Shown: one piece after another, positions 1 to 64,000 of the stretch
Layout: the number at the start of each line of letters is the position of its first letter
Numbering within the stretch: position 1 is the first letter of the stretch
Notes under the pieces: generated by a model
Databases searched by the model: none
What the model was told of the DNA's origin: nothing
What the model saw: only the letters and a program-made list of their open reading frames with translations
Origin: an uncultured Nitrospiraceae bacterium
GTDB taxonomy: Bacteria; Nitrospirota; Nitrospiria; Nitrospirales; Nitrospiraceae
NCBI GenBank assembly: GCA_963706325.1
Contig: CAVPLT010000007.1
Coordinates: forward strand, 224,001-288,000
Reading direction: 5' to 3'
Length of the DNA: 64,000 nucleotides
Made by a program: the position numbers and the translations under genes

Positions 1-25
1 AGCCGAATGCAATGGTCGAAGCCGG

Positions 26-850
26 TTGAGTCGCATGTCCTGTCGCCGGTGGCGCCAAGCGCGCTTCAGGACAACGCATTGTCTGGTCAAATGGGCCGGG
101 TTGTGGGGGATCGTCCTATTGCTGAGCGGTTGCGCCAGTTCGCTCTACGGCTGGCAATCCCGCACCAATTCAACCCCTGTCGGCTCGTCCTTTCATGCCG
201 ATTTGCTGAAAGATCGAGCGGTGGCGCTGTTTCCCGCGGTGACGAGTCCGGGTCTTCGCGGCAACGAGGCGGCGATTCCCTTTTACCTCTGGGATGTTGT
301 TCGGAAACTGGCTCCGACATGGAAGACGATAACTGCAAGAGAGACAGTGTCACGCATCAATGGCCAAGGGTTGGCAGACGACTATATTAAGTTGATGCTG
401 GATTATGAGCCAACCTCTATCCTCAATCGGGATCTGTTAAGGAAAATCGCTGGTGCCCTCGGCGTGCGGTACGTCTTTCAGCCTCGTCTGATCTTCTTCG
501 TGCAGACGATGACGGATCGTTGGAAAGTGCCCGCTTTCGATGTGCGGATTGCGCAGACTCGTTCGAGCATTATGCGACTGTCACTGCAATTGTGGGACGT
601 GGAAAACGGTGAGCTGGTATGGGTCTCGGTTGCCGAAACAAACATGGCGAACGAAGCGGTCTCGCAGGACCCCGTGTATCTGGAGGATATTGCCCGAGCC
701 ACCCTGGGCAGCATGATGGCCGATCTCATGACAGGCAAGACCGCTTCACGATATACCCCACTAAATGAATTAGTTAATAATCTCATTCAGGAAGCCATGC
801 CCAAAGAAAAGTCAGGTCAAGAAGTCCAAAGCCAAACGACACATGAGTGA
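26..850 (+). CDS. Hypothetical lipoprotein (start uncertain)
   Basis: 274-aa ORF; hydrophobic stretch ending in lipobox LLSG-C; co-oriented with downstream genes. Confidence 0.7.
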   Translation: MSRMSCRRWRQARFRTTHCLVKWAGLWGIVLLLSGCASSLYGWQSRTNSTPVGSSFHADLLKDRAVALFPAVTSPGLRGNEAAIPFYLWDVVRKLAPTWKTITARETVSRINGQGLADDYIKLMLDYEPTSILNRDLLRKIAGALGVRYVFQPRLIFFVQTMTDRWKVPAFDVRIAQTRSSIMRLSLQLWDVENGELVWVSVAETNMANEAVSQDPVYLEDIARATLGSMMADLMTGKTASRYTPLNELVNNLIQEAMPKEKSGQEVQSQTTHE

Positions 851-887
851 TCGAAGCGAGTTCAACCAACAAACAACGGAGGTTGTC

Positions 888-1274
888 ATGTCATACCACG
901 CAAAGACATTGCTACGTATCATCGGTCTTCCGTTGATGATCGTCTGTCTCAATGGCTGCTCGACTACGGAAACCATCAATGATTTTTTGTCTTCGACAAC
1001 CCCCGGTGATTGGTATAACCGCGATGGGATGCCCAAAGCGGAACATAAAGTCGACGTATTCGTCGCGATCAATATCGATAATCTAAAAGCCGATTTGGCG
1101 AGAGGACAGGGCGAATATCTTGAAGCGCTGAGCGTGCTCCTTACGGTAGCCATTGATCGCCGGCAGGAGTTTTCGATGCGTGCGCAGAACGAATACAGCC
1201 GGCTTGCAAATCAGGATAGGGCTGCGGTTACGGAGGCCTTGGTCGCGCTCTCGCAGGGATTGCGTGACGCCTGA
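888..1274 (+). CDS. DUF3015-like lipoprotein
   Basis: GGAGG RBS before ATG 888; lipobox LNG-C; motif NLKADLARGQGEYLEAL recalls DUF3015. Confidence 0.7.
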   Translation: MSYHAKTLLRIIGLPLMIVCLNGCSTTETINDFLSSTTPGDWYNRDGMPKAEHKVDVFVAINIDNLKADLARGQGEYLEALSVLLTVAIDRRQEFSMRAQNEYSRLANQDRAAVTEALVALSQGLRDA

Positions 1275-1467
1275 TTTGCCGAGCCGCGTTTGATAGCGCG
1301 TTCAGCCTAGCGGGAATGGCGGGATGTGCCATGCCGATTGGAACCCGCCACCTGTTAGGCCCGCACATGGTGGGCCGCGTCCTCATTTTCAACAGGCACA
1401 GACCGAGAGAGATGCGGATGAACAGACGTTTCGATTCATCGAGCGCAGCAACGAGGATGGAAATGCC

Positions 1468-1899
1468 ATGCTGAACAAATTGTTTCTGATATCCACAGTG
1501 CTCTTCTCGACACTCCTCATGGCCGGTTGCGCTGAGATGCAGTCGATGGGCGGTTCAGATGTATTGATGAAAATGCTCACGAGTCAACTGGGCGTGACGA
1601 GTGATCAAGCGAAGGGTGGGGTCGGGTCTGAACTCACCCTGGCGAAGGAAAAGTTGCCGAGCACGGATTTCAATGCACTGGCCAAGGCTATTCCGGGGTC
1701 CGATACCTATATGAAAGCAGCGAAGGACCTCGGTGCGGTGACTGGCCCCCTTGGAGATAAGGCAGGGTTACAGTCCGCTTTTCAGCGCTTGGGAATGCAG
1801 TCGGGAATGGTGGACAAGTTTTCGGGTCTCCTGTCGGACTTTGCCGGGAAGATGGGAGGGGAGCCAGTCAAGAATGCTTTGGCCGCGGTACTGAAGTAA
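1468..1899 (+). CDS. DUF2780-like lipoprotein
   Basis: Lipobox LMAG-C; LTSQLGVTSDQAKGGVG...AIPG pattern typical of DUF2780. Confidence 0.75.
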   Translation: MLNKLFLISTVLFSTLLMAGCAEMQSMGGSDVLMKMLTSQLGVTSDQAKGGVGSELTLAKEKLPSTDFNALAKAIPGSDTYMKAAKDLGAVTGPLGDKAGLQSAFQRLGMQSGMVDKFSGLLSDFAGKMGGEPVKNALAAVLK

Positions 1900-1960
1900 G
1901 CAACCGCTACAGCGGCGGCCGGATGATGTCTCCACATGACAGCCTAAAAAGGCGGCAAAA

Positions 1961-2461
1961 ATGAACACCTCTTCATTGGCAAACATGTCCGTTGGGTGGT
2001 CCATCCTGGTGGCCGGGATCTTTTCCGCAACGTGCGCGACAGTCCCACCCGGCATCGAGCCACCGAAGATATCCATTGCGAACATTGCGCCCAAGGACGT
2101 CGCCTTTTTTGAACAGCGCTTTGACGTCCAACTCCGAATCCAAAATCCCAATGAGAAGGAACTGAGCCTAACCGGAATGCGATTCGAGATCGACCTGAAC
2201 GAAAAAGAATTTGCCTACGGCATGACCGGGGAGAAGGTGATCGTGCCTCGCTTTGGCTCACAGGTCGTCAACGTCGAGGTCATCACCGGCCTCAGCAGTT
2301 TTCTCCGTCAGATACAGGAATTGAATAAGACGGGTACCGGTAAGATTCGCTATCGCATCAAAGGCACAGCGTTTGTGGACAGCCCTGGCATTTTCAAGCT
2401 GCCGTTCGATGAAAAGGATGAAATCGATCTTGGCTTCGCCCAGGCGTCTGAGCAGCAATAG
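1961..2461 (+). CDS. LEA type 2 / WHy family (lipo)protein
   Basis: LRIQNPN motif, beta-rich, N-terminal signal with Cys. Confidence 0.8.
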   Translation: MNTSSLANMSVGWSILVAGIFSATCATVPPGIEPPKISIANIAPKDVAFFEQRFDVQLRIQNPNEKELSLTGMRFEIDLNEKEFAYGMTGEKVIVPRFGSQVVNVEVITGLSSFLRQIQELNKTGTGKIRYRIKGTAFVDSPGIFKLPFDEKDEIDLGFAQASEQQ

Positions 2462-2625
2462 CTCCTCAAGAGGCACACGTCATGACCGGCGGAACAAGGA
2501 TGAGTCCGGCAGGTGCGGCCGCACTCATGTCGGTATTGGGCAATATACTGAATACTGATGATCGCAGCTGGTCGGACATGACGTTCATACAAAGGGATTC
2601 TCAGGATAAAATTCTCCTGACGCTC

Positions 2626-2657
2626 AGACACGGATTCAAATCCCGTTGGGGCCACTA
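2626..2657 (+). mobile_element. Degenerate tRNA 3' fragment (tRNA-Glu-like); probable att site
   Basis: AGACACGGA-TTCAAAT-CCCGT-TGGGGCC-ACTA = T-arm (one mismatch) plus acceptor 3' strand; no 5' half upstream; next to integrase remnant. Confidence 0.7.
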
Positions 2658-2730
2658 ACTTTTTCCCTGCAGTTGGCAACGACCGCCGATTCACATCCCG
2701 CCATTGCGCCAAATTTGTGATAGTCACCTT

Positions 2731-3100
2731 TTAAAACCTGTACGCTTCCCGCACATTCTCCGGCGCGAGGTGCGCATATCGCTGGATCATCCGTCCGTCA
2801 CGATGGCCAAGCAACCGTTGCACCCTGTAGAGATCCACTCCTCGCTGCAGGAGCGCAGGGGCGAAGGTGTGCCGTAGGTCGTGAAAGCGGAAGTTCGTCA
2901 CCACCAACGGACTCACAGGCTTGCCGAAAGGCCGTCGTCACCATGTCCGGTGTGACCGGTTCCCTGTCCGGAGTGGTTTGAAGAAACACGGAACCGATCG
3001 CTAACGGTCGACAGGGTTTTAGGACTTCCATGGGCTCCTTCGCGGGATTGCATGGGGAATGCCCACCTGTCAATTGTGACAGTTCCTTTTTTTTTCTGCC
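2731..3100 (-). pseudogene. Tyrosine recombinase/integrase remnant (C-terminal part, frameshifted)
   Basis: FRFHDLRHT...LLGH...RYAH in 2731-2916; preceding part (VTPDMVTTAFRQACE) in another frame; N-terminal domains absent. Confidence 0.85.
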
Positions 3101-3139
3101 TTAGTAACATCCCCACCGACATTTACCTCGCTTAAGTAC

Positions 3140-3217
3140 AATTCAATCCGCGTTGCGCGCGCGATGGAGAATATCGGTGAGAAGTTGGGTCTGAACCCGT
3201 TTAGCCCGGCCAATTGA
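3140..3217 (+). pseudogene. glsA: Glutaminase A-like C-terminal remnant
   Basis: Manual translation NSIRVARAMENIGEKLGLNPFSPAN* resembles glutaminase C-termini (GNSVR...LGxNxF); only 25 aa. Confidence 0.45.
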
Positions 3218-3260
3218 GGTTCATCCTTACGCTTGTCCGAGGCTAGCCGGGAGGTGACTG

Positions 3261-3329
3261 ATGCAGTGGTTGGTAGAGACGCTTCAAGGTGACCCCGCGA
3301 TCGCCATCTTCCCCGCTCTAGCTCTGGGT
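3261..3329 (+). pseudogene. aspT: Aspartate:alanine antiporter-like N-terminal remnant
   Basis: GGAGGT RBS then MQWLVETLQGDPAIAIFPALALG, resembling AspT N-termini; truncated. Confidence 0.55.
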
Positions 3330-3516
3330 TGCTGTTGTTCGCTCGTCTCGCACCGGCAGTGTGGTCACCGCTCGGAACGTCGAACTGAATGACGACGAAC
3401 TTGGCTTCGTTGCCTCGATGGAGCTGAATGCCCAGAAGGCAAGGATACCCCTCATGCTGGGCCTGACCAAGACCAGCGACGCAGGGGAGTCGCAGAAACT
3501 GTTCAATACATACTGA
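3328..3516 (+). pseudogene. ansB: Type II L-asparaginase C-terminal remnant
   Basis: Manual translation VAVVRSSRTGS...NDDELGFVASMELNAQKARIPLMLGLTKT...LFNTY* matches asparaginase II C-terminal motifs (VVRSSR, LNPQKAR). Confidence 0.8.
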
Positions 3517-3539
3517 TTCGAACGGTGGACAGATCCCTC

Positions 3540-3734
3540 ATGAAGGAACCAGGACGAAGGTCTCTCCTCGCAAGCTATGCCGCGGTCTGCGTAAGTTTGG
3601 GCGCCTGCGCGTATGACCCGTCGTCTAGGGACGACTATGAGGTTCCAAAGCACATTCGAGAACGTCAGACATTGCGGCAAGACCCCTACGCCGATCCAAG
3701 ACCGAACAATGCGCCAGTCGATCCTCATTACTAG
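3540..3734 (+). CDS. Small putative lipoprotein with RR leader
   Basis: MKEPGRRSLLASYAAVCVSLGA-C: RR motif, hydrophobic stretch, lipobox; 64 aa. Confidence 0.5.
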   Translation: MKEPGRRSLLASYAAVCVSLGACAYDPSSRDDYEVPKHIRERQTLRQDPYADPRPNNAPVDPHY

Positions 3735-3800
3735 GATTTCTCAATGGGCCGGTGTCTCGTGTAGATCGACATGGGGGACAGGGGGAAAGGGAGGGCAACT

Positions 3801-5351
3801 ATGAGCGGAATAGACCGAGTTTATCCCTCGGTGAATGTGGGCCAAGCACGGACTAGCAATTCAGCGGGACAGGGGTTCGCTCAATTTCTTGCGCTCAGTC
3901 TTATGGTGATTGCGGTCAACGGCAGCCTACTGATCTTGCCAAAAGCGGTTCATTCGCAGGTAGAAGGCCCCGAACGCTCAGCCGAGTCCGATGAAGTGTT
4001 AAAAGAACGGGTGAGATCGCTGGAACGGACGGTGGAAGAGCTGAAGAAAGATCGTGGCTCACCTAAGGTCGGGGAGAGTAACGTCAAGCCCGATGAGGGG
4101 TATCAGGCTCCTACGGCGGGCACGAGCACTGAAGTTCCTGAACATCAACGTGAACGCGGAATGCTGCGTCAAGATAATTATGCTGGGCCTCGAGTCGACA
4201 ATGCTCCGTTCGATCCAAAAATGAGAGGGTTTTTTAGACTCCCCGGCACGAGCACCATGTTGCGCGTCGGAGGCTTTGCGAGAACGGACCTCATCCACGA
4301 CTTTTCACCGGCCGGAAACACTTCGAAGTTCATTCCGTCGTCCATTCCGACCGGACCGAATCCAGGAAACGACAATACGAGCCTGAGCGTAGCTCCCTCC
4401 AGGCTTAGTTTGGAACTGCGGAACAACACGAATTATGGTCCTCTGCGTATTTATTTTGAGAATGACTTCAACAACGGCCCGAACACAACAAACAGCTTCC
4501 GGCTGCGCCATTTCTATGGCCAATGGCAAAACATTCTTATCGGGCAGACGTGGTCGGCCTGGGAAGACGCGGATGTGATTCCCGACACGGTGGATTTCGA
4601 AGGGCCGAACTCATGGATTTTTAGACTCCAACCCCAAATCCGGTACACCTACGCCATGAATAAAGAGAACATTCTTGCGGCTTCTGTCGAGCAACCGAAC
4701 ACGGAGCTACCCAGCGCAGTGACTCTCCCCGGCGGCTCTGTCAACCTGAATGCGACCAGCCCGATCCCTGACTTTGTCGTCCGATACCGGCACGAGCAGG
4801 ACAAATTCCACATTCAAAATGCCTGGTTGGTTCGCTCTCTCGGGGGATTTGTCGGCGGGTCGGGAGAAAAGCAGGTCCTTGGGTGGGGCGGCATGCTGTC
4901 GGCTGCGGCCACGGTGTATGGCAAGGACAACGTGATGCTCCAAGGTATCATCGGGGAAGGGATTGCCCGCTACATCAATGACCTTGGCTCGGGTACCGCA
5001 CTCGACGTTGGCATCAGGCCGGACGGATCGATCATCGCCTTGCCGGCTTATGGAGCCTACGCCGCATATCAGCATTTTTGGGCTGAAAAATGGCGTTCGA
5101 CAGTCACCTATGGATATTTGCACGTCAATACGACCAACGTCGCAGGCCCCTCAGTCACCGGCAACTCCAACACTGCGTTCAAAAGCAGTCAGTATGCAGA
5201 AGGCAACCTGATGTACAGTCCTGGCGCAGGCTTCACAGTCGGGGCAGGGTTGCTGTGGGGGCAACACGTTGAAAAGGACGGTTCCCGCGGCGATGCGTTC
5301 CGCCTGAACTTTGTCTTGCAGTACGACCTTGTGAATCTTGGGAACTGGTGA
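3801..5351 (+). CDS. DcaP-family trimeric outer-membrane porin
   Basis: Signal peptide, coiled coil, FFRLPGTSTMLRVGGFAR, FRLRHFYG, GQTWS, VDFEGP, beta-barrel C-terminus. Confidence 0.85.
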   Translation: MSGIDRVYPSVNVGQARTSNSAGQGFAQFLALSLMVIAVNGSLLILPKAVHSQVEGPERSAESDEVLKERVRSLERTVEELKKDRGSPKVGESNVKPDEGYQAPTAGTSTEVPEHQRERGMLRQDNYAGPRVDNAPFDPKMRGFFRLPGTSTMLRVGGFARTDLIHDFSPAGNTSKFIPSSIPTGPNPGNDNTSLSVAPSRLSLELRNNTNYGPLRIYFENDFNNGPNTTNSFRLRHFYGQWQNILIGQTWSAWEDADVIPDTVDFEGPNSWIFRLQPQIRYTYAMNKENILAASVEQPNTELPSAVTLPGGSVNLNATSPIPDFVVRYRHEQDKFHIQNAWLVRSLGGFVGGSGEKQVLGWGGMLSAAATVYGKDNVMLQGIIGEGIARYINDLGSGTALDVGIRPDGSIIALPAYGAYAAYQHFWAEKWRSTVTYGYLHVNTTNVAGPSVTGNSNTAFKSSQYAEGNLMYSPGAGFTVGAGLLWGQHVEKDGSRGDAFRLNFVLQYDLVNLGNW

Positions 5352-5604
5352 CCGCTTGTCGATGTTGGGCGCCGAATCCACAGTCAGCAGGTCCACCACC
5401 GTTCATACGGGCATCGAATATTGAATTGAAACAGGCGTCGCGCCTGCCCCCTGCTCGCAGAACAGTCCTCAGGCGGTCCTGTACGAGCGCGATGGCCAGA
5501 AGGGCGCGAGCAGCTATGACGAAATACAACAGGGTAAAACCTCAATCACCTCAGTCGATGAGTTTTCCGAACCTGATTACATTGTTCAAAAAAGGGGGGC
5601 CGAC

Positions 5605-7248
5605 ATGAGCGACCATGAAAAGACGCATGCCGTTGATCTGCATTTTGGAAACCAAACACGTGAAGCCGACCGGGAAGATCCGCTTGGCCGCACGGACCGG
5701 TTAATTTCAGGTGAGATCCCACCTGGTGTCGATCGCCGCACATTCTTGATGCGGAGCGCGCTGATCGGGGCAACTGCGGTGATGTTAGGTCGCTCTGTCA
5801 GCGCCGAGGAGAGGACAGAGCGGTCCACCGCGGAGCCACCGCCGCTTTCCAAAGATCTGAACGTCGTAAAGAAGGAGAAGGGCCCCGTGATGACGACGGT
5901 GGACGAGTTTTACAAAGTCGGGCCCGGCCCATCGAGTTCACACACGATCGGCCCGATGCGCATTACCTATGATTTCTACCAACGTTGTACCAAACTGCCG
6001 GTGGACAAGCTTGAGAAGGCAACCGCGCTCAAGGTTCATTTGTATGGCAGCCTCAGCGCAACGGGCAAAGGGCATGGCACGGAACGGGCCTCGCTTGCGG
6101 GGTTGGTCGGGAAGGAGCCGGCAACCGTTGACCCCGCGTTTCTCGACAGCCTGCGCGATCAGCCTGACCAGTCGTTTCCGGTGAAGCTCGGCAGCAAGAC
6201 CCTGGATGTAAACCTCAAGGACATCGTCTATGACGCTCCCAAAGGCGACTTCCCGCATCCGAACACCATGACCTGCAAGCTCATGGCGGGTAAGGATGCA
6301 TTACTGGAGCAAGAGTACTACTCTGTGGGCGGCGGATTCATTGAATGGAAAGGATACCAGCCTCCGAAGAAAAACCCGCCGAAGTACCCGTTCTCAACCA
6401 TGAAAGAACTCCGGCACCATGCCGAGACAAACGACTTGACGATTGCCCAAGTCATCCTGGCCAACGAGATGTCCATCACTGGGAGAAGCGAGGCAGAGGT
6501 CTACGCCTTTATTGATAAAATCACGAATGCCATGGTGGCCACCGTCAAGTCAGGACTCAATGCACCGGAAGACGATGTGCTGCCTGGTCCGATTAAGCTG
6601 CATAGTAAAGCGGCAGTCGTGTACAAACGCGCCATGAATGATGAGTATCAGACGGATCGCGCCATTGGCGTCGTGTCCGCGTGGGCGCTGGCGGCGTCCG
6701 AGGAAAACGGCCGGGGGCATCTCGTCATCACCGCGCCGACAGGAGGGTCCGCGGGAGTCATGCCAGCCCTTGTCTATGGACTAAGCGAACAGCGCAAGCT
6801 TCCGGCAGAAAAGATCCGCCAGGGCATGCTTGCGGCGGCGGCGATTGGTTACCTGTGCAAACACAATGCGACGCTATCTGCAGCCGAGGGCGGCTGCCAG
6901 GCCGAAATCGGCGTTGCGTCAGCGATGGCCGCGGCCTTCCTCACGACCGCATACGATGCAAGTGCCCATGTCGTCGAGAACGCGGCGGAGTCCGCACTGG
7001 AACATCACCTGGGAATGACCTGCGACCCGGTTGCAGGATTCGTTCAGGTCCCATGCATTGAGCGATGCGCGTTCGGCGCCGTCAAGGCCTGGACCGCTTA
7101 CGCGATCGCCACCAATGAGATCGCAAGCAGACATCGGGTTGATTTGGACGCAACGATCACGGCGATGGCTCAGACCGCGAAGGAGATGAACAGCAAGTAC
7201 AAGGAAACGAGCGAAGCCGGATTAGCTCTCTCCGTGACGCTCTGCTAA
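5605..7248 (+). CDS. sdaA: Fe-S dependent L-serine ammonia-lyase with N-terminal Tat-like extension
   Basis: GPGPSSSHT, LYGSLSATGKGHGT, TAPT, GGCQAE, MTCDP, VPCIER, YKETS motifs; DRRTFL leader. Confidence 0.93.
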   Translation: MSDHEKTHAVDLHFGNQTREADREDPLGRTDRLISGEIPPGVDRRTFLMRSALIGATAVMLGRSVSAEERTERSTAEPPPLSKDLNVVKKEKGPVMTTVDEFYKVGPGPSSSHTIGPMRITYDFYQRCTKLPVDKLEKATALKVHLYGSLSATGKGHGTERASLAGLVGKEPATVDPAFLDSLRDQPDQSFPVKLGSKTLDVNLKDIVYDAPKGDFPHPNTMTCKLMAGKDALLEQEYYSVGGGFIEWKGYQPPKKNPPKYPFSTMKELRHHAETNDLTIAQVILANEMSITGRSEAEVYAFIDKITNAMVATVKSGLNAPEDDVLPGPIKLHSKAAVVYKRAMNDEYQTDRAIGVVSAWALAASEENGRGHLVITAPTGGSAGVMPALVYGLSEQRKLPAEKIRQGMLAAAAIGYLCKHNATLSAAEGGCQAEIGVASAMAAAFLTTAYDASAHVVENAAESALEHHLGMTCDPVAGFVQVPCIERCAFGAVKAWTAYAIATNEIASRHRVDLDATITAMAQTAKEMNSKYKETSEAGLALSVTLC

Positions 7249-7276
7249 ATCGAGCCGTGCGACCGATGAAGAATAG

Positions 7277-8578
7277 GTGGAAACGGGAGCAACGATCGAA
7301 GTGACAGGCAAGGAAGAACTACATAAGAGCGTGCGCATTGCTGTTATTGCCTGGATGTTGGCGGCGATTTACTATTTCTACCAGTACGCTCTTCGCTCAG
7401 CTCCAGCGGTGATGATGCCCGAACTGAGCAATGCATTCGGAATCAGCCCGCTCGCTGTCGCTTCCATTGTCGGTCTGTTCTATTACGGATACTCGCCCTT
7501 CAGTTTGGTCGCTGGAGCGGCGATGGATCGACTAGGGCCGCGTCGACTGCTGCCAGGGGCGGCGGTCATCGTCGGTATGGGGGCATTGCTGTTCGCGACA
7601 GGCAATCACAATCTCGCGAGCATCGGGAGGCTCATGCAGGGCGCAGGCGGCGTCTTTGCGCTTGTAGGCGCGATCTATATCGCGACCACAAACTTTGCGC
7701 CGTCGCGCGCCGCCACTTTGATTGGCGTCACCCAAATGTTTGGAATGGCGGGCGGATCGGCCGGACAATTCCTCGTTGGGCCACTGATTGGCAACGGGGT
7801 ACCCTGGAATGTCTTTTGGACGGCCATGGGAGTCGGCGGCTTGGTGATTGGCGCAATCTTGTTCGTGCTCCTCCCGAAAGACGAACCACCCAAACTGCCC
7901 GGGAGTGGATTCAAAAGCACCGCCAGAGGTTTCAAAACCGTGTTCAAGAACCCGCAGTCGATTTTGTGTGGCCTGATTGCCGGGTTACTGTTCATCCCGA
8001 CAACGATCTTCGACATGATTTGGGGCGTCCGTTATCTCCAGGAGGCGCATGGTCTGGAGTACGGATCGGCGGTCATGCGCTCGGCCGCGGTTCCCTTCGG
8101 TTGGATCATTGGTTGCCCCCTGCTTGGATTTATTTCCGATCGGATCGGACGGCGCAAACCGGTGATCCTCGGTGCCGCTCTCGTGCTGCTCGCCTGTCTG
8201 GCTTGGATTCTCTACGGCGAAACTGGCGTTTTCCCGCCTTATTCTGTAGGCCTCGTCGCCGGTGTCGCATCGGGCGCAGCCATGTTGCCATACACCATAA
8301 TCAAGGAGGCCAACCCGCCGCAGTTTGGTGGCACCGCCACAGGTGTGATCAATTTTTTGAATTTCACCTTTAGCGCATTGCTCGGGCCGGTCTTTACTTG
8401 GGTCCTGCAGAGTGTTTCTCGCGGAGCCCCACGAATGGAACTGGAGCATTATCAGTCCTCGTTTAGCTTGCTTCTCTACGGTGTTGCTATGGCAATCGTA
8501 TTGACCTTGTTGTTGAGAGAGACCGGACCGGCTATACGCACGGAGGCGACGAAACCCGCAAAGGGAGGCGAGAAATGA
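7277..8578 (+). CDS. MFS transporter
   Basis: ~12 hydrophobic segments; MDRLGPRR and SDRIGRRK motif A repeats. Confidence 0.92.
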   Translation: METGATIEVTGKEELHKSVRIAVIAWMLAAIYYFYQYALRSAPAVMMPELSNAFGISPLAVASIVGLFYYGYSPFSLVAGAAMDRLGPRRLLPGAAVIVGMGALLFATGNHNLASIGRLMQGAGGVFALVGAIYIATTNFAPSRAATLIGVTQMFGMAGGSAGQFLVGPLIGNGVPWNVFWTAMGVGGLVIGAILFVLLPKDEPPKLPGSGFKSTARGFKTVFKNPQSILCGLIAGLLFIPTTIFDMIWGVRYLQEAHGLEYGSAVMRSAAVPFGWIIGCPLLGFISDRIGRRKPVILGAALVLLACLAWILYGETGVFPPYSVGLVAGVASGAAMLPYTIIKEANPPQFGGTATGVINFLNFTFSALLGPVFTWVLQSVSRGAPRMELEHYQSSFSLLLYGVAMAIVLTLLLRETGPAIRTEATKPAKGGEK

Positions 8579-9507
8579 CACGGACAACCGGATCTGGAAA
8601 GTATGAACAGCTCCTTGTGCGGTGCGAAAATTTGGAGCCGGTTCCAACCGCGGTGGCACATCCCTGTGAGGCAACGGCATTGTCTGGCGCTGTCGAAGCT
8701 TTCAAGCAAAGATTGATTGTGCCACTTTTGGTTGGACCAGCCGCCAGCATCGCAAAGACAGCTGCATCAGCCGGGATCGATCTGGGCAACCTGGAAATCA
8801 TTGATGTGCCGCATAGCCATGCGGCAGCGGAGAAGGCAGTTGCGCTCATTCGAGAAGGTCGCGCTGAAATACTGATGAAGGGAAGCCTGCACACGGATGA
8901 GTTAATGGGGGCGGCTATCTCACGCGAGGGTGGACTGCGCACAGGACGTCGAATCAGCCACGTGTTCATCATGGATGTTCCGACCTATCACAAGCCTCTG
9001 CTCATTACGGATGGCGCAATCAATATTGCTCCAACTTTGGAAGACAAAGTTGATATTTGTCAGAACGCCATCGATCTTGCAATCTCGCTTGGACGGGATA
9101 GACCAAAAGTCGCGATTCTCGCCGCGGTTGAAACTGTGACGTCGAAAATGCCGGCGACGATTGACGCCGCCGCGCTCTGCAAGATGGCGGAACGCGGACA
9201 GATCAAGAACGGCTTGTTAGATGGGCCGCTGGCGTTCGACAATGCCATCAGCAAGGAAGCAGCCGAGACGAAAGGCATTCAATCCGAGGTTGCAGGCGAT
9301 CCCGACATCTTGCTCGCCCCTGATTTGGAAGCCGGCAATATGCTCGCCAAGCAATTGAGCTTTCTCGCCAATGCCGATAGTGCTGGCATGGTTCTGGGTG
9401 CGAAGGTGCCCATCATTCTCACCAGTCGTGCCGACAGTGTGCGTTCCAGAATCGCCAGTTGTGCCGTTGCGGTATTAGTGGCTCATGCACGGCGGAAGAA
9501 GCCCTAA
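8575..9507 (+). CDS. Phosphate acetyl/butyryltransferase (Ptb-type)
   Basis: LMKGSLHT, DGPLAFDNA, PDLEAGN, PIILTSRADS; ATGA overlap with MFS. Confidence 0.9.
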   Translation: MTRTTGSGKYEQLLVRCENLEPVPTAVAHPCEATALSGAVEAFKQRLIVPLLVGPAASIAKTAASAGIDLGNLEIIDVPHSHAAAEKAVALIREGRAEILMKGSLHTDELMGAAISREGGLRTGRRISHVFIMDVPTYHKPLLITDGAINIAPTLEDKVDICQNAIDLAISLGRDRPKVAILAAVETVTSKMPATIDAAALCKMAERGQIKNGLLDGPLAFDNAISKEAAETKGIQSEVAGDPDILLAPDLEAGNMLAKQLSFLANADSAGMVLGAKVPIILTSRADSVRSRIASCAVAVLVAHARRKKP

Positions 9508-9517
9508 AGGTAGGACG

Positions 9518-10695
9518 ATGGACGACTACGCGCTCGTACTCAACGCCGGCTCGTCGAGTCTGAAATTCTGCGTTTTTCAGCGACCGGCTCTCCAAGCCTG
9601 GCGCCTCGAAGCACGAGGTCAAGTCGAAGGAATCGGTACGTCGCCTCGACTATCCGTCAAGGACGCCCACGGTAGTTCGCTCGTAAATCAGGATGTCGCC
9701 GTGCGTGACGGACGCGGAGCCATCGATGCGGTCGCAGTGTGGCTGAAATCGAAGTATGGTGGCTCGCACGTGGCTGCAGTCGGTCATCGCGTCGTCCATG
9801 GCGGGACACGTTTCAGCGGACCGATAGTCGTGAATCCCGAAGTTCTCGCAGCGTTGCGCGAGTTGGTTCCACTGGCACCCCTGCATCAGCCTCACAACCT
9901 GGCGGCCATCGAAGCTGTCTCTGAACGATTGCCCAACGTGCCGCAGGTTGCCTGTTTCGATACCAGCTTCCATTGTGGACACCCCGCCGTCGCCGACCTG
10001 ATCCCCCTGCCGCATGACCTTCGGCGGTTAGGCATTCAGAGATACGGCTTTCATGGTTTGTCTTACGAATATATCGCTTCGGTCCTGCCGGAGGTCGCGC
10101 CTGAGATTGCGCACGGACGCGTCATCGTCGCACATCTCGGAAGCGGCGCCAGCTTGTGCGCGCTCCAAAATGGCAGAAGTGTCGACAGCACGCTCGGATT
10201 CACCGCATTGGATGGCCTCTGTATGGGTACGAGACCCGGCGCGCTCGACCCTGGCGTCGTATTGCATCTCTTTCAAGGTCTGAAACTCTCAGCGAAAGAA
10301 GTAGAAGCAGTGCTGTACAAAAAGTCAGGTCTTCTCGGCATCTCAGGAATCAGTAACGACATGCGCGACCTCCTGGGACGACAGGAGCCGGAGGCACGGC
10401 TTGCGGTGGACTACTTCGTCTATCGCGCTGCGAAGGAAATTGGCGCGCTCGCGGCTGTTCTACGTGGCGTCGATGCCCTGGTGTTTACCGCCGGTATCGG
10501 AGAAAACTCGCCGGAGATTCGCCAGCGAATCTGTGAGGCGTCGGCGTGGCTGGGCATCGCACTCGATGCGGGGGCAAATGCCCAAAGGTCCAAGGATTTC
10601 GACAGCCGCAGAGCAAGGTTTCTGTGTGGGTGATCCCGACCAATGAAGAACTAATGATTGCCCGACATACCGCGTCTCTGCTTGGATTGCGCTAA
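9518..10695 (+). CDS. ackA: Acetate/propionate kinase; two frameshifts near the C-terminus as given (pseudogene or sequence error)
   Basis: [45 protein letters not shown]; conserved tail GPRIST and [15 protein letters not shown] lie in two other frames. Confidence 0.88.
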
Positions 10696-10712
10696 CGAAA
10701 GGAGAGAGGGCG

Positions 10713-12979
10713 ATGGCTACATCAGTTCCGGCAAAACTCGAATCCAAGGGCGCCAAGGCAACTCGGGCTGGGAGGGGTTCAATCTAGGGCTCTGGCAAAA
10801 GGAAATCAACGTTCGCAACTTTATCCAGCAGAATTACAAACCGTATGAAGGGAATCACTCCTTTCTCGCCCCAGCAACCGACCGTACCAAGAGGATCTGG
10901 AAAATCCTCACGGACCTTTTTGTAGAAGAACGTAAAAAGGGTGTTCTGGATGTATCCCAGATTCCCAGCTCCATCACTGCACACCGTCCAGGGTACATCG
11001 ATCGTGATAATGAAGTCATCGTTGGTCTGCAAACCGAGGCGCCCCTCAAGCGCGCAATCATGCCGAATGGCGGCTTCCGCATGGTGGTCAATGCGCTCAA
11101 AACGTACGGGTACGAACCAGAGCCACATCTGGTCGAGACTTTTACCAAATACCGAAAGACTCATAACGAGGCCGTGTTCGATGCGTATACGGCAGCCGTC
11201 AAGCTGTGTCGCAGTTCGCATATCCTGACTGGACTCCCCGACGCGTACGGTCGGGGTCGAATCATCGGCGACTACCGGCGCGTCGCCCTTTACGGTGTCG
11301 CGCGTCTGATCGAGCGCAAGCAGGAGGAGAAACGCAGCATCGATGACATGATGTCGACTGACGAGATCATTCGCGACCGCGAAGAACTCAGTGAACAGAT
11401 TCGCGCGCTCGAGGAACTGCAGAAAATGGCGGCCGCTTACGGATTCGATATTTCCATTCCGGCTCGCACGTCGCGCGAGGCTGTGCAGTGGCTCTACTTC
11501 GCATACTTGGCCGCGGTGAAAGAGCAAAACGGCGCGGCGATGTCCTTGGGACGGACCTCAACGTTTCTGGACATCTATTTCGAGCGTGACCTCGCAACAG
11601 GCGCGATCACCGAACAACAGGCGCAGGAAATCATCGATGACTTCGTCATCAAACTGCGCATTGTCCGTTTTTTGCGCACGCCGGAATACGATGAACTATT
11701 CGCGGGCGACCCAACGTGGGTCACCGAATCGATTGCCGGTATGGGAGATGATGGTCGGTCGCTCGTCACCAAGACGAGCTTTCGGTATCTACAGACGCTC
11801 TACAATCTCGGTCCGGCGCCGGAACCAAATCTGACGATATGGTATTCCCCGCGACTGCCCGATGATTTTCGTAGTTTCGCGGCAAAGGTAGCGATCGATA
11901 CGAGTTCAATTCAATTCGAAAACGACGAGATCATGCGAAGTACCTGGGGAGATGATGGTGCCATCGCGTGCTGTGTCTCGCCGATGCTGGTCGGCAAGCA
12001 AATGCAGTTTTTCGGGGCTCGAGCCAACATGGCAAAGTGTTTTTTGTACGCGATCAATGGCGGTCGAGATGAACTCACCGGGAAGCAGGTGGGTCCGGCG
12101 ACCGAGCCCGTCAAGGGAGAGTATCTCGATATCGAGGACGTGATAGATCGCTTCGAAGCGACGATGGACTGGCTCGCCGGTGTCTATGTCAACGCCATGA
12201 ATATCATCCACTACATGCACGACAAATATGCCTATGAGCGGATTGAAATGGCGCTTCACGATTATGCGCCGTTGCGAACCATGGCGTTTGGCATGGCGGG
12301 TATGTCCGTGGTTGCCGACAGCCTCTCTGCTATCCGTTATGCGAAGGTCCGCGTGGTCCGCGATCAGACAGGTCTCATTACCGACTATCAAACCGAAGGC
12401 GAGTTTCCTCAGTTTGGGAACAACGACAACCGCGTCGATCAGCTCGCGACCTGGATCGTGAGCACGTTCATGAAGAAACTGAGGAAATATCCGACATACC
12501 GACAGGCACTGCACACGCAATCGATCCTGACGATCACGTCAAATGTCGTCTATGGCAAGAACACCGGCAACACGCCCGATGGGAGGCGACAGGGACAGCC
12601 GTTCGCTCCCGGCGCCAATCCAATGCATGGACGGGATAAGCATGGCGTTCATGCGTCGGCTGCATCGGTCGCCAAAATTCCCTACCGGGACGCCGCCGAC
12701 GGCATTTCACTCACGACATCGTTGGTGCCGCAGGGCCTGGGAAGAGTGGAGGAGGATCGGATCAAGAATCTGCGGGGCATGCTTGACGCGTTTTTCGGCT
12801 CGACGGGCTATCACATGAACGTCAATGTATTGAACCGTGAAACCCTGCTTGACGCCATGGACCATCCCGAGAAGTATCCAAGTTTGACGATCCGGGTCTC
12901 GGGCTATGCCGTAAACTTTGTGCGCTTGTCCCGGGAGCAACAATTGGATGTCATCAATCGCACCTTCCACGGGTCGTGA
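10713..12979 (+). CDS. pflB: Pyruvate formate-lyase; 1-nt frameshift near codon 19 as given
   Basis: [27 protein letters not shown] glycyl-radical motif; RBS-preceded ATG 10713 (MATSVPAK) is out of frame with the long ORF 10658-12979. Confidence 0.93.
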
Positions 12980-13063
12980 CGGACGCGCTAATCAGCTTTA
13001 GAGGGGATAAACGAGAACTGGGGCTCTTGCTTCACAAACCGCCGTTGAAATAGGAGACGGTCT

Positions 13064-13909
13064 ATGCCTCCTGGTGAGACACATGAGTCTGGGTCGCTCG
13101 AGGCAAACAGCCCGTTCGAGCTTCGGGTGGACAAAGGCAGTCATGTCCCCGAGTCGACTATCAAACAAGCGCTCGAGAGCGGAGATATCGGATTCATCCA
13201 CTCATTTACCACGGGATCGGCTGTCGATGGACCGGGAATGCGGGTCGTAGCATGGCTGTCGGGATGCCAGTTCCGGTGCCTGTACTGCCACAACCCTGAC
13301 ACGTGGAGCCTAAGTAACGGCATGCCTGTGCCGTTGGCACGCGCGATCGAGGAGCTTCGCAAATATCGTCACGGGCTGAAGGTGATGTCCGGCGGGTTCA
13401 CCATCAGTGGTGGCGAGCCACTCATGCAGGATCGGTTTGTCGTCAAGTTATTCACCGCTACGCATGAAATGGGGATCCACACCGCGTTGGACACCAACGG
13501 TTTTCTCGGCGATCGCCTCAGCGACGGCGAGTTGGAAAAGATCAACCTCGTGCTGCTCGATATCAAAACCTGGGACGCCCAGCGACACCGACACCTGACC
13601 GGAAAGGATGTCGGCCCGACCATCGATTTCGCGCGCCGGCTGGCTGCCCGCAAACGGCCATGTTGGCTTCGTTTCGTCCTGGTGCCGGCATTAACCGACG
13701 ACCCGCAGGACATTTCGCGAATTGCCAAGTTCGCGGCTGGGCTGGGAAATATTGAACGCGTGGATGTACTGCCTTTTCATCAGTTGGGCCAATTCAAATG
13801 GAAAGAACTGGGTCTTGATTACACTCTGGAAAATACAGCGCCCCCGTCCCATGAACTGGTTCAACGCGTGTGCGCTCAATTCGCGGCGGAAGGCCTGAAG
13901 GTATACTGA
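13064..13909 (+). CDS. pflA: Pyruvate formate-lyase activating enzyme (radical SAM)
   Basis: VDGPG, CQFRCLYCHNPDT, SGGEP, LPFHQLG; adjacent to pflB. Confidence 0.95.
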   Translation: MPPGETHESGSLEANSPFELRVDKGSHVPESTIKQALESGDIGFIHSFTTGSAVDGPGMRVVAWLSGCQFRCLYCHNPDTWSLSNGMPVPLARAIEELRKYRHGLKVMSGGFTISGGEPLMQDRFVVKLFTATHEMGIHTALDTNGFLGDRLSDGELEKINLVLLDIKTWDAQRHRHLTGKDVGPTIDFARRLAARKRPCWLRFVLVPALTDDPQDISRIAKFAAGLGNIERVDVLPFHQLGQFKWKELGLDYTLENTAPPSHELVQRVCAQFAAEGLKVY

Positions 13910-14295
13910 TAGGCTGAATTGCACCCCGACACCCGGAGCAGCGGAGAACCATCACGAATTGGTTGGAATGTCAGGGAGTAGTCTGGAGTTGGCAAGAGAT
14001 GAAGTATAAAAAAATGGAAAACCTCGCAAAATCAAGTCATTGTTAAAAATATTCTGAATCGACTCTCCTAGAACACACCTGAACGATAAGCCGTCAGCCC
14101 GTCGCCGATCCTTCCCAAAATAGCCGTCATCGCCGCTATCGCACAGGCGCAGGCGATCGGCCGTTGCGGTCGTTCCCCCTTTGCTGAACCTGTCAAATCT
14201 GACAGTATCCGACGTCACCTCTCCATGCTACCTAATGACCGGATACACTTGGTCTACTTTTGCGTGAGAACGCAATGACGAAGGAGGTTCGGGGC

Positions 14296-17028
<2,733 letters not shown>

Positions 17029-17042
17029 AGAGGGGGTGCTAT

Positions 17043-17400
17043 ATAGTATGGTCTTCACACCCGCATCTATGAGATCAACACGTGAGTTTGGCTCAAGGAG
17101 CTGAGCCGTAAGTACAATCGTTCCGTCGCACTTGAGACGGTGCCCAAGGAGGAGTGGAATACGAGAGCGGACGCGCGTGCCGACGCGGTCTGGTTCATGG
17201 GGGTGTGGGCGCGAAGTCCAGCCGGTGACGATCGCGCGGACCAATCCGTCCTTCATGAGCGATTGTACCCCGCGCTCTCACCGGTCGTACGGATCGTGAC
17301 ATCGTCGGCCCCCCCTACTGCGTCCGCCGCTATGTGGTGGATGCAGTATTAGGAGGACAGGAGGGCTTGGCCGAGGCGAGGAAGCAGCTTGCAAGGCGAG
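17043..17400 (+). pseudogene. Alpha-amylase (GH13) family N-terminal remnant
   Basis: IYEINT*VWLKELSR...DAVWFMGVWARSPAG / DIVGPPYCVRRYVVDAVLGGQEGLAEARKQLARR; in-frame stop, frameshifts, truncation. Confidence 0.75.
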
Positions 17401-17494
17401 CGGTGAGCATGTGCATGATGGGGATGAATTCAGGCGATCCCTCGCTTGTACTACAACAGATTAACCGATCGTCACCAGTGCCCAGATCAGAAAG

Positions 17495-18955
17495 GTGAGA
17501 ATGACGAGGGACAGTGCTCAGGGTTTCGTGACTCGATGTTCTGTCCGCATCCCAACCATCGGAAAGCTTTTCTATCTTTCCATCATTCTCTTGTGCGTCG
17601 GATGTCGTGCAACCCCTGTCTTCTCTGTTCCAACCACGAATACACCCGCCACGTGCATCACACCGGCCGGCGATAAGAAACTACTCGTCGGTCTCGCGGT
17701 GTCGGGCGGAGGTAGTCGCGCAGCACTATTTGCGGCAGGAGCTTTCGAGGCGTTGGGCCGAATCGCCATTGGTCCTCAGAAGCAATCGTTGCTCGAGCAG
17801 GTCTCCTACATATCAAGCGTATCGGGCGGCAGCATGGCCTCGTCCTATTTTGCGCTCAAGAAACCGTCGCGGGACGTTTCAGTTCTGAATCAAACCGGAG
17901 AGATCAGCGCTGATTATCAACGGTTTTTTAAGAGTTTCAAAGAAAGCATGGGCAAAGACTATGAGGGGTTGTTGCTGTGGCGACAACTCGCCTATTTCCG
18001 TTGGTTCAACCCCTCTTGGACCGCCCAATCTCTTGCGGAAGGCCTCAGTGAAAATTATTTGGGCGAGGCCAAGTTTACAGACCTGGCTCAGCGGGAGACA
18101 CGAGGAGATAGCCCACGCCTTCTCATCAATACCACACTTTACAATGATGGACGGCGGTTTCTTTTGAGTACGCTTCCGCGGGAGAATTCTCAGTTCGACC
18201 TGATAGGCGACCTCGAGCATTTTCCGAAGATCATGTCGCTGGAGAAGCAGGCTCTCGACCTGATGCGCGTGAAGTGGGACAGTCTCATTTCCATGGTCCC
18301 GGAGGATTTAGGGATCAATGCCTGTCCGGTCCGAATTGCCGGCGCGGTCGCCGCCTCCATGTCTTTCCCGCCGATTATCGGCCCCATTACGCTTGGTGAC
18401 GCCAAGAGAGAACGCTATTGGCACATCGGAGATGGGGGATTGTCCGATAACACCGGCGGGGAATCATTGCTGATGGTGTTTTTGAAACAACTCCAGGAAG
18501 ATCCTAACCGGCGGGCCATCATGATACTCATCGATAGCTCGTTCCCCTTTTCCGTGGGGGGAGAAGTACTAGACCATCGGAAAGAAGGTTTTAGCCTGCT
18601 TAATTACGACTACTCGAGAATTCCTTCCATTATGGAAGAACGATCCCTGGCCTATCGAGGCTTGTTTCTTTCCATAGGGCAAAGCATAGGACTGCTGCCG
18701 GGCCCGGAGCGAATTCGAGTGATCCGCTTGCGACACACCGATGCTGTATGGAATGACAATCTGAATGACCTCCCGGACTCATGCAAAAAACAGCGAATCG
18801 ACTGGAAGTCCCCGAAGGACGTCGGCAAGCACCTTTCGGGAATCGTGACCCGATTGTGGCTCGAGTCGACCTGCGATCAGGATTTGATTCTCGCCGCCGC
18901 TGCCAAAGTGGTCGCTGCAAGTGAGAGCAATATCAGGACCTTCCTGGAGAGATGA
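17495..18955 (+). CDS. Patatin-like phospholipase (probable lipoprotein; start uncertain)
   Basis: SGGGSRA, SVSGG nucleophile elbow, DGG; LCVG-C. Confidence 0.85.
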   Translation: MRMTRDSAQGFVTRCSVRIPTIGKLFYLSIILLCVGCRATPVFSVPTTNTPATCITPAGDKKLLVGLAVSGGGSRAALFAAGAFEALGRIAIGPQKQSLLEQVSYISSVSGGSMASSYFALKKPSRDVSVLNQTGEISADYQRFFKSFKESMGKDYEGLLLWRQLAYFRWFNPSWTAQSLAEGLSENYLGEAKFTDLAQRETRGDSPRLLINTTLYNDGRRFLLSTLPRENSQFDLIGDLEHFPKIMSLEKQALDLMRVKWDSLISMVPEDLGINACPVRIAGAVAASMSFPPIIGPITLGDAKRERYWHIGDGGLSDNTGGESLLMVFLKQLQEDPNRRAIMILIDSSFPFSVGGEVLDHRKEGFSLLNYDYSRIPSIMEERSLAYRGLFLSIGQSIGLLPGPERIRVIRLRHTDAVWNDNLNDLPDSCKKQRIDWKSPKDVGKHLSGIVTRLWLESTCDQDLILAAAAKVVAASESNIRTFLER

Positions 18956-18982
18956 TCCTGGACATGGCTTCATCACAGTCAG

Positions 18983-20077
18983 ATGGGAGTTCCCATTTAC
19001 CAGGAGATCATGAACAGGAGCCATCGGGGAACTGAATCGGCTAAGGTGGGCAAACGGCCGCGAGTGGCGCTGATGGCCTTCATCGTGATCGTGTCGGCCT
19101 GTGCGCTCTTAACGGCATATGTGCTGGACAGCGGGTTGACGGCGGGTCGGTCCGTGCCCGCCGGGATGAAGTGGATCGCCGGTGGGGAATTCGACATGGG
19201 CTCAGACGAGCCGATGTTCGGAGATGCGCAGCCAATCCATCGAGTGTCTGTCGACGGATTTTGGATCGATGAGACCGAGGTCACGAATGCCCAATTCGCC
19301 GAGTTTGTGAAGACGACCGGTTATCTCACTGCGGCCGAACGGATCCCGAACGCGAAAGACTATCCGGGCGCTAAGCCCGAGATGTTATTTGCCGGATCGG
19401 TGGTCTTCTCTCCCTCTGATCAGGCGGTATCGCTCCACGACCATTTTCAGTGGTGGAACTACGTGAAGGGCGCCGATTGGCGGCATCCCGAGGGGAGCGG
19501 CAGTTCCATCGAGCGACGCATGGACCATCCGGTCGTGCATATCGCGTATGAAGACGCCGAGGCCTATGCCAAGTGGGCTGCGAAACGGCTTCCCACCGAG
19601 GCGGAGTGGGAGTTTGCGGCGCGCGGTGGTCTCGCGAGGAAGAAATTTGTCTGGGGCGATTCATTCCTGCCGGACGGCCATGCCATGGCAAATACCTTCC
19701 AGGGCCACTTCCCCGATCGCAACACGCAGGAAGACGGGTACATCTCCACGTCGCCCGTGAAAGGTTTTCCCCATAACGGATATGGTCTCTATGGCATGGC
19801 CGGGAATGTCTGGGAATGGACCGCCGACTGGTACCGCCACGATACCTATATCCGTCGTGGGGCTACCCATGAACCAGTCCGCAATCCGAAAGGTCCGACC
19901 GTACAGGACAGTTTCGATCCATCCGAGCCTGGTGTCGCCAAACGAGTTCATAAAGGCGGCTCGTTCCTTTGCACCGATCAATACTGCGCGCGTTATATGC
20001 CGGGAGGACGGGGCAAGGGCGCACCCGATACCGGCACGAATCATCTGGGGTTTCGGTTGGTGCGCGATGCCGCATAA
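18983..20077 (+). CDS. Formylglycine-generating enzyme (SUMF1/FGE) family protein
   Basis: HPVVHI, RLPTEAEWEFAARGG, GNVWEW, GGSFLCTDQYCARY, HLGFR. Confidence 0.92.
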   Translation: MGVPIYQEIMNRSHRGTESAKVGKRPRVALMAFIVIVSACALLTAYVLDSGLTAGRSVPAGMKWIAGGEFDMGSDEPMFGDAQPIHRVSVDGFWIDETEVTNAQFAEFVKTTGYLTAAERIPNAKDYPGAKPEMLFAGSVVFSPSDQAVSLHDHFQWWNYVKGADWRHPEGSGSSIERRMDHPVVHIAYEDAEAYAKWAAKRLPTEAEWEFAARGGLARKKFVWGDSFLPDGHAMANTFQGHFPDRNTQEDGYISTSPVKGFPHNGYGLYGMAGNVWEWTADWYRHDTYIRRGATHEPVRNPKGPTVQDSFDPSEPGVAKRVHKGGSFLCTDQYCARYMPGGRGKGAPDTGTNHLGFRLVRDAA

Positions 20078-21529
20078 ATGAACACCTCGCATGGGGGAAG
20101 AATCGCAATGAGCTTGAACCGTTCCTGGCCTATTCCTGTTGTTTTGGGGCTTCTGCTTACTTGGATGCCAGGCTGCGGTGGTACTCAGCTTGAAATTCCC
20201 AGACCGACCGACGCGCTCAAGCCCCCTCCACCCGCACAGCCCGTCGAACCTTCAGTGGTGAATATCAAAGTCAGTGTTCCCCTCAGTGAGTTGGCCACGG
20301 TGGCAGATGGCGCGGTGCCCCGATCGTCGGGACGAGAAGATTCATGGCAGGAAGGTGGACCGCTGCCGGATCGGGGCGCTATACAATATCAATACTGGGT
20401 TGTTCGCGGGCCGCTTAATGTGACCGCCGACGAAGACCGTCTGGTCAGTGATTTTCCAGGGATGCAGTATCGTGCTGCATTCCGGATGCTCCTGCCTGAG
20501 GGCATGACATTTGAGGGGCGGTGCGGATACGGGAATGATCCGCCCAAACGACTACGGCTGATCGCGCGCTCTCGATTGAGTTGGACGGACCAATGGACCG
20601 TGAAATCCGATACTGCGTTTGATCCTCCTGAATTCCGCGATGCCTGTCGGATCGCCGGAATGGATGCAGATGTCACACCATTCGTTCAATCCATTGTGGA
20701 GAGCCGTCTTCCGTCGTTGGCGGCGGCGATCGACGCGAAGGTCAAGGAACGGAGTGAATCGAGACAACGAGCGCAAAAAGTATGGAGCAATCTCCACAAA
20801 CCACGGGAACTCGGTCCTGGACGATGGCTCATGTTGAATCCGAAAAACGTCCAGGTTAGTCCGATCGCGTCCAATGGACAGATCATTCAATCATCGGTGA
20901 ATCTCATTCTTCAGCCTGAGCTTCGCATGGGCACGATGCCGTCTATCCAGGAACAACCGCTTCCTCCTTTGCGACTGGCGCCGGCTTCTCTCGAGGGGTT
21001 CCATCTCGTTGTCCCGATTGTCGCCGATTATGCGCTGGTCAATCAACGCATGCAGCAGCGGTTGATTGGGCAGGAGTTCCAACCGCCGATCGGAGACTCC
21101 ATCCAGATCACCTCCGCGCAATTGTACGGGAGCGGTGAGAGTCTTATTGTGGAGTTGGGCGTCACGGGAGGGATGAAGGGCAAGCTGTATGCCACGGGAA
21201 AGCCCACATACGACAGCGAAACCAAGACTCTACGGTTTCAGCACTTCGACTACACGACGGACACAAGGAACGTGGTCGTCCACTCAGCCGATTCCCTTTT
21301 TCACCAGGATTTCCTCGCACGGATCGAACCGGAAACGCGCATCGACCTGTCTGATCGGATAGAAGGGTTGCGCTCACGGCTCTCGTCCCTGTTGACGCGC
21401 GAGGTAGAGCCCGGTCTGTGGCTTGAAGGGACCGTGAACAAACTGGATGCCCTGGGAATCTATCCAGTGCCCGGCGGGGTTGAGGTTCAGGTCGTTGCTG
21501 ACGGTATTCTACAACTCTCCACCCACTAG
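20078..21529 (+). CDS. DUF4403-like lipoprotein
   Basis: Lipobox-like MPG-C; GKLYATGKPTYD...FDY pattern recalls DUF4403. Confidence 0.7.
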   Translation: MNTSHGGRIAMSLNRSWPIPVVLGLLLTWMPGCGGTQLEIPRPTDALKPPPPAQPVEPSVVNIKVSVPLSELATVADGAVPRSSGREDSWQEGGPLPDRGAIQYQYWVVRGPLNVTADEDRLVSDFPGMQYRAAFRMLLPEGMTFEGRCGYGNDPPKRLRLIARSRLSWTDQWTVKSDTAFDPPEFRDACRIAGMDADVTPFVQSIVESRLPSLAAAIDAKVKERSESRQRAQKVWSNLHKPRELGPGRWLMLNPKNVQVSPIASNGQIIQSSVNLILQPELRMGTMPSIQEQPLPPLRLAPASLEGFHLVVPIVADYALVNQRMQQRLIGQEFQPPIGDSIQITSAQLYGSGESLIVELGVTGGMKGKLYATGKPTYDSETKTLRFQHFDYTTDTRNVVVHSADSLFHQDFLARIEPETRIDLSDRIEGLRSRLSSLLTREVEPGLWLEGTVNKLDALGIYPVPGGVEVQVVADGILQLSTH

Positions 21530-21666
21530 GTCTCCATTTCCGTTGGGCGTGTCTTCATTCACATGGGATAGCATTCCGTTGGAGAAACCGGTAGAACAGC
21601 GACGCGTCTGCCTCACACCGGTATTCAGATGCATAGGGTTAACCTGGGCGAGAGAGGAGCGGACAG

Positions 21667-23166
21667 ATGGACGATGAGTGTAGTGTATATCGGGGCGCGG
21701 TGAAAATCCTGGGCTTGGTGCTGCTGGTCTGGACGGCATTCTTCGGTTGCGCGAGGAATCCGGTGAGCGGCATGCCGGAGATTACGATGGTTTCCGTGGA
21801 ACAGGAGAAAAAGATCGGAGCCGAAGAGGCGAAAAATGTGGAACAACAGATGGGACTTCTCGATGACCTGCAACTGACCAGCTATCTTGAAGAGCTGGGA
21901 CAGCGCCTTGTCAAAGAATCGCCGCGCCAGGACATTGCCTATCAGTTTCGTGTGGCAGACCAGATCGAGCCAAATGCCTTTGCCTTGCCTGGAGGCTATG
22001 TCTATGTGACCCGGGGCCTCCTGGTTCTGACGAACTCTGAGGAGGAGTTGGCGGGCGTCGTCGGACATGAAATCGGTCACGTGGCAGCCCGTCACAGCGT
22101 GCAAAAAATCTCCAAACAAGGACCCTTTGCCGTGGTGTTCGGGGTTGCGTCCGGGCTCACCGGTCTCATCAGCCCGCTGGTCGGCAATATCATCGGCGGA
22201 ATCGGAGATGTGACGCAGAGCCTCATCTTTTCTCCATACAGCCGCAGCCAGGAGACGCAGGCGGACCGTATTGGGCAGGACATGGCCGCAAAAGCCGGTT
22301 GGGATCCTGCAGGTTTGACGGCCTTTCTTACCACCCTGGAGCGTGAAGTCGAATTCGTGACAAAAGGACCGGAACGCCATAGTTTCTTCGATTCTCATCC
22401 GGCCACTCCGGATCGGGTCGCCAAAACCCGGGAACATGCGAAAGAACTCACACAGGTGAAGCGCGCTCCCATTAGTCCGTCGCGCGATGCGTTTCTCGCC
22501 CGATTGGACGGTCTGGCTGTCGGTCAGCGTGCGGCCAATGGGATCGTCCGAGGCAGCACGTTCATTCACCCGGACTCCAATTTCTTCATCGAATTCCCGC
22601 AGAAATCACACGTGGCGAATTCTCCACGCCATATCGTTGCCGTGACGGCGGACGGAGATGCCGCGATCGCCGTCAGCGTCGTGGCGGAGGGAAACGACCC
22701 TATGGATGGCGCCAGAGCAGTGGAACGGTCGACAAAATCACCCGTCGTCGATCAGACAAGGGCCCTTACAATCAATGGGCTTCCAGCTGCCGAAACCCAT
22801 CTGAATGCCAGCGCCAAGGTGGGTATCGACATGATCTGGATTGCCTATCGCGGCCAGATCTATCAGGTGGCCGGAGTCGCACCAGTTGAACGGTCGGACG
22901 CATTCCACGGACTCTTCCTTGCCACTGCCAGGAGCTTCCGTCCGTTAGCGGCTGACGACCGGGCCGGATTGACCGAGACCAGGATCCGATTGGTGCGGGC
23001 GCATGCGGACGATACGCTCGATGCGCTCGCTGCCCGTTCACATTCGGCCTGGACGAAGGACGAAATCGCGGTGGCCAATGGACTTTCTGTTGACCAGCGA
23101 TTGAAGAAAGACCTGCTGGTCAAAGTGTCGATTGCAGAACCATATGAGCAGAAGAGGCTTCGGTAA
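21667..23166 (+). CDS. M48 family Zn metalloprotease (lipoprotein, C-terminal LysM-like region)
   Basis: CARNPVSG, NAFALPGG, HEIGH, YSRSQETQAD, SHP. Confidence 0.92.
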   Translation: MDDECSVYRGAVKILGLVLLVWTAFFGCARNPVSGMPEITMVSVEQEKKIGAEEAKNVEQQMGLLDDLQLTSYLEELGQRLVKESPRQDIAYQFRVADQIEPNAFALPGGYVYVTRGLLVLTNSEEELAGVVGHEIGHVAARHSVQKISKQGPFAVVFGVASGLTGLISPLVGNIIGGIGDVTQSLIFSPYSRSQETQADRIGQDMAAKAGWDPAGLTAFLTTLEREVEFVTKGPERHSFFDSHPATPDRVAKTREHAKELTQVKRAPISPSRDAFLARLDGLAVGQRAANGIVRGSTFIHPDSNFFIEFPQKSHVANSPRHIVAVTADGDAAIAVSVVAEGNDPMDGARAVERSTKSPVVDQTRALTINGLPAAETHLNASAKVGIDMIWIAYRGQIYQVAGVAPVERSDAFHGLFLATARSFRPLAADDRAGLTETRIRLVRAHADDTLDALAARSHSAWTKDEIAVANGLSVDQRLKKDLLVKVSIAEPYEQKRLR

Positions 23167-23269
23167 TGCGCTAGCGACCAGCCGCTTATGGAGCTGCAGT
23201 CTGGCCGACCAACAAATGGACGATCCTTGACGGCCCGCTTCTTGGGAGGGGACTCTTGGAATATCTGCA

Positions 23270-23790
23270 AGGGCTTCGTTTCGATTGTGTGCTGCTGACG
23301 CTAGGCATGTTCGCATCGAGCTGCGGTCGTATCGTCAACATCGCGTCGAGCCGACTAACTCCTTTAAGGGACAGGGAACGGTGACGGTCGTACCGTTCCG
23401 CTACGAAGCATACGAAGACCATCGAGTGCGGCCTCGCGAAGTCGAAAAGTATGGAGCCGCGCGGACCGGACTCTTCCTATCGCAGGAGATCGGGGGGGTT
23501 TTATACTGAAGCCTTGAAACGTGAGCTGACGCGTTCCTGGTATACCGTGGAGGAGGCCGGTCTCGCCACCGTTACCGGTTCCGTGGCGCGGTTCTTTGTC
23601 GATTGGCGGCAGACTTAAAGAGTATTTGAACTACGCGCGGTGTATACCATAGCAAAAAGCGGCTTCACGTGGGACTGTTCGTCCATTCAGCGTGGGCCTA
23701 ACAAGTTGGTCTAAGACGGCGTGCTGATTCGAAAGGGATCGGCGGACTGTATGCATCGTTTTATTCAAGCGGCGCAGAATGCGCACATCT
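23270..23790 (+). pseudogene. Frameshifted remnant of an unknown lipoprotein
   Basis: LLTLGMFASS-C then PTNSFKGQGTVTVVPFRYE...LFLSQEIG / YTEALKRELTR in changing frames with stops. Confidence 0.4.
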
Positions 23791-24007
23791 TGTAGCTTTT
23801 TCACTATCGCACGGCAGGTGAATCGCCGCACAGTTTTTTCTCTCCCGTTCTTTCGCAGGACCTATCGCGACCTACTTTGATTGGAGGAAGGTATTCCCCT
23901 TCGAGCAGTAAACGATGTCGTGAAACTCCATCACCTGGACCCACGCGCTGCCATTACGGTAGCACAAAGACGTTGCCAGAAAATCTACGCGTATGCTGGA
24001 GGCCGCC

Positions 24008-24277
24008 ATGTCATTAGAAGAATTCATCGGTTTCTTGGCTGGATTCGGAACAACCTTTGCCTCGTTGCCGGATTTGATTGCGATGCTTCGGCGGCGGTCC
24101 TGCGAAGGCATGAATCCCACCATGGCCACGATCATGGGCACCTTCCAGATCGTATGGGTCTATTACGGGTTCTTGATCCATTCCAACCCGGTGATCGTCT
24201 GGAATATGATCGCCGTCGTGATCAATTCCCTCATGGTCGGCGCCTATTTCTATTTTGCATGTTCAAAGCGGGAATAA
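24008..24277 (+). CDS. SemiSWEET / PQ-loop family transporter
   Basis: 89 aa, three TM; IGFLAGFGTTFASLPD, WVYYG, PVIVWN; GGAGG RBS. Confidence 0.85.
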   Translation: MSLEEFIGFLAGFGTTFASLPDLIAMLRRRSCEGMNPTMATIMGTFQIVWVYYGFLIHSNPVIVWNMIAVVINSLMVGAYFYFACSKRE

Positions 24278-24293
24278 TAGCTCATGTGGATCT

Positions 24294-25832
24294 ATGACAC
24301 CGTTCGTTTGGCAAGGTAGCGCTCGGCTACCGACGTATCTTTTCTGCATAATTGTCTTTTCTTTGATCTTGGCCGGCACAGGCCTTGCCGATGAAACTCC
24401 TTCTCACGCAAGGGCAATGCAGGGTCCCCCTTCACCCTTCGAGCCGTTGCCCGTCAATGAGCCGGTCGGGGGCAGGCCGGAATCGGGCACATTCCCGGGC
24501 ATCTCTCGTTGGCAGAATGACGTGCTGTCCTGGGAGACCGGCGCGGGCCGCAGCTATGTCTTACCGGCCGTAGAAATCCTTGCCTACGAGTTCCTTCTGA
24601 ATCGATTCAATCGCAATTTTGTCGAGCCGAAGGAGGAGTACCAGACAAATGGCGACACGATTTGGAAGAACCTCACTGATTCGAAGTGGGTCATTGACAA
24701 TGACCAGTTTAAGGTCAACCAGTTCCTTCACCCCTATGGTGGCAGCGTCTATTATGGTATTGCGCGATCGGCCGGTTTGAATTTTTGGGAATCTTTTTTG
24801 TACAGCGTCGCCGGAAGTTTTGTATGGGAGATTGCCGGGGAAACAACGAATCCTTCTATAAATGACATGATTTCGACACCTTTCGGCGGTACCTTCCTGG
24901 GCGAGCCTTTCTTTCGAATGGCGAGTTTGTTGCTCGAGAATAGCGACGGAGAGCCAGGCTTTTGGCGAGAACTCGGCGCAGCCGTGATCTCACCTCCAAC
25001 CGGATTCAATCGTCTGGTATTCGGCAACAAATTTGACACCCTTTTTCCGAGTCATAAGCCGGCCACGTTCATGCGCTTGCAGGTGGGAGGAACCCTCTCT
25101 TCCAGTAGCCGCAATGTTTCGTCTGGCGTCGAAGAGAACGGCGCCGTGGCAGATTTCACATTTACTTATGGTTTGCCTGGGCAGCCGAACTATTCGTATC
25201 AGCGCCCGTTTGATTATTTCGACTTTCAGATGCGGGCTGTTACGGCCAACTTTTTGGAAAGCGTCACCAGCCGGGGGCTCCTCTTAGGCACGACGTACGG
25301 GTCCGGTGAATCGACGCGGGGAATATGGGGACTCTACGGAAGTTACGACTACATTTCTCCCCAGGTGTTTCGAGTTTCCAGCACCGCCCTGTCGGTGGGA
25401 ACCACGTGGCAGACGTGGCTCTCGCGCACCGTGGCACTTCAGGGCACCGCTCTCGCCGGGACCGGCTACGGAGCGGCTGGTAGTATCGAGGCAACGGGGC
25501 TACGAGATTATCATTATGGGATGACGCCTCAAGGCTTACTCTCGCTTCGCCTAATCTTCGGCGATCGAGTGATGGTCGACCTTTCCGGACGTGAATATTA
25601 TGTCAGCGACGTGCTGTCCCCCGAGCAGGGCGGATGGGAAAATATTGTGCGCGGTGAGACGTCGGTGACGCTACGGGTCGCCGACCGCCACGGGTTGGCG
25701 CTACGATATCTGTTCTCGCATCGGGACGCCCACTATCCCGATATCGATTATCGGGGCCAGACGGTGGGAACAATTAGTCTCATGTACGTACTCCTCGGAG
25801 AGACCGGATTCGGTGCGGTGGACTGGCGTTAG
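24294..25832 (+). CDS. DUF3943 domain outer-membrane protein
   Basis: Signal peptide; DNDQFKVNQFLHPYGGSVYY...WEIAGETTNPSINDMISTPFGG. Confidence 0.8.
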   Translation: MTPFVWQGSARLPTYLFCIIVFSLILAGTGLADETPSHARAMQGPPSPFEPLPVNEPVGGRPESGTFPGISRWQNDVLSWETGAGRSYVLPAVEILAYEFLLNRFNRNFVEPKEEYQTNGDTIWKNLTDSKWVIDNDQFKVNQFLHPYGGSVYYGIARSAGLNFWESFLYSVAGSFVWEIAGETTNPSINDMISTPFGGTFLGEPFFRMASLLLENSDGEPGFWRELGAAVISPPTGFNRLVFGNKFDTLFPSHKPATFMRLQVGGTLSSSSRNVSSGVEENGAVADFTFTYGLPGQPNYSYQRPFDYFDFQMRAVTANFLESVTSRGLLLGTTYGSGESTRGIWGLYGSYDYISPQVFRVSSTALSVGTTWQTWLSRTVALQGTALAGTGYGAAGSIEATGLRDYHYGMTPQGLLSLRLIFGDRVMVDLSGREYYVSDVLSPEQGGWENIVRGETSVTLRVADRHGLALRYLFSHRDAHYPDIDYRGQTVGTISLMYVLLGETGFGAVDWR

Positions 25833-26300
25833 TATTCCGGCCAGCCTTTTTGTATCATTCCCCTTTTTAAGGCCCTGTCATTTCAGACGGGTCCCGTTTC
25901 CTCTGACGTAGGAAGCTAGATTATATCGCCGCAGTCCCACGGCCGGCGTCTATCGTCGATTTCGAGCTTGGTGGCAGAGCAGAACATATTGAAGGTTCCC
26001 GTATTGGTGCGGCAGGCAGAGGCTGCATTGCGGGTGAAGGAGTCGAATGATAGGCGTTCGTCCCAATCGTTCACGACTTCCATAGGCTCCGCGATTTGAC
26101 AAATGGCAAGTGGCACGCGGATGCTCAGGCTGAGGTAGCAGCCAAGGTAGGCGAAATGGGCGTGGCAGGAAGCGGCGAGACAAGTGATCTTACAAAAAAA
26201 ATGGCGATTCCTTATAGGTGCTGACGGATGCGGGAGCTTCCGCCACCGCGACGATTGCCATATAACGGGCGCAACCCTATTCAATGGAATAGCTCGAACA

Positions 26301-27545
26301 ATGCGATTAAAGAATCTATCCAGATCTTGGCGACCGAGAGGTATACGCGGTTGTAGGCAAGCTGTGGCCGCTGTCGCGCTGTTATGTTCGTTCGGAACAG
26401 GATGCGTCGAGTCCGTCCACCCGTCAAAGTTCACGAGCGACAAACGGATGCAGCGTGTCACGGTCCTGACATACAATACCCTGCATGGGCTCGAACCCAG
26501 CGGCTGGACGGTCAAACCGAGTGAGTCACAAGCCGTTCGCGAAGCGCGCCTTAATCGGCAATTCGCGGAGTTGTCCCTGGTTCAACCGGACTTGCTTCTC
26601 CTTCAGGAAGTCAATCCATTGCCTGCGATGGCCGAACGCTATGTCACGGCCCTCAAGCGCCCCGGTGTGGATTACCGTGAAGTGCACCAGGTCGATGCGT
26701 GCGGTGTCCGTCTGGCTCCCGGGCTTGCCGTCGTTCCCGATTTGAACAATGGCTTGGCCGTTCTCGTCAAAGCCCCCCTGACGGTGCGGAAGATTGTCGG
26801 GCTCAAGCTCAGCGGAGGAATGGGAGGTTGTCGGGATCTCATAGGCTTTCAGACAGGCGAGCTTCGATATGCGCTGATCGCTGAGGTCGCAAATCCAGAG
26901 TCCGGCAGAAAACTTCTTGCGGTCAGTCTCCACTTGCATTCAGGCATTGAGCGGGATGCGTTCTTTATTCAGAAGATCGCCGAGGCCGAGGAACAGGGCC
27001 GTGTCCAGCGGGACGACCTCCGCGAGCTGGTGACCTCGCTTCGCCAGAATCAGGATCGACGAATCAGCGAAGTGCGCGTGTTGATCAAGGAGATCGTCAG
27101 GCTTCTGGCTGACGGCGCCTATCTCGGTGCGATTATCGGAGGCGACCTCAACTTTGAAGCAGATTCTCCCGAGTATCGAGAGCTCGAGCAGGCAGGGCTA
27201 CGAGATACCTACATGGTGTCCACTCACCGCGACAACATCTACAGCTACGATCCCCAACAAAACATGATTGCTGCTCAGGAAGAAGCGGAGGTTCCGTCGG
27301 CGCTCCGCGACGCGGTGAGGCATCTTCCGCAGGAGCAACAAGAGAAGGTTTTTGAGGGGTACCGAAATGGCATCGGCCAGGGGAGACGGATCGACTTTCT
27401 GTTTCTTATGCAAACCTCGGCACAGGCTCTCCAAGGGTGCCTGAAGCAGGAACTGTTCGGAGCGCCGACGGTGGTGGATTCCCAGCCTGGATCCGACCAC
27501 TATGGCGTGCTCGATACTTACATTGCCGATCCGTCGCAGTGTTGA
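26301..27545 (+). CDS. Endonuclease/exonuclease/phosphatase family lipoprotein
   Basis: LTYN, LLLQEV, GGDLN, RIDFLF, SDHYGV; FGTG-C. Confidence 0.85.
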   Translation: MRLKNLSRSWRPRGIRGCRQAVAAVALLCSFGTGCVESVHPSKFTSDKRMQRVTVLTYNTLHGLEPSGWTVKPSESQAVREARLNRQFAELSLVQPDLLLLQEVNPLPAMAERYVTALKRPGVDYREVHQVDACGVRLAPGLAVVPDLNNGLAVLVKAPLTVRKIVGLKLSGGMGGCRDLIGFQTGELRYALIAEVANPESGRKLLAVSLHLHSGIERDAFFIQKIAEAEEQGRVQRDDLRELVTSLRQNQDRRISEVRVLIKEIVRLLADGAYLGAIIGGDLNFEADSPEYRELEQAGLRDTYMVSTHRDNIYSYDPQQNMIAAQEEAEVPSALRDAVRHLPQEQQEKVFEGYRNGIGQGRRIDFLFLMQTSAQALQGCLKQELFGAPTVVDSQPGSDHYGVLDTYIADPSQC

Positions 27546-27572
27546 GATTCTCTGCAGGGGGATGGACGAGTC

Positions 27573-27855
27573 ATGAAATGATTGGCTGGCATTGGGATGA
27601 TGTGGTTCGAGCGTCATCCTCGTCGCTGGTGTTCAAGGAATCGCCGCCGGCGAGCATGAGCCGCTCCTTCGTGGAATGACGGCTCAGCAAAGTAGGCCAT
27701 CGTTGAATTCGTGGGCAAAAGTTACCAAGGAAAGCTCTCCTGATTTCGTGCCATAAGCTCAACGCAGCGCAGTATTCGATAACGACGACCCGCTATGGGC
27801 CGAACAGCCGAGCTACTTCCTCGTGCAGTTCCCGTTCGACCGGGTGAGGCATTGA
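27573..27855 (+). pseudogene. Secreted HAD-family acid phosphatase N-terminal remnant
   Basis: Manual translation EPL/PSWNDGSAK*AIVEFV/AKVTKESSPDFVP*AQRSAVFDNDDPLWAEQPSYF; stops, frameshifts, truncation. Confidence 0.8.
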
Positions 27856-28070
27856 CTCCCGGCCCTCGCGGTCTCCGGGCGCCTATTCGCTAGGCGCGCG
27901 CACAGCATTGTCAGGAACTTTCATGAATGACGGGGCCTACCCAGGCCGGAAGGATCGAGTAGGCCTATCGGTTCGATGGGGCCTGGCATCTCATCAGGTA
28001 TGGGGGGCGCCGCGATCCGTTGAATCCCCTCCGACTTGAGCTTGCCGCTGCTGGTGCGTAAAGTGAGAGC

Positions 28071-31000
28071 ATGATAGAGGTAAGAGACCAATCTACAGCC
28101 GCTCCATCGGGAAGGAAGCCGAAAGGTCGCCTCGCGCTTGTCCTGCTTGGATTGGCGATATTGTGTGTCGGCGGGTTACTGGCATTGCCTTGGATCCTCA
28201 ATCGTCCAGTGGTTATGGAGATTCTGAGGACAGACCTCGAACAACGCACGGGTCTCAGTCTATCGGTCGAGGCGTGGCATATCCGGATCTTTCCCTCCAT
28301 CGGGCTGGAATTGTTGCAGCTTCAGGCTCACGATCCCGGCTCACCGACACCGCTGTTCGTGGCCGAACGTCTGGAGATGGCCCTGCAGTGGTTACCGTTG
28401 TGGGAAGGACGGGTTGTCGGCAACGATCTGGTCATCGATCGGCCGCGTCTGACTATCCGCCGATCGGCCGATGGAAGCTGGTCGCTCGAAGGTCGAAAAC
28501 GCGACGTCTCTTCTGATGATCCGGCTCAGCCGTTCGCATTCTTACAGACGGTACGGAATCTGCTGGTGACCGATGGGATGGTGACGGTTGTTGATGACTC
28601 CGGCCTCAGTCCGCGCATTCCCCTGCACATCCTCATAGCGCAAGGCACTCTATCGAGTGAGATGTCGGGTCGCCATGCAAAACTTCAAATCTCGGGTGGG
28701 GTTCCGCAGGAACGAGATCGGGCGGCCTTCACGTGGGACGGTTCGTTGACGCAGAATCAGGAGGGAGGGAGATTACAAGTCGAGGGAGATCTCAGACTTC
28801 ACCACATCGACGTGCGACATGTTCTTTCGTCCTGGGTCGGGGGCGCTGCAGTGCCGGATGGGTCAATCGGGCCGGCGCAACTCACCGCGCATCTTCGAGG
28901 GTCGCCCAGAGGAGAGGATTATGATCTGATCGCCGATGAATGGAGAGCTCAGCTATCGGACATTTCCATGCAAGGGACCGGAGCAGTGGCCTGGCTTGGA
29001 GCCGCTCATCCGCGCTTTTCAATGACCATGTCAGCGGCTCCCATGATGCTGACGCGTCTGCTCATCCAACTGCCCTCCGCCTGGATTCCCGTCGAGGTTC
29101 GAGCGCAACTCGATGGGCATGACGTCGATGGTCTGGTGACCCTGCAGTCCTTGTCGCTGTCCGGCAGGGTCGGGGCTGACACGCCTCCGACTCTCAGTGG
29201 GAGTATCGGATTACGAAATGGCCACATCACCGTTGGTTCTCACTATCCCTCCGTTGAAGCCCTTTCCGCCACTCTCTCGTTCGATGCCGAGCAGATTCGG
29301 CTGACGGATCTTCGCGCCCAGTATGGTCCCATGCATCTGACTGGACAGGAGATCGTCATCACGCAGTGGTTGGATGATCCGCACATCGATGTCAAACTTA
29401 TCGGCGCGGGTTCCCTCAGGGGATTGGTCGAGGCCGCGCGGCGAATTGAGGAAGTATCGTTGGTGCAGGAAGTATTTGCCCGGATGCAGGAAACGACAGG
29501 CGATGTTGAGATGGTCGTCCATCTGGCTGGACAGCCGGCCAGGGGGACCGGACTAGCGCTCGTTGAGGCCGATTTCAGCCTCTACCACGCCGGCTTCCGG
29601 AGTGCTGTGCTTCAGCTCTTTGTCGAACAGGTACAGGCGCGTCTGCACGCCACGCCCAATCTTGTGAGGATCGAGCATCTGGAAGGGCGGGTCGGCCCGG
29701 CCACGCTGGAGGCTCGAGGGGACATGACCTGGATGGGAACCGAAGTCTATTCCGATGTGAGATTGAACATGCGCGCGGATTCCTCCAACGTCTTGTCATG
29801 GCTGGCGGAGGATGCCGACATCGGTTTCCGACCTGGGGTGGAGGGGCACATCGACCTGCGCGCCGCCGTCACCGGTACCGTGGAACATCCGCGTTTCGCA
29901 GGGAGGATTGAACTCGAGTCGGCCGGTCTGCACATACCTGAGCTCCTGACCAAGCCGCTCCACGCTCCAGCGGCCATCGAGTTCGATAGCCGTCTGTCCG
30001 AAGGCGGTCTTCTGACCATCCGCCATATCGGACTGTCGTTCTCACCCATTAAAATTGTGGGCGACGGAACTATCCGATTGTTGGAGGATATGGCCTTTGC
30101 GGTGAATGTCTCGTCGGACGCGATATCTCTGAGCGACTTGCCGGTCGGAATTGCGCTTGGGCCGATCAAAGCGGGGATGATGAGCACGCACCTGCACATG
30201 GAAGGTCTCGTGAAGGATCGTGCGTCATGGCGCACATCCGGTCAGGTTCGATTCGACCAAGGCACCATTGCCGTGGAGAGCTTGGACGAGCCGATCCGGG
30301 ATGCGTTCGTGGTTCTGCGATTTGATCAAGACAAAGTCAAGATCGAGCGGATGGCATTTCGTGTGGGCGCGAGCGACTTGCGGGTATCCGGCTCAATCGC
30401 GCATTGGGCGGAGTCTCCGCAAGCGCGATTAGTGGTCGAATCGTCGCAGATCGATGTGAGCGCATTCGGCTCATCACGCCGTAAATCGTCGAAGTCCGCT
30501 CGAAACCGATCCTCCGGAAGCGCCTGGTGGTCTGGCGGCACGGTGAGCGCATTTTTCTTTGCCGACCACGTCTATTATAAAAGGGTTTTGTTGACCGATC
30601 TGTCCGGCCGCATCTCATGGGATCATGGTCTTTTGACGGTCGAGCGGATCAGCGGGGATACCAATGAGGGGCATGTGGGGGGGCAGGTCAAGGCCCGGGC
30701 CGGTCCGCGACGGATCGAGCAGGCACGAGGCACGTTTCACCTGAATGGTATGCCCGCTGAGCATCTTCTGGACCTGATTCAGGAGAAACCGTTCCTGAGG
30801 GGGTGGCTCAGGACGTCGGGGACAGTGCAGGTAGAATTTGAGCGGGAGGGGATTGTGCTGAGCTCATTGACCAGCCGCCGGCCGATCCAAGTTATGATCG
30901 AGAACGGAACCATGCATAACGTGCCGGTGATCGCCACACTTCTGTCGGTCATGAATCTGCCCGCCCTGCTGCAGGGTCAAGTCAACCTTGACAAGGACGG

Positions 31001-31430
31001 CTTGCCGGTCGACCGGTTCAAGCTGGTATTTTCCCTGGAAAACGGCGTGATCGAGGCGACAGAACTTCTGGTCGACAGCCCCATTCTCAAGATCAGTGGG
31101 ACGGGTAAGTATGACATCATTGCGGACCAATTCGACATGGTCCTGGCTACCAGTCCCCTTGGGTCTTATTCAGCCACGCTGAAGCGCATCCCCTTGTTTG
31201 GACATCTTCTAGCCGGGGATCGGCAAGGATTCGATACCGCGGTGTTCGAGCTGAGGGGGAGCGCGAATCACCCCGATTTGCGGTATTTGCCCAGCGAATC
31301 GCTCAAGACGGGCGTGAAGGGGACAGCCCAACTGGCCTTCGATATTCTGGTCAATGCCATCACGCTACCACACAAGGCGTATTCAATGGTCGAGGCGGGG
31401 GTAACGGGGCGTGAGGACGAAGAGTTCTGA
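28071..31430 (+). CDS. AsmA-like / YhdP-like membrane-bridging protein
   Basis: 1119 aa, N-terminal TM anchor, beta-rich repeats, C-terminal IPLFGHLLAG...FELRGS pattern. Confidence 0.8.
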   Translation: MIEVRDQSTAAPSGRKPKGRLALVLLGLAILCVGGLLALPWILNRPVVMEILRTDLEQRTGLSLSVEAWHIRIFPSIGLELLQLQAHDPGSPTPLFVAERLEMALQWLPLWEGRVVGNDLVIDRPRLTIRRSADGSWSLEGRKRDVSSDDPAQPFAFLQTVRNLLVTDGMVTVVDDSGLSPRIPLHILIAQGTLSSEMSGRHAKLQISGGVPQERDRAAFTWDGSLTQNQEGGRLQVEGDLRLHHIDVRHVLSSWVGGAAVPDGSIGPAQLTAHLRGSPRGEDYDLIADEWRAQLSDISMQGTGAVAWLGAAHPRFSMTMSAAPMMLTRLLIQLPSAWIPVEVRAQLDGHDVDGLVTLQSLSLSGRVGADTPPTLSGSIGLRNGHITVGSHYPSVEALSATLSFDAEQIRLTDLRAQYGPMHLTGQEIVITQWLDDPHIDVKLIGAGSLRGLVEAARRIEEVSLVQEVFARMQETTGDVEMVVHLAGQPARGTGLALVEADFSLYHAGFRSAVLQLFVEQVQARLHATPNLVRIEHLEGRVGPATLEARGDMTWMGTEVYSDVRLNMRADSSNVLSWLAEDADIGFRPGVEGHIDLRAAVTGTVEHPRFAGRIELESAGLHIPELLTKPLHAPAAIEFDSRLSEGGLLTIRHIGLSFSPIKIVGDGTIRLLEDMAFAVNVSSDAISLSDLPVGIALGPIKAGMMSTHLHMEGLVKDRASWRTSGQVRFDQGTIAVESLDEPIRDAFVVLRFDQDKVKIERMAFRVGASDLRVSGSIAHWAESPQARLVVESSQIDVSAFGSSRRKSSKSARNRSSGSAWWSGGTVSAFFFADHVYYKRVLLTDLSGRISWDHGLLTVERISGDTNEGHVGGQVKARAGPRRIEQARGTFHLNGMPAEHLLDLIQEKPFLRGWLRTSGTVQVEFEREGIVLSSLTSRRPIQVMIENGTMHNVPVIATLLSVMNLPALLQGQVNLDKDGLPVDRFKLVFSLENGVIEATELLVDSPILKISGTGKYDIIADQFDMVLATSPLGSYSATLKRIPLFGHLLAGDRQGFDTAVFELRGSANHPDLRYLPSESLKTGVKGTAQLAFDILVNAITLPHKAYSMVEAGVTGREDEEF

Positions 31431-31453
31431 AAGGGCAGTGGCGCACGGAACTA

Positions 31454-31771
31454 TTACGGAGAGACGTCGGCGCGAATCTCGAGATCGTTCTTCACCCGCT
31501 TCACACCCTTCACCTGTCGAGCCAATTCAGCGGCCCTGGCCTTGCGTTCTGCCTTGGGAACTGTCCCCATGAGAGTGACTGTGCCATCTTCGGTGGCGAC
31601 GAGAATCTCCGAGAATCCCCCGGAGGGTTCCCCGGCCAGTTGAGCTTCCACGTTTGAGGAAATCACGCTGTCCCGTGGCGTGTCCAATTGCTGACTGTTG
31701 GCGGACCAGCGGCATCCAGAAGCACAAATCAAGGCGAGCAAAACACAAGCCATCAAGTGTAATGGGCGCAT
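31454..31771 (-). CDS. BON domain lipoprotein
   Basis: GTVTLMG...AAELARQVKGVKRVKNDL; ASG-C. Confidence 0.88.
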   Translation of the reverse strand: MRPLHLMACVLLALICASGCRWSANSQQLDTPRDSVISSNVEAQLAGEPSGGFSEILVATEDGTVTLMGTVPKAERKARAAELARQVKGVKRVKNDLEIRADVSP

Positions 31772-31906
31772 AGAACTCCAAAGGTCAGGTCATGAATACT
31801 GATCCGTAAGGATCTTTGCACAGGCAAAAGGCGCTTTTCCAGGTAAGAGTTAAGTGTGGCACACGGAACCTACTAGGCAGCACGCGGCAGCGGCGCGCGT
31901 GATGAG

Positions 31907-33238
31907 ATGAAGCGAGGGGTTATGACGGAGCCGTTGGTGGATCTCTGTGTCATTGGAGCGGGAGCTGCGGGATTGGCAGCCAGTATTTTTGCCGCAGAAC
32001 AGAAGCCGGATCTCACCATCGAATTATTGGACGGTGCGAAGACCATTGGAGCTAAGATTCTGGTGTCAGGCGGAGGGCGCTGCAACGTCACGCATGATAC
32101 GGTGCTGCCGGCCGATTTTTTTGGCACCCCTCACCTGGTGCGCAACGTGCTCGCCGCCTTTCCGGTGGAGGAAACGGTCAGGTGGTTTGCGTCAATCGGT
32201 GTCGAGCTCAAGCGCGAGGAAACCGGCAAACTTTTTCCCGTGACCGACAAGGCACGGACCGTGCTCGACGCGCTCATCGCGCGTAGTCGAGACCTTGGCC
32301 TCGCGCTACGCCAGAGTCATCGGGTTCTTGACGTCGGTCGCCTCGGCAACATATTGGAATCAAGCCAGACGGACTCTGCCCGGTTCGTGATCCGCCACCA
32401 GCAGGGCGAGACGTTCGCGCGACGGCTCATCCTGGCCACCGGCGGGCAGTCACTGCCTCGCAGTGGAAGCGACGGATCAGGTTATGGACTCGCGCGCCGC
32501 CTGGGGCACCGGGTAACTCCTACCGTCCCCGCGTTGGTCGCCTTGGTTCTTGACGACGCCTGTTTTCATTCGGGGCTTTCGGGGCTGTCGCAGGAGGTGG
32601 AAGTGCAGACGGTGGTGGAGGGACGGTCGGTGGATCGGCGGACCGGTAGTCTGCTGTGGACCCATTTCGGGATCAGCGGGCCGGTCGTGATGGATGCAAG
32701 CCGATTCTGGTGTTTGGCCGTGGAGCGAGGTGAAACCGTTGAGCTGTTCGGGAACTTTTTACCCGGGCGAACAGCGGACCAGGCGCGCGAATGGTTTCTG
32801 ACGCAGGCTGGCAAAAATCCGCGACGGTCACTGCTGAAGATACTCGTTGAGTTACTGCCGGAGCGATGTTCCGAAGCCCTGTGTCGGCATGTCGATGCCG
32901 ATCCGCAACAGGTTGCCGCGCAGGTATCACGCGCCACCCGTGAGCGCCTCCTGAATGCCCTCACTCGCTTTCGATTTCCTGTGGCGCGCGACCGGGGCTG
33001 GAATTTTGCGGAAGTGACAGCGGGCGGGATTCCGCTGGAAGAGATCAACTATCGCACGATGGAATCCAAGCTTGTTCCGGGGTTGCATCTGGTCGGCGAG
33101 CTGCTCGACTGCGACGGTCGGATCGGCGGGTTCAATTTTCAATGGGCCTGGGCGACAGGCCGGGCAGCCGGCCGCGCGGTGGCCGCAAGCCTTGCCGGAC
33201 AGGCGAGCGGCGATAACGCCCAGACAGCGCGGCTATAG
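31907..33238 (+). CDS. HI0933/BaiN family flavoprotein
   Basis: IGAGAAG, KILVSGGGRCNVT, ATGG, THFGISGP, AEVTAGG, GGFNFQWAW. Confidence 0.93.
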   Translation: MKRGVMTEPLVDLCVIGAGAAGLAASIFAAEQKPDLTIELLDGAKTIGAKILVSGGGRCNVTHDTVLPADFFGTPHLVRNVLAAFPVEETVRWFASIGVELKREETGKLFPVTDKARTVLDALIARSRDLGLALRQSHRVLDVGRLGNILESSQTDSARFVIRHQQGETFARRLILATGGQSLPRSGSDGSGYGLARRLGHRVTPTVPALVALVLDDACFHSGLSGLSQEVEVQTVVEGRSVDRRTGSLLWTHFGISGPVVMDASRFWCLAVERGETVELFGNFLPGRTADQAREWFLTQAGKNPRRSLLKILVELLPERCSEALCRHVDADPQQVAAQVSRATRERLLNALTRFRFPVARDRGWNFAEVTAGGIPLEEINYRTMESKLVPGLHLVGELLDCDGRIGGFNFQWAWATGRAAGRAVAASLAGQASGDNAQTARL

Positions 33239-33265
33239 AGGCGAACGTGAATAGCCCTGTAGGGT

Positions 33266-34291
33266 TTATTTCAGCTCGTATCCGACCCCAAAAATGATGG
33301 CTTCGTCGGTCTTTTTGCGTCCAGGGGCCGGCTGGGTGTTCAGTCGAAAGTCGTATTCCACATTGAAGAAGATTTGTTTATACACAGTGATTCGAACCCC
33401 TTGGTCCGCATTGAATCGGAATGCGTTGCCCTCATTGATGTCATAAAATCCCTCATGCCGGTGGAACAATTTGACCCGGTCCGGCCACAGGCCATGTTCC
33501 CATCGCAGGCTCCAGCGCGCGGAGGGAGTCTGATTGGTGGGACTATTCGTGAAGTGCTCACTCACGTGAGCGAGACCAATAGACAATGACAACGTTGTGC
33601 GGGCCGTCTCCAAGAATTGATAACCGAGGCCGCTGCCGATGGTGGAGCGAAGTTGCAGGTTCTGCAGGGTGTCTTGTTCCAGCATCCCGAACGTTTCGAT
33701 GAAGACCTCTTTGCTGATGAAGTAATTGTGTTTCAGGCTCGCCAGAGAATTCCGGGCGGTCACTTGATCGCCGGCCGCCCCGTAATTGTATTTGCCTTCG
33801 AACAAGAGACGCTGGCGGTACGCACTCAGCATGAAGCGCGCGGCGCCGTTAAAGGCTTTCGCGTTGCTGTTTCCTGATGTATTGTTCCCGCCGATCGTGA
33901 GCGTGCCGGTCAATTGAATGGGTTCGAGATTGATCGCCGTAATCTCCGTCAACGGCACGGGACCATCCGGGCTCAATTCCCTGACTTCCTGGATGGTCTG
34001 TGCGCCGTTCAAAAAGCGTCGGATGGGATCGTGAGATTCCCCGGGTACCATGATTTTCAGCGGGACGTCGGATGACAGACGCTGCACTTTTCCCCACTCG
34101 ATCTTGATCTCACCGCCGTAATCCGTCTGCAGGGTCAGAACGTTTTCTTCCATTTTGACGATCGTTCCTGTAAGGCGATCTCCATTCAGGAGATACACTT
34201 CGTCTGCCCAGGCGGGCGTGACGAGCCAAAAGCTCAGAAGGACAATGGACCATTGCCGGCGCAGGGCTCGGTAAGTGCGATAACGGTGCAT
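33266..34291 (-). CDS. DUF481 domain outer-membrane protein
   Basis: Signal peptide AWA|DEVYLLNGDRLTG; beta-barrel ending FGVGYELK. Confidence 0.85.
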   Translation of the reverse strand: MHRYRTYRALRRQWSIVLLSFWLVTPAWADEVYLLNGDRLTGTIVKMEENVLTLQTDYGGEIKIEWGKVQRLSSDVPLKIMVPGESHDPIRRFLNGAQTIQEVRELSPDGPVPLTEITAINLEPIQLTGTLTIGGNNTSGNSNAKAFNGAARFMLSAYRQRLLFEGKYNYGAAGDQVTARNSLASLKHNYFISKEVFIETFGMLEQDTLQNLQLRSTIGSGLGYQFLETARTTLSLSIGLAHVSEHFTNSPTNQTPSARWSLRWEHGLWPDRVKLFHRHEGFYDINEGNAFRFNADQGVRITVYKQIFFNVEYDFRLNTQPAPGRKKTDEAIIFGVGYELK

Positions 34292-34443
34292 GAGTGGGGA
34301 GTCAATAATAGAAGGGCCTACAACTCATCCGAGAGGCATGGTGCGGCAATCTGTTCGACCAGCCCACCCTAATAGAGAGCGTCGTGAGTTGCAAGGGTTG
34401 GAGTGAGATAAAATCACATGGGACAGGTCTCGTCAACCATCCA

Positions 34444-35170
34444 TTATTTCGCGATCGTAATGCTGGGAACTCCTGTGCGTGGAAGGTCGGTGATGGTCAT
34501 CTGGAAAAGCTGTGAGAGCAGTTTGAACGCTTCGCGATTCCAGCGACCTTGAGGCCCGTTGGCGTTGACGGCGTAGTGGTGTCCGTGGGAGCGGACCGAC
34601 AGGTCTGATTTGGCCGGCGCGTTCTCCAACTACCAGCAAGGCCATGGTTTTGACCGGATTCTCGGCGACCGGCGGGGTGCGGAGGTCTTTTCCACATGAT
34701 GCTCCGCTTCCTCCTCGACCGATCGACCCAGAAAGTTCAGCATCGCATTGAAGCTGCGCAGCCTGAAGTCGCCGTGCAACGGCCAATCGCCCCCATAATG
34801 GCCGGCTCGAATGTCGAAGGACACATCGTTGACCGGACGTTGATCCGCCGTTTCGTGCAGGCGGATCCGTTCCATCTCGGGAAGCGTGGCGGGATCGTAG
34901 TTCGTAATCAGGATCCGTCCGGACATCGGTTTTCGCAAGGTATAGGTGCGGTGGGCGGAATCGTAGGTGATGAGATACTGCTGTTCCAGCGCAGTGAAGC
35001 CTTTCGCCGTCACGGACTCGGCCGGAATGGTCCAGGTCCGTTCAAAGGTCAACGCTTCCGCATAGAGGTGATTGGCATCTTGAATCGCCGAGAGATGCAG
35101 CACAACTTTTCGGAATATTTCGTCGCCGTATCTGTCGACGGGATTGTTACGATAGGCAACCTCTCCGCAA
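34444..35170 (-). pseudogene. 5'-truncated, doubly frameshifted hypothetical gene
   Basis: Protein-like text continues across three ORFs: ...EEEAEHHVEK / DLRTPPVAENPVKTMALLV / ENAPAKSDL...PSITIAK*; the 5' part of ORF 34630-35493 is antisense to the next gene. Confidence 0.6.
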
Positions 35171-35290
35171 TTGGAGGAGCTCGGGACATATCGCTGCAAG
35201 ACGGGTGAAGATCGTGTTAACTGTGACAGGAACTCTCGCCTCGGGACCGCGGTTTGTTTTATCATCGGGGTTGAAAAACATGGGGGCACG

Positions 35291-36079
35291 ATGGACACGA
35301 AGCGAATGAGAGGGTGTGTTCTCTGCATCACCGTCATGATGGCCTGCTCGATTGCCGGATGCGGCAGCTCAGCGAAGCTCATGCATGGGCTCAGCATTGA
35401 GGAGTTGAAACCAGTGCCGGGCATCTTGCCCAGCGCGAGGCTGGTCAGGGGCACCATCAGCGGCATTGCCGGCGATCGCGTGGAGGTCAACACCGGCGAA
35501 CGAACCCCGCGATACCTGTCGCTCGAGGCCGGAGGGGACGAAGCTCGTGGCCTGCAGGTTGGGGGAGCGGTTGAGATTATGGTGAATGATCGGGATGAGA
35601 TCGTGACGTATCAGCGTCCCGCCGAAATCTTGCCGACGAAAATCTTCCGAGGCGCTCTGGGAAAGCCGTTCAATCCTGAGAAAGAGCGCGTGACGATTCG
35701 TCTCGACACGGGACGGGACGTCGGATTTTACGCGCGTCGCGTCGCCATGGAAAAGCTTGCCGCCCTGGAGGTCGGCGAAACAGCCGATTTTGCCGTGGAT
35801 CGAGCCTACCTTCTCGTCGATGTCTTCTCCCTAGGAAAGCCGCGCGAATTGGCCGTCGGCTCATCTTCTCGGGCACCCCAGCGGCGCGTGGAAGGCGCTT
35901 TTGTGACCATCGGGGATGGGCGAGTGCGCCTTCGCGTGAAAATCGATGACATTCAGTCTTTTCCCGTGCGGCCGTTGCTTCAGCCGGCGATCGAGCAGTT
36001 GGCTCCTAACGAGTCGGTATCCGTCTATCTCGATGCACAGGGACAGGTGATTGATATGAATCAAGTGGCGCGGCGCTGA
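35291..36079 (+). CDS. Hypothetical lipoprotein with three repeated small beta domains
   Basis: Lipobox IAG-C; three ~70-aa similar units (V.G.I...V.V...L.VG..V.I.VD). Confidence 0.65.
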   Translation: MDTKRMRGCVLCITVMMACSIAGCGSSAKLMHGLSIEELKPVPGILPSARLVRGTISGIAGDRVEVNTGERTPRYLSLEAGGDEARGLQVGGAVEIMVNDRDEIVTYQRPAEILPTKIFRGALGKPFNPEKERVTIRLDTGRDVGFYARRVAMEKLAALEVGETADFAVDRAYLLVDVFSLGKPRELAVGSSSRAPQRRVEGAFVTIGDGRVRLRVKIDDIQSFPVRPLLQPAIEQLAPNESVSVYLDAQGQVIDMNQVARR

Positions 36080-36085
36080 AGGCCG

Positions 36086-37012
36086 TCAGCGACGGGGGGG
36101 AAGTTTGACGATGTTCGTGATCAGCCAATCGTTCAGGCGTGCCGGAAGGAGTAACGCCAGATATGTGCGAATGGCCGCGTCCGACCCGAGGAGGTAACGA
36201 GATTTCGGCCAGCGAGATCGTAGCGCATGGGCGACAGCGTCGGCGACGACCTTGGCCGGCTGGGCCTGTTCTCCCGCGGCCGTCGCCGCCTCTTTGACAC
36301 GGGTGAAGCCTTCTTGGTACATGGCCTTGAGGTCGTGGCTCCAGGACGCATCCCACCGATCCACTTCCTTTCTGGTCTTTCCCCAAATCGGCGTGGCGAT
36401 GGCGCCGGGCTCGATGAGCGCGACACGGATTCCCCACGGTTGCAGTTCGATGCGAAGCGCGTCGGTGACCGCAACCAATGCATGCTTCGACGCCGCATAG
36501 GGGGCCATGAATGGCATGCTGGCGCGGCCGGCGATGGACCCCATGTTGATGATGCGTCCCCGACCCTTGCGGATCAGCGGAAGAAACGTTTGTGTGGTGG
36601 CGATGAGACCGAACAGGTTCACTTCGAATTGGCGCCGCCAGTCGGTAAGCGGCAGGGCTTCGATGGGACCGGCGACGCCGATCCCGGCATTGTTGATTAG
36701 ACCCGCGAGACCGTGATCGCCTATCATGGCTGTGACCGTGTGACTTGCGCCCGCGATAGAGGCAGGGTCGGTGACGTCCAGGCGAATCGGCATCAGGCGC
36801 GGACCGGCTTGGCGTTGGAGAGTTTCGCCGTCGGCAGGATTCCGGATGCCCGCGAAGACGCGGTAGCCAAGCGAATCGAGTGTGAGGGCACAGGCGGCGC
36901 CGATGCCGGTAGAGGCGCCCGTGATCACGACGGCGTCGGATCGCGGAATTTGTGAAAGCAGATTGAGCATATCGGGTAGTGGCTCCTCTGGTCTGGCCGC
37001 GTACCCTACCAT
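36086..37012 (-). CDS. SDR family oxidoreductase
   Basis: TGASTGIG, NNAG, YAASK. Confidence 0.93.
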   Translation of the reverse strand: MVGYAARPEEPLPDMLNLLSQIPRSDAVVITGASTGIGAACALTLDSLGYRVFAGIRNPADGETLQRQAGPRLMPIRLDVTDPASIAGASHTVTAMIGDHGLAGLINNAGIGVAGPIEALPLTDWRRQFEVNLFGLIATTQTFLPLIRKGRGRIINMGSIAGRASMPFMAPYAASKHALVAVTDALRIELQPWGIRVALIEPGAIATPIWGKTRKEVDRWDASWSHDLKAMYQEGFTRVKEAATAAGEQAQPAKVVADAVAHALRSRWPKSRYLLGSDAAIRTYLALLLPARLNDWLITNIVKLPPRR

Positions 37013-37129
37013 AAATTATGGCGCTCCCCACAATCCCTTTCGAAGCACCGCTCGTTGTAGAGGCGGGTAGGCGATCGCTCAGGAAGCCTCGATGATTCAT
37101 CGGTCAGGGCATCGGGTGGGGGTAGGTAA

Positions 37130-38578
37130 ATGGGGGAAGATATGACTATGCAAGAATGGCGCAGGATGTTGCTGCTCACCGGGTTGTTGGGCATGGGGGG
37201 CTGCGCTCTGATGCCTCGTGAGTCATCGGGCCCCATCGCTGAAACAGTGCGTGATCGACGTCCCGCAATCGCGGGCGGGCATTCGCCCGAAAGAACTGTG
37301 ACGGTGCATCCTCGCGAGATCGACGATCTTTTATCCAACCCCGGTATGGGGTTTGCGGACTTCCATTTTGGCTTCGGTCATCCGCCTCCGGTCGAGCAAT
37401 ATCCCCATGCCACCGTGGCCTATTTTCGCTGGCCTTGGGCCGAGCTTGAACCGGCCGAGGGCCAATACAACTTCGCGCTGGTCGACCAGGTGATCGAGCA
37501 GGCCAAGGCAAAAGGCGAGACGCTCGCCATTCGGATCGTGTCCGAATATAAGACCGGCTCCCCGCTATGGTTGCTCAACAAGGGCGTGGCCAGTGTAAAG
37601 GAGTCGGACGGCATCTTTCCCGATCACAACAACCCGATCTTTCTTGACTACCATGAACGTCTCATCCGCGCCTTCGGCGATCGCTATGGACGATCAGTTG
37701 ATATCGATCACGTGGATATCGGATCGGTGGGATGTTGGGGCGAGTGGAACACCGCTTGTTGCGGAGGTGTCGAAGCACAGTGCAAAGCATTTTATCCTAC
37801 AGAGGCCAACCAGATCGCGATTACGGATTGGTATCTCAAATATTTTTCCGGCACTCCGCTCGTCATGTTGGTCGGCGGCCAGTTAGAGTATGCGACGGCT
37901 CGGGGCGCAGGCTGGCGCGGCGATTGTTACGGTGACTATAACTATTTTGGCCCGACGTGGAATCATATGGAGCATGTGTACACACCCGCTGCCGGCAACC
38001 CCATTGTGGGCGAGGCCTGGAAGCGCGGGCCGGTGCAGCTTGAAGTCTGCGGGTACATCCATGAGTGGTATGAGCGCGGGTTCGACCTCGAGCGAATTTT
38101 AGAAAAAGGGCTGGAGTGGCATCTCTCGGTGCTGAACGCGAAGTCGAAGCCGGTGCCGGCGGCGTGGCGACCACGCTTCGATGAATTTTTGAAAAAGATC
38201 GGCTATCGATTTGTATTGCGTGAAATGAGCCATGCCTGGGAGCTGAGATCGGGTGAGCCGCTCACCCTCCGATCACGCTGGGATAATATCGGGGTGGCGC
38301 CGATCTATCACACCTGGCCGCTGGCCTACCGGTTGCGGTCGAGTTCCGATCACGTGGTGGCGCAGTGGACCAGCCATGCCGATGTGAAGCAGTGGTTGCC
38401 AGGACCCATTCCCCAGATTGAGGATACGTTGGTGGTGCCAGAGCGCATTCCTGCAGACTCCTATGCCATCGATGTGGCGATTCTGTCCGAGGATGGCCGT
38501 TCCGCTCATGTCGAACTGGCGATCGAAGGGAAACGGACGGATCGTTGGTATCCGGTCTCCAGCGTCAGGATTCGCTAA
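37130..38578 (+). CDS. DUF4832 / glycoside hydrolase-like lipoprotein
   Basis: NPGMG, YFRWPWAELEPAEGQYNF, GCWGEW, GYRF, NIGVAPIY; MGG-C. Confidence 0.75.
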   Translation: MGEDMTMQEWRRMLLLTGLLGMGGCALMPRESSGPIAETVRDRRPAIAGGHSPERTVTVHPREIDDLLSNPGMGFADFHFGFGHPPPVEQYPHATVAYFRWPWAELEPAEGQYNFALVDQVIEQAKAKGETLAIRIVSEYKTGSPLWLLNKGVASVKESDGIFPDHNNPIFLDYHERLIRAFGDRYGRSVDIDHVDIGSVGCWGEWNTACCGGVEAQCKAFYPTEANQIAITDWYLKYFSGTPLVMLVGGQLEYATARGAGWRGDCYGDYNYFGPTWNHMEHVYTPAAGNPIVGEAWKRGPVQLEVCGYIHEWYERGFDLERILEKGLEWHLSVLNAKSKPVPAAWRPRFDEFLKKIGYRFVLREMSHAWELRSGEPLTLRSRWDNIGVAPIYHTWPLAYRLRSSSDHVVAQWTSHADVKQWLPGPIPQIEDTLVVPERIPADSYAIDVAILSEDGRSAHVELAIEGKRTDRWYPVSSVRIR

Positions 38579-38654
38579 TATATGGGTGAAGGACGGAGCC
38601 TCGGCAGTGTATGTGGAAATGATGCCGGGTGAGGAGCGAACTGCCTGGCGTTCG

Positions 38655-39570
38655 CTAGGCGGCGCGTACCTGGACATCGGTAGTACCGTTGAGCACCGCG
38701 AGCACTCGATTGCCGTTCCCACAATATTCGATCTGGTCGAAGCTAACCTTATTGGCCATGGCGATGCCGCGACCGTGGGTGTCGAATGCTCGTTCAGGAT
38801 CGAAGTCTAAGTACTTGCGCCATTCAAACCCATTGCCCTGATCCGCGATATGCAACGTGAGCCGGTCCGAGTGGCGGGCGAAATGGGCGGTGACAACTCG
38901 CGAAGCATAGAGAGGATCAGCGAGCCGTTTCGCAATTACGTGTTCCAGCATCTCCTGATCGAGGAGCCGCGGTTTGCCGTATACCCGATATTCAAATTGC
39001 CATGTTCCACTGCATTCAAGGTGAGCTCGAGAATGCCGGTTACCACCCGATGTGGATCGGGATAGGCGTGGGCGAGGAGCATCGCAAGACTTTTCGCTTC
39101 ATCCGGCGTTCTGAATGTGAATGTCGCGGAATTCAGTAGGCGCATGGTGGCGGTTGTTCGGGTGAGATCGCCCCGCACTTCCAGGTAACTGGTGCGATCG
39201 CGGATCGCGGCGTCGACGATGGCCAGCAAAGTCCCTTGATCAAACGGCTTCGCTAAATAATAGTAGGCTCCGGCCTGTAACCCCTCCAGCGTTTGCTGTG
39301 GTGTCGTAGCCGCAGTCTGCATGATCACGGGGATTTGGCTGAGGATAGGGTGCTGTTTCATCTTCTGGAGGACTTCCATCCCATCCATCCCGGGCATCAT
39401 GCGATCGAGTAAGACCGCGTGGAACCGGTCTGGATCTCGCTGCAGCGACTCCCAGGCTTGACCGCCGCTCATTGCCGTGGCCAATGCGTACCCCTGGGTT
39501 GAAGGCGTTCGATCAGAATGTGGTGGTTCAGGAGAGAATCATCGACGAGCAACAGCTGTGTATGTGAACG
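38655..39570 (-). pseudogene. Response regulator fused to an RsbW-like HATPase domain, split by frameshifts
   Basis: LLLVDD / GYALATA...LLDRMMPGMDG...KPF...ELTLNAVEHGNL / DQGNGF...HGRGI in three frames; no clear start codon. Confidence 0.8.
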
Positions 39571-39627
39571 GGCAGCGTAACGCTGTTACCGGTGGACAGT
39601 CTAGCGGCTTGGAGATGACTAGCATCC

Positions 39628-39655
39628 GTATCGGAGCGAGAGGGAAAGGACTTTA
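39628..39655 (-). promoter_or_regulatory. Putative sigma-28 (FliA) promoter
   Basis: Minus strand TAAA-N16-TCCGATAC versus consensus TAAA-N15/16-GCCGATAA. Confidence 0.5.
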
Positions 39656-39680
39656 GCGTGGGAAGGAGAAGGACGGGTCA

Positions 39681-39717
39681 AGGACTCCACCAGGCTCAAA
39701 TGACCGAGTGGAGTCCT
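39681..39717 (-). terminator. Hairpin downstream of fkpA
   Basis: AGGACTCCAC-N17-GTGGAGTCCT perfect 10-bp stem; no strong U-tract. Confidence 0.5.
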
Positions 39718-39731
39718 CTAGGTACTTCTCT

Positions 39732-40409
39732 TTACTGCTTGACGATATCTAGGAGTTCCACTTCAAACACCAGCGTGGCGCCCGGTTTAATGACAGGAGG
39801 TGAACCGCGATCCCCGTAGGCAATTCCCGACGGACAGACCAGCTTGCTTTTTCCACCGACCTTGATCAATTGCACCGCTTCAGTCCAACATTTGATCACC
39901 TGATTGAGTGGGAAGGTAGCCGGCTCGCCGCGTTTGACGGAGCTGTCAAAGACGGTTCCATCGGTCAGTGTGCCGTGGTAATGGACCTTCACGGTATCGG
40001 TCGCTTTCGGAGTGGCTCCTTTGCCTTCCTTGATCGTGGTCACAATGGCGCCCGATTCCGTTTTCTTTGCGCCCGGTTCCGCGGCGGCTTTGGTGATGAA
40101 TCCGGCCCCGGCTTTCTTTTCGACATCGGCCAGCGCAGAGGAACGCACTTGCTGCATATGTTGAATTTTCGGACCGAAGACTTGCAGGTCGACCTTTTGC
40201 GGTCGCTTCATCACTCCGTCCGTCAGGCCGGATCTTACAAATTCGAGTTCAGTTTCATTGAGCGTGAACGGCTCCAACGATTGACTGAGCGCCACGCCGA
40301 GGGCGTACAGGGTTTTCTGTTCATCGTTGGCTGGTTCTGGGCCTGCGGCCCAAGTGAGCGAGGACATAAGGAGGACAACTGCGGAGAGGGCACCGGTCAC
40401 ATGACGCAT
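39732..40409 (-). CDS. fkpA: FKBP-type peptidyl-prolyl isomerase (FkpA/Mip)
   Basis: Signal peptide; YALG; VKVHYHGTLTDGTVFDSS; AYG; LVFEVELL. Confidence 0.92.
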   Translation of the reverse strand: MRHVTGALSAVVLLMSSLTWAAGPEPANDEQKTLYALGVALSQSLEPFTLNETELEFVRSGLTDGVMKRPQKVDLQVFGPKIQHMQQVRSSALADVEKKAGAGFITKAAAEPGAKKTESGAIVTTIKEGKGATPKATDTVKVHYHGTLTDGTVFDSSVKRGEPATFPLNQVIKCWTEAVQLIKVGGKSKLVCPSGIAYGDRGSPPVIKPGATLVFEVELLDIVKQ

Positions 40410-40488
40410 GGACGATCCTTTCTGCTGAAAAAGCGAGCCTGTACCCACCTTATGTCAGACTGCCCCTGCGGCTCAAGAAAATTTTTGC

Positions 40489-40616
40489 GCAGGTTGATGA
40501 AAATGGTCGCACGCTTCGTTTTCAGTTGCGACTCTCATTGCAACGTACCCCCGTGCGTACGCCTCACTCGCGTCGCCCCTTGCGGCCTTGCTGGACGACC
40601 ATGTTGAGCAGCCTGC
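40489..40616. repeat. MITE-like inverted-repeat element (128 bp)
   Basis: GCAGGTTGATGAAAATGGTCG ... CGACCATGTTGAGCAGCCTGC, 17/21 complementary; ends similar to the 43523 element. Confidence 0.7.
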
Positions 40617-40629
40617 TGTGGAGGTGCGG

Positions 40630-41574
40630 TCAGGAGAGCCGAGCGCGTCCATGCGGGCTGGTGAGATCCAGGAGCGGCCCGATGGGGACGATGCGAGTCG
40701 GGTTGATGTCGTGATGCGTGCTGTAATAGTGCCGTTTGATGTGGTCGAAATTGACCGTGTCGGCGACGCGTGCCACCTGGTACAGGTCTTTGAGATACCC
40801 GGAGAGATGCGGGTAATCGACGATACGCCGGAGGTTGCATTTGAAATGGCCATGATAAACGGCATCGAACCGAAGCAGCGTGACAAACAGTCGCCAGTCG
40901 GACTCGACGTACTGTGATCCGAAAAGATACCGCTGGTCGCGAAGCCTGATCTCAAGTTGGTCTAGTCCCTCGAACAGCCGGTGAGCCGCGCGTTCATAGG
41001 CCCGTTGGGACGTGGCAAACCCGGCGCGATAGACACCATCGTTGATCGTTTCGTAGATGAATGTGTTTAAGGCGTCGATCTCCTGCCTCAGGGCGGCGGG
41101 GTACAAGTCCAACGTACTGTCGGTAAACTGATTGAAGGCTCCATTGAAGATGCGCATGAGATCGTCGTCGGAGTTGGTCACGATCCGATGAGTGACCGTA
41201 TCCCACAGCGCTGGTACGGTGACACGGCCGCGATAGCCGGGGTCGGTGGCGCGATAGGCTTCAGCGAGATACTGAAACCCGTTGAGGGAGTCGATCGAAT
41301 GGCCGGGACCATGATGAAAGGCCCAACCGCGTTCGTCGCGGATCGGATCGACGACCGTCATGCCGATCACCGACTCCAAGCGTTTCAGGACGCGGACGAT
41401 GATCGTGCGGTGCGCCCAGGGACAGGCGAGGGAGACGTACAAGTGATAGCGCCCAGCTGCGGCAGGATAGGCGGAGCGGCCGTCGTCGGTGACCCAGTCA
41501 CGGAAGGCATCGCTTTGCCGTTTGAATTCGCCTGTGTCCGTATGTTCATTCGGAAATTGTGGATGTCCCTGCAT
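40630..41574 (-). CDS. yqjG: Glutathionyl-hydroquinone reductase (GST omega/Xi-like)
   Basis: RYHLYVSLACPWAHR, TVP, NDGVYRAGFA, RFDAVY, HIKRHYY. Confidence 0.93.
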   Translation of the reverse strand: MQGHPQFPNEHTDTGEFKRQSDAFRDWVTDDGRSAYPAAAGRYHLYVSLACPWAHRTIIVRVLKRLESVIGMTVVDPIRDERGWAFHHGPGHSIDSLNGFQYLAEAYRATDPGYRGRVTVPALWDTVTHRIVTNSDDDLMRIFNGAFNQFTDSTLDLYPAALRQEIDALNTFIYETINDGVYRAGFATSQRAYERAAHRLFEGLDQLEIRLRDQRYLFGSQYVESDWRLFVTLLRFDAVYHGHFKCNLRRIVDYPHLSGYLKDLYQVARVADTVNFDHIKRHYYSTHHDINPTRIVPIGPLLDLTSPHGRARLS

Positions 41575-41808
41575 CGGATAGTTCTCCTACGGCGCGTCCC
41601 ACCATGGCCACAACCGACTTGCGTCGTCAATCATCTCTGGCTGCGTTGCAGGCTAGGAGAGGAGGCGACTTATTTATTATCAGTCTGCGTAGGCCCACGG
41701 GGAGCGGAGAGATCCCACCCGACGGAAAACAACATGAGGAAACCCAGCGGCGGCGGTTTGTACGCGCGGCAATGCAGGATGGCGATTGGTTGGAAACGGG
41801 CGTGAGAA

Positions 41809-42303
41809 TTACCAACGTCGATGCCATCGACCGAAATAAGGGCGGTAAAAACGCGGCCCCCAGGCATAGGGGCGGCCGTAATAGGGCGATCCGTAAAGCC
41901 AGGGACGGCCGAGGTAGAGGCCCAAGCCTACGGACGGATACCCGTAGAGTAATCCCGGTGAGACATAGCCATAGGTGGAAACTGAGGACGATTGTTCGGA
42001 CATCTGACGCTGAAGATCGGCAGTCACCGCGCTTTGCCGATCGGTCTGCTCTTTCAGCTGACCAACGGTGCTTTGCTGAAGGTGGACCTCCGCCTCCAGT
42101 TTTGAAATTTTTTCACGCTGGATTTCGATAAAAGCCTGGAGACATCGCGTATGCGCGTCACCGGCATAGTTGGAACATTCCCAAGGGCCTGAGGTCTCGG
42201 CAGCCTGAAGAGGAGCGATAGGAAGAATGAGGCAGAGCCCTAACATGAATGAACCGCCCCATCGATGCGGAAAGCCTGATCGTCTGATCCTAAGAGGTGC
42301 CAT
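41809..42303 (-). CDS. Hypothetical secreted protein (coiled coil, Gly/Tyr/Pro-rich tail)
   Basis: AAGGAGG RBS; signal-like segment; Cys pair; coiled coil. Confidence 0.65.
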   Translation of the reverse strand: MAPLRIRRSGFPHRWGGSFMLGLCLILPIAPLQAAETSGPWECSNYAGDAHTRCLQAFIEIQREKISKLEAEVHLQQSTVGQLKEQTDRQSAVTADLQRQMSEQSSSVSTYGYVSPGLLYGYPSVGLGLYLGRPWLYGSPYYGRPYAWGPRFYRPYFGRWHRRW

Positions 42304-42464
42304 GGACGTCCTCCTTGGCTAGCTAGAATGAGCCTATCATGTCCCTGTCTGTGAAGACTAGCTCAGGCTAGCAGTAAAAAGAACGTCGCACCTTGCGAGA
42401 GGTTGACATCAGACCGAAGGGAATGGTTCTTTGCCGTCAGGGTTACAAGTGGAAAGGAGAGAGA

Positions 42465-43415
42465 ATGGCGAATAAGCAGGTGATCGCGGTCGTTGGGGCG
42501 ACAGGGATGCAGGGCGGTGGATTAGTGCGGGCGATTCTGGCCGATCAAGCGAGTGGTCTAGCGGTTCGCGCGTTGACGCGGAATGTGAATTCGAAGGAAG
42601 CAAAGGAACTTGCACGACTGGGAGCGGAGGTGGTGACGGCCGACGTCCATGACGTTGACAGTCTCAAGCGTGCCTTTGCCGGAGCGTATGGAGCGTTTTG
42701 TGTGACATTTTTCTGGGCGCACATGTCGCCGGAGAAGGAATTCGCCGAGGCCCAGGCTATGGTCACTGCGGCCAAGGCAACAGGTGTGAAGCATGTCATA
42801 TGGTCGACGCTGGAAGATACTCGACGATGGATTCCTCTCACAGACAATCGCATGCCGACGCTGATGGGGAAGTATAAGGTGCCCCATTTTGATGTGAAGG
42901 GTGAAGCGGATGAACTATTTAAGCAGCTCGGCGTGCCGACGACATGTTTGCTGACCTCCTTCTATTGGGACAATCTCATCCATTTCGGCATGGGCCCGAA
43001 AAAAGGTTCGGACGGCAGGCTTGAGTTCACCCTGCCCATGGGTGAGGCGAAGCTGCCGGGTATCGCGGCTGAAGACATCGGAAAGTGTGCGCTGGGGTTG
43101 TTCAAAAAGCGGGACACGTATCTCGGCAAGACTGTCGGTGTGGCGGGGGAGCATCTCACCGGAACCCAAATGGCCGCTGCGCTTACGCAGGCGCTCGGTC
43201 AAGAGGTGCGATACAACTCGGTACCTCCGGAGGTGTATCGGACGTTTGGGTTTCCCGGGGCCGATGATTTGGGCAACATGTTTCAATTCAAGCGCGACTT
43301 TGCCTTGGCATTCTGCAGCGCCCGGGATCCGGCCTTTGCTCGAACCCTCAATCCCGGATTACAGACATTTGCGCAATGGCTGGAGGCGAACAAGGCGCGC
43401 ATTCCACTCTCTTAG
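42465..43415 (+). CDS. NmrA/HSCARG family NAD(P)-binding protein
   Basis: VVGATGMQGG, VPHFDVK; AAGGAG RBS. Confidence 0.92.
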   Translation: MANKQVIAVVGATGMQGGGLVRAILADQASGLAVRALTRNVNSKEAKELARLGAEVVTADVHDVDSLKRAFAGAYGAFCVTFFWAHMSPEKEFAEAQAMVTAAKATGVKHVIWSTLEDTRRWIPLTDNRMPTLMGKYKVPHFDVKGEADELFKQLGVPTTCLLTSFYWDNLIHFGMGPKKGSDGRLEFTLPMGEAKLPGIAAEDIGKCALGLFKKRDTYLGKTVGVAGEHLTGTQMAAALTQALGQEVRYNSVPPEVYRTFGFPGADDLGNMFQFKRDFALAFCSARDPAFARTLNPGLQTFAQWLEANKARIPLS

Positions 43416-43522
43416 CCGAGAAGTCGGGTGCTCTCGATGAATGGCAGGCGGAAATTAACATCGCTGGTGGTGAACATCGCGTACGCAGATGCCGCGCGTA
43501 TGCTCAATGCGAGAGCATTCTT

Positions 43523-43725
43523 GCAGGTGGCTGAAAAAGGTCGCCAGCGAGACCGTAACGAGGTCCACGGCGCGAAGGATAATGAGCGCCACGTTAGTCG
43601 ACGCCGGCTAGACGGTGAGCAGGCCGTGTCCGGCGCAGAGGCGTCAGGTTATTGCTCCCCGCCCCGGTACGGTGAAGGACTGGACAATGCGAGAGCCAAG
43701 CCGGCGGCCCTTTTCAGCCACCTGC
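43523..43725. repeat. MITE-like inverted-repeat element (203 bp)
   Basis: GCAGGTGGCTGAAAAAGGTCGCCAGC ... GCCGGCGGCCCTTTTCAGCCACCTGC, 23/26 complementary with the first 15 perfect. Confidence 0.8.
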
Positions 43726-43955
43726 TAAGACGGAACTTTCTGTTGCAGCTTCTGTTTGTTAGCCTGGCAAGAGAGCTTGAGGGGGTTACATCGGACGCGC
43801 TGGATCTTGATCGAGCGCGAGCCGTAAGCTCCTACAACGATTTTTGATTCGGACGAGCGCTCTCCATCCACGAATCCCGGGAGTGAGGCCAGCGTCGTTA
43901 GAATACAGATGGAGAGGACCGCGACGAACCATGCAAGGTAGATTGAGTACCGCAT
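43725..43955 (-). CDS. Possible small membrane/secreted protein
   Basis: 76-aa ORF with N-terminal hydrophobic helix; weak RBS. Confidence 0.3.
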   Translation of the reverse strand: MRYSIYLAWFVAVLSICILTTLASLPGFVDGERSSESKIVVGAYGSRSIKIQRVRCNPLKLSCQANKQKLQQKVPS

Positions 43956-44261
43956 GGCTTATTCGTACCAGAAAAAGCTGAGGAGTCAACGAAACGGTCG
44001 TTCTCAGTCTTGGCATGCTTTGCAACGTCGGGGTGAAGTCGCGGCAAGCTGCGAGTCCTGAACGTCTCGCACATTGCGCGCCTCATACGCTATCGGTACA
44101 AACCGTCTCGCACGTCCCCGGTTGAATGCGGGCTTCGGCACGTGAATGGTCCGATGCCGTTGTCGTTCTGTATATTGCCAGCTCGATCGGGATCGGACTC
44201 TATGCAGCGCCCCTGTGTCCATAACACCAAAGACTTTGCCTAGTCTGACGCTGTCTCGGGC

Positions 44262-46613
44262 CTAGGTTTCGTGGAGGATTTCATACACCGTGTGGAGTAA
44301 GTCGTCGGGCGAAAATGGCTTTTGTAGAAATGTGGCCTGACCATGGGATTCATCGCCCGTGATGGGCGTGCTTTCGCTGTAGCCGGACATATAAATTACC
44401 TTCAACCCCTGGGAGAGGCCTCGAAGCTGCATCACCAATTCTTTTCCGTTCATGCCCGGCATCACCAAATCGGTTACGACTAGATCAATGCGCAAGTCCT
44501 GACGACGCATCAAATCCAACGCCTGGAACCCATCCCCCGCCTCATGCACAGTATAACCATGTGTCCGGAGAATATGCTGGGTTAACAGCCGCACCGATGG
44601 CTCGTCCTCTACCAGGAGAATGACTTCGGTTCCCGGCTGGCCGTCGAGTGCGGGAGCAACGGGCGGAAGGCTAGTGCGCGGGGGAGTGACTTCCGGTAGG
44701 AACACCGTCATCGTGGTGCCCTGTCCCACCGCGCTCTCCACCGCAATTCTTCCTCCGCTCTGATGGACGATGCCATAGACCGTCGACAGGCCGAGGCCGG
44801 TTCCCTGTCCCACGGGTTTGGTCGTGAAGAACGGCTCAAAGATTTTGGGCTTGGCGGTGGAATCGATGCCGACGCCCGTGTCGTGCACGCGCAGGCGCAC
44901 ATAGGTGCGGGCGCTGCGTGAGCCATGTGCCGGTCCCCAGATCGGGTCCGGAAAGACTTGGTCTGTGTCGATGGTGAGGGTGCCTCCATGCGGCATCGCG
45001 TCACGGGCATTGACGGCGAGATTGAGAAGGATCTGTTCGAGTTGCACTGCGTCGACCTTGACCCAGCGCGGCGCGGCGTCGAGCTGCAGGACGATCGTGA
45101 TGTGTTCACCGATCAGGCTTTTCAACAGTGCCAGAAGATCCCGGATGACTCGATGGAGATCGAGTGAGACGGGGTGAAGCATCTGCTTGCGGCTGAAGGT
45201 CAGCAGCTGATTGGTGAGCGCCGCACAGCGTTCGCCGGCGCGCTGAATTTCCTGCACGAATTGGCGGGCCGAGGAATTCTGACTCACCTCTTGAAGGAGC
45301 ACGGCGCTGTAGCCAAGGATGACGGTCATGACATTATTGAAGTCGTGCGCCACCCCCCCGGCCAAACGTCCCACGGCTTCCATCTTCTGCGCTTGGCGTA
45401 ACTGATCTTCCAATTCGCGGGCTTCCGTAATGTCTTCGGTGATGCCGCTCAAGCTGTCGACTTCTCCGCTCATGGTACGGTGGATGACCATGCGGTCGTG
45501 AATCCAGCGGACCTGTCCATCGGGACGCACAATCCGATACAACTGCTGAAGATCATGTCCCGTGGGATTGGCGATTTCCACATCATAGGCTTCGGTGACT
45601 GCTTGTCGATCATCCGGATGGATACAGTCCCGCCAGAGTTTTGGATTGTCGTAAAACTGCGCGGCCGGCATGCCCCAGATTCGCTCGAACGCCGGATTCA
45701 CGTATGTGACCTGCGGCGGTTGAGCCTGGGCGAACCAGACACCCTGATTGAGATTGTCGGTGAGGTCGTTAAAACGTTGTTCGCTGGAGAGCAGGGCTCC
45801 TTCTGTTCGACGATGTTCCGTCACTTCGCCCTGAAGGCTGGCGTTGGCTTGCGCGAGATCGGCGGTGCGTTCGGCGATGCGTCGTTCGAGGTCGCTCTGC
45901 GCGGTGCGCAGCTGTTCTTCGACCAGGCGCCGATCGTGGATTTCTTTCGTGATTTCCTGATTCAGCCGTTCCACGGCTTCAGTGCGCATCGTCAGCGACT
46001 TGACCAGCGACAGGTTTTCCAACCGCAAGCTCATCGATGCGAGCATCACGCGGTTAAAGGTCCAGGCCGACCGAACCGTGGCGAGGAGAAAGAGCGTACC
46101 CATGATTCCCATGATGAGGTGGAACTCATGCCGGCTCAGAAAGAGATGGCCGAGGAGAGGAAGGGTTACCGGTAAGGCATAACTAATGAACAGGGGAAAG
46201 GAGACCGAGAGGACGGAGACCGCCCCGGCCGTCATGCCTCCCAGCACGAATATCTGCACCAACTCGTAAGGGAGCGGAATTTCAGGCGCGAAAAAATACA
46301 CACTGCTTCCCCATCCGATGCCGGACAGGGCGGTAGTCAGGAACATCCAGCGTTGCCAGTCCTTGGCGCCCCAGGAGGAGGGGGTCGCTCGGCGATAGTT
46401 GAAGATCAGTATCGCCCGCAGGGCTGCGACGACCCATATGGCACCCACCCACACAAGCAACGACGGATGTGAAACAACCGGCCATTCCACCGCGGCGAGG
46501 ATGGCGGCGTTGAGGGCGCTGGCGATCACGCCCGTAGGCATGTTGCGATACAGGAGTTGCACCTGTTCGGCTTGTAAAGCCGAGGGGAGATTGACCTGGC
46601 GGGGGCGATCCAT
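44262..46613 (-). CDS. Hybrid sensor histidine kinase (TM-PAS-HisKA-HATPase-REC)
   Basis: Multiple TM, PAS (IHPDD), GGVAHDFNN, NARDAM, GTGLGL, C-terminal receiver. Confidence 0.95.
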   Translation of the reverse strand: MDRPRQVNLPSALQAEQVQLLYRNMPTGVIASALNAAILAAVEWPVVSHPSLLVWVGAIWVVAALRAILIFNYRRATPSSWGAKDWQRWMFLTTALSGIGWGSSVYFFAPEIPLPYELVQIFVLGGMTAGAVSVLSVSFPLFISYALPVTLPLLGHLFLSRHEFHLIMGIMGTLFLLATVRSAWTFNRVMLASMSLRLENLSLVKSLTMRTEAVERLNQEITKEIHDRRLVEEQLRTAQSDLERRIAERTADLAQANASLQGEVTEHRRTEGALLSSEQRFNDLTDNLNQGVWFAQAQPPQVTYVNPAFERIWGMPAAQFYDNPKLWRDCIHPDDRQAVTEAYDVEIANPTGHDLQQLYRIVRPDGQVRWIHDRMVIHRTMSGEVDSLSGITEDITEARELEDQLRQAQKMEAVGRLAGGVAHDFNNVMTVILGYSAVLLQEVSQNSSARQFVQEIQRAGERCAALTNQLLTFSRKQMLHPVSLDLHRVIRDLLALLKSLIGEHITIVLQLDAAPRWVKVDAVQLEQILLNLAVNARDAMPHGGTLTIDTDQVFPDPIWGPAHGSRSARTYVRLRVHDTGVGIDSTAKPKIFEPFFTTKPVGQGTGLGLSTVYGIVHQSGGRIAVESAVGQGTTMTVFLPEVTPPRTSLPPVAPALDGQPGTEVILLVEDEPSVRLLTQHILRTHGYTVHEAGDGFQALDLMRRQDLRIDLVVTDLVMPGMNGKELVMQLRGLSQGLKVIYMSGYSESTPITGDESHGQATFLQKPFSPDDLLHTVYEILHET

Positions 46614-46727
46614 GATCAGGTCTCGTTCGATTGTAAACCTATGATCTGCCAGGCTGACACTGCATGGTCAGGCATAGGAGCGCATCGTGACAGAAGGTGG
46701 TATCGCATGATCCTCGGAAAGCTCGGC

Positions 46728-48218
46728 CTAAAAGTTTACGCGTAGATTGAGGGAGCCCACATGCAAGGTGCTTCGATAGGTGCCGTTGACGGTCGGGTTC
46801 ACATTGCCGGCTATGGTTCTTGCTTCATACAGGATGGCTTGGTAGGCCAGATCGATGCCGAAGCCCTTCGGACTGAGGGGCTTGTCTGACCCACCGCAGG
46901 GAATGATACCCAGAAATCGGCCCTTCTCCCGGCACATGAACCCCACTCCGGTGGAGATGGCATGTTGGTCGCTGTCGGGAATGGCGGGGTTGTAGGTTTG
47001 GTCCGGAATCGCTTTCTGAGCATGCCAGTAGCCGGCGCGTAAAGCGATGTCCCAATCCGGGAGTGGCTCGGGTTTGAGCCATTTGTATTCCGTCCCGATC
47101 ATGACGGTGTAGCCGCTCATCCAGTTGGCGGGGTTAGCGATGGTGAGTCCGTTAGAGAGGGTCGTATCTAAATTGCGAACCGATTTCCAGCCGGTATAGT
47201 CGACGTCCAATTCCAATTTCCATTCACGATCTTTATGGCGGACCGGCCATACGGCGATGCCGCCGGTGAAGATCTGTGGGAGGACAAGGGTGGTGCGGGT
47301 ATCCGCGACATGGGTGCCGCCGGCGAGCAACTGGCCGTCGAGATGCAGCGTTGCCTGGCTGCGATAAATAAGGCCGATGTTGACAAGAGGCAGCCCGTCT
47401 TCGTTTCGCAGCGGGGTATAGAGCAGGCTGACGTTGAAGCCCGCAGCGGTATCACGGCCGTTCAATTCCATGCCGGTCCCCGCCGGTATGCCAAGCCCGC
47501 CAGGCCAGCGAAATTGGCGTTCTACCTGCCCTTCGCCGAAGGCCCCTGAAAACGTATAGATATCCGCTCCCACACCAATGGCCAGATCAGGAAGTGGCCT
47601 GAAGGCGATGGAGGGGCGAATGTCGATGAGTTCCAATGCGGCTTTGGTGGTGGCGGTGGCGAATGGACCGCTGTCGGGCCAGCGAGTCAACGTTCCGAAT
47701 GGATTAAATACGGCCAGGCCGACGGTGGTGCTGTCCGAGGAGCCGATCCCCAGATCTTTTAAGTTGGCGGTGAGATACAGGTTTGAGGGCGGTGGAAGCG
47801 CCACGCTGCCGCGAAGATCCCCGTTCGTCTGAGTGCCCGCCGCGTTCTGGAACGAGAAACCTCCGCCGATGAGCGTAGTGCCGGCCGAGAACTGGACTCC
47901 CCGGAGTTGAGTCATGCCTGCCGGATTATAGTATCCCGCTGAGGCGTCATCGGCTTGAGCCGTGAACGCGGACGCCTGACCGGTGGCCGACGCGCTGTGA
48001 TCGTAGAGGCGAAAACTTCCGGCACTGACTGGCGATGGGACCATTGTCACCACACCAGCCATCAGCGCGCAACAGACTAAGAGCAGGTACGCGGACCCCA
48101 CCCAGGGGTGAGACGAACGGTCTTTGACCACGCATGAATAGCGAGCGTGGGGCAGGCGTGAACGGTATGGATGACTGGAACCAAATGGACGTATTGAGGT
48201 CACCGGCGCAAGCCCCAT
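46728..48218 (-). CDS. OmpP1/FadL/TodX family outer-membrane transporter (true start probably downstream)
   Basis: ADDASAGYYNPAG hatch motif; C-terminal Phe. Confidence 0.9.
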   Translation of the reverse strand: MGLAPVTSIRPFGSSHPYRSRLPHARYSCVVKDRSSHPWVGSAYLLLVCCALMAGVVTMVPSPVSAGSFRLYDHSASATGQASAFTAQADDASAGYYNPAGMTQLRGVQFSAGTTLIGGGFSFQNAAGTQTNGDLRGSVALPPPSNLYLTANLKDLGIGSSDSTTVGLAVFNPFGTLTRWPDSGPFATATTKAALELIDIRPSIAFRPLPDLAIGVGADIYTFSGAFGEGQVERQFRWPGGLGIPAGTGMELNGRDTAAGFNVSLLYTPLRNEDGLPLVNIGLIYRSQATLHLDGQLLAGGTHVADTRTTLVLPQIFTGGIAVWPVRHKDREWKLELDVDYTGWKSVRNLDTTLSNGLTIANPANWMSGYTVMIGTEYKWLKPEPLPDWDIALRAGYWHAQKAIPDQTYNPAIPDSDQHAISTGVGFMCREKGRFLGIIPCGGSDKPLSPKGFGIDLAYQAILYEARTIAGNVNPTVNGTYRSTLHVGSLNLRVNF

Positions 48219-48258
48219 TCAATTAGATCTAGGTACTAGAGCGTAGAGCCTCTTTGAC

Positions 48259-50682
48259 ATGGCGCCATCTAAGAGGATGGGCCGTTGTTTGTCAAGCTTG
48301 CCACATGACTCCGTCTATTCGGCTCGGTCTGCCGGATGTGATTTCATGCGAGAGATCGCGTATGCTTCCGGACATGGGGATGCGGGAGTGACGTTCGGCA
48401 GGTCTTGGGTCGTGCGAGGGTTCCTGATCGTGGTCGGCGTCGCCATGCTGGCCGTGGGGATGGCAATGAGCTATGGCTTGTACTTATCAGCCAGCCTGGC
48501 CTTGCCCGCGGGCGACGAACATCCTCCCCGCCTCATTTACGGCGCCCCGTTTCTCCTCAAGCCGGATCTGGACATCACCTCGTCGCATCTCCTCGAACGT
48601 CTTCATCAGCTGGGGTATCGCGCGGTCGACAGGGCAGTGGCCGAACCCGGTGATTATCGGGTGACGCCTGCCGAGATCGATATTTACCTGCATGAGTTTG
48701 CCGATTTTCATCTCAGACCCGTCCAGGCTCGGTTGATCCTGGAACAGGGGAGGGTGGCGAAGGTCCTGTCGATTCAGGGAGACGAGCTATTTCCCGCCTA
48801 TTTGGAGCCCCAGCTGATCAGCGGACTGCGCGGCGCCTCGAGACAGGTTCGGGAATGGGTTGCCTACGACGACATGCCGGCCCAGTTCATTGATGTGTTG
48901 CTGGCGATCGAAGACCGGCGATTTTTCAGCCATCCCGGCCTCGATCTTGTAGCCGTCGCCCGAGCGGTGTGGACGAACGTGGCTCGCGGGACGGTCATTC
49001 AGGGCGGCAGCACAATCACGCAACAGTTGGCCAAGAATCTCTTCTATTCTCCGCAGCGCACATTCGGAAGAAAGCTCAAGGAGTCCATCGCGGCCTTGGT
49101 GTTGGAAGTGAAGTATTCCAAGAAAGCGATTCTCGAAAGTTATGTGAACGAGATTTACCTCGGCCAGGTTGGCTCCGTCTCGATCTACGGAGTGGGGGAG
49201 GCGGCCCATCGGTATTTCGGGAAGCGCATGAATGCGCTCAACCTGGAGGAAACCGCGGTGTTGGTGGGGATGATCAAGGGTCCGAATACCTATTCACCAC
49301 TCAGGAATGCGGCTATGGCCAAGTCTCGACGAGATGTGGTGTTAGGGCGGCTGCACGGCCAGGGACATCTCAACGATGATGACTGGAAGCAAGCGGTGAT
49401 GACACCAGTCCAGGTCTTACTGCCACAAGAGACGCTGGCCGACGCACCCTTTTTCGTCGATTATCTTTTGCGACAGATGGAAGAGACGACGGGCGCGCCG
49501 CTGCCGGACGGCGTCAGAGTGTATACGACGCTCGATCCGATCTTGCAGGGGTTAGCGACACGAGCCGTGCGAGAGGGACTCGCCAAACTGGAGACCACCT
49601 ACCCTGCGCTGACGATCCACGGGGATACGGTGCAAGGCGCGCTGGTCGCGGTCGATCCGACGACCGGAGCCATTCTCGCGATGGTGGGCAGTCGCGATTA
49701 TCGAGGCAGTCAGTTCAATCGGGCCGTGCAGTCAAAACGCCAGCCCGGCTCGTTGTTTAAGCCTCTGGTGTATCTCGCAGCGCTGGATGCTCACCGCGAG
49801 GTGCCCGGTGGGCAGACTGTCACGGCCGCGACGTTGATCGTGGATGAGCCGGTCACCTTCGAATCCGGCGCAGGAGTGTGGGCGCCGCAGAATTACGACC
49901 ATCGATTTCATGGGACCGTTTCCCTTCGGACTGCGCTGGAACAATCACTGAACGTGCCGGCCGTGAAGCTGGCGAAGATGGTGGGAACAAAGCGTATCGT
50001 GCAGTTGGCACAAAGTTTGGGAATCCGTAGCCCATTGGCGGATAATCTGTCTCTCGCGTTAGGGACGTCCGGCGTCTCGCTGCTGGAAATCACTTCTGCG
50101 TTCGGAGCGTTGGCGTATGGGGGGGTCTTCGTCGCACCGACAGCGGCCCAGGCCCTGATGACGCCTGAAGGAGATCCCTTGTGGCGTCATACACCAGAGA
50201 GGCGTCAAGCGGTGTCTCCGCAAGCGACGCACGTCATGACGTCCTTGCTCACGGGGGTGGTCGAGCGCGGCACGGCGGCGAAAGCCAAGGCGATGGGCTT
50301 GCGCAGCGGGGTGGCAGGAAAAACCGGCACGACGGATGGTTATCGAGATGCCTGGTTCGTCGGTTACACCTCCGACGTGGTGGTCGGCGTGTGGGTGGGA
50401 TTCGATGACGAAGAGGCGCTGCATTTGACGGGGGCGCAAGCTGCGCTGCCGCTGTGGGTGGGGTTCATGCGTCAGATCCTCCCGTCCGTCCCACATGTGC
50501 TGACGAGGCCATCGGGTGTGGTCACGCGCGAAATCGATCCCACGACGGCGCAATTGGCCACCTCCAAATGTCTGCAACGTGTACCGGAGCTGTTTATCGA
50601 GGGGACGGAACCCACGGTCTACTGTGAAGTACACGGCAGCGGATTCTGGGAGCGGTTGAAGCGCGGTTTTGATTTTTTCTAG
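48259..50682 (+). CDS. mrcB: Class A penicillin-binding protein 1B-like (start uncertain)
   Basis: UB2H-like region; EDRRF, GGSTITQQLAKN; SLFK, SLN, KTG. Confidence 0.9.
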   Translation: MAPSKRMGRCLSSLPHDSVYSARSAGCDFMREIAYASGHGDAGVTFGRSWVVRGFLIVVGVAMLAVGMAMSYGLYLSASLALPAGDEHPPRLIYGAPFLLKPDLDITSSHLLERLHQLGYRAVDRAVAEPGDYRVTPAEIDIYLHEFADFHLRPVQARLILEQGRVAKVLSIQGDELFPAYLEPQLISGLRGASRQVREWVAYDDMPAQFIDVLLAIEDRRFFSHPGLDLVAVARAVWTNVARGTVIQGGSTITQQLAKNLFYSPQRTFGRKLKESIAALVLEVKYSKKAILESYVNEIYLGQVGSVSIYGVGEAAHRYFGKRMNALNLEETAVLVGMIKGPNTYSPLRNAAMAKSRRDVVLGRLHGQGHLNDDDWKQAVMTPVQVLLPQETLADAPFFVDYLLRQMEETTGAPLPDGVRVYTTLDPILQGLATRAVREGLAKLETTYPALTIHGDTVQGALVAVDPTTGAILAMVGSRDYRGSQFNRAVQSKRQPGSLFKPLVYLAALDAHREVPGGQTVTAATLIVDEPVTFESGAGVWAPQNYDHRFHGTVSLRTALEQSLNVPAVKLAKMVGTKRIVQLAQSLGIRSPLADNLSLALGTSGVSLLEITSAFGALAYGGVFVAPTAAQALMTPEGDPLWRHTPERRQAVSPQATHVMTSLLTGVVERGTAAKAKAMGLRSGVAGKTGTTDGYRDAWFVGYTSDVVVGVWVGFDDEEALHLTGAQAALPLWVGFMRQILPSVPHVLTRPSGVVTREIDPTTAQLATSKCLQRVPELFIEGTEPTVYCEVHGSGFWERLKRGFDFF

Positions 50683-50768
50683 AACCGATCGAAAAGCTGG
50701 TGTAGGCTCGATTCATGTCGGGATGGTTCTCCAGTTTATCGGCCGCGGTCGACCACAAGGAGTTCGTA

Positions 50769-51209
50769 ATGATGAAGAAGTCCGATTTTGTGGAAAGCGA
50801 TAATATTACATTGTTGGCCAAAGGCGTGCTGCTCCGGGGGGAGATGCGGGTTGAGGGAACGGTCCGCATCGATGGGCGCCTGGAGGGAGATCTTCACACT
50901 GCCGGCACCGTTGTGATCGGTGAGGACGGCGTCGTTCAAGGAACGATCCATGCCGGAACTATCATCAGCAGCGGGAAAATCAAGGCGACGGTGACCGCAA
51001 CAGAACGACTGCAGTTACTGAAAACCGGCATCCTCGTCGGTGAAGTCCATGCCCCGGCATTTTCCATGGAGGATGGCGCGAAGTTCCAAGGCCTGTCGGA
51101 CATGGGCGTCGCATCCTGGGGCGACGACGCGCAAAAACTTCCCGGCAATGTGCGGGATATTTCCGCTCAGCGCCCCAAGGCGCTCGTGGCGCTCGGCGAA
51201 AACGCCTGA
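50769..51209 (+). CDS. Bactofilin (polymer-forming cytoskeletal protein)
   Basis: VRIDGRLEG...VIGEDGVVQG...GAKFQG. Confidence 0.9.
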   Translation: MMKKSDFVESDNITLLAKGVLLRGEMRVEGTVRIDGRLEGDLHTAGTVVIGEDGVVQGTIHAGTIISSGKIKATVTATERLQLLKTGILVGEVHAPAFSMEDGAKFQGLSDMGVASWGDDAQKLPGNVRDISAQRPKALVALGENA

Positions 51210-51406
51210 TCGTATCGACGGTCCAAGCCGGACACCATTGAGTCGGGTTTCTTCGTCGTTCCTCCCCACGTCCTTCGCTGTCAGTACATGTTCCGCCCGG
51301 CCTCTGCCGTGCGCTCTCCCTCCCCTCACCATCGCCCGCAATTCCCCCAACAATGGCTTCCGGCCTGTGCAGGGTGAGCGCGTGCAGATGCCGCTCAGCA
51401 GCTTGG

Positions 51407-52000
51407 TTAATCCAACGGTATTGTGATCGTCATTCCACCCATCACGTCGTTGCGCCTGAAGTCTCGTTTGGGACTGAGGGGGTGATCGTTATGACATTTG
51501 ACACAGGCGTCTGAGATTGCGCGATCAGGATACACCGCCTGGAAAAATTGTTTTCGGCCGCTAGAGACAATCCCCGTAAAGGGACGGTCTGGCGTCTGCG
51601 CAAAACTCTCCAGTGCCCGGCGTTCCAGGTCGGTGGCGGGGGCATTGCGCTGGTATACCGGCCAGAGGCTGATGAGGCGGTATCGAATACCTCGCCCTGA
51701 TTCAGCGACAAGCTTTCCCGAATGTTGGAGGAACTGGGCGGGAAGCGGCAAGGCATTTTCTTGTTCCCAATGTTCGGCGGCCGACACGATCGATTTGGCC
51801 TGCATCCGATTGACGACCTGATTGGTATAGATCGTGCGATCCGCGTCCAATACCGCATGCACGTAGTCTGCGACTTTTTCCGGAGGAATCCCAGTGGGCG
51901 GCTGGACATCCTTCGCCTGCAGCGAATAGGAGGAAGCGCAGGCCAGAATCAGGGCGCACCAGAGCGGTCGTGCTTGGATGATTGTTAGGATGGAACGCAT
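51407..52000 (-). CDS. DUF3365 (Tll0287-like) heme-c protein
   Basis: Signal peptide; YRLISLWP...NAP; CVKCH; DVMGG. Confidence 0.85.
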   Translation of the reverse strand: MRSILTIIQARPLWCALILACASSYSLQAKDVQPPTGIPPEKVADYVHAVLDADRTIYTNQVVNRMQAKSIVSAAEHWEQENALPLPAQFLQHSGKLVAESGRGIRYRLISLWPVYQRNAPATDLERRALESFAQTPDRPFTGIVSSGRKQFFQAVYPDRAISDACVKCHNDHPLSPKRDFRRNDVMGGMTITIPLD

Positions 52001-54465
52001 GGCTCCTCCTTCCGTACACCGGTCTTGTCCGCCGGCAGCATGATCACACAGGTGGCGCCCTGTCCTTCCGGACTCTCAAGCCGAATCTCGCCGCCGAATT
52101 TCTTGATCAATCGTTGCGCCACCGTCAATCCGAGGCCGGATCCCTCGCCTTGCCCTTTGGTCGTAAAGAACGGGTCGAAGACTTTGCCCAAGTGTTGCTT
52201 GGGAATGCCCGGCCCATTGTCCCGGATTCTGATGGTGATCATCCCACCCTGCTCCTCCGTGCTCAGCCACAAATCGCCCCGCCCCCCCATGGCCTGAATG
52301 GCGTTGGTGAGAATGTTGATGAAGGCGAGACGGACCTGGTCGGGAAGGGCCGTCACAGGGGGAAGCGTCACATAGTGTTTCTGGACGTTCAGCCCCAGGC
52401 AATCGTGGGACGTCTGCACGAGGGCGAGCGCTTGCTCCAATTGAGCGGTGACATCTACCGGCATACGCTGGCTTTTGGATTCTCGAGCGGCGACTCCCGT
52501 GAAATCTCGAATAATGGCCGCCATTTTTCGTCCATGACCCACGATGTCCTGCGCATACCCCTTGGCCCGCGCTAAATCACCTTCTTCTTGAATGGCCTCC
52601 CCGAGACCGAGAATCCCGAACAGCGGATTGTTGAGTTCATGCCCGATCCCGGCGGTCAACACGTCGAGGCTGCCGGATTTCTCAGCTTGTATCAGCTGAT
52701 CTTGCAAGCGGTTCTCATCGGTCGTATCGCGCAGCACGAGCCCGAATCGCTTTCCCGCACCACTGCGAGTTTGCAGCAGAAACCACTCATAGTGGTACAG
52801 ATGAGAGTCGAGCGACAGCTCTTGCCGCCTCGAAGGTGAGGTTTGATTGAGCCTAGGGTTGAGCGGATCGCGGGCTTCTTTCAGTGAGTATTCTTGATCG
52901 GATGGAGGCGCCGTCGTTGGTGCGCCGCGCGCCACTGCGCGGAGGTTTTGTCGAAGGGCCTGGAGGTGCTCCTGATCGAGAGGCAGCAGATCGAAGAGCG
53001 AGCGTCCGGACCAGCCGTCCTCGCTTGTATTGAGGGCCTCCCGCGACGCCCGATTCATATATTGAATGTGGTCCTGTTGGTCGATCATGATGATCGGAGT
53101 CGGCACGGCGTCGAGGACCTGATCGGTCGATTTCTGCAGATACTGCACTTCCTGTGTTTTTTCTTCGACCTGCGTCGTGAGCCCGGCAAAGGCGGCTTCC
53201 AGTTGGGTGTGCATGCGGTTGAACTCCGCTGCGAGTTCCTCCAGTTCATCCCCGGTACGGATTTGGATCGGCTCGCGCAACTCTCCGCGTCCGATGAGTC
53301 GAGCGGCTTCCTGCAGGCGCCGGACCGGAGTGACGATGCGGCTGGCCGCGAAGTATCCCAAAGTGGCAAGCAGTCCGAGCGCAATAACGGCAAGAACGCC
53401 CATCCATAGCATGAGATGACGAATGGGGGCGAACAGCTCATCTGAGGATTGCCACACGAAAGTATGCCATGCACCGTTGTCCAGGGTGCCGTTCGTGGCG
53501 CGGCTGGTCTCCGGAAGCGGAGCGAATCCGATGATGGCGGTGCCCTGCCCTCCATGTCCGTCGCTGTCGGCCGTCACCCAGCCGGGCTGGCGGGTCGTGA
53601 CCTGCGGAATCAGCGCCGGATCTGATAGACGAACCCCGGTGGGGAGAATGGGACAACTGAGAACGATCCCACGGCTGTCGATCAGCATCACGTGGCCGGT
53701 TTTGCCGAATCGAATGGGATGGGTGGCGGGTGAGAAAAATTCTTTGGCGTCGATCACACGATGGAGCACGCCGACCACCTCATAACGCAGACTGTCCATG
53801 ATCGGAAGGGAGATGCTGACGACATAGGCATTAGCCTGATCATCGAAATGGAGGTCTTCAATGTAGATTTGACCCGCGCCTTTGTTGAAAGCGCCTTTCC
53901 ACCAGGGGCTGTCGGCATGGACAAAGCTGGGTGTTGTCGTCAAAGCGGCAAAGAGATGTCCTTCCACATCTGTCACGAACAGCTTCTTTGTGGCGGCGCG
54001 GACGACTTGGGGCAGGAGGAGGTCGGATTCGCTCTGTGAACCGACATAAAATCCCCGCAATAGGAGCGCGGTGGGACTCTCATTGATGGCTTTCATAACG
54101 GTAGGATCTCGCGCCTCCCATCGCGCCTGTTGCTGAGCGAGCGAGATACGCGCAGAGTTCTTGTCTGCCGCCTGCAGCGCATCGCGTCGCCGCTCCAATT
54201 CCCGGACAATGTCCGGATGGACGGCAATGCGGGAGGTTCTGGCAACCTCCTCCGCCACGAGCAAATCCAACTTTCTGGCGGCTTCCGTGGCCAATGCCTG
54301 GAAACTCTCGCCGCTCACAACCTGGATTTCCTTTGAGCCCTGCAGAAACGCCATGCCGAGGCCAAGGAGAAGGGGCACCACGCCGACCAGCAGCATGGAG
54401 ACGATGAGCTTACGTTTCAGTCCCCATCCGAGGGCCTTAGAGAGTGGGCGCGAGGTGGTCGTCAT
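51985..54465 (-). CDS. Sensor histidine kinase (Cache-HAMP-PAS-HisKA-HATPase)
   Basis: Two TM, HAMP (GDELEELAAEFN), PAS, HELNNP, GSGLGL; ATGA overlap with upstream kinase. Confidence 0.93.
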   Translation of the reverse strand: MTTTSRPLSKALGWGLKRKLIVSMLLVGVVPLLLGLGMAFLQGSKEIQVVSGESFQALATEAARKLDLLVAEEVARTSRIAVHPDIVRELERRRDALQAADKNSARISLAQQQARWEARDPTVMKAINESPTALLLRGFYVGSQSESDLLLPQVVRAATKKLFVTDVEGHLFAALTTTPSFVHADSPWWKGAFNKGAGQIYIEDLHFDDQANAYVVSISLPIMDSLRYEVVGVLHRVIDAKEFFSPATHPIRFGKTGHVMLIDSRGIVLSCPILPTGVRLSDPALIPQVTTRQPGWVTADSDGHGGQGTAIIGFAPLPETSRATNGTLDNGAWHTFVWQSSDELFAPIRHLMLWMGVLAVIALGLLATLGYFAASRIVTPVRRLQEAARLIGRGELREPIQIRTGDELEELAAEFNRMHTQLEAAFAGLTTQVEEKTQEVQYLQKSTDQVLDAVPTPIIMIDQQDHIQYMNRASREALNTSEDGWSGRSLFDLLPLDQEHLQALRQNLRAVARGAPTTAPPSDQEYSLKEARDPLNPRLNQTSPSRRQELSLDSHLYHYEWFLLQTRSGAGKRFGLVLRDTTDENRLQDQLIQAEKSGSLDVLTAGIGHELNNPLFGILGLGEAIQEEGDLARAKGYAQDIVGHGRKMAAIIRDFTGVAARESKSQRMPVDVTAQLEQALALVQTSHDCLGLNVQKHYVTLPPVTALPDQVRLAFINILTNAIQAMGGRGDLWLSTEEQGGMITIRIRDNGPGIPKQHLGKVFDPFFTTKGQGEGSGLGLTVAQRLIKKFGGEIRLESPEGQGATCVIMLPADKTGVRKEEPCVPS

Positions 54466-55511
54466 AGGGATGCGCCTGGCAGCGTCGGCTGACCCTGTGA
54501 AAATTCGATGCGGAAGGTCGTGCCGACGCCGACGTCGCTCTCGACGCAAATGTGACCTTCCATCTTCGAGATCACCGCCATCACATTGTACAATCCCAAC
54601 CCGGTGCCTTTCCCCGGGGGCTTGGTTGTGTAGAGCGGTTCAAAGATCTTGGAGAACGCCTCCTTGGGAATCCCGCATCCCGTATCGCTGACCGAGGCGG
54701 TGATTCCTCCGTCCGGCCCGACGGCGGTCTGGAGCGTTAAGGTGCCGCGCTTCGTGATGGCTTGAACGGCATTCGTAATCAAATTGACGAAGACGTGGAG
54801 CAGTTCATCCGGGTTACCGGTCACCATGGCGTCCTCAGCGTAGTGTTTGATGACCGTAACATCCTGGAGGGTGACGGCATAACGCGCAATTTTCAGCGCT
54901 TCATCCATTTTCAGGTTGAGGTTGACGGCAACGGCTTCTCCCTCACCGTTCCGCCTCGCATAGCTGGTCAGGTCACGGCAGATGGCACTGGTGCGTTTGA
55001 CGGCTTCCGTGATATCGCCGGCCTGCTCGTGGATGACCTCCAGGTCCTGTTCCTCCGTCAGGTTTTCCGCAAGCCCAAGGATCAGTTGTAGTGGATTATT
55101 GATGTCATGGGCGATGCCGGCGGCGAAGGAGCCCAGTCCCGCCATTTTGTCGGCTTGAAACAGTTCGGCTTCAAGTTTTGCCTGGTGTTGGACGAGGTTC
55201 CATAGCAATCGTGTGGTGGCTCCGCTGAGGACCTCGGAGCCTGGACGTTTCGTGGCATAAATGAGCGGTCCCATAATTGGATCGCCGGTCACGTCCATAA
55301 TCAGGTTAACGCCGTGATTTTGGATGAGATCCTGTATCCGTTCGGCGACCGGCACGTGTAGCTCCCGCGCGCGCTTAAGCCCAGGAGCGGTCGGATCTTT
55401 ATCTGCAATGCCCACGATTTCAATATCCGGGATTTGATGCAGCATCTCGAGGAGAGCAATACCGCCCTTCCCGGCGCCGACGATCGCGACTTTACTTGGA
55501 GCAGTGCTCAT
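54462..55511 (-). CDS. Cytoplasmic histidine kinase with N-terminal Rossmann-like domain
   Basis: VAIVGAGKGG...IVGIAD...DVTG then HDINNP, GTGLGL. Confidence 0.9.
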   Translation of the reverse strand: MSTAPSKVAIVGAGKGGIALLEMLHQIPDIEIVGIADKDPTAPGLKRARELHVPVAERIQDLIQNHGVNLIMDVTGDPIMGPLIYATKRPGSEVLSGATTRLLWNLVQHQAKLEAELFQADKMAGLGSFAAGIAHDINNPLQLILGLAENLTEEQDLEVIHEQAGDITEAVKRTSAICRDLTSYARRNGEGEAVAVNLNLKMDEALKIARYAVTLQDVTVIKHYAEDAMVTGNPDELLHVFVNLITNAVQAITKRGTLTLQTAVGPDGGITASVSDTGCGIPKEAFSKIFEPLYTTKPPGKGTGLGLYNVMAVISKMEGHICVESDVGVGTTFRIEFSQGQPTLPGASL

Positions 55512-55586
55512 TGTGCTGGTCCATGGGTGAGATGAAAGACCGGCTTCAATCTGGCGATGTGACTGCATCCACGCTCGCCCGCGCGT

Positions 55587-55614
55587 TCCGGGGAGGTTTT
55601 TTGACCTCCCCGGA
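55587..55614. terminator. Intra-operon hairpin
   Basis: TCCGGGGAGGT-TTTTTG-ACCTCCCCGGA perfect 11-bp stem between response regulator and kinase. Confidence 0.55.
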
Positions 55615-55647
55615 CTCATGGTGGAACAGCGCCGACATCAGCCGCGG

Positions 55648-56082
55648 CTACAGGCGAGCCAGTTCGCGTTGTTCCATGGCCCTCGCCACGGCCGTGCGTA
55701 ATTTCTCGCCTTCTACCGGTTTCACCAAGTAATCGACGACACCACTGCGCAAGAATGAGGTCGCCATGTCGGTGTCGGGGAAACCCGTCAATACAATGAT
55801 CGGCACACGCGGCCATTCCTGTTGGAAATAGGCAATGGCTTCGACCCCATTAATCTTAGGCATGCGGATGTCGCATATGAGCACGTCCAGCAATAGCCGG
55901 TTTTCCCCCGTATTAATGGCCTCAATTGCCTTCTCACCATTCTCCGCTTCAATAACTTCGTAGCCGGCTTTCTGCAAGGTCATGCGGACGACTTTGCGGA
56001 TGTCTGGTTCGTCATCGACGACGAGCACGCGGCCGTTGCAGGCAGACTCGCTCATGAAGAAACCAGATTTAAACTCTCCCAT
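55648..56082 (-). CDS. Single-domain response regulator
   Basis: VLVVDDE, CDIRMP, LTG, KP; AAGGAGG RBS. Confidence 0.93.
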   Translation of the reverse strand: MGEFKSGFFMSESACNGRVLVVDDEPDIRKVVRMTLQKAGYEVIEAENGEKAIEAINTGENRLLLDVLICDIRMPKINGVEAIAYFQQEWPRVPIIVLTGFPDTDMATSFLRSGVVDYLVKPVEGEKLRTAVARAMEQRELARL

Positions 56083-56143
56083 GATGCCCTCCTTGATGGT
56101 TATCTGGACGTTGGTTACATATCCACGCTTGTTCCCAGGTAAC

Positions 56144-56159
56144 AGCAACAGATATGCCA
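56144..56159 (-). promoter_or_regulatory. Putative sigma-54 promoter
   Basis: Minus strand TGGCATATCTGTTGCT = GG-N10-GC, ~60 nt upstream of the response regulator. Confidence 0.7.
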
Positions 56160-56656
56160 CCAAGAAGCCGCCTTAAAGCATAGTGATTTCATGGCATTGT
56201 GATTAACGCGCGTATGGGATACGGCGTATGGTGGCTGGTAACCACCAAGCCTGGTGAAATACACCACCGCGCAGTTCTCAAAGTGGGGCGGTGGAGAGGA
56301 GCGCGCGGCACGTTGGGAACAGGGAGAATCACTTGGTCCCTGCCAAACGATGAATCAATTGGCGCGCCTCCGCCTCAAGCATAACGCAGAAGAAGGTTGC
56401 ATCGACGTACGTTGCTGACTCTCGAGGACGACCACAAGTCCGAGTAGGCGTGATGCGTATGATGGAATGAACGAAAAATACAGATAAACCGTAACAAGTA
56501 TGTTGTCAGTCTATGAGCGGTGACGAAGACACCGGTTGAAGCATCGAACGGCCTGTGCAGTTGCCAGCCATTTTCCATCGCTGTGGGGTCGGCCATCACC
56601 ACTTTGAGGGGATCAGAATTGCCTTCGGCTCCGCAAATGCGTTATGCTCCATCACG

Positions 56657-56902
56657 ATGATTAGCGCTGAATCTGTGACTACATTCATTCGCCAGATGTT
56701 TCCTGACGCCGCAGTGACGGTCATCGACAAGACCGGCACACAGGACCATTTGATCGTAAGGGTGACCTCAGACGGGTTTCTTGATAAAAATCTGCTGGAC
56801 CGACATCGAATGGTGTACCAGGCACTGGCAATTCCAATGAAAGACGGACGGATTCACGCCTTGGAGATTTCTGCCAAAACCAAGACTGAAGCACGGCAAT
56901 AG
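56657..56902 (+). CDS. bolA: BolA family protein
   Basis: DH, RHRMVY, IHAL. Confidence 0.9.
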   Translation: MISAESVTTFIRQMFPDAAVTVIDKTGTQDHLIVRVTSDGFLDKNLLDRHRMVYQALAIPMKDGRIHALEISAKTKTEARQ

Positions 56903-56912
56903 GGAGAGATAT

Positions 56913-57239
56913 ATGGCTGATCAGATCGATGAAGAAATTCAGAAAGAAATCAAAGCGAATAAGATTTTGATCTATGGCAAAGGCACGAAGACGATGCCGA
57001 TGTGTGGCTTCACCAGGGAAACCATGCAATTTTTCGATAAATACGGCTATCCGTATGAACTCGTCGACGTGTTGTCCCAGCCGGCCAAACGCGACGCGTT
57101 GACCAAATTGACGAACTGGCCCACTCTACCGAAGGTATTCATCGACGGACAGTTTTTTGGCGATACGGACATCCTGGATCCGATGGAAGCCAAAGGCGAA
57201 GTCGTACCTCTGCTGAAGAAAGCCTTCGGCGCCGAGTAG
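56913..57239 (+). CDS. grxD: Monothiol glutaredoxin (Grx4-like, CGFT)
   Basis: KG...PMCGFT, WPT; adjacent to bolA. Confidence 0.85.
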   Translation: MADQIDEEIQKEIKANKILIYGKGTKTMPMCGFTRETMQFFDKYGYPYELVDVLSQPAKRDALTKLTNWPTLPKVFIDGQFFGDTDILDPMEAKGEVVPLLKKAFGAE

Positions 57240-57329
57240 GACACGTCTACTCGCTGCGTTACTGCCATGACGTTCTGAGTAAGTTCTTGCGCGAGTTCCC
57301 CCTTGCCGATAGAATCTCCCATACTACGT

Positions 57330-58766
57330 ATGGGAGAGGATACTCACGGGAAGATTCCGCTTTGTGTGGATCTTGATGGCACGCTCATCAAGACCGATCT
57401 TTTATGGGAATCCCTGTTGGCGCTTCTCAAGCAGCGCCCACTCTCTATCTTGCTGCTTCCATTCTGGTTGCTCAAAGGACGAGCCTATTTCAAGCACGAG
57501 ATTGCACGCCGAGTGACCCTGGACGTCACGACACTTCCTTACCAACAAGATCTGTTAGCCTTTCTATTCAGTGAACGCGAGTCTGGGCGAGAATTGGCGC
57601 TCGCCACTGCCAGTCATGTGACCTTCGCGCAGGCGGTGGCGGCTCATCTCGGCTTGTTTGACGGACGTGTCTATGGCAGCGATGCCAGGGTCAATCTCAA
57701 GGGTGCGCGAAAGGTGTCCCTGTTGGTCGAACGGTACGGGGCCCGCCGATTTGCCTATGCGGGAAACTCGACGGCTGACTTGCCGGTGTGGGCTGAAGCA
57801 CACGAAGCCATCGTTGTGAATGCGTCCTCCGGATTGGTGCGCCGCGCGCAAGCGCTGGCTCCAGTCAGTCGAGTTTTCAGTGCGCCGGTGAGTTGGCTGA
57901 GATTGCTGGCGAAGGCCTTGCGCGTGCATCAATGGGCCAAGAATGTGCTGGTATTCATTCCAGTCGTCGCCTCACATCAAATCGCCGACAAGACGCTTTT
58001 GATTCAGGCAGGGTTGGCCTTCTTGTCCTTCAGTTTTTCGGCTTCTTCCGTTTACATCCTGAATGATTGTCTTGACCTGGCTTCGGATCGCCGGCATCCG
58101 CGTAAAAAGAATCGTCCCTTTGCGTCCGGCGGCCTTTCGATTCCGTTCGGACTGCTGCTAGCTCTCAGTTGTTTGCTCGTCGGCGTTCTCCTGGCCGTCA
58201 TGCTTCCACCGTTGTATCTGCTCGTGTTGGCCGGCTATCTGGTCCTGACGACCGGTTACTCGTTTTACTTGAAGCAGTTTGTCCTGGTGGATGTCATTGT
58301 ATTGGCCCAGCTCTACACCGTGAGAATCTATGGTGGGGGCGCTGCCACAGGGGTGGTCCCATCCCATTGGCTGCTGACTTTTTCGTTGTTTTTGTTCCTC
58401 AGTCTCGCGCTCGTCAAGCGGTTCACCGAGCTCCGGCTCATGAGCCAAGCCGAAGGTACGGCTTGGCACGGACGAGGTTATTGGGTGTCCGATCTGGAGC
58501 ATATCTCCAATATCGGTTCGGCGAGCGGTCTGCTGGCAGTGTTGGTGCTGGCGCTCTACATCAGCAGTAAGGAGGTGCTCCTGCTATATTCCCATTCAGA
58601 GGTGCTGTGGCTGGTCTGCCCTGTGATGTTGTATTGGATCACCCGAGTGTGGATGTTGGCGTATCGAAACCGGATGGATGACGATCCGGTCGTCTTCGCC
58701 GTTCGGGACCCCAAGAGTTATGTGATGGCAGCGATGATCGGCGCTATTCTGTTCCTCGCGAAATAA
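57330..58766 (+). CDS. HAD-UbiA fusion prenyltransferase (decaprenyl-phosphate phosphoribosyltransferase-like)
   Basis: VDLDGTL; RVHQWAKN; NDCLDLASDRRHPRKKNRP; DDPV. Confidence 0.9.
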   Translation: MGEDTHGKIPLCVDLDGTLIKTDLLWESLLALLKQRPLSILLLPFWLLKGRAYFKHEIARRVTLDVTTLPYQQDLLAFLFSERESGRELALATASHVTFAQAVAAHLGLFDGRVYGSDARVNLKGARKVSLLVERYGARRFAYAGNSTADLPVWAEAHEAIVVNASSGLVRRAQALAPVSRVFSAPVSWLRLLAKALRVHQWAKNVLVFIPVVASHQIADKTLLIQAGLAFLSFSFSASSVYILNDCLDLASDRRHPRKKNRPFASGGLSIPFGLLLALSCLLVGVLLAVMLPPLYLLVLAGYLVLTTGYSFYLKQFVLVDVIVLAQLYTVRIYGGGAATGVVPSHWLLTFSLFLFLSLALVKRFTELRLMSQAEGTAWHGRGYWVSDLEHISNIGSASGLLAVLVLALYISSKEVLLLYSHSEVLWLVCPVMLYWITRVWMLAYRNRMDDDPVVFAVRDPKSYVMAAMIGAILFLAK

Positions 58767-58776
58767 GGGAGCCTGG

Positions 58777-59511
58777 TTAGATTCCCCACCCGCCGCTGAG
58801 ATGCAGGTTCGCGCCGTTGACGTAACGCGCATCATCGCTCAGCAAGAATCGCACGGCGGCCACGGTGTCCGCCACACTTCCGATATATCCCGCTGGAATT
58901 CGTTTGACCACTCCAGCCAGTTCCTCGGGTGGTGCGCTGCCAGAATCGATAAAGCCGGGGGAGATGGCATTGACCGTGATGCCATAAGGAGCCAGCAGTT
59001 TCGCCAGCGTGCGTGTCAGGATCAGCACCCCGGCCTTGGCGATGTAGTGGCCTGTCACATCCGGCTGGGCCACCATCTGGTCCGCATTGGCCATACCGAA
59101 GTTGATGATCCGTCCCTGCTTCCTCGCCTTCATCCCCGGCGCCACCGCTTGTCCCAGGTAAAAGATAGGATGCAGGTTTCCGTCGAACATCTCACGCCAG
59201 CCCGCCGTTGTTTCGTCGAATAGGTTCACGCGATGGTAGGGGCCTGCGCCATTGATCAGCGCATCGATGGCGCCCCATTCCCGCTCGACCTGCGCGGCCA
59301 ATTGTGTGGCGGATTCGGGGTCAGACACGTCGCATTTTACGGCTAGAACCTGACCCCCGCGCGCGACAATCTCCTTGCTGGTCTCCTGAGCCGCTTCCGC
59401 GCTCGTGCGATAACAAATGGCGATCGACCACTGTTGTGAGGCCAGATCCAGCGCAATCGCGCGCCCGATCCCTTTTGCGCCACCAGTTATAAGGGCGACT
59501 TTGTTTGCCAT
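58777..59511 (-). CDS. SDR family oxidoreductase
   Basis: ITGGAKGIG, YIAK, VNAISPG. Confidence 0.9.
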   Translation of the reverse strand: MANKVALITGGAKGIGRAIALDLASQQWSIAICYRTSAEAAQETSKEIVARGGQVLAVKCDVSDPESATQLAAQVEREWGAIDALINGAGPYHRVNLFDETTAGWREMFDGNLHPIFYLGQAVAPGMKARKQGRIINFGMANADQMVAQPDVTGHYIAKAGVLILTRTLAKLLAPYGITVNAISPGFIDSGSAPPEELAGVVKRIPAGYIGSVADTVAAVRFLLSDDARYVNGANLHLSGGWGI

Positions 59512-59527
59512 ATATTCCTCGCTGTTT

Positions 59528-59709
59528 GGATGCCTGAAAAGTCCGCCGGAATCTTCCTTCGTCATTGAGGCTTGAGCGCATCGGCACAGAGTCATTCAGG
59601 CCGACAGCGCTGGATCACCGCTCGCCGTCGTCCACAAACCCTGCATCCATCAGTCTGCCTGTCGTCGACTTGCTGGGACCGTACCGGACAGCTTTTTAGA
59701 AGAATCCGC
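59528..59709. repeat. Degenerate copy of the MITE-like element
   Basis: GGATGCCTGAAAAGTCCGCCGG ... GACTTGCTGG...GACAGCTTTTTAGAAGAATCCGC resemble the ends of the 40489/43523 copies. Confidence 0.35.
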
Positions 59710-59783
59710 AGACGCGCGCGAATTTATCGGTCACGCATGATAGTCGGCTGTTGAGGCCGTTAGGATGACTGCTCAGCGGCCGC

Positions 59784-60536
59784 TTAGATTTGGCGTGTTC
59801 GAAGGCGTTTCGCGAGCAATTCCAACGTGCCTGCCGTTCGCATTGAGAATACCCGTTCTTGCTTAGGCCGTGTTTTGTCCGCGGCGCTCTCGTCGATCAA
59901 CGCCTCAAGGTTATCGATGGTGTCCACATCGCTCCAGGGCAGGAGGAGGGAGATCGTTAATCCTGCCGCAATGGCCTTTTGCTGCGTGAGGGCCATGACG
60001 CCATCTGTGGACCAGGGAATGTTTATGAACAGGTCGTGATGTGGACGGGTCAGCCCTATGAGATAGTACCCGCCGTCGATGGCTGGACCAATCACTACAT
60101 CGTGATGAATGAGCGACTCCATGGCATCGCGATAGTGTGTGAGCGGCAGCGATGGCACATCGGTGCCCACGAGGCAGATCCGCTTGTAGCCCTGACGAAA
60201 AAGGTGATCGAACGCGTGATGCATCCGTATTCCGAGATCGTCGCCCTGCTGGTCGAGAAGCGTGACACCGTGGCGGGCTTCCATGATGCGAAAAAAGACA
60301 TGGCTGCTTGATGGGGCGCAGGCGAGAAATCGATCAACTGGAAGTTTGAACTTGCCGACGGCGGCCTTGGTGCGCTCGAGTGTATCGAGTACGAAGCTGC
60401 CGTGGAGAGTCGCCGCCTCGTCTTCGGTCAGGGCGGGCGTCAGCCGTGACTTCACCTGCCCCGGGATCGGGGCCTTGGCGAAAATCACCAAGGCTGCAGG
60501 CATCTTTCCCTGTCGTTCGGGCGTCTTACTAGTCAT
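59784..60536 (-). CDS. TIGR04282/DUF2064 family transferase
   Basis: IFAKAPIPGQVKSRL, QQGDDLG, GTDVP, GPAIDGGYYLIG, DVD. Confidence 0.9.
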   Translation of the reverse strand: MTSKTPERQGKMPAALVIFAKAPIPGQVKSRLTPALTEDEAATLHGSFVLDTLERTKAAVGKFKLPVDRFLACAPSSSHVFFRIMEARHGVTLLDQQGDDLGIRMHHAFDHLFRQGYKRICLVGTDVPSLPLTHYRDAMESLIHHDVVIGPAIDGGYYLIGLTRPHHDLFINIPWSTDGVMALTQQKAIAAGLTISLLLPWSDVDTIDNLEALIDESAADKTRPKQERVFSMRTAGTLELLAKRLRTRQI

Positions 60537-60540
60537 TCAT

Positions 60541-61269
60541 TCATCTCGCGGTGCGGTAAAACCGTTGCAATCGATGCGGACTCACCCCGATCCAGTACAG
60601 GAAGCGCAGGGTCCACATCAAGACAATTGTGCGGATTGGGCCGTTGTGTTCCCAGCGACGGAAGGCAGTGACGACGCATGTGGTGAGTGGAATAAGGTGT
60701 CCGGCTCGTTTGAGGCGCCGCGTGAAATCGATATCTTCCATGAGCGGAATATCCGCGAATCCGCCGAGACGCTCAAAGACCTCCCGGCGGACGAAGAGGG
60801 CCTGGTCGCCGGTGGCAATGCCGCTCCATTTGGATCGTAGGTTCATCATGCGCGCGACAAGTCGAGCCATTGCTCGGTCAGAATCGAAGCGAACGTTGAA
60901 CCGCCCACCGACGGCAGTATCGTCCCGCAGTGCTTGGGAAATGGCCAGTGTGGCATCGACTGGGAGCAGGGTGTCGGCATGCAGGAACAGCAGCACATCT
61001 CCGCGGCAGCCATTGGCGCCGGCATTGAGCTGGCGGGCACGGCCTGGTGTCGACGACAACAGGCGAATGGAGTCGGGTGCGGAGGCATGGCCGACAGAGG
61101 GGACAGGGCGCGATTGCGTCGCGAATGATTCTACAAGAGCGCGGGTGGCATCGGAACTGCCGCCGTCCACGACGATGACATCGTCGAATCCGAGCGCGAC
61201 AGTGTGGGAAAGAGTACGGCCGATAAGGAGCGCTTCATTCAAGACCGGGAGGATGACCGTGATAGTCAT
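60541..61269 (-). CDS. TIGR04283 family GT2 glycosyltransferase
   Basis: PVLNE, VDGGS, GRARQLNAGA, FLHADT, GDQALF, PLMED. Confidence 0.9.
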   Translation of the reverse strand: MTITVILPVLNEALLIGRTLSHTVALGFDDVIVVDGGSSDATRALVESFATQSRPVPSVGHASAPDSIRLLSSTPGRARQLNAGANGCRGDVLLFLHADTLLPVDATLAISQALRDDTAVGGRFNVRFDSDRAMARLVARMMNLRSKWSGIATGDQALFVRREVFERLGGFADIPLMEDIDFTRRLKRAGHLIPLTTCVVTAFRRWEHNGPIRTIVLMWTLRFLYWIGVSPHRLQRFYRTAR

Positions 61270-61335
61270 CGGCGGAGAAAGGCGACCGGCTTGTTCAGCG
61301 TCGCGCGCTCAGAGCATGGCACGATGCACCGTATG

Positions 61336-61737
61336 TCAAACCGTTCTTTTGGGTTCGCGAAACATGAAATACATGACCACGAAGATGGTAGACCAGAAGA
61401 CCACCTGCTTGTGCCAGAACAGCACCTCGCCATAATGGAAAAATGCCAAGCTGATCAGGACGGAACCGGCCATCAAGGAATAGCGGACGGTCGGATTCTC
61501 AACGACCGCGTTAGCCCAGACGGCGATGCCGCTAAAGTAGATCAACAGCGGGACGACGTTGATTTCGAACCCGCCGCTGATCGAAAGAAACACATCGAGG
61601 AATCCGATGAACATCAGGGCCGTGCCGATCATCATCCCAATGACATGGGCCTGGCGGTCGGCGTTGCTCTCATCGTCAGGGCGGTGTGCAGTTGTGAGCC
61701 GACGAGTCGAAGGTTCCGGGAGGTCGCTGGGTGCCAT
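61336..61737 (-). CDS. Hypothetical membrane protein (4 TM)
   Basis: Four hydrophobic segments; 2 nt downstream of the dcd stop. Confidence 0.75.
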   Translation of the reverse strand: MAPSDLPEPSTRRLTTAHRPDDESNADRQAHVIGMMIGTALMFIGFLDVFLSISGGFEINVVPLLIYFSGIAVWANAVVENPTVRYSLMAGSVLISLAFFHYGEVLFWHKQVVFWSTIFVVMYFMFREPKRTV

Positions 61738-61739
61738 AA

Positions 61740-62891
61740 TTAGGCCTTAAAATGTTTGCTGAGGGTGAGGGCTTGCCGCTGGTATGACGAGCCGAGCGTG
61801 GTGCCGTACATCCGTGCCGGTACCGCTAACATCTGATCATACACTACTTTGAAGAAGGTTTGTCCGTCATGAATGAGGAACGGCACATCATGCGGACGGA
61901 CCTCCAATACGACCTGTGTGCCTCGCATTCGCCCATCCCCATAGCCGAAACCCGGGTCGAAGAATCCCGCATAGTGAGTGCGTAGCTCACCACAGGCGGC
62001 CTCGTAGGCGACCATTTCGGCGGCATAACCGGGCGGTACTCGAATGCGTTCTTTGGACGCCAAGATATAAAACTCTTCCGGCTCCAGCAGCAAACTGTCC
62101 TGCCGGTGCCGCTTCAGGGGCTCCCAGAAATCCAATGCGGCATAGTGCCCGATTTTCGACAGGTCGATCACATGACTATTTTTCTTCGCCCGAAAACCGA
62201 TCACCTGGTCCTCGCGTTCGCTGCCGGTCAGATCGATCCGCAAAAAAAGCCCTCGTTCGGTTCGGAACTCATTGGATCGGAGCGGTTTCGGAGTCGGTGA
62301 ATTGTGGAACAGCAGCGGCTCTGCGGCATGAATCTTCTGCAGGGCGGCATCCGATACGGTGGCGTCCTTGCGTATGAAGCGAATTTGGTTCAGCGAATCA
62401 CCAGTTCGCACTTTGATGGCAAAAGAGCGTGGCACGACCTCGAGGTAGAGCGGCCCTCGGTACCCGGCGCGAATTTCATCGAAGCCGGCGTTCAAATCGG
62501 TGACGACCCGGGTGAACACGTCCAGCCGTCCAGTCGTACTTTTGGGGTTGGCACGGGCGCGGACAGTCGTAGGCAACCGCAGATGTTCCAGGAGAGGCAC
62601 CAGATACACATGACCCTTTTCTAAAATAGCGCCCTGCGTGAGATCCATCTCGTACATCACGAGGTCGGACTGATAAAAGTCGAGGACATTGAGGCGATTG
62701 CTGATCGGGGACAACTCGGGGAGGAAGCTGCTGATCAGCCGGTAGGCTTTCTTGCCGAGCCGCAAATCAAGACTGGCCGGTTGAATTTGCCGATCTTCAA
62801 TCGGACGATCCGATGTAATGACACCCCGAGTGATGAGGTCGGCGATCTGCTGATAGGGCAAAATGCCCTTGGACGAACCGGCAGGTTTCAC
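61740..62891 (-). CDS. dcd: 2'-deoxycytidine 5'-triphosphate deaminase (long form)
   Basis: IQPASLDLRL, ANPKSTTGRLDVFTR, HYAGFFDPGFG, SYQRQALTLSKHF. Confidence 0.92.
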   Translation of the reverse strand: MKPAGSSKGILPYQQIADLITRGVITSDRPIEDRQIQPASLDLRLGKKAYRLISSFLPELSPISNRLNVLDFYQSDLVMYEMDLTQGAILEKGHVYLVPLLEHLRLPTTVRARANPKSTTGRLDVFTRVVTDLNAGFDEIRAGYRGPLYLEVVPRSFAIKVRTGDSLNQIRFIRKDATVSDAALQKIHAAEPLLFHNSPTPKPLRSNEFRTERGLFLRIDLTGSEREDQVIGFRAKKNSHVIDLSKIGHYAALDFWEPLKRHRQDSLLLEPEEFYILASKERIRVPPGYAAEMVAYEAACGELRTHYAGFFDPGFGYGDGRMRGTQVVLEVRPHDVPFLIHDGQTFFKVVYDQMLAVPARMYGTTLGSSYQRQALTLSKHFKA

Positions 62892-64000
62892 AGGGGTTCT
62901 CCCCCTCCCTCGCAGCCGTTACTGGTTGCGGCCCATGAGGGGTGAGCGCCGACCATAGGCAATTCGCGTCCCTGAGCTGATGCAGGCTGCGGGTAGTGGT
63001 ACGTTTTGTTTTCGTAATTTCTCAACACCGCGCCGTCTTCATCAAGATGGACGAGATATTCCGCGGGAAGCAGCGGGATTTTGCCGCCGCCGCCAGGGGC
63101 ATCGATCACAAAATGTGGTACTCCCATCCCGCTGGTGTGGCCTTGGAGTGACTTGATAATGTCCAGCCCTGTTTCCACCGAGGTCCGGAAATGGTTGGTC
63201 CCCTTGGTCAGGTCCGCTTGGTAGAGATAGTATGGCTTCACGCGCGCAAGCAACAGTTGATGCATCAGACGTTTCATGATCTCCGGGTCATCGTTGACAC
63301 CCTTGAGTAGCACGGTCTGTGCGCCGAGCGGCACCCCGGCGTCGGCTAACATCCCGCAGGCGCGTTTGACCGCCGGTGTCAATTCGTCCGGGTGGTTGAA
63401 ATGAAGGTTCATATAGAGCGGGTGATATTTTTTCACCAGCTCGCAGAGTTTCGGCGTAATGCGCTCGGGGAGGCTGCCCGGCACGCGCGTGCCGATGCGA
63501 ATCAATTCCAAGTGAGGGATGGTCCGCAGCGACTTGAGTACTCGTTCCAATAGGTTGTCGGGCAACAAAAGCGGATCTCCCCCCGAGAGGATGACGTCCC
63601 GCACTTCGTGATGCTCGCGCAGATAGGCGATCGCTCTGTCCAGCTCGCCTTTTTTGAGAAATCCTGGCTTGCCCACCAGTCGCTTGCGTGTACAAAACCG
63701 GCAATAAATCGGGCACTGATTTGTGACCATCAAGAGGACACGATCCGGGTACCGATGAACGAGATGGGGCACGGGACTCATCAGGTCCTCTTCGAGCGGA
63801 TCATCCTCCGCGTCCGCGTCCGCCATCTCTGCGCGATCGGGGACGACTTGTTTCCAGATCGCATCGCCCTTTTCTTTAATCGTGGCCAACACCGTTGGAG
63901 TGATCCGCATGGGATACTCCCCCACGATGTCTTCAACTTCTTTGGGATCGACACCAAGCCGATCGGCCAGGTCTTTCGGCTTGACTACGCTTTGAGCCAG
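62888..64000 (-). CDS. KamA family radical SAM aminomutase (5' end beyond window)
   Basis: HRYPDRVL, CPIYCRFCTRKR, SGGDP, HFNH, APGGGGK; frame is open to the window end. Confidence 0.92.
   Translation of the reverse strand: MAQSVVKPKDLADRLGVDPKEVEDIVGEYPMRITPTVLATIKEKGDAIWKQVVPDRAEMADADAEDDPLEEDLMSPVPHLVHRYPDRVLLMVTNQCPIYCRFCTRKRLVGKPGFLKKGELDRAIAYLREHHEVRDVILSGGDPLLLPDNLLERVLKSLRTIPHLELIRIGTRVPGSLPERITPKLCELVKKYHPLYMNLHFNHPDELTPAVKRACGMLADAGVPLGAQTVLLKGVNDDPEIMKRLMHQLLLARVKPYYLYQADLTKGTNHFRTSVETGLDIIKSLQGHTSGMGVPHFVIDAPGGGGKIPLLPAEYLVHLDEDGAVLRNYENKTYHYPQPASAQGRELPMVGAHPSWAATSNGCEGGGEPL

Follow-up and report, generated by a model that had tools for sequence, protein, structure and literature searches.

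A horizontally spread serine deamination and pyruvate formate-lyase module on a Nitrospira genomic island that may support ATP formation without oxygen

Nitrospira are usually regarded as aerobic or nitrate-respiring lithotrophs. What, then, could genes for serine deamination and pyruvate formate-lyase (PFL) contribute to such a bacterium? The question is raised by a 64,000 nt stretch of DNA from an uncultured Nitrospiraceae bacterium (GCA_963706325.1 CAVPLT010000007.1:224001-288000; the whole stretch is called the window here), for which a sequence-only reading had described an island-borne cassette of seven co-oriented genes. Seven ORFs with matches to curated profiles indeed lie about where it had placed them (Table 1). 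The gaps from sdaA to pflA are short (28, −4, 10, 17 and 84 bp, when homologous starts and stops are used), and 253 bp separate dcaP from sdaA. The six enzyme and transporter families of the module from sdaA to pflA were all assigned, five of them above curated cut-offs. From these assignments follows the redox-neutral route that had been proposed, in which serine is converted to pyruvate and NH3, pyruvate to acetyl-CoA and formate, and acetyl-CoA to acetate with formation of ATP. PflB contains the Cys-Cys pair (IACCVS) and the radical glycine (RVSGY). The label Ptb for the transacylase had to be rejected, since the butyryltransferase scores (319.6 for a cut-off of 399, and 313 for 410.5) are too low, while the Pta profile is matched above its cut-off. 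Scans for promoters and terminators remained at chance level (4 versus 5.6 and 12 versus 11.2), and for an Fnr-type pattern the cassette region has sites with two mismatches and none with fewer.

Table 1. The cassette, the island and its remnants (window positions unless a contig is named)
Feature	Position	Strand	Evidence
Insertion of ~114 kb carrying the cassette	G000:C7:~137,990-252,033; window 1..28032 is the right-hand part		Flanks adjacent in relatives
att-like copy of tRNA-Glu 3′ end	2622..2669	+	48 bp, 92% to tRNA-Glu gene region C1:162208-162255
C-terminal remnant of a tyrosine integrase, oriented convergently to the tRNA fragment	about 2731..2913	-	PF00589, E 1.1e-14
Palindrome CTGTCA-N4-TGACAG, possible regulator site	3067..3082; second copy at 14190		Enrichment in island
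aspT (aspartate:alanine antiporter), first 23 codons, left end of deletion scar	3261..3329	+	52-57% to six AspT-cluster N-termini, E 0.001-0.03
Type II asparaginase, last 62 codons, right end of deletion scar	3328..3516	+	PF17763, E 2.3e-10; 52-61% to asparaginases of related loci
64-aa ORF with DcaP-like segment	3540..3731	+	61% over 36 aa to G333 DcaP
DcaP-family outer-membrane channel	3771..5351 (start 3771 or 3801)	+	PF19577, 50.2 bits, cut-off 27
Single-chain [4Fe-4S] L-serine dehydratase SdaA with twin-arginine leader	5605..7248	+	TIGR00720, 407.9 bits, cut-off 345.1; RR at residues 44-45
MFS transporter	7277..8578	+	MFS_1; best TIGR00893, far below cut-off
Phosphate acetyltransferase Pta, short PTA_PTB type	8575..9507	+	NF008852, 516 bits, cut-off 413
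Acetate kinase AckA	9518..10695	+	TIGR00016, 342.9 bits, cut-off 293.4; frame broken at ~10583-10608
Pyruvate formate-lyase PflB	10713..12979 (homologous ATG at 10713)	+	TIGR01255, 1139.3 bits, cut-off 994.2; one-base frame break at ~10765-10767
PFL-activating radical SAM enzyme PflA	13064..13909	+	TIGR02493, 286.8 bits, cut-off 231.75; CxxxCxxC at residue 68

The core-gene check agrees with the view that the host is a Nitrospira-type nitrifier, as dcd falls into a 90% cluster with Nitrospira-named proteins. The host (genome G000, assembly 96% complete) is a canonical nitrite-oxidising Nitrospira: it has three genes of nxrA size with nxrB read next to each, its NxrAB are of the periplasmic type, and one of its NxrB proteins matches the solved NxrB 7b04 with E 6e-176. 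AmoA gave no match in the host genome, nor in the control genomes, and the search for AmoB was used instead; this gave no match in the host (0/1) and matches in both control genomes. Three formate/nitrite channels were found in the host, one adjoining fdhA. The hydrogenase search of the host genome returned short, partial matches only, and coupling of formate to H2 is not claimed. The protein of the chlorite-dismutase family that was tested matched coproheme decarboxylases and was of no help in placing the host.

That the cassette is island-borne was borne out by three relatives that lack the ~114-kb insertion. Its flanks adjoin in two of them (G035, G037) and nearly so in the third (G001), where they join about 4 kb further right, and from about 28-32 kb onward the window matches broadly across 38 genomes of the genus. 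No direct repeats longer than 11 bp were found at the boundaries, and the GC content of the island (0.55-0.60) is like that of the host, so that composition does not mark it. No intact integrase is encoded among the 75 island ORFs scanned. The integrase remnant and the att copy, after which the cassette had been said to follow directly, are present, though within the insertion and not at its edge, and they do not adjoin the cassette: a scar and a dcaP-like fragment intervene at 3261-3731. The scar fuses the start of aspT to the end of an asparaginase gene, which shows that the locus once carried both; the six AspT-cluster proteins used for comparison come from related loci, and for two of these TIGR03802 was the best-scoring profile. 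The 64-aa ORF is probably the remnant of a second porin gene. Of the ten genome copies of TGTCA-N4-TGACA six lie in the island, where other spacers (2-3 and 5-8) give 0-1. As this palindrome was not found in the cassette regions of G333 and G462 and is present in just 3/80 related loci, it is not claimed as an operator of the cassette.

PFL was detected in just three of 371 family genomes, namely this host, another nitrite oxidiser and a comammox, and all three (the host, G333 and G462) carry the full sdaA-MFS-pta-ackA-pflB-pflA module. PflB had no match in the 38 other genomes of the genus. The operon is thus not core to the host group; a core operon in an ordinary facultative anaerobe was what the sequence-only reading had named as speaking against it. 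Eight other family genomes have a pta-ackA pair of 64-66% identity, none with PFL. Neither is the module special to this host: the exact six-gene order occurs in 25 of 62 related loci (the informative soil-bacterial loci with enough downstream DNA), the module being frequent among Acidobacteriota of soil and in further phyla, and pta, ackA, pflB and pflA occur together in 36 of the 62, across several phyla. A core or host-specific cassette was therefore rejected. A chimeric contig was rejected as well, because the cassette is placed in Nitrospiraceae by G333, by G462 and by three metagenome contigs with 97-99% identity to the G462 region, one of which extends across the core flanks of that region. 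Between the nitrifier carriers the synonymous divergence of the module (0.2-0.8) is far below that of rpoB (2.1-2.7), so that the module must have moved between genera. With dN/dS of 0.05-0.22 for every gene pair compared, it is under purifying selection. DcaP, which had been counted as an integral member, turned out to be an optional partner; it has 79% amino acid identity to its counterpart in G333, none was found beside the G462 cassette, and DcaP-like genes occur in 18/80 related loci.

The sequence-only reading had missed an N-terminal leader of about 90 aa with a twin-arginine motif on SdaA. The catalytic part aligns in full length with the Legionella pneumophila enzyme 4RQO (E 3e-92, residues 93-547 including the C-terminal Cys), and Cys431, 473, 484 and 547 are kept in 87-88 of 88 sequences. 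In length of the catalytic part, in TIGR00720 and in the C-terminal Cys it resembles the type 2 single-chain [4Fe-4S] L-serine dehydratases (4RQO; E. coli SdaA, SdaB and TdcG), but it adds the leader with its motif and hydrophobic stretch. RRx[FL] followed by such a stretch is present in 72/83 close homologues (mean best 12-residue hydropathy 1.8), 38 of these 72 also having a lipobox; seven ordinary SdaA proteins belonging to the same family lack the leader, as does TdcG. TatC was found in all three cassette hosts, two per host. In the window protein the RR is preceded by 43 residues that include an acidic stretch, a lipobox is missing and VSA only resembles a cleavage site; given the position of the motif and the missing lipobox, export stays a prediction. 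Since the leader is conserved, deamination of serine is nevertheless likely to be periplasmic. Export signals were also seen on neighbouring deaminases in MFS-centred loci (asparaginase 16/17, AspA 10/10), and aspA stands in place of sdaA before the MFS gene in 11/66 loci. Against an export theme, most AspA proteins of the sdaA-centred loci lack a signal, with 2/14 passing the threshold.

The MFS protein is weakly like anion:cation symporters; having no PDB relative and merely generic Atlas neighbours, it was left without an assigned substrate. Its gene tracks pta, not sdaA: pta follows directly in 61/72 loci, sdaA directly precedes it in 27/70, and the 43/70 loci without adjacent sdaA count against a serine-centred reading. 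If SdaA is exported, as is probable, the MFS protein would more likely move pyruvate or acids than serine, and pyruvate or the product acids are its likely cargo.

Taken together, we see about an even chance that this horizontally spread six-gene module gives its Nitrospira host redox-neutral ATP from outside serine without oxygen. Serine would enter the periplasm, perhaps via DcaP, and would there be deaminated by SdaA that is predicted to be exported by Tat in folded form with its Fe-S cluster; NH3 would thereby be released outside the cytoplasm, and the cell's own serine pool would be spared. The MFS protein would probably import the pyruvate or swap it for product acids. Under anoxia PflA would activate PflB, yielding acetyl-CoA and formate, and Pta and AckA would form acetate and, for each serine, one ATP, leaving no NADH to be reoxidised. 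Formate would exit through a formate/nitrite channel, or the host formate dehydrogenase would reoxidise it once nitrate or oxygen is available; against the scheme, the fdhA of the host is split in this assembly. Such a pathway would most likely serve maintenance and not growth, and fermentative survival in a nitrifier appears plausible.

Parts of this scheme have known counterparts. By its gene content the cassette appears to work like E. coli tdcABCDEFG (anaerobic threonine/serine degradation), which likewise joins an Fe-S serine deaminase, a keto-acid formate-lyase, an acyl kinase and a transporter in one operon, but it is not tdc. Identities are 41% to TdcG, 59% to TdcE and 39% to TdcD, and TdcA, the threonine dehydratase TdcB, TdcC and TdcF had no tblastn match in the 114-kb island. 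The transporter is an MFS protein without match to the Thr/Ser symporter TdcC, the cassette has its own pta and pflA, both absent from tdc, and TdcG begins directly at the catalytic domain where the cassette SdaA has its leader. Fermentation by Pta and AckA has been published for a Nitrospira before: PMC7078480 proposes "homoacetate fermentation" for anoxic persistence of the comammox Nitrospira LK70, and it mentions that pta/ackA are transcribed in a comammox and that the electron sink is unsolved. Substrate-level phosphorylation by Pta and AckA is common to both, whereas acetyl-CoA in LK70 comes, according to the same paper, from pyruvate:ferredoxin oxidoreductase without a known electron sink; with SdaA the PFL route is redox-neutral, and PFL would remove the sink problem of that route. 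Release of NH3 from serine is also part of acid tolerance in uropathogenic E. coli (PMC9765748), where SdaC takes up the serine and SdaA/SdaB deaminate it. In Nitrospira reciprocal feeding NH3 likewise comes from organic nitrogen, which the portion of PMC6311188 consulted describes for urea and cyanate, not for amino acids.

The scheme presupposes intact genes, and in this assembly indels relative to G333 and G462 interrupt the reading frames of ackA and pflB; if real, these breaks would abolish ATP formation. The ackA ORF lacks the conserved C-terminal segment with PTNEE, which in the window is read in another frame that ends at 10695 and which is in frame in G462, G333, L196-L198 and contigs from soil runs; the pflB start region is in frame in G333, G462 and the soil contigs. 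One could regard the cassette as decaying cargo, its breaks being recombination scars and the pathway dead in this strain. Three coding indels within ~190 bp are far denser than the background (0/38 and 1/26 orthologues split; the count of 7/48 for G035 was set aside, its own xfp being in four pieces), the broken patch coincides with a mosaic switch, a real deletion scar lies upstream, and window-specific substitutions in the patch are biased to third positions (12:5:34), unlike random error. In this stretch the contigs that keep the frame depart from the window sequence by 4-5%. However, contigs from all four soil runs (four studies) agree on the in-frame letters at the two extra bases of ackA; those from three of the four agree on the other ackA difference and on that in pflB, and other contigs listed from these runs are 98-100% identical to the island. 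The genes fdhA and one nxrA copy are likewise frame-split in the assembly, and the rest of the cassette shows neither stop codons nor raised dN. We consider a dead pathway quite improbable.

A working module could still have another purpose. Pta, AckA and PFL might mainly ferment stored glycogen via phosphoketolase and glycolysis, with SdaA as a supplementary source of pyruvate. The island carries a block (fba, xfp, glgP, a His-phosphatase, pgi, tkt, a glycogen-acting enzyme and two ppk2) that could feed them without serine; it has no ackA of its own, the sole other ackA match in the genome is partial, and most of it is 86-90% identical (fba 73%) to a block directly 3′ of pflA in G333, whose Xfp is the top match among 290 genomes (96%). 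This appears rather unlikely to us, as the six-gene module of G462 has no glycogen block beside it, Xfp is common (211/291 genomes) while PFL is rare and found with sdaA in 3/3 carriers, and glycolytic pyruvate is established to leave NADH, which the cassette cannot reoxidise. Periplasmic release of ammonia for acid buffering or nitrogen supply, with the downstream genes merely clearing pyruvate, would fit the former aspT and asparaginase, the genes for AspT, AspA, asparaginase, glutaminase or Dcu in 23/62 related loci whose upstream DNA spans 8 kb or more (many with signal peptides), the protection of E. coli from acid by serine deamination described in part of PMC9765748, and the comammox carrier that could oxidise NH3. 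But the asparagine and aspartate genes were deleted here and pta-ackA-pflB-pflA retained under selection; moreover, PFL needs anoxia, and nitrification is known to acidify under oxic conditions, which makes this purpose unlikely. The PFL reaction is reversible, and the host has formate channels and formate dehydrogenase, so that AckA and Pta might activate acetate and PFL join acetyl-CoA and formate to pyruvate, saving CO2 fixation at low oxygen; an excerpt of PMC7078480 raises reverse use of Pta/AckA for a comammox. Such an assimilatory direction does not account for SdaA, which produces pyruvate, standing at the head of the module in 3/3 nitrifiers that carry it and in many soil heterotrophs, and we hold it to be very improbable.

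The serine-fed route to ATP thus stays our preferred reading. A wider view, which we offer tentatively and consider possible but not probable, is that some soil Nitrospira, nitrite oxidisers as well as a comammox, trade a working periplasmic serine-deamination/PFL module and act as anoxic amino-acid fermenters and ammonifiers, storing NH3 and formate for later oxidation by themselves or their partners, a form of reciprocal feeding on amino acids. The module would then be part of a wider, undescribed soil-bacterial system in which exported ammonia-lyases for serine, aspartate, asparagine and glutamine are coupled to uptake of organic acids and substrate-level phosphorylation. The scope is set by three carriers among 371 family genomes, by the wide occurrence of the module in soil bacteria and by the frame breaks of this copy. 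If SdaA is exported, the Fe-S serine dehydratase, known from textbooks as a cytoplasmic enzyme, would have been met in a new place. A serine-fed PFL route, needing no electron sink, would bear on how Nitrospira persist without any electron acceptor, and through it a nitrifier would supply ammonia derived from amino acids.

Seven ORFs in one orientation make up the cassette, and their profile scores exceed the curated cut-offs for DcaP, a single-chain Fe-S L-serine dehydratase (SdaA), MFS_1, phosphate acetyltransferase, acetate kinase (AckA), pyruvate formate-lyase (PFL, PflB) and its activase (PflA), in agreement with the seven co-oriented genes proposed in the sequence-only reading. The label Ptb had to be replaced: the transacylase scored below both butyryltransferase cut-offs and the profile names phosphate acetyltransferase, so it should read Pta. 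Motif inspection revealed the catalytic motifs in the cassette enzymes. Within the six-gene module sdaA-MFS-pta-ackA-pflB-pflA the intergenic gaps are 28, −4, 10, 17 and 84 bp, a spacing that would be expected of an operon, and dcaP lies 253 bp upstream of sdaA. Promoter and terminator scans gave matches at chance level only.

The suggestion of a Nitrospira-type lithotroph as host was borne out. At 90% the dcd of the window clusters with proteins that bear the names Nitrospira sp. and Nitrospirales, and the host genome (G000) contains three nxrAB pairs, one NxrB matching the solved NxrB with an E value of 6e-176. A search for AmoB gave no match in G000 (completeness 96%), while two control genomes gave matches. 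Taken together, these data identify G000 as a canonical nitrite oxidiser. It also encodes two tatC and three formate/nitrite channels, one adjoining fdhA. A second xfp in this genome is preceded by a short acetate-kinase ORF (198 aa).

From about 28–32 kb on, the DNA of the window shows broad matches across 38 other genomes of the genus. For the first 20 kb, the matches listed (199 weaker ones lie beyond these) comprise an att/integrase piece, glycosidase paralogues and a few short ones outside the cassette. In the genus relatives G035 and G037, DNA matching C7:137,990 is joined directly to DNA matching C7:252,033, so about 114 kb were inserted in G000; in a third relative, G001, the junction is about 4 kb further right. 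The claim that the cassette is island-borne thus holds, with an empty site in two relatives and a nearly empty one in the third. No boundary repeats of the island were found. The cassette had also been placed directly after an integrase/att remnant. This remnant, together with a tRNA-Glu 3′ fragment, is genuine but internal to the island, and it is separated from dcaP by a deletion scar (23 codons from the beginning of aspT fused with the 62 that end an asparaginase gene), which one soil contig crosses, and then a dcaP-like fragment. A palindrome, CTGTCA-N4-TGACAG, may be a candidate regulator site: six of the ten genome copies of its core are inside the island, which represents 2.7% of the genome, and most have a gene starting no more than about 350 bp downstream. 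Elsewhere the island carries genes for a Rieske protein, a copper oxidase-cytochrome c fusion (putatively NirK-like from its domain layout), a cytochrome b-cytochrome c fusion and a C-terminal fragment of glucose-6-phosphate dehydrogenase, as well as six Ysc84 (PF04366) domain proteins, two DUF4136 proteins and several porins.

Locations of the cassette and of other features in G000 (C7 and C4 are contigs) and of counterparts in two other Nitrospiraceae genomes, G333 and G462
Feature	Location in G000	Counterpart
Seven cassette ORFs	window 3771–13909	G462:C8 about 65,200–75,700 (module site)
Palindrome	window 3067–3082, 14190–14205; C7:155,960, 189,954, 196,702, 222,097
atpG-to-ppk2 block, left of window	C7:163,658–183,787	G333:C9 about 270,000–286,000
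Rieske/copper oxidase/cytochrome genes	C7:156,064–160,397
Ysc84, DUF4136 and porin genes	C7:138,000–224,000
Second xfp	C7:382,177–385,391
Mosaic junction	window about 10,750–10,850
Split core gene	window about 38,660–39,570
Split fdhA	C4:756,947–758,948
Third nxrA copy	C7:709,591–713,092

PflB was found in none of the 38 other genus genomes, and the PFL model matched only 3 of 371 family genomes (224 at least 90% complete, many incomplete), namely G000, G462 and G333. NxrB was found in both G462 and G333, AmoB in G333 only; on these matches G333 is a comammox bacterium. Both have the six genes in order, G333 alone of the two with dcaP in front. In G462 an apparent transposase remnant follows pflA, the flanking genes, named from N-terminal sequences, are presumably rsmG/parAB-like and mnmG-like, and three metagenome contigs are 97–99% identical to the module region over 8–15 kb. 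A fourth family genome, G494, has a leader-type SdaA on a 4-kb contig, on which no further cassette gene was matched. A separate pta-ackA pair (64–66% to the Pta of the window) occurs in eight other Nitrospiraceae genomes (L182–L189), all lacking PFL. Outside the family, relatives are encoded in 338 species-genome stretches; the best 80 of these are mostly from Acidobacteriota, and also from Alpha- and Gammaproteobacteria, Verrucomicrobiota, Planctomycetota and Myxococcota. Downstream DNA of at least 6.7 kb is available for 62 of these 80 loci; the exact six-gene order recurs in 25 of the 62, and pta, ackA, pflB and pflA are all present in 36. In unrelated hosts the sdaA module repeatedly has ATP synthase subunit genes, SulP and PPK2 as neighbours (loci L013, L035, L037 and L038), and an extra atpG is found near the module in G000 and G333.

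In a FastTree tree of 49 sequences the PflBs of the three nitrifiers form one clade (support 1.0), nested among cassette enzymes of soil bacteria with 79–86% identity; a PFL from another family of the same phylum is far from this clade (55–56%). The four family SdaAs also group (support 0.998) as sister to most others in their tree (88 sequences, 2 dropped for length). As the groupings carry FastTree support values only, no donor is named. Among the three genera, dS is 0.22–0.76 for the six genes and 1.18 for DcaP, compared to 2.1–2.7 for rpoB and 1.9–3.1 for three atp genes (G462 versus G000). Values for nxrB are also low (0.71–0.84), so some host genes are unsaturated. The cassette genes have dN/dS of 0.05–0.22. 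The simplest reading would be one entry into the family, then exchange between genera, with selection continuing. The two parts of the module differ in history, since pflB and pflA share 93% identity with G462 and sdaA to ackA only 84–85%; the window turns closer to G462 at a junction patch.

In this patch the reading frames of the window copy are broken. Compared to G333 and G462, ackA is two bases short and carries one surplus base near its 3′ end, and pflB is one base short near its 5′ end; if the letters are taken literally, the C-terminal segment of AckA is lost. Soil contigs from 4 of 22 identified runs (four studies) were compared: the two ackA bases are present in all four, and three of the four agree with G333 and G462 at the other ackA difference and in pflB. 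These in-frame letters would speak for an assembly error, as would an fdhA split in G000 and whole in G001, G037, G333 and G462, and a one-base break in the third nxrA copy. One core gene of the window is also split by a frameshift in the assembly. Against an error would stand the mosaic switch, the divergence of the same soil contigs from the window (4–5% in the patch, 0–2% in the other listed pieces), the third-position bias of window-specific changes (12:5:34 versus 91:53:343 elsewhere) and the low background of split ORFs (0/38 and 1/26 orthologues). The breaks are compatible with a mixed-strain consensus as well as with a true scar of recombination. In the population, ackA and pflB look intact as judged from these contigs. 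Decay of the cassette in the G000 strain appears quite improbable.

SdaA of the window has about 90 additional N-terminal residues. In 72 of 83 close homologues a [DST]RRx[FL] motif precedes a hydrophobic stretch and a Gly that is invariant, and 38 of these 72 have a lipobox; among the 11 others, about four sequences are truncated or carry frameshifts, whereas the remainder seem motif-free. Neither TdcG nor seven ordinary SdaAs from the family have the leader. SdaA is thus likely exported, a reading with which the context agrees, because neighbouring deaminases can carry signal peptides: 16 of 17 nearby asparaginases do, and so does AspA, which is normally cytoplasmic, in 10/10 MFS-centred but only 2/14 sdaA-centred loci (crude hydropathy threshold). 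AspA takes the position of sdaA before the MFS gene in 11 of 66 loci, and in L211, L217, L219, L228, L241, L252, L255, L259, L265, L274 and L042 its homologues bear Sec-type signal peptides, in many cases immediately in front of MFS-pta. With the MFS protein as query (best 80 of at least 538 loci), pta is directly downstream in 61/72 loci and sdaA directly upstream in only 27/70, and the transporter therefore belongs with the acid-handling half. Its substrate would more likely be pyruvate or another acid than serine.

Serine is deaminated to pyruvate and NH3, PFL forms acetyl-CoA and formate, and Pta and AckA yield acetate and ATP; this route forms no NADH, and PFL is active only without oxygen. 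We favour, with about even confidence, a fermentation for maintenance in which serine would be deaminated in the periplasm, pyruvate imported and converted by PFL, Pta and AckA, and formate exported or oxidised later. Fermentation might instead be fed by glycogen. The same island holds a block with the order atpG-ppk2-fba-xfp-glgP-(GH63)-His phosphatase-pgi-tkt-glycogen enzyme-ppk2, most of which shares 86–90% identity with the genes that immediately follow pflA in G333. Its phosphatase has Gpm2 and YKR043C as best PDB matches, which we take to be sugar-bisphosphatases. The block could work like non-oxidative glycolysis, from glycogen to acetyl-phosphate without redox cost; Xfp is found in 211 of 291 family genomes. 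Even so, we consider a glycogen-fed pathway unlikely. Rather unlikely, too, is that the release of ammonia itself is the benefit, for pH or nitrogen, although PMC9765748 describes acid tolerance through serine deamination. Operation in the reverse, assimilatory direction seems highly improbable.

The favoured periplasmic serine fermentation resembles the E. coli tdc system, which works similarly and whose TdcG, TdcE and TdcD are matched by cassette proteins. TdcA, TdcB, TdcC and TdcF are unmatched in the island, and the cassette is not a tdc member. PMC7078480 reports transcription of pta and ackA in a comammox bacterium and notes a missing electron sink, and PMC6311188 and PMC5596200 describe formate oxidation and reciprocal feeding. 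Within the accessible portions of the open-access literature searched, we found no report of PFL or the six-gene module in Nitrospira, nor of a Tat-exported serine dehydratase. A comparison of Nitrospirales (PMC12342949) lacks "ferment" and "serine" in its text and pflB and sdaA in its 11 supplements, PMC12516955 matched none of six terms looked for, and the main text of a bioRxiv preprint, as far as available, mentions neither PFL nor serine. The wide distribution of the module, the precedent for fermentation genes in Nitrospira and the breaks in the window copy make the finding less surprising. On the genomic comparisons, the cassette is real, island-borne, under selection and rare in nitrifiers, to which it would offer a fermentation needing no electron sink.

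Follow-up and report, generated by a model that had tools for sequence, protein, structure and literature searches.

An open reading frame at positions 5605-7248 of the plus strand of the window, the 64,000-nucleotide stretch of DNA analysed here, encodes a single-chain [4Fe-4S] L-serine dehydratase of 547 amino acids behind a leader of 95 residues. The type 2 dehydratase core (5890..7248) scores 407.9 bits against TIGR00720 (equivalog cut-off 345.1) and comprises the Pfam domains SDH_beta (PF03315, aa 101-249) and SDH_alpha (PF03313, aa 276-541). The extents of these matches, which start at aa 101, leave residues 1-95 as an addition to the core, as the initial annotation had proposed.

The cassette and its host

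The gene is the first of a conserved sda-MFS-pta-ackA-pflB-pflA cassette on the plus strand. It is followed by an MFS transporter, a candidate pyruvate or carboxylate carrier (7277..8578; PF07690), phosphate acetyltransferase (Pta, 8575..9507; NF008852, 516 bits, cut-off 413), acetate kinase (9518..10695; TIGR00016, 342.9 bits, cut-off 293.4), pyruvate formate-lyase (PFL, 10713..12979; TIGR01255, 1139 bits, cut-off 994) and a PFL-activating radical SAM enzyme (13064..13909; TIGR02493, 286.8 bits, cut-off 231.75). Two of these genes are frameshifted, ackA near its 3' end (about 10580-10608) and pflB at about 10767. Related contigs lack the indels in 3-4 of 4 runs, the start of pflB is intact in the comammox genome G346, which carries the same cassette, and the frameshifts are probably assembly errors. 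The predicted route of the cassette leads from serine to acetate, formate and ATP. The initial annotation had missed these downstream genes, which place the dehydratase at the start of a cassette for fermenting serine. It had instead suggested that the enzyme is fed by the DcaP-family outer-membrane porin encoded upstream on the same strand (3801..5351; PF19577, 50.2 bits; 6EUS, E 1.3e-5). That link is weak, as only 18 of the 80 loci compared have a DcaP homologue within about 8 kb, although the porin gene is syntenic in G346.

These loci are the best 80 of 338 matches, a choice that biases the set towards leader-bearing copies. Within about 8 kb of the gene in these best 80, acetate kinase is found at 59 loci, Pta at 53, PFL at 52, the PFL activase at 48 and the MFS transporter at 45; genes for glutaminase, an aspartase-family lyase and DcuA/B also recur nearby (8, 12 and 7 loci, respectively). 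In the MFS transporter, Arg40 and Arg118 are invariant among 38 homologues and resemble, by eye and unaligned, Arg47 and Arg126 of DgoT as described in the accessible part of PMC6532931. Sequence and profile searches returned no PDB relative of the transporter, and its Atlas matches were generic MFS clusters only. Scans for promoters, FNR sites and sigma-54 sites gave matches at chance level, none of them upstream of the cassette. Among the window genes at 3771-20074, no Pfam or NCBIfam match to TdcB, TdcC (a HAAAP-type transporter) or TdcA was found.

The host is a nitrite-oxidising soil bacterium, a canonical nitrite-oxidising Nitrospira; its genome gave no match to amoA in a search with G346 as the positive control. 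It encodes an Amt transporter, two tatC genes and four TatA/B/E-family matches, and the gene described here is its only SdaA-family gene. Among 39 genomes of the host's genus the cassette is present in this one and in none of the other 38 searched. Further, a separate leaderless SdaA is kept in two of five genomes checked. Loci with the leader in frame, among the best 80 of 338 matches, are labelled Acidobacteriota, Pseudomonadota, Planctomycetota, Verrucomicrobiota, Myxococcota and Cyanobacteriota, and cultured carriers include Vineibacter terrae, Microvirga puerhi, Sphingomonas sp. LaA6.9 and Phenylobacterium sp. J367, which makes the system directly testable. No member of the clade was found on plasmids, all 246 of 246 plasmid records being below 60% identity.

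The N-terminal leader and its start codons

The leader is tripartite. A long and variable n-region (aa 1-42, 5605..5730; column conservation 0.21 over aa 1-36) precedes the twin-arginine motif D-R-R-T-F-L-M-R (aa 43-50, 5731..5754), which is followed by an h-region with Arg63 and V-S-A67 (aa 51-67, 5755..5805) and by a linker with a conserved pre-core segment (aa 68-95, 5806..5889). The twin-arginine motif, hydrophobic stretch and V-S-A of the initial annotation were thus found at 5731-5805, with D43-R-R-T-F-L48 encoded at 5731-5748, the 12-residue h-region S51-G62 (SALIGATAVMLG) at 5755-5790, R63 at 5791 and V65-S66-A67 at 5797-5805. Its description of the linker as proline-rich, on the other hand, does not hold, since there are only three prolines (78-80) in a mainly charged segment. 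Conservation is 0.78 over aa 81-100, and AlphaFold pLDDT climbs from 44 to 97 over aa 68-107.

Several features of the leader are those of a Tat signal. D-R-R-T-F-L-M corresponds to the motif S/T-R-R-x-F-L-K, of which only RR is near-essential according to the accessible part of PMC7317946; the same source lists both Arg, Phe, an h-region of at least 12 residues, and a basic residue or an AxA-like site in the c-region. The leader carries S51-G62 as h-region, Arg63 as a predicted basic residue of the Sec-avoidance type, and V-S-A67 as a candidate signal peptidase I site, judged by eye. The n-region of 43 residues is acidic, in contrast to the short, positively charged n-region of Tat signals, and places RR at residue 44 as compared with about 25-29 in most homologues. 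Against the Tat signal model TIGR01409 the leader scores 16.2 bits (cut-off 16.7), and it gave no match to Pfam TAT_signal (PF10518). Among eight leader pieces of homologues, four pass TIGR01409 and four have no match, and 18 of 64 full-length proteins match it at E<=1; the leader of the host's NxrA-like protein passes. We also wrote a Tat-like rule of our own after the motif had been seen. Of 579,853 internal positions in the ORFs of this genome it matched one; among the 1764 ORFs of at least 300 aa it matched 13 at the N-terminus, including this protein and three NxrA-like proteins. Based on these frequencies, the motif is more than chance.

The initial annotation had proposed examining whether RR is conserved, and it is. 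The leader is in frame and retains RR and Phe in 116 of 120 close homologues, the other four being gene calls begun at the inner Met49, and at 68 of 79 genome loci from the best 80 of 338 matches. Across 64 homologues, mean column conservation is 0.21 in the n-region, 0.73 in the RR block, 0.68 in the h-region, 0.36 in the linker and 0.84 in the core. At 69 loci the first Arg is written with five synonymous codons and the second with all six, so the motif is conserved as protein; this codon variety together with the conservation ruled out a chance extension of the reading frame as the origin of the leader. Further, a lipobox Cys lies exactly 19 residues past the first Arg (the position of aa 63) in 36 of the 68 leader-bearing loci. 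It occurs in only two of the 116 close homologues, and the protein described here has Arg63 in its place and is not a predicted Tat lipoprotein. Lipobox forms are scattered through the tree amid non-lipobox forms, and the fixed spacing from RR strongly favours real export. Divergent sisters (41-44% identity) carry short Tat signals, namely MTLRRTFLK (P0177), MDRRDFCK (P0173) and MDRRNFLR (L095). The leader is lost or broken at seven of the best 80 of 338 loci: RR is missing at L064, L070, L077 and L080, and at three Verrucomicrobiae loci the reading frame has a common break just past RRxF.

Translation from ATG5605 is favoured by a strong ribosome-binding site (AAGGGGGG; 5589..5607 including the start codon), with a duplex energy of -11.2 kcal/mol as compared with +0.6 for ATG5749 (all energies were computed against an anti-SD core). 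Initiation at Met49, which would leave a Sec signal, was rejected, there being no ribosome site (+0.6) and only six of 56 homologues having one at -5 or stronger. The initial annotation had also allowed for a true start at the internal Met96. ATG5605 argues for the leader, but an SD-like AAGGAG lies 9-12 nt before GTG5887/ATG5890 (-8.8/-8.4 kcal/mol), which makes a second, cytoplasmic form possible. Such a dual start, in which ATG5605 gives an exported form and GTG5887 or ATG5890 a cytoplasmic form of canonical length, is the strongest of the alternatives, albeit an unlikely one; the cytoplasmic form may then provide PFL with most of its pyruvate. It is consistent with a site of -5 or stronger before Met96 in 31 of 63 homologues, as compared with 97 of 799 control internal Mets, with the alignment of Met96 to Met1 of the Legionella enzyme, with the existence of leaderless clade members and with the absence of any other SdaA-family gene from the host genome. 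However, most of the purine run follows from the encoded KKxKG, in which the Lys codons match the gene background, and Gly93 is GGG or GGA in 29 of 71 sequences against a background of 27%, a slight excess among related sequences. Met96, kept in 71 of 77 loci, is replaced by Ile (ATC) or Leu in the other six, and the site before the upstream start is the stronger one (median -8.0, picked as the best of several).

The dehydratase core and its substrate

The core retains S110-S112, H113, H157, T379, C431, C473, C484 and the terminal C547, and with them the GPSSSH motif and the catalytic His. The three cluster Cys (C431, C473, C484), which the initial annotation had rightly seen as retained, are present in 61 of 61 clade members, and the terminal Cys in 77 of 79 loci from the best 80 of 338 matches. 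H157 aligns with His61 and C547 with Cys458 of the Legionella enzyme, given in the accessible part of PMC12647591 as the proposed catalytic base and the fourth ligand, respectively. The predicted model superposes on the Legionella structure 4RQO with Z 45.8 and an rmsd of 2.3 over 422 residues (TM 0.82-0.89), at about 40% identity to characterised enzymes. A tree of dehydratase homologues built with FastTree sets the clade apart with a support of 100. Its members carry APTGG and CIERC in place of the canonical APTNG and CIERN: Gly380 is found in 58 of 61 members as compared with Asn in 57 of 74 others, and Cys488, one helical turn past the ligand C484, in 61 of 61 as compared with Asn in 72 of 74. 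Both changes lie near the active site. Cys418 is likewise present in 61 of 61 members and in one of 74 others, and about 40 further positions are clade-specific. Leaderless members retain both C418 and C488. A C128-C224 disulfide was rejected because the two residues do not co-vary (both in 41 members, one only in 13, neither in seven).

The clade-specific Gly380, Cys488 and Cys418 and the identity of only about 40% raise the prospect that the enzyme is exported yet prefers another substrate, such as L-threonine, L-cysteine or another beta-substituted amino acid. L-threonine would give 2-ketobutyrate, which the PFL-Pta-kinase route would turn into propionate, as happens in E. coli tdc. We consider this improbable, since the equivalog cut-off of TIGR00720 is passed and S110-S112, H113, H157 (61 of 61), T379, H218 and N220 are invariant in the clade. 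L-cysteine is further disfavoured by the structural distance of the L-cysteine desulfidase CyuA (9-13% identity; Z 22.5 against 45.8), which uses Cys23 and Glu25, residues missing from SdaA/B according to the accessible part of PMC12647591; the dehydratase keeps the SdaA-type His instead.

Proposed route and known systems

From the enzyme family with its intact catalytic residues, the tripartite leader and its lipobox variant, the operon and the Tat genes, all legible in the sequence, we infer export itself, a cleavage site, serine as the substrate, the cargo of the MFS protein, anaerobic use and a benefit to the cell. The best explanation, and a likely one, is a Tat-exported serine dehydratase that would cleave external serine for pyruvate import and anoxic fermentation. 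The protein would be translated from ATG5605, folded and loaded with its [4Fe-4S] cluster in the cytoplasm, exported folded by Tat and probably released here by signal peptidase I after V-S-A67, with lipid anchoring at the lipobox Cys instead in about half of the homologues. In the periplasm it would convert incoming L-serine to pyruvate and ammonium, and the adjacent MFS carrier would bring the pyruvate in. Under anoxia, PFL, Pta and AckA would then yield formate, acetate and ATP. With the first step outside, the enzyme would act on external serine only and spare the internal pool, and neither the aminoacrylate intermediate nor ammonium would arise in the cytoplasm. The periplasmic deaminase of the initial annotation is thus upheld by the conserved RR, the lipobox variant, the tat genes and the ribosome site of ATG5605, whereas its supply by DcaP is not.

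Export could instead serve acid resistance or ammonia supply. The recurrent glutaminase, aspartase-family lyase and DcuA/B genes, the shared cassette of comammox G346 and the host's Amt transporter point that way. By stoichiometry, however, the step from serine zwitterion to pyruvate anion and NH4+ uses no proton above about pH 3, the host has no amoA match, and fermentation genes are far commoner partners. As the purpose of export such a role appears doubtful, though it could be a side benefit of periplasmic serine cleavage for fermentation. NarG carries a remnant Tat peptide on an enzyme of the cytoplasmic side, but a leader that is likewise a remnant or a chaperone-binding or membrane-tethering peptide is very improbable. 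In its favour, conservation of the RR block and h-region is unusually high for a signal peptide (0.73 and 0.68), the TIGR01409 score is borderline, the pathway partners are all cytoplasmic and some members lost the leader. However, a fixed lipobox Cys (36 of 68 loci) would be useless on the cytoplasmic side, both Arg, Phe, the h-region and the c-region features are all present, and the divergent sisters carry textbook short signals.

Characterised enzymes of the type 2 Fe-S serine dehydratase family are cytoplasmic and often oxygen-labile. The Legionella pneumophila LSD (4RQO) and E. coli SdaA, SdaB and TdcG have the same domain order, fold, three cluster Cys, terminal Cys and catalytic His; they differ from the clade in its 95-residue Tat or Tat-lipoprotein leader and conserved pre-core segment. 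The tdcABCDEFG operon of E. coli similarly joins a dehydratase (TdcG), a transporter, the PFL-type TdcE, the acyl kinase TdcD and the RidA-family TdcF. It imports the amino acid by TdcC and deaminates it inside, with a TdcG of 454 aa and no leader, whereas the cassette has a predicted exported dehydratase, an MFS carrier, Pta and the PFL activase in the operon, and no TdcB or TdcA. The cassette is thus predicted to work like tdc, yet it is not a tdc operon. E. coli AnsB, the periplasmic L-asparaginase II, acts with Dcu and AspA in an anoxic periplasmic deamination whose acid product is imported and for which a cytoplasmic paralogue can coexist. The dehydratase cassette shares this logic, but AnsB is a cofactor-free Sec substrate of unrelated fold and substrate.

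Tat-exported Fe-S proteins (the Rieske protein, hydrogenase small subunits and Nitrospira NxrA) and Tat lipoproteins share the RRxF motif and h-region, and the accessible part of PMC7317946 places cofactor loading of the former in the cytoplasm. Their clusters transfer electrons, whereas that of the dehydratase would serve catalysis as an exposed Lewis acid. We know of no characterised periplasmic Fe-S hydro-lyase, and a literature search mostly confined to sources outside subscription journals and supplements found no paper on a periplasmic, secreted or Tat-exported serine dehydratase. If true, such an enzyme widens what the periplasm can host and shows how a cluster may be protected. More tentatively, the widespread clade of soil bacteria may possess a [4Fe-4S] hydro-lyase hardened for the periplasm (by the terminal Cys plug, Cys418/Cys488 and possibly a disulfide) and a dedicated pyruvate carrier, the acquired cassette giving this host anoxic ATP from acetyl phosphate as well as formate to feed formate dehydrogenase and nitrate reduction, with ammonium left outside for neighbouring ammonia oxidisers. 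The last would, if true, parallel urea-based reciprocal feeding, with an amino acid in the place of urea. For Nitrospira, an added fermentation pathway is relevant to the survival of nitrifiers under anoxia. Soil Acidobacteria and other phyla commonly carry the cassette, and its annotation simply as a cytoplasmic serine dehydratase would hide a route of extracytoplasmic amino-acid nitrogen mineralisation from genome-based models.

Signal-like N-termini, judged by eye, also occur on RidA-family proteins at four loci, with the copy at L003 directly downstream of the gene, and on glutaminases at eight loci.

Leader anatomy, conservation and start codons

The serine dehydratase ORF (5605–7248, plus strand; 547 aa) carries 95 residues that are counted as extra because Met1 of the Legionella pneumophila L-serine dehydratase (structure 4RQO) falls opposite Met96 in the alignment, in agreement with the ~95 residues initially annotated. 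The leader comprises an acidic n-region of 42 residues, the twin-arginine motif D43-R-R-T-F-L-M-R50, a twelve-residue h-region free of charge (S51–G62), R63 followed by V-S-A67, a linker and a terminal pre-core segment (L81–V95). The D-R-R-T-F-L motif, hydrophobic stretch and V-S-A of the initial annotation were found as described; its Pro-rich linker was not, the linker being charged with three prolines.

The claimed conservation of the RR pair in homologues is borne out. Of the 120 best protein matches, 116 have RRxF ahead of the core, and the remaining four gene calls begin at an inner Met49, one of them with the RR codons present in its DNA. Among the best 80 of 338 matches in species genomes (79 readable), an in-frame RR leader was found at 68 of the 79 loci. 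The other 11 comprise one contig edge, three leaders in another frame at differing places, three Verrucomicrobiae with a common break right after RRxF and four loci without an RR leader; at seven loci of this set the leader is lost or broken. Five synonymous codons are used for the first Arg and six for the second. Ranked by column conservation across 64 homologues, the core comes first (0.84), then the pre-core segment (0.78), the RR block (0.73), the h-region (0.68), the linker (0.36) and the n-region (0.21). Judged from these alignments, selection is acting on the leader at the protein level.

In four Verrucomicrobiae loci (L071, L073, L076, L077) the leader is apparently in the process of loss, through the shared frame break in three and an in-frame deletion in the fourth; in all four, position 380 is Ser and an MFS neighbour is lacking. 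Leaders of L038, L045 and L048, the deepest branch of the leader-bearing clade, contain four Cys (two CxxC-like pairs) in the n-region, preceding RR and a lipobox.

The internal Met (MTTVDEFYK) had been raised as a possible true start. ATG5605 has the stronger site (AAGGGGGG; duplex −11.2 kcal/mol, computed with an anti-SD core sequence), yet AAGGAG lies 9–12 nt 5' of GTG5887/ATG5890 (−8.8/−8.4), the latter being the Met96 codon. An additional cytoplasmic isoform begun near Met96 is possible; a site of −5 or stronger precedes this Met in 31 of 63 homologues versus 97 of 799 internal Mets. However, the encoded KKxKG accounts for much of the SD-like signal, and Ile or Leu replaces Met96 at 6 of 77 loci.

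Indications of export

Export is indicated most strongly by a lipobox: at 36 of the 68 leader loci (best 80 of 338 matches) a Cys lies 19 places past the first Arg, in the forms LTGC, ITGC, MTGC, LAGC or LNGC, the next residue being Ser, Ala or Thr. Lipobox and non-lipobox leaders are intermixed over the tree. Arg63 occupies the Cys position in the host copy and fits the basic Sec-avoidance residue, a known feature of Tat signals according to PMC7317946.

Further, when all 50%-identity representatives were searched, more distant relatives at 41–44% identity were found with short textbook Tat signals (P0177, MTLRRTFLK; P0173, MDRRDFCK), as well as P0194 with a KR variant; MDRRNFLR occurs in two Nitrospirota genomes. 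A FastTree phylogeny built from 136 cores unites the 61 leader-bearing close homologues in a single clade (support 100) with P0177 and P0194 as sister (85) and places P0173 in the next group (91) with three leaderless proteins.

Of 1764 long ORFs in the host genome, 13 have an N-terminus that fits a Tat-like rule devised after the motif had been seen, among them this dehydratase and three NxrA-like proteins; at internal positions the rule fits 1 of 579,853. The host has three large molybdoenzyme genes, presumably nxrA-like, two tatC genes and four TatA/B/E-family matches. Profile scores are mixed: TIGR01409 gave the host leader 16.2 against a cut-off of 16.7 (NxrA-like control leader, 20.3), passed four of eight homologue leader pieces and had no match to the other four, and Pfam TAT_signal did not match the host leader. 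The long, acidic n-region also counts against a Tat signal. On these sequence features, export of the dehydratase is very probable.

In a Nitrospirota genome, a PLP-dependent decarboxylase (PF00282; L094:5925-7205) with a Tat-like leader, MNRRDFMK, lies directly 5' of a leaderless serine dehydratase and an amino-acid permease.

Enzyme core and substrate

Pfam SDH_beta (aa 101–249) and SDH_alpha (aa 276–541) cover the core; the TIGR00720 model (single-chain L-serine ammonia-lyase) gives 407.9, above its cut-off of 345.1. The AlphaFold model of residues 68–547 (mean pLDDT 93.9) superposes on 4RQO with TM 0.82–0.89, Z 45.8 and rmsd 2.3 over 422 residues; the next match is L-cysteine desulfidase CyuA (Z 22.5). 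H157 aligns with His61 of the Legionella enzyme, its likely catalytic base according to PMC12647591, and C547 aligns with Cys458, there described as the fourth cluster ligand. The three cluster Cys were rightly annotated as retained: C431, C473 and C484 do not vary in the 61 clade members, nor do S110–S112, H113, H157, H218, N220 and T379. The C-terminal Cys is present at 77 of 79 loci (best 80 of 338 matches).

From sequence, L-serine is the likeliest substrate, and a shifted specificity of the clade is possible. Position 380 is Gly in 58 of 61 members and Asn in 57 of 74 others. Cys488, in the model one helical turn past ligand C484, occurs in 61/61 members, the others having Asn in 72/74 (exceptions P0177 and P0194); Cys418 occurs in 61/61 versus 1/74 (P0173). 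This putative pair, kept in leaderless members too, may form a disulfide or provide an extra protective thiol.

Fermentation cassette and distribution

On the same strand 3' of the dehydratase lie genes for an MFS carrier, phosphate acetyltransferase, acetate kinase, pyruvate formate-lyase (PFL) and PFL activase. Within ~8 kb at 80 loci (best of 338), Ack was found at 59, Pta at 53, PFL at 52, activase at 48, MFS at 45 and DcaP at 18; at the 59 loci with >5 kb on both sides the counts are 47, 42, 38, 38, 33 and 13, respectively. Pyruvate fermentation is therefore the firm link of the dehydratase. Linkage to DcaP, initially proposed to feed the enzyme, is loose at those 18/80 and 13/59 loci, the DcaP neighbours being mostly 26–38% identical, and that part of the proposal is weak. 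The E. coli tdc operon has parallel gene parts; only here is the dehydratase predicted to be exported.

Other recurring neighbours are aspartase-family lyases (12 loci), DcuA/B (7 loci) and, with signal-like N-termini judged by eye, glutaminases (8 loci) and RidA-family proteins (PF01042; L003:9580-10014, L020:7041-7493, L025:15301-15783, L074:9485-9916), the latter being candidate periplasmic imine deaminases. One aspartase-family lyase (L041:2784-4259) has a signal-peptide-like N-terminus, which the other copies lack, and adjoins DcaP and DcuA/B.

Frame breaks affect ackA (near 10580–10608) and pflB (near 10767). These are likelier to be scattered assembly errors than local decay, because contigs ~4% divergent carry compensating indels in 3–4 of 4 public runs. 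In the comammox genome G346, which belongs to a different genus of the family, the start of pflB is intact and there are separate breaks at other sites; sibling assemblies are broken elsewhere or at a similar site. Elsewhere in the host, an nxrA-like copy (one of the three) and a formate dehydrogenase-like gene are likewise split by frameshifts (G000:C7:709576-713030 and C4:756947-758948).

In the proposed scheme, the dehydratase would be loaded with its cluster inside the cell, exported by Tat and, in the periplasm, cleave external serine, yielding pyruvate and ammonium; pyruvate would be imported by the MFS carrier and converted by PFL, Pta and AckA under anoxia to formate, acetate and ATP. 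As a whole, this scheme is reasonably likely. We infer that export keeps the dehydratase from the cell's own serine and aminoacrylate outside, a better purpose than acid resistance, which is weak since serine cleavage takes up no proton at soil pH. A literature search covering mostly open-access papers found no description of such an exported serine dehydratase. The leader is real, and the predicted exported enzyme would be a variation on a known family joined to a tdc-like fermentation.

A review (PMC6311188) describes Nitrospira oxidising formate with or without oxygen and feeding ammonia oxidisers from urea. For 5 of 7 core proteins of the window, cluster mates bear the name Nitrospira. The host has an Amt transporter, and its formate dehydrogenase-like genes score below cut-off. 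No amoA match was found in the host genome (96% complete) by a search positive in G346.

No SdaA-family match besides the dehydratase was found in the host; of five genomes checked, two have a leaderless SdaA as well, and in one the leader-bearing gene is present in two copies. Within the genus, one genome in 39 has the gene and one in 39 has pflB; across the phylum the gene was found in 5 of 401 genomes, a distribution that favours horizontal gain. G346 has the same dcaP-to-pflA cassette (84.6% DNA identity over 7.5 kb). Linkage to core genes recurs in other assemblies, possibly from one campaign, since three contigs (153,969, 166,538 and 132,824 bases) match both the dehydratase and core genes.

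The G346 cassette is flanked by phosphoketolase, a second acetate kinase and a glycogen phosphorylase-like gene (L092:1-5972) and by ATP synthase genes (L092 19192), which suggests a larger anoxic-survival island. The host cassette lies in a long stretch of slightly lower GC (G000:C7:195000-260000; window 1–36000 plus upstream) abounding in secreted proteins, lipoproteins, porins and efflux genes. Far from the cassette, a perfect FNR-type palindrome, TTGAT-N4-ATCAA, occurs at 36051–36064, the count in the window being at chance level.
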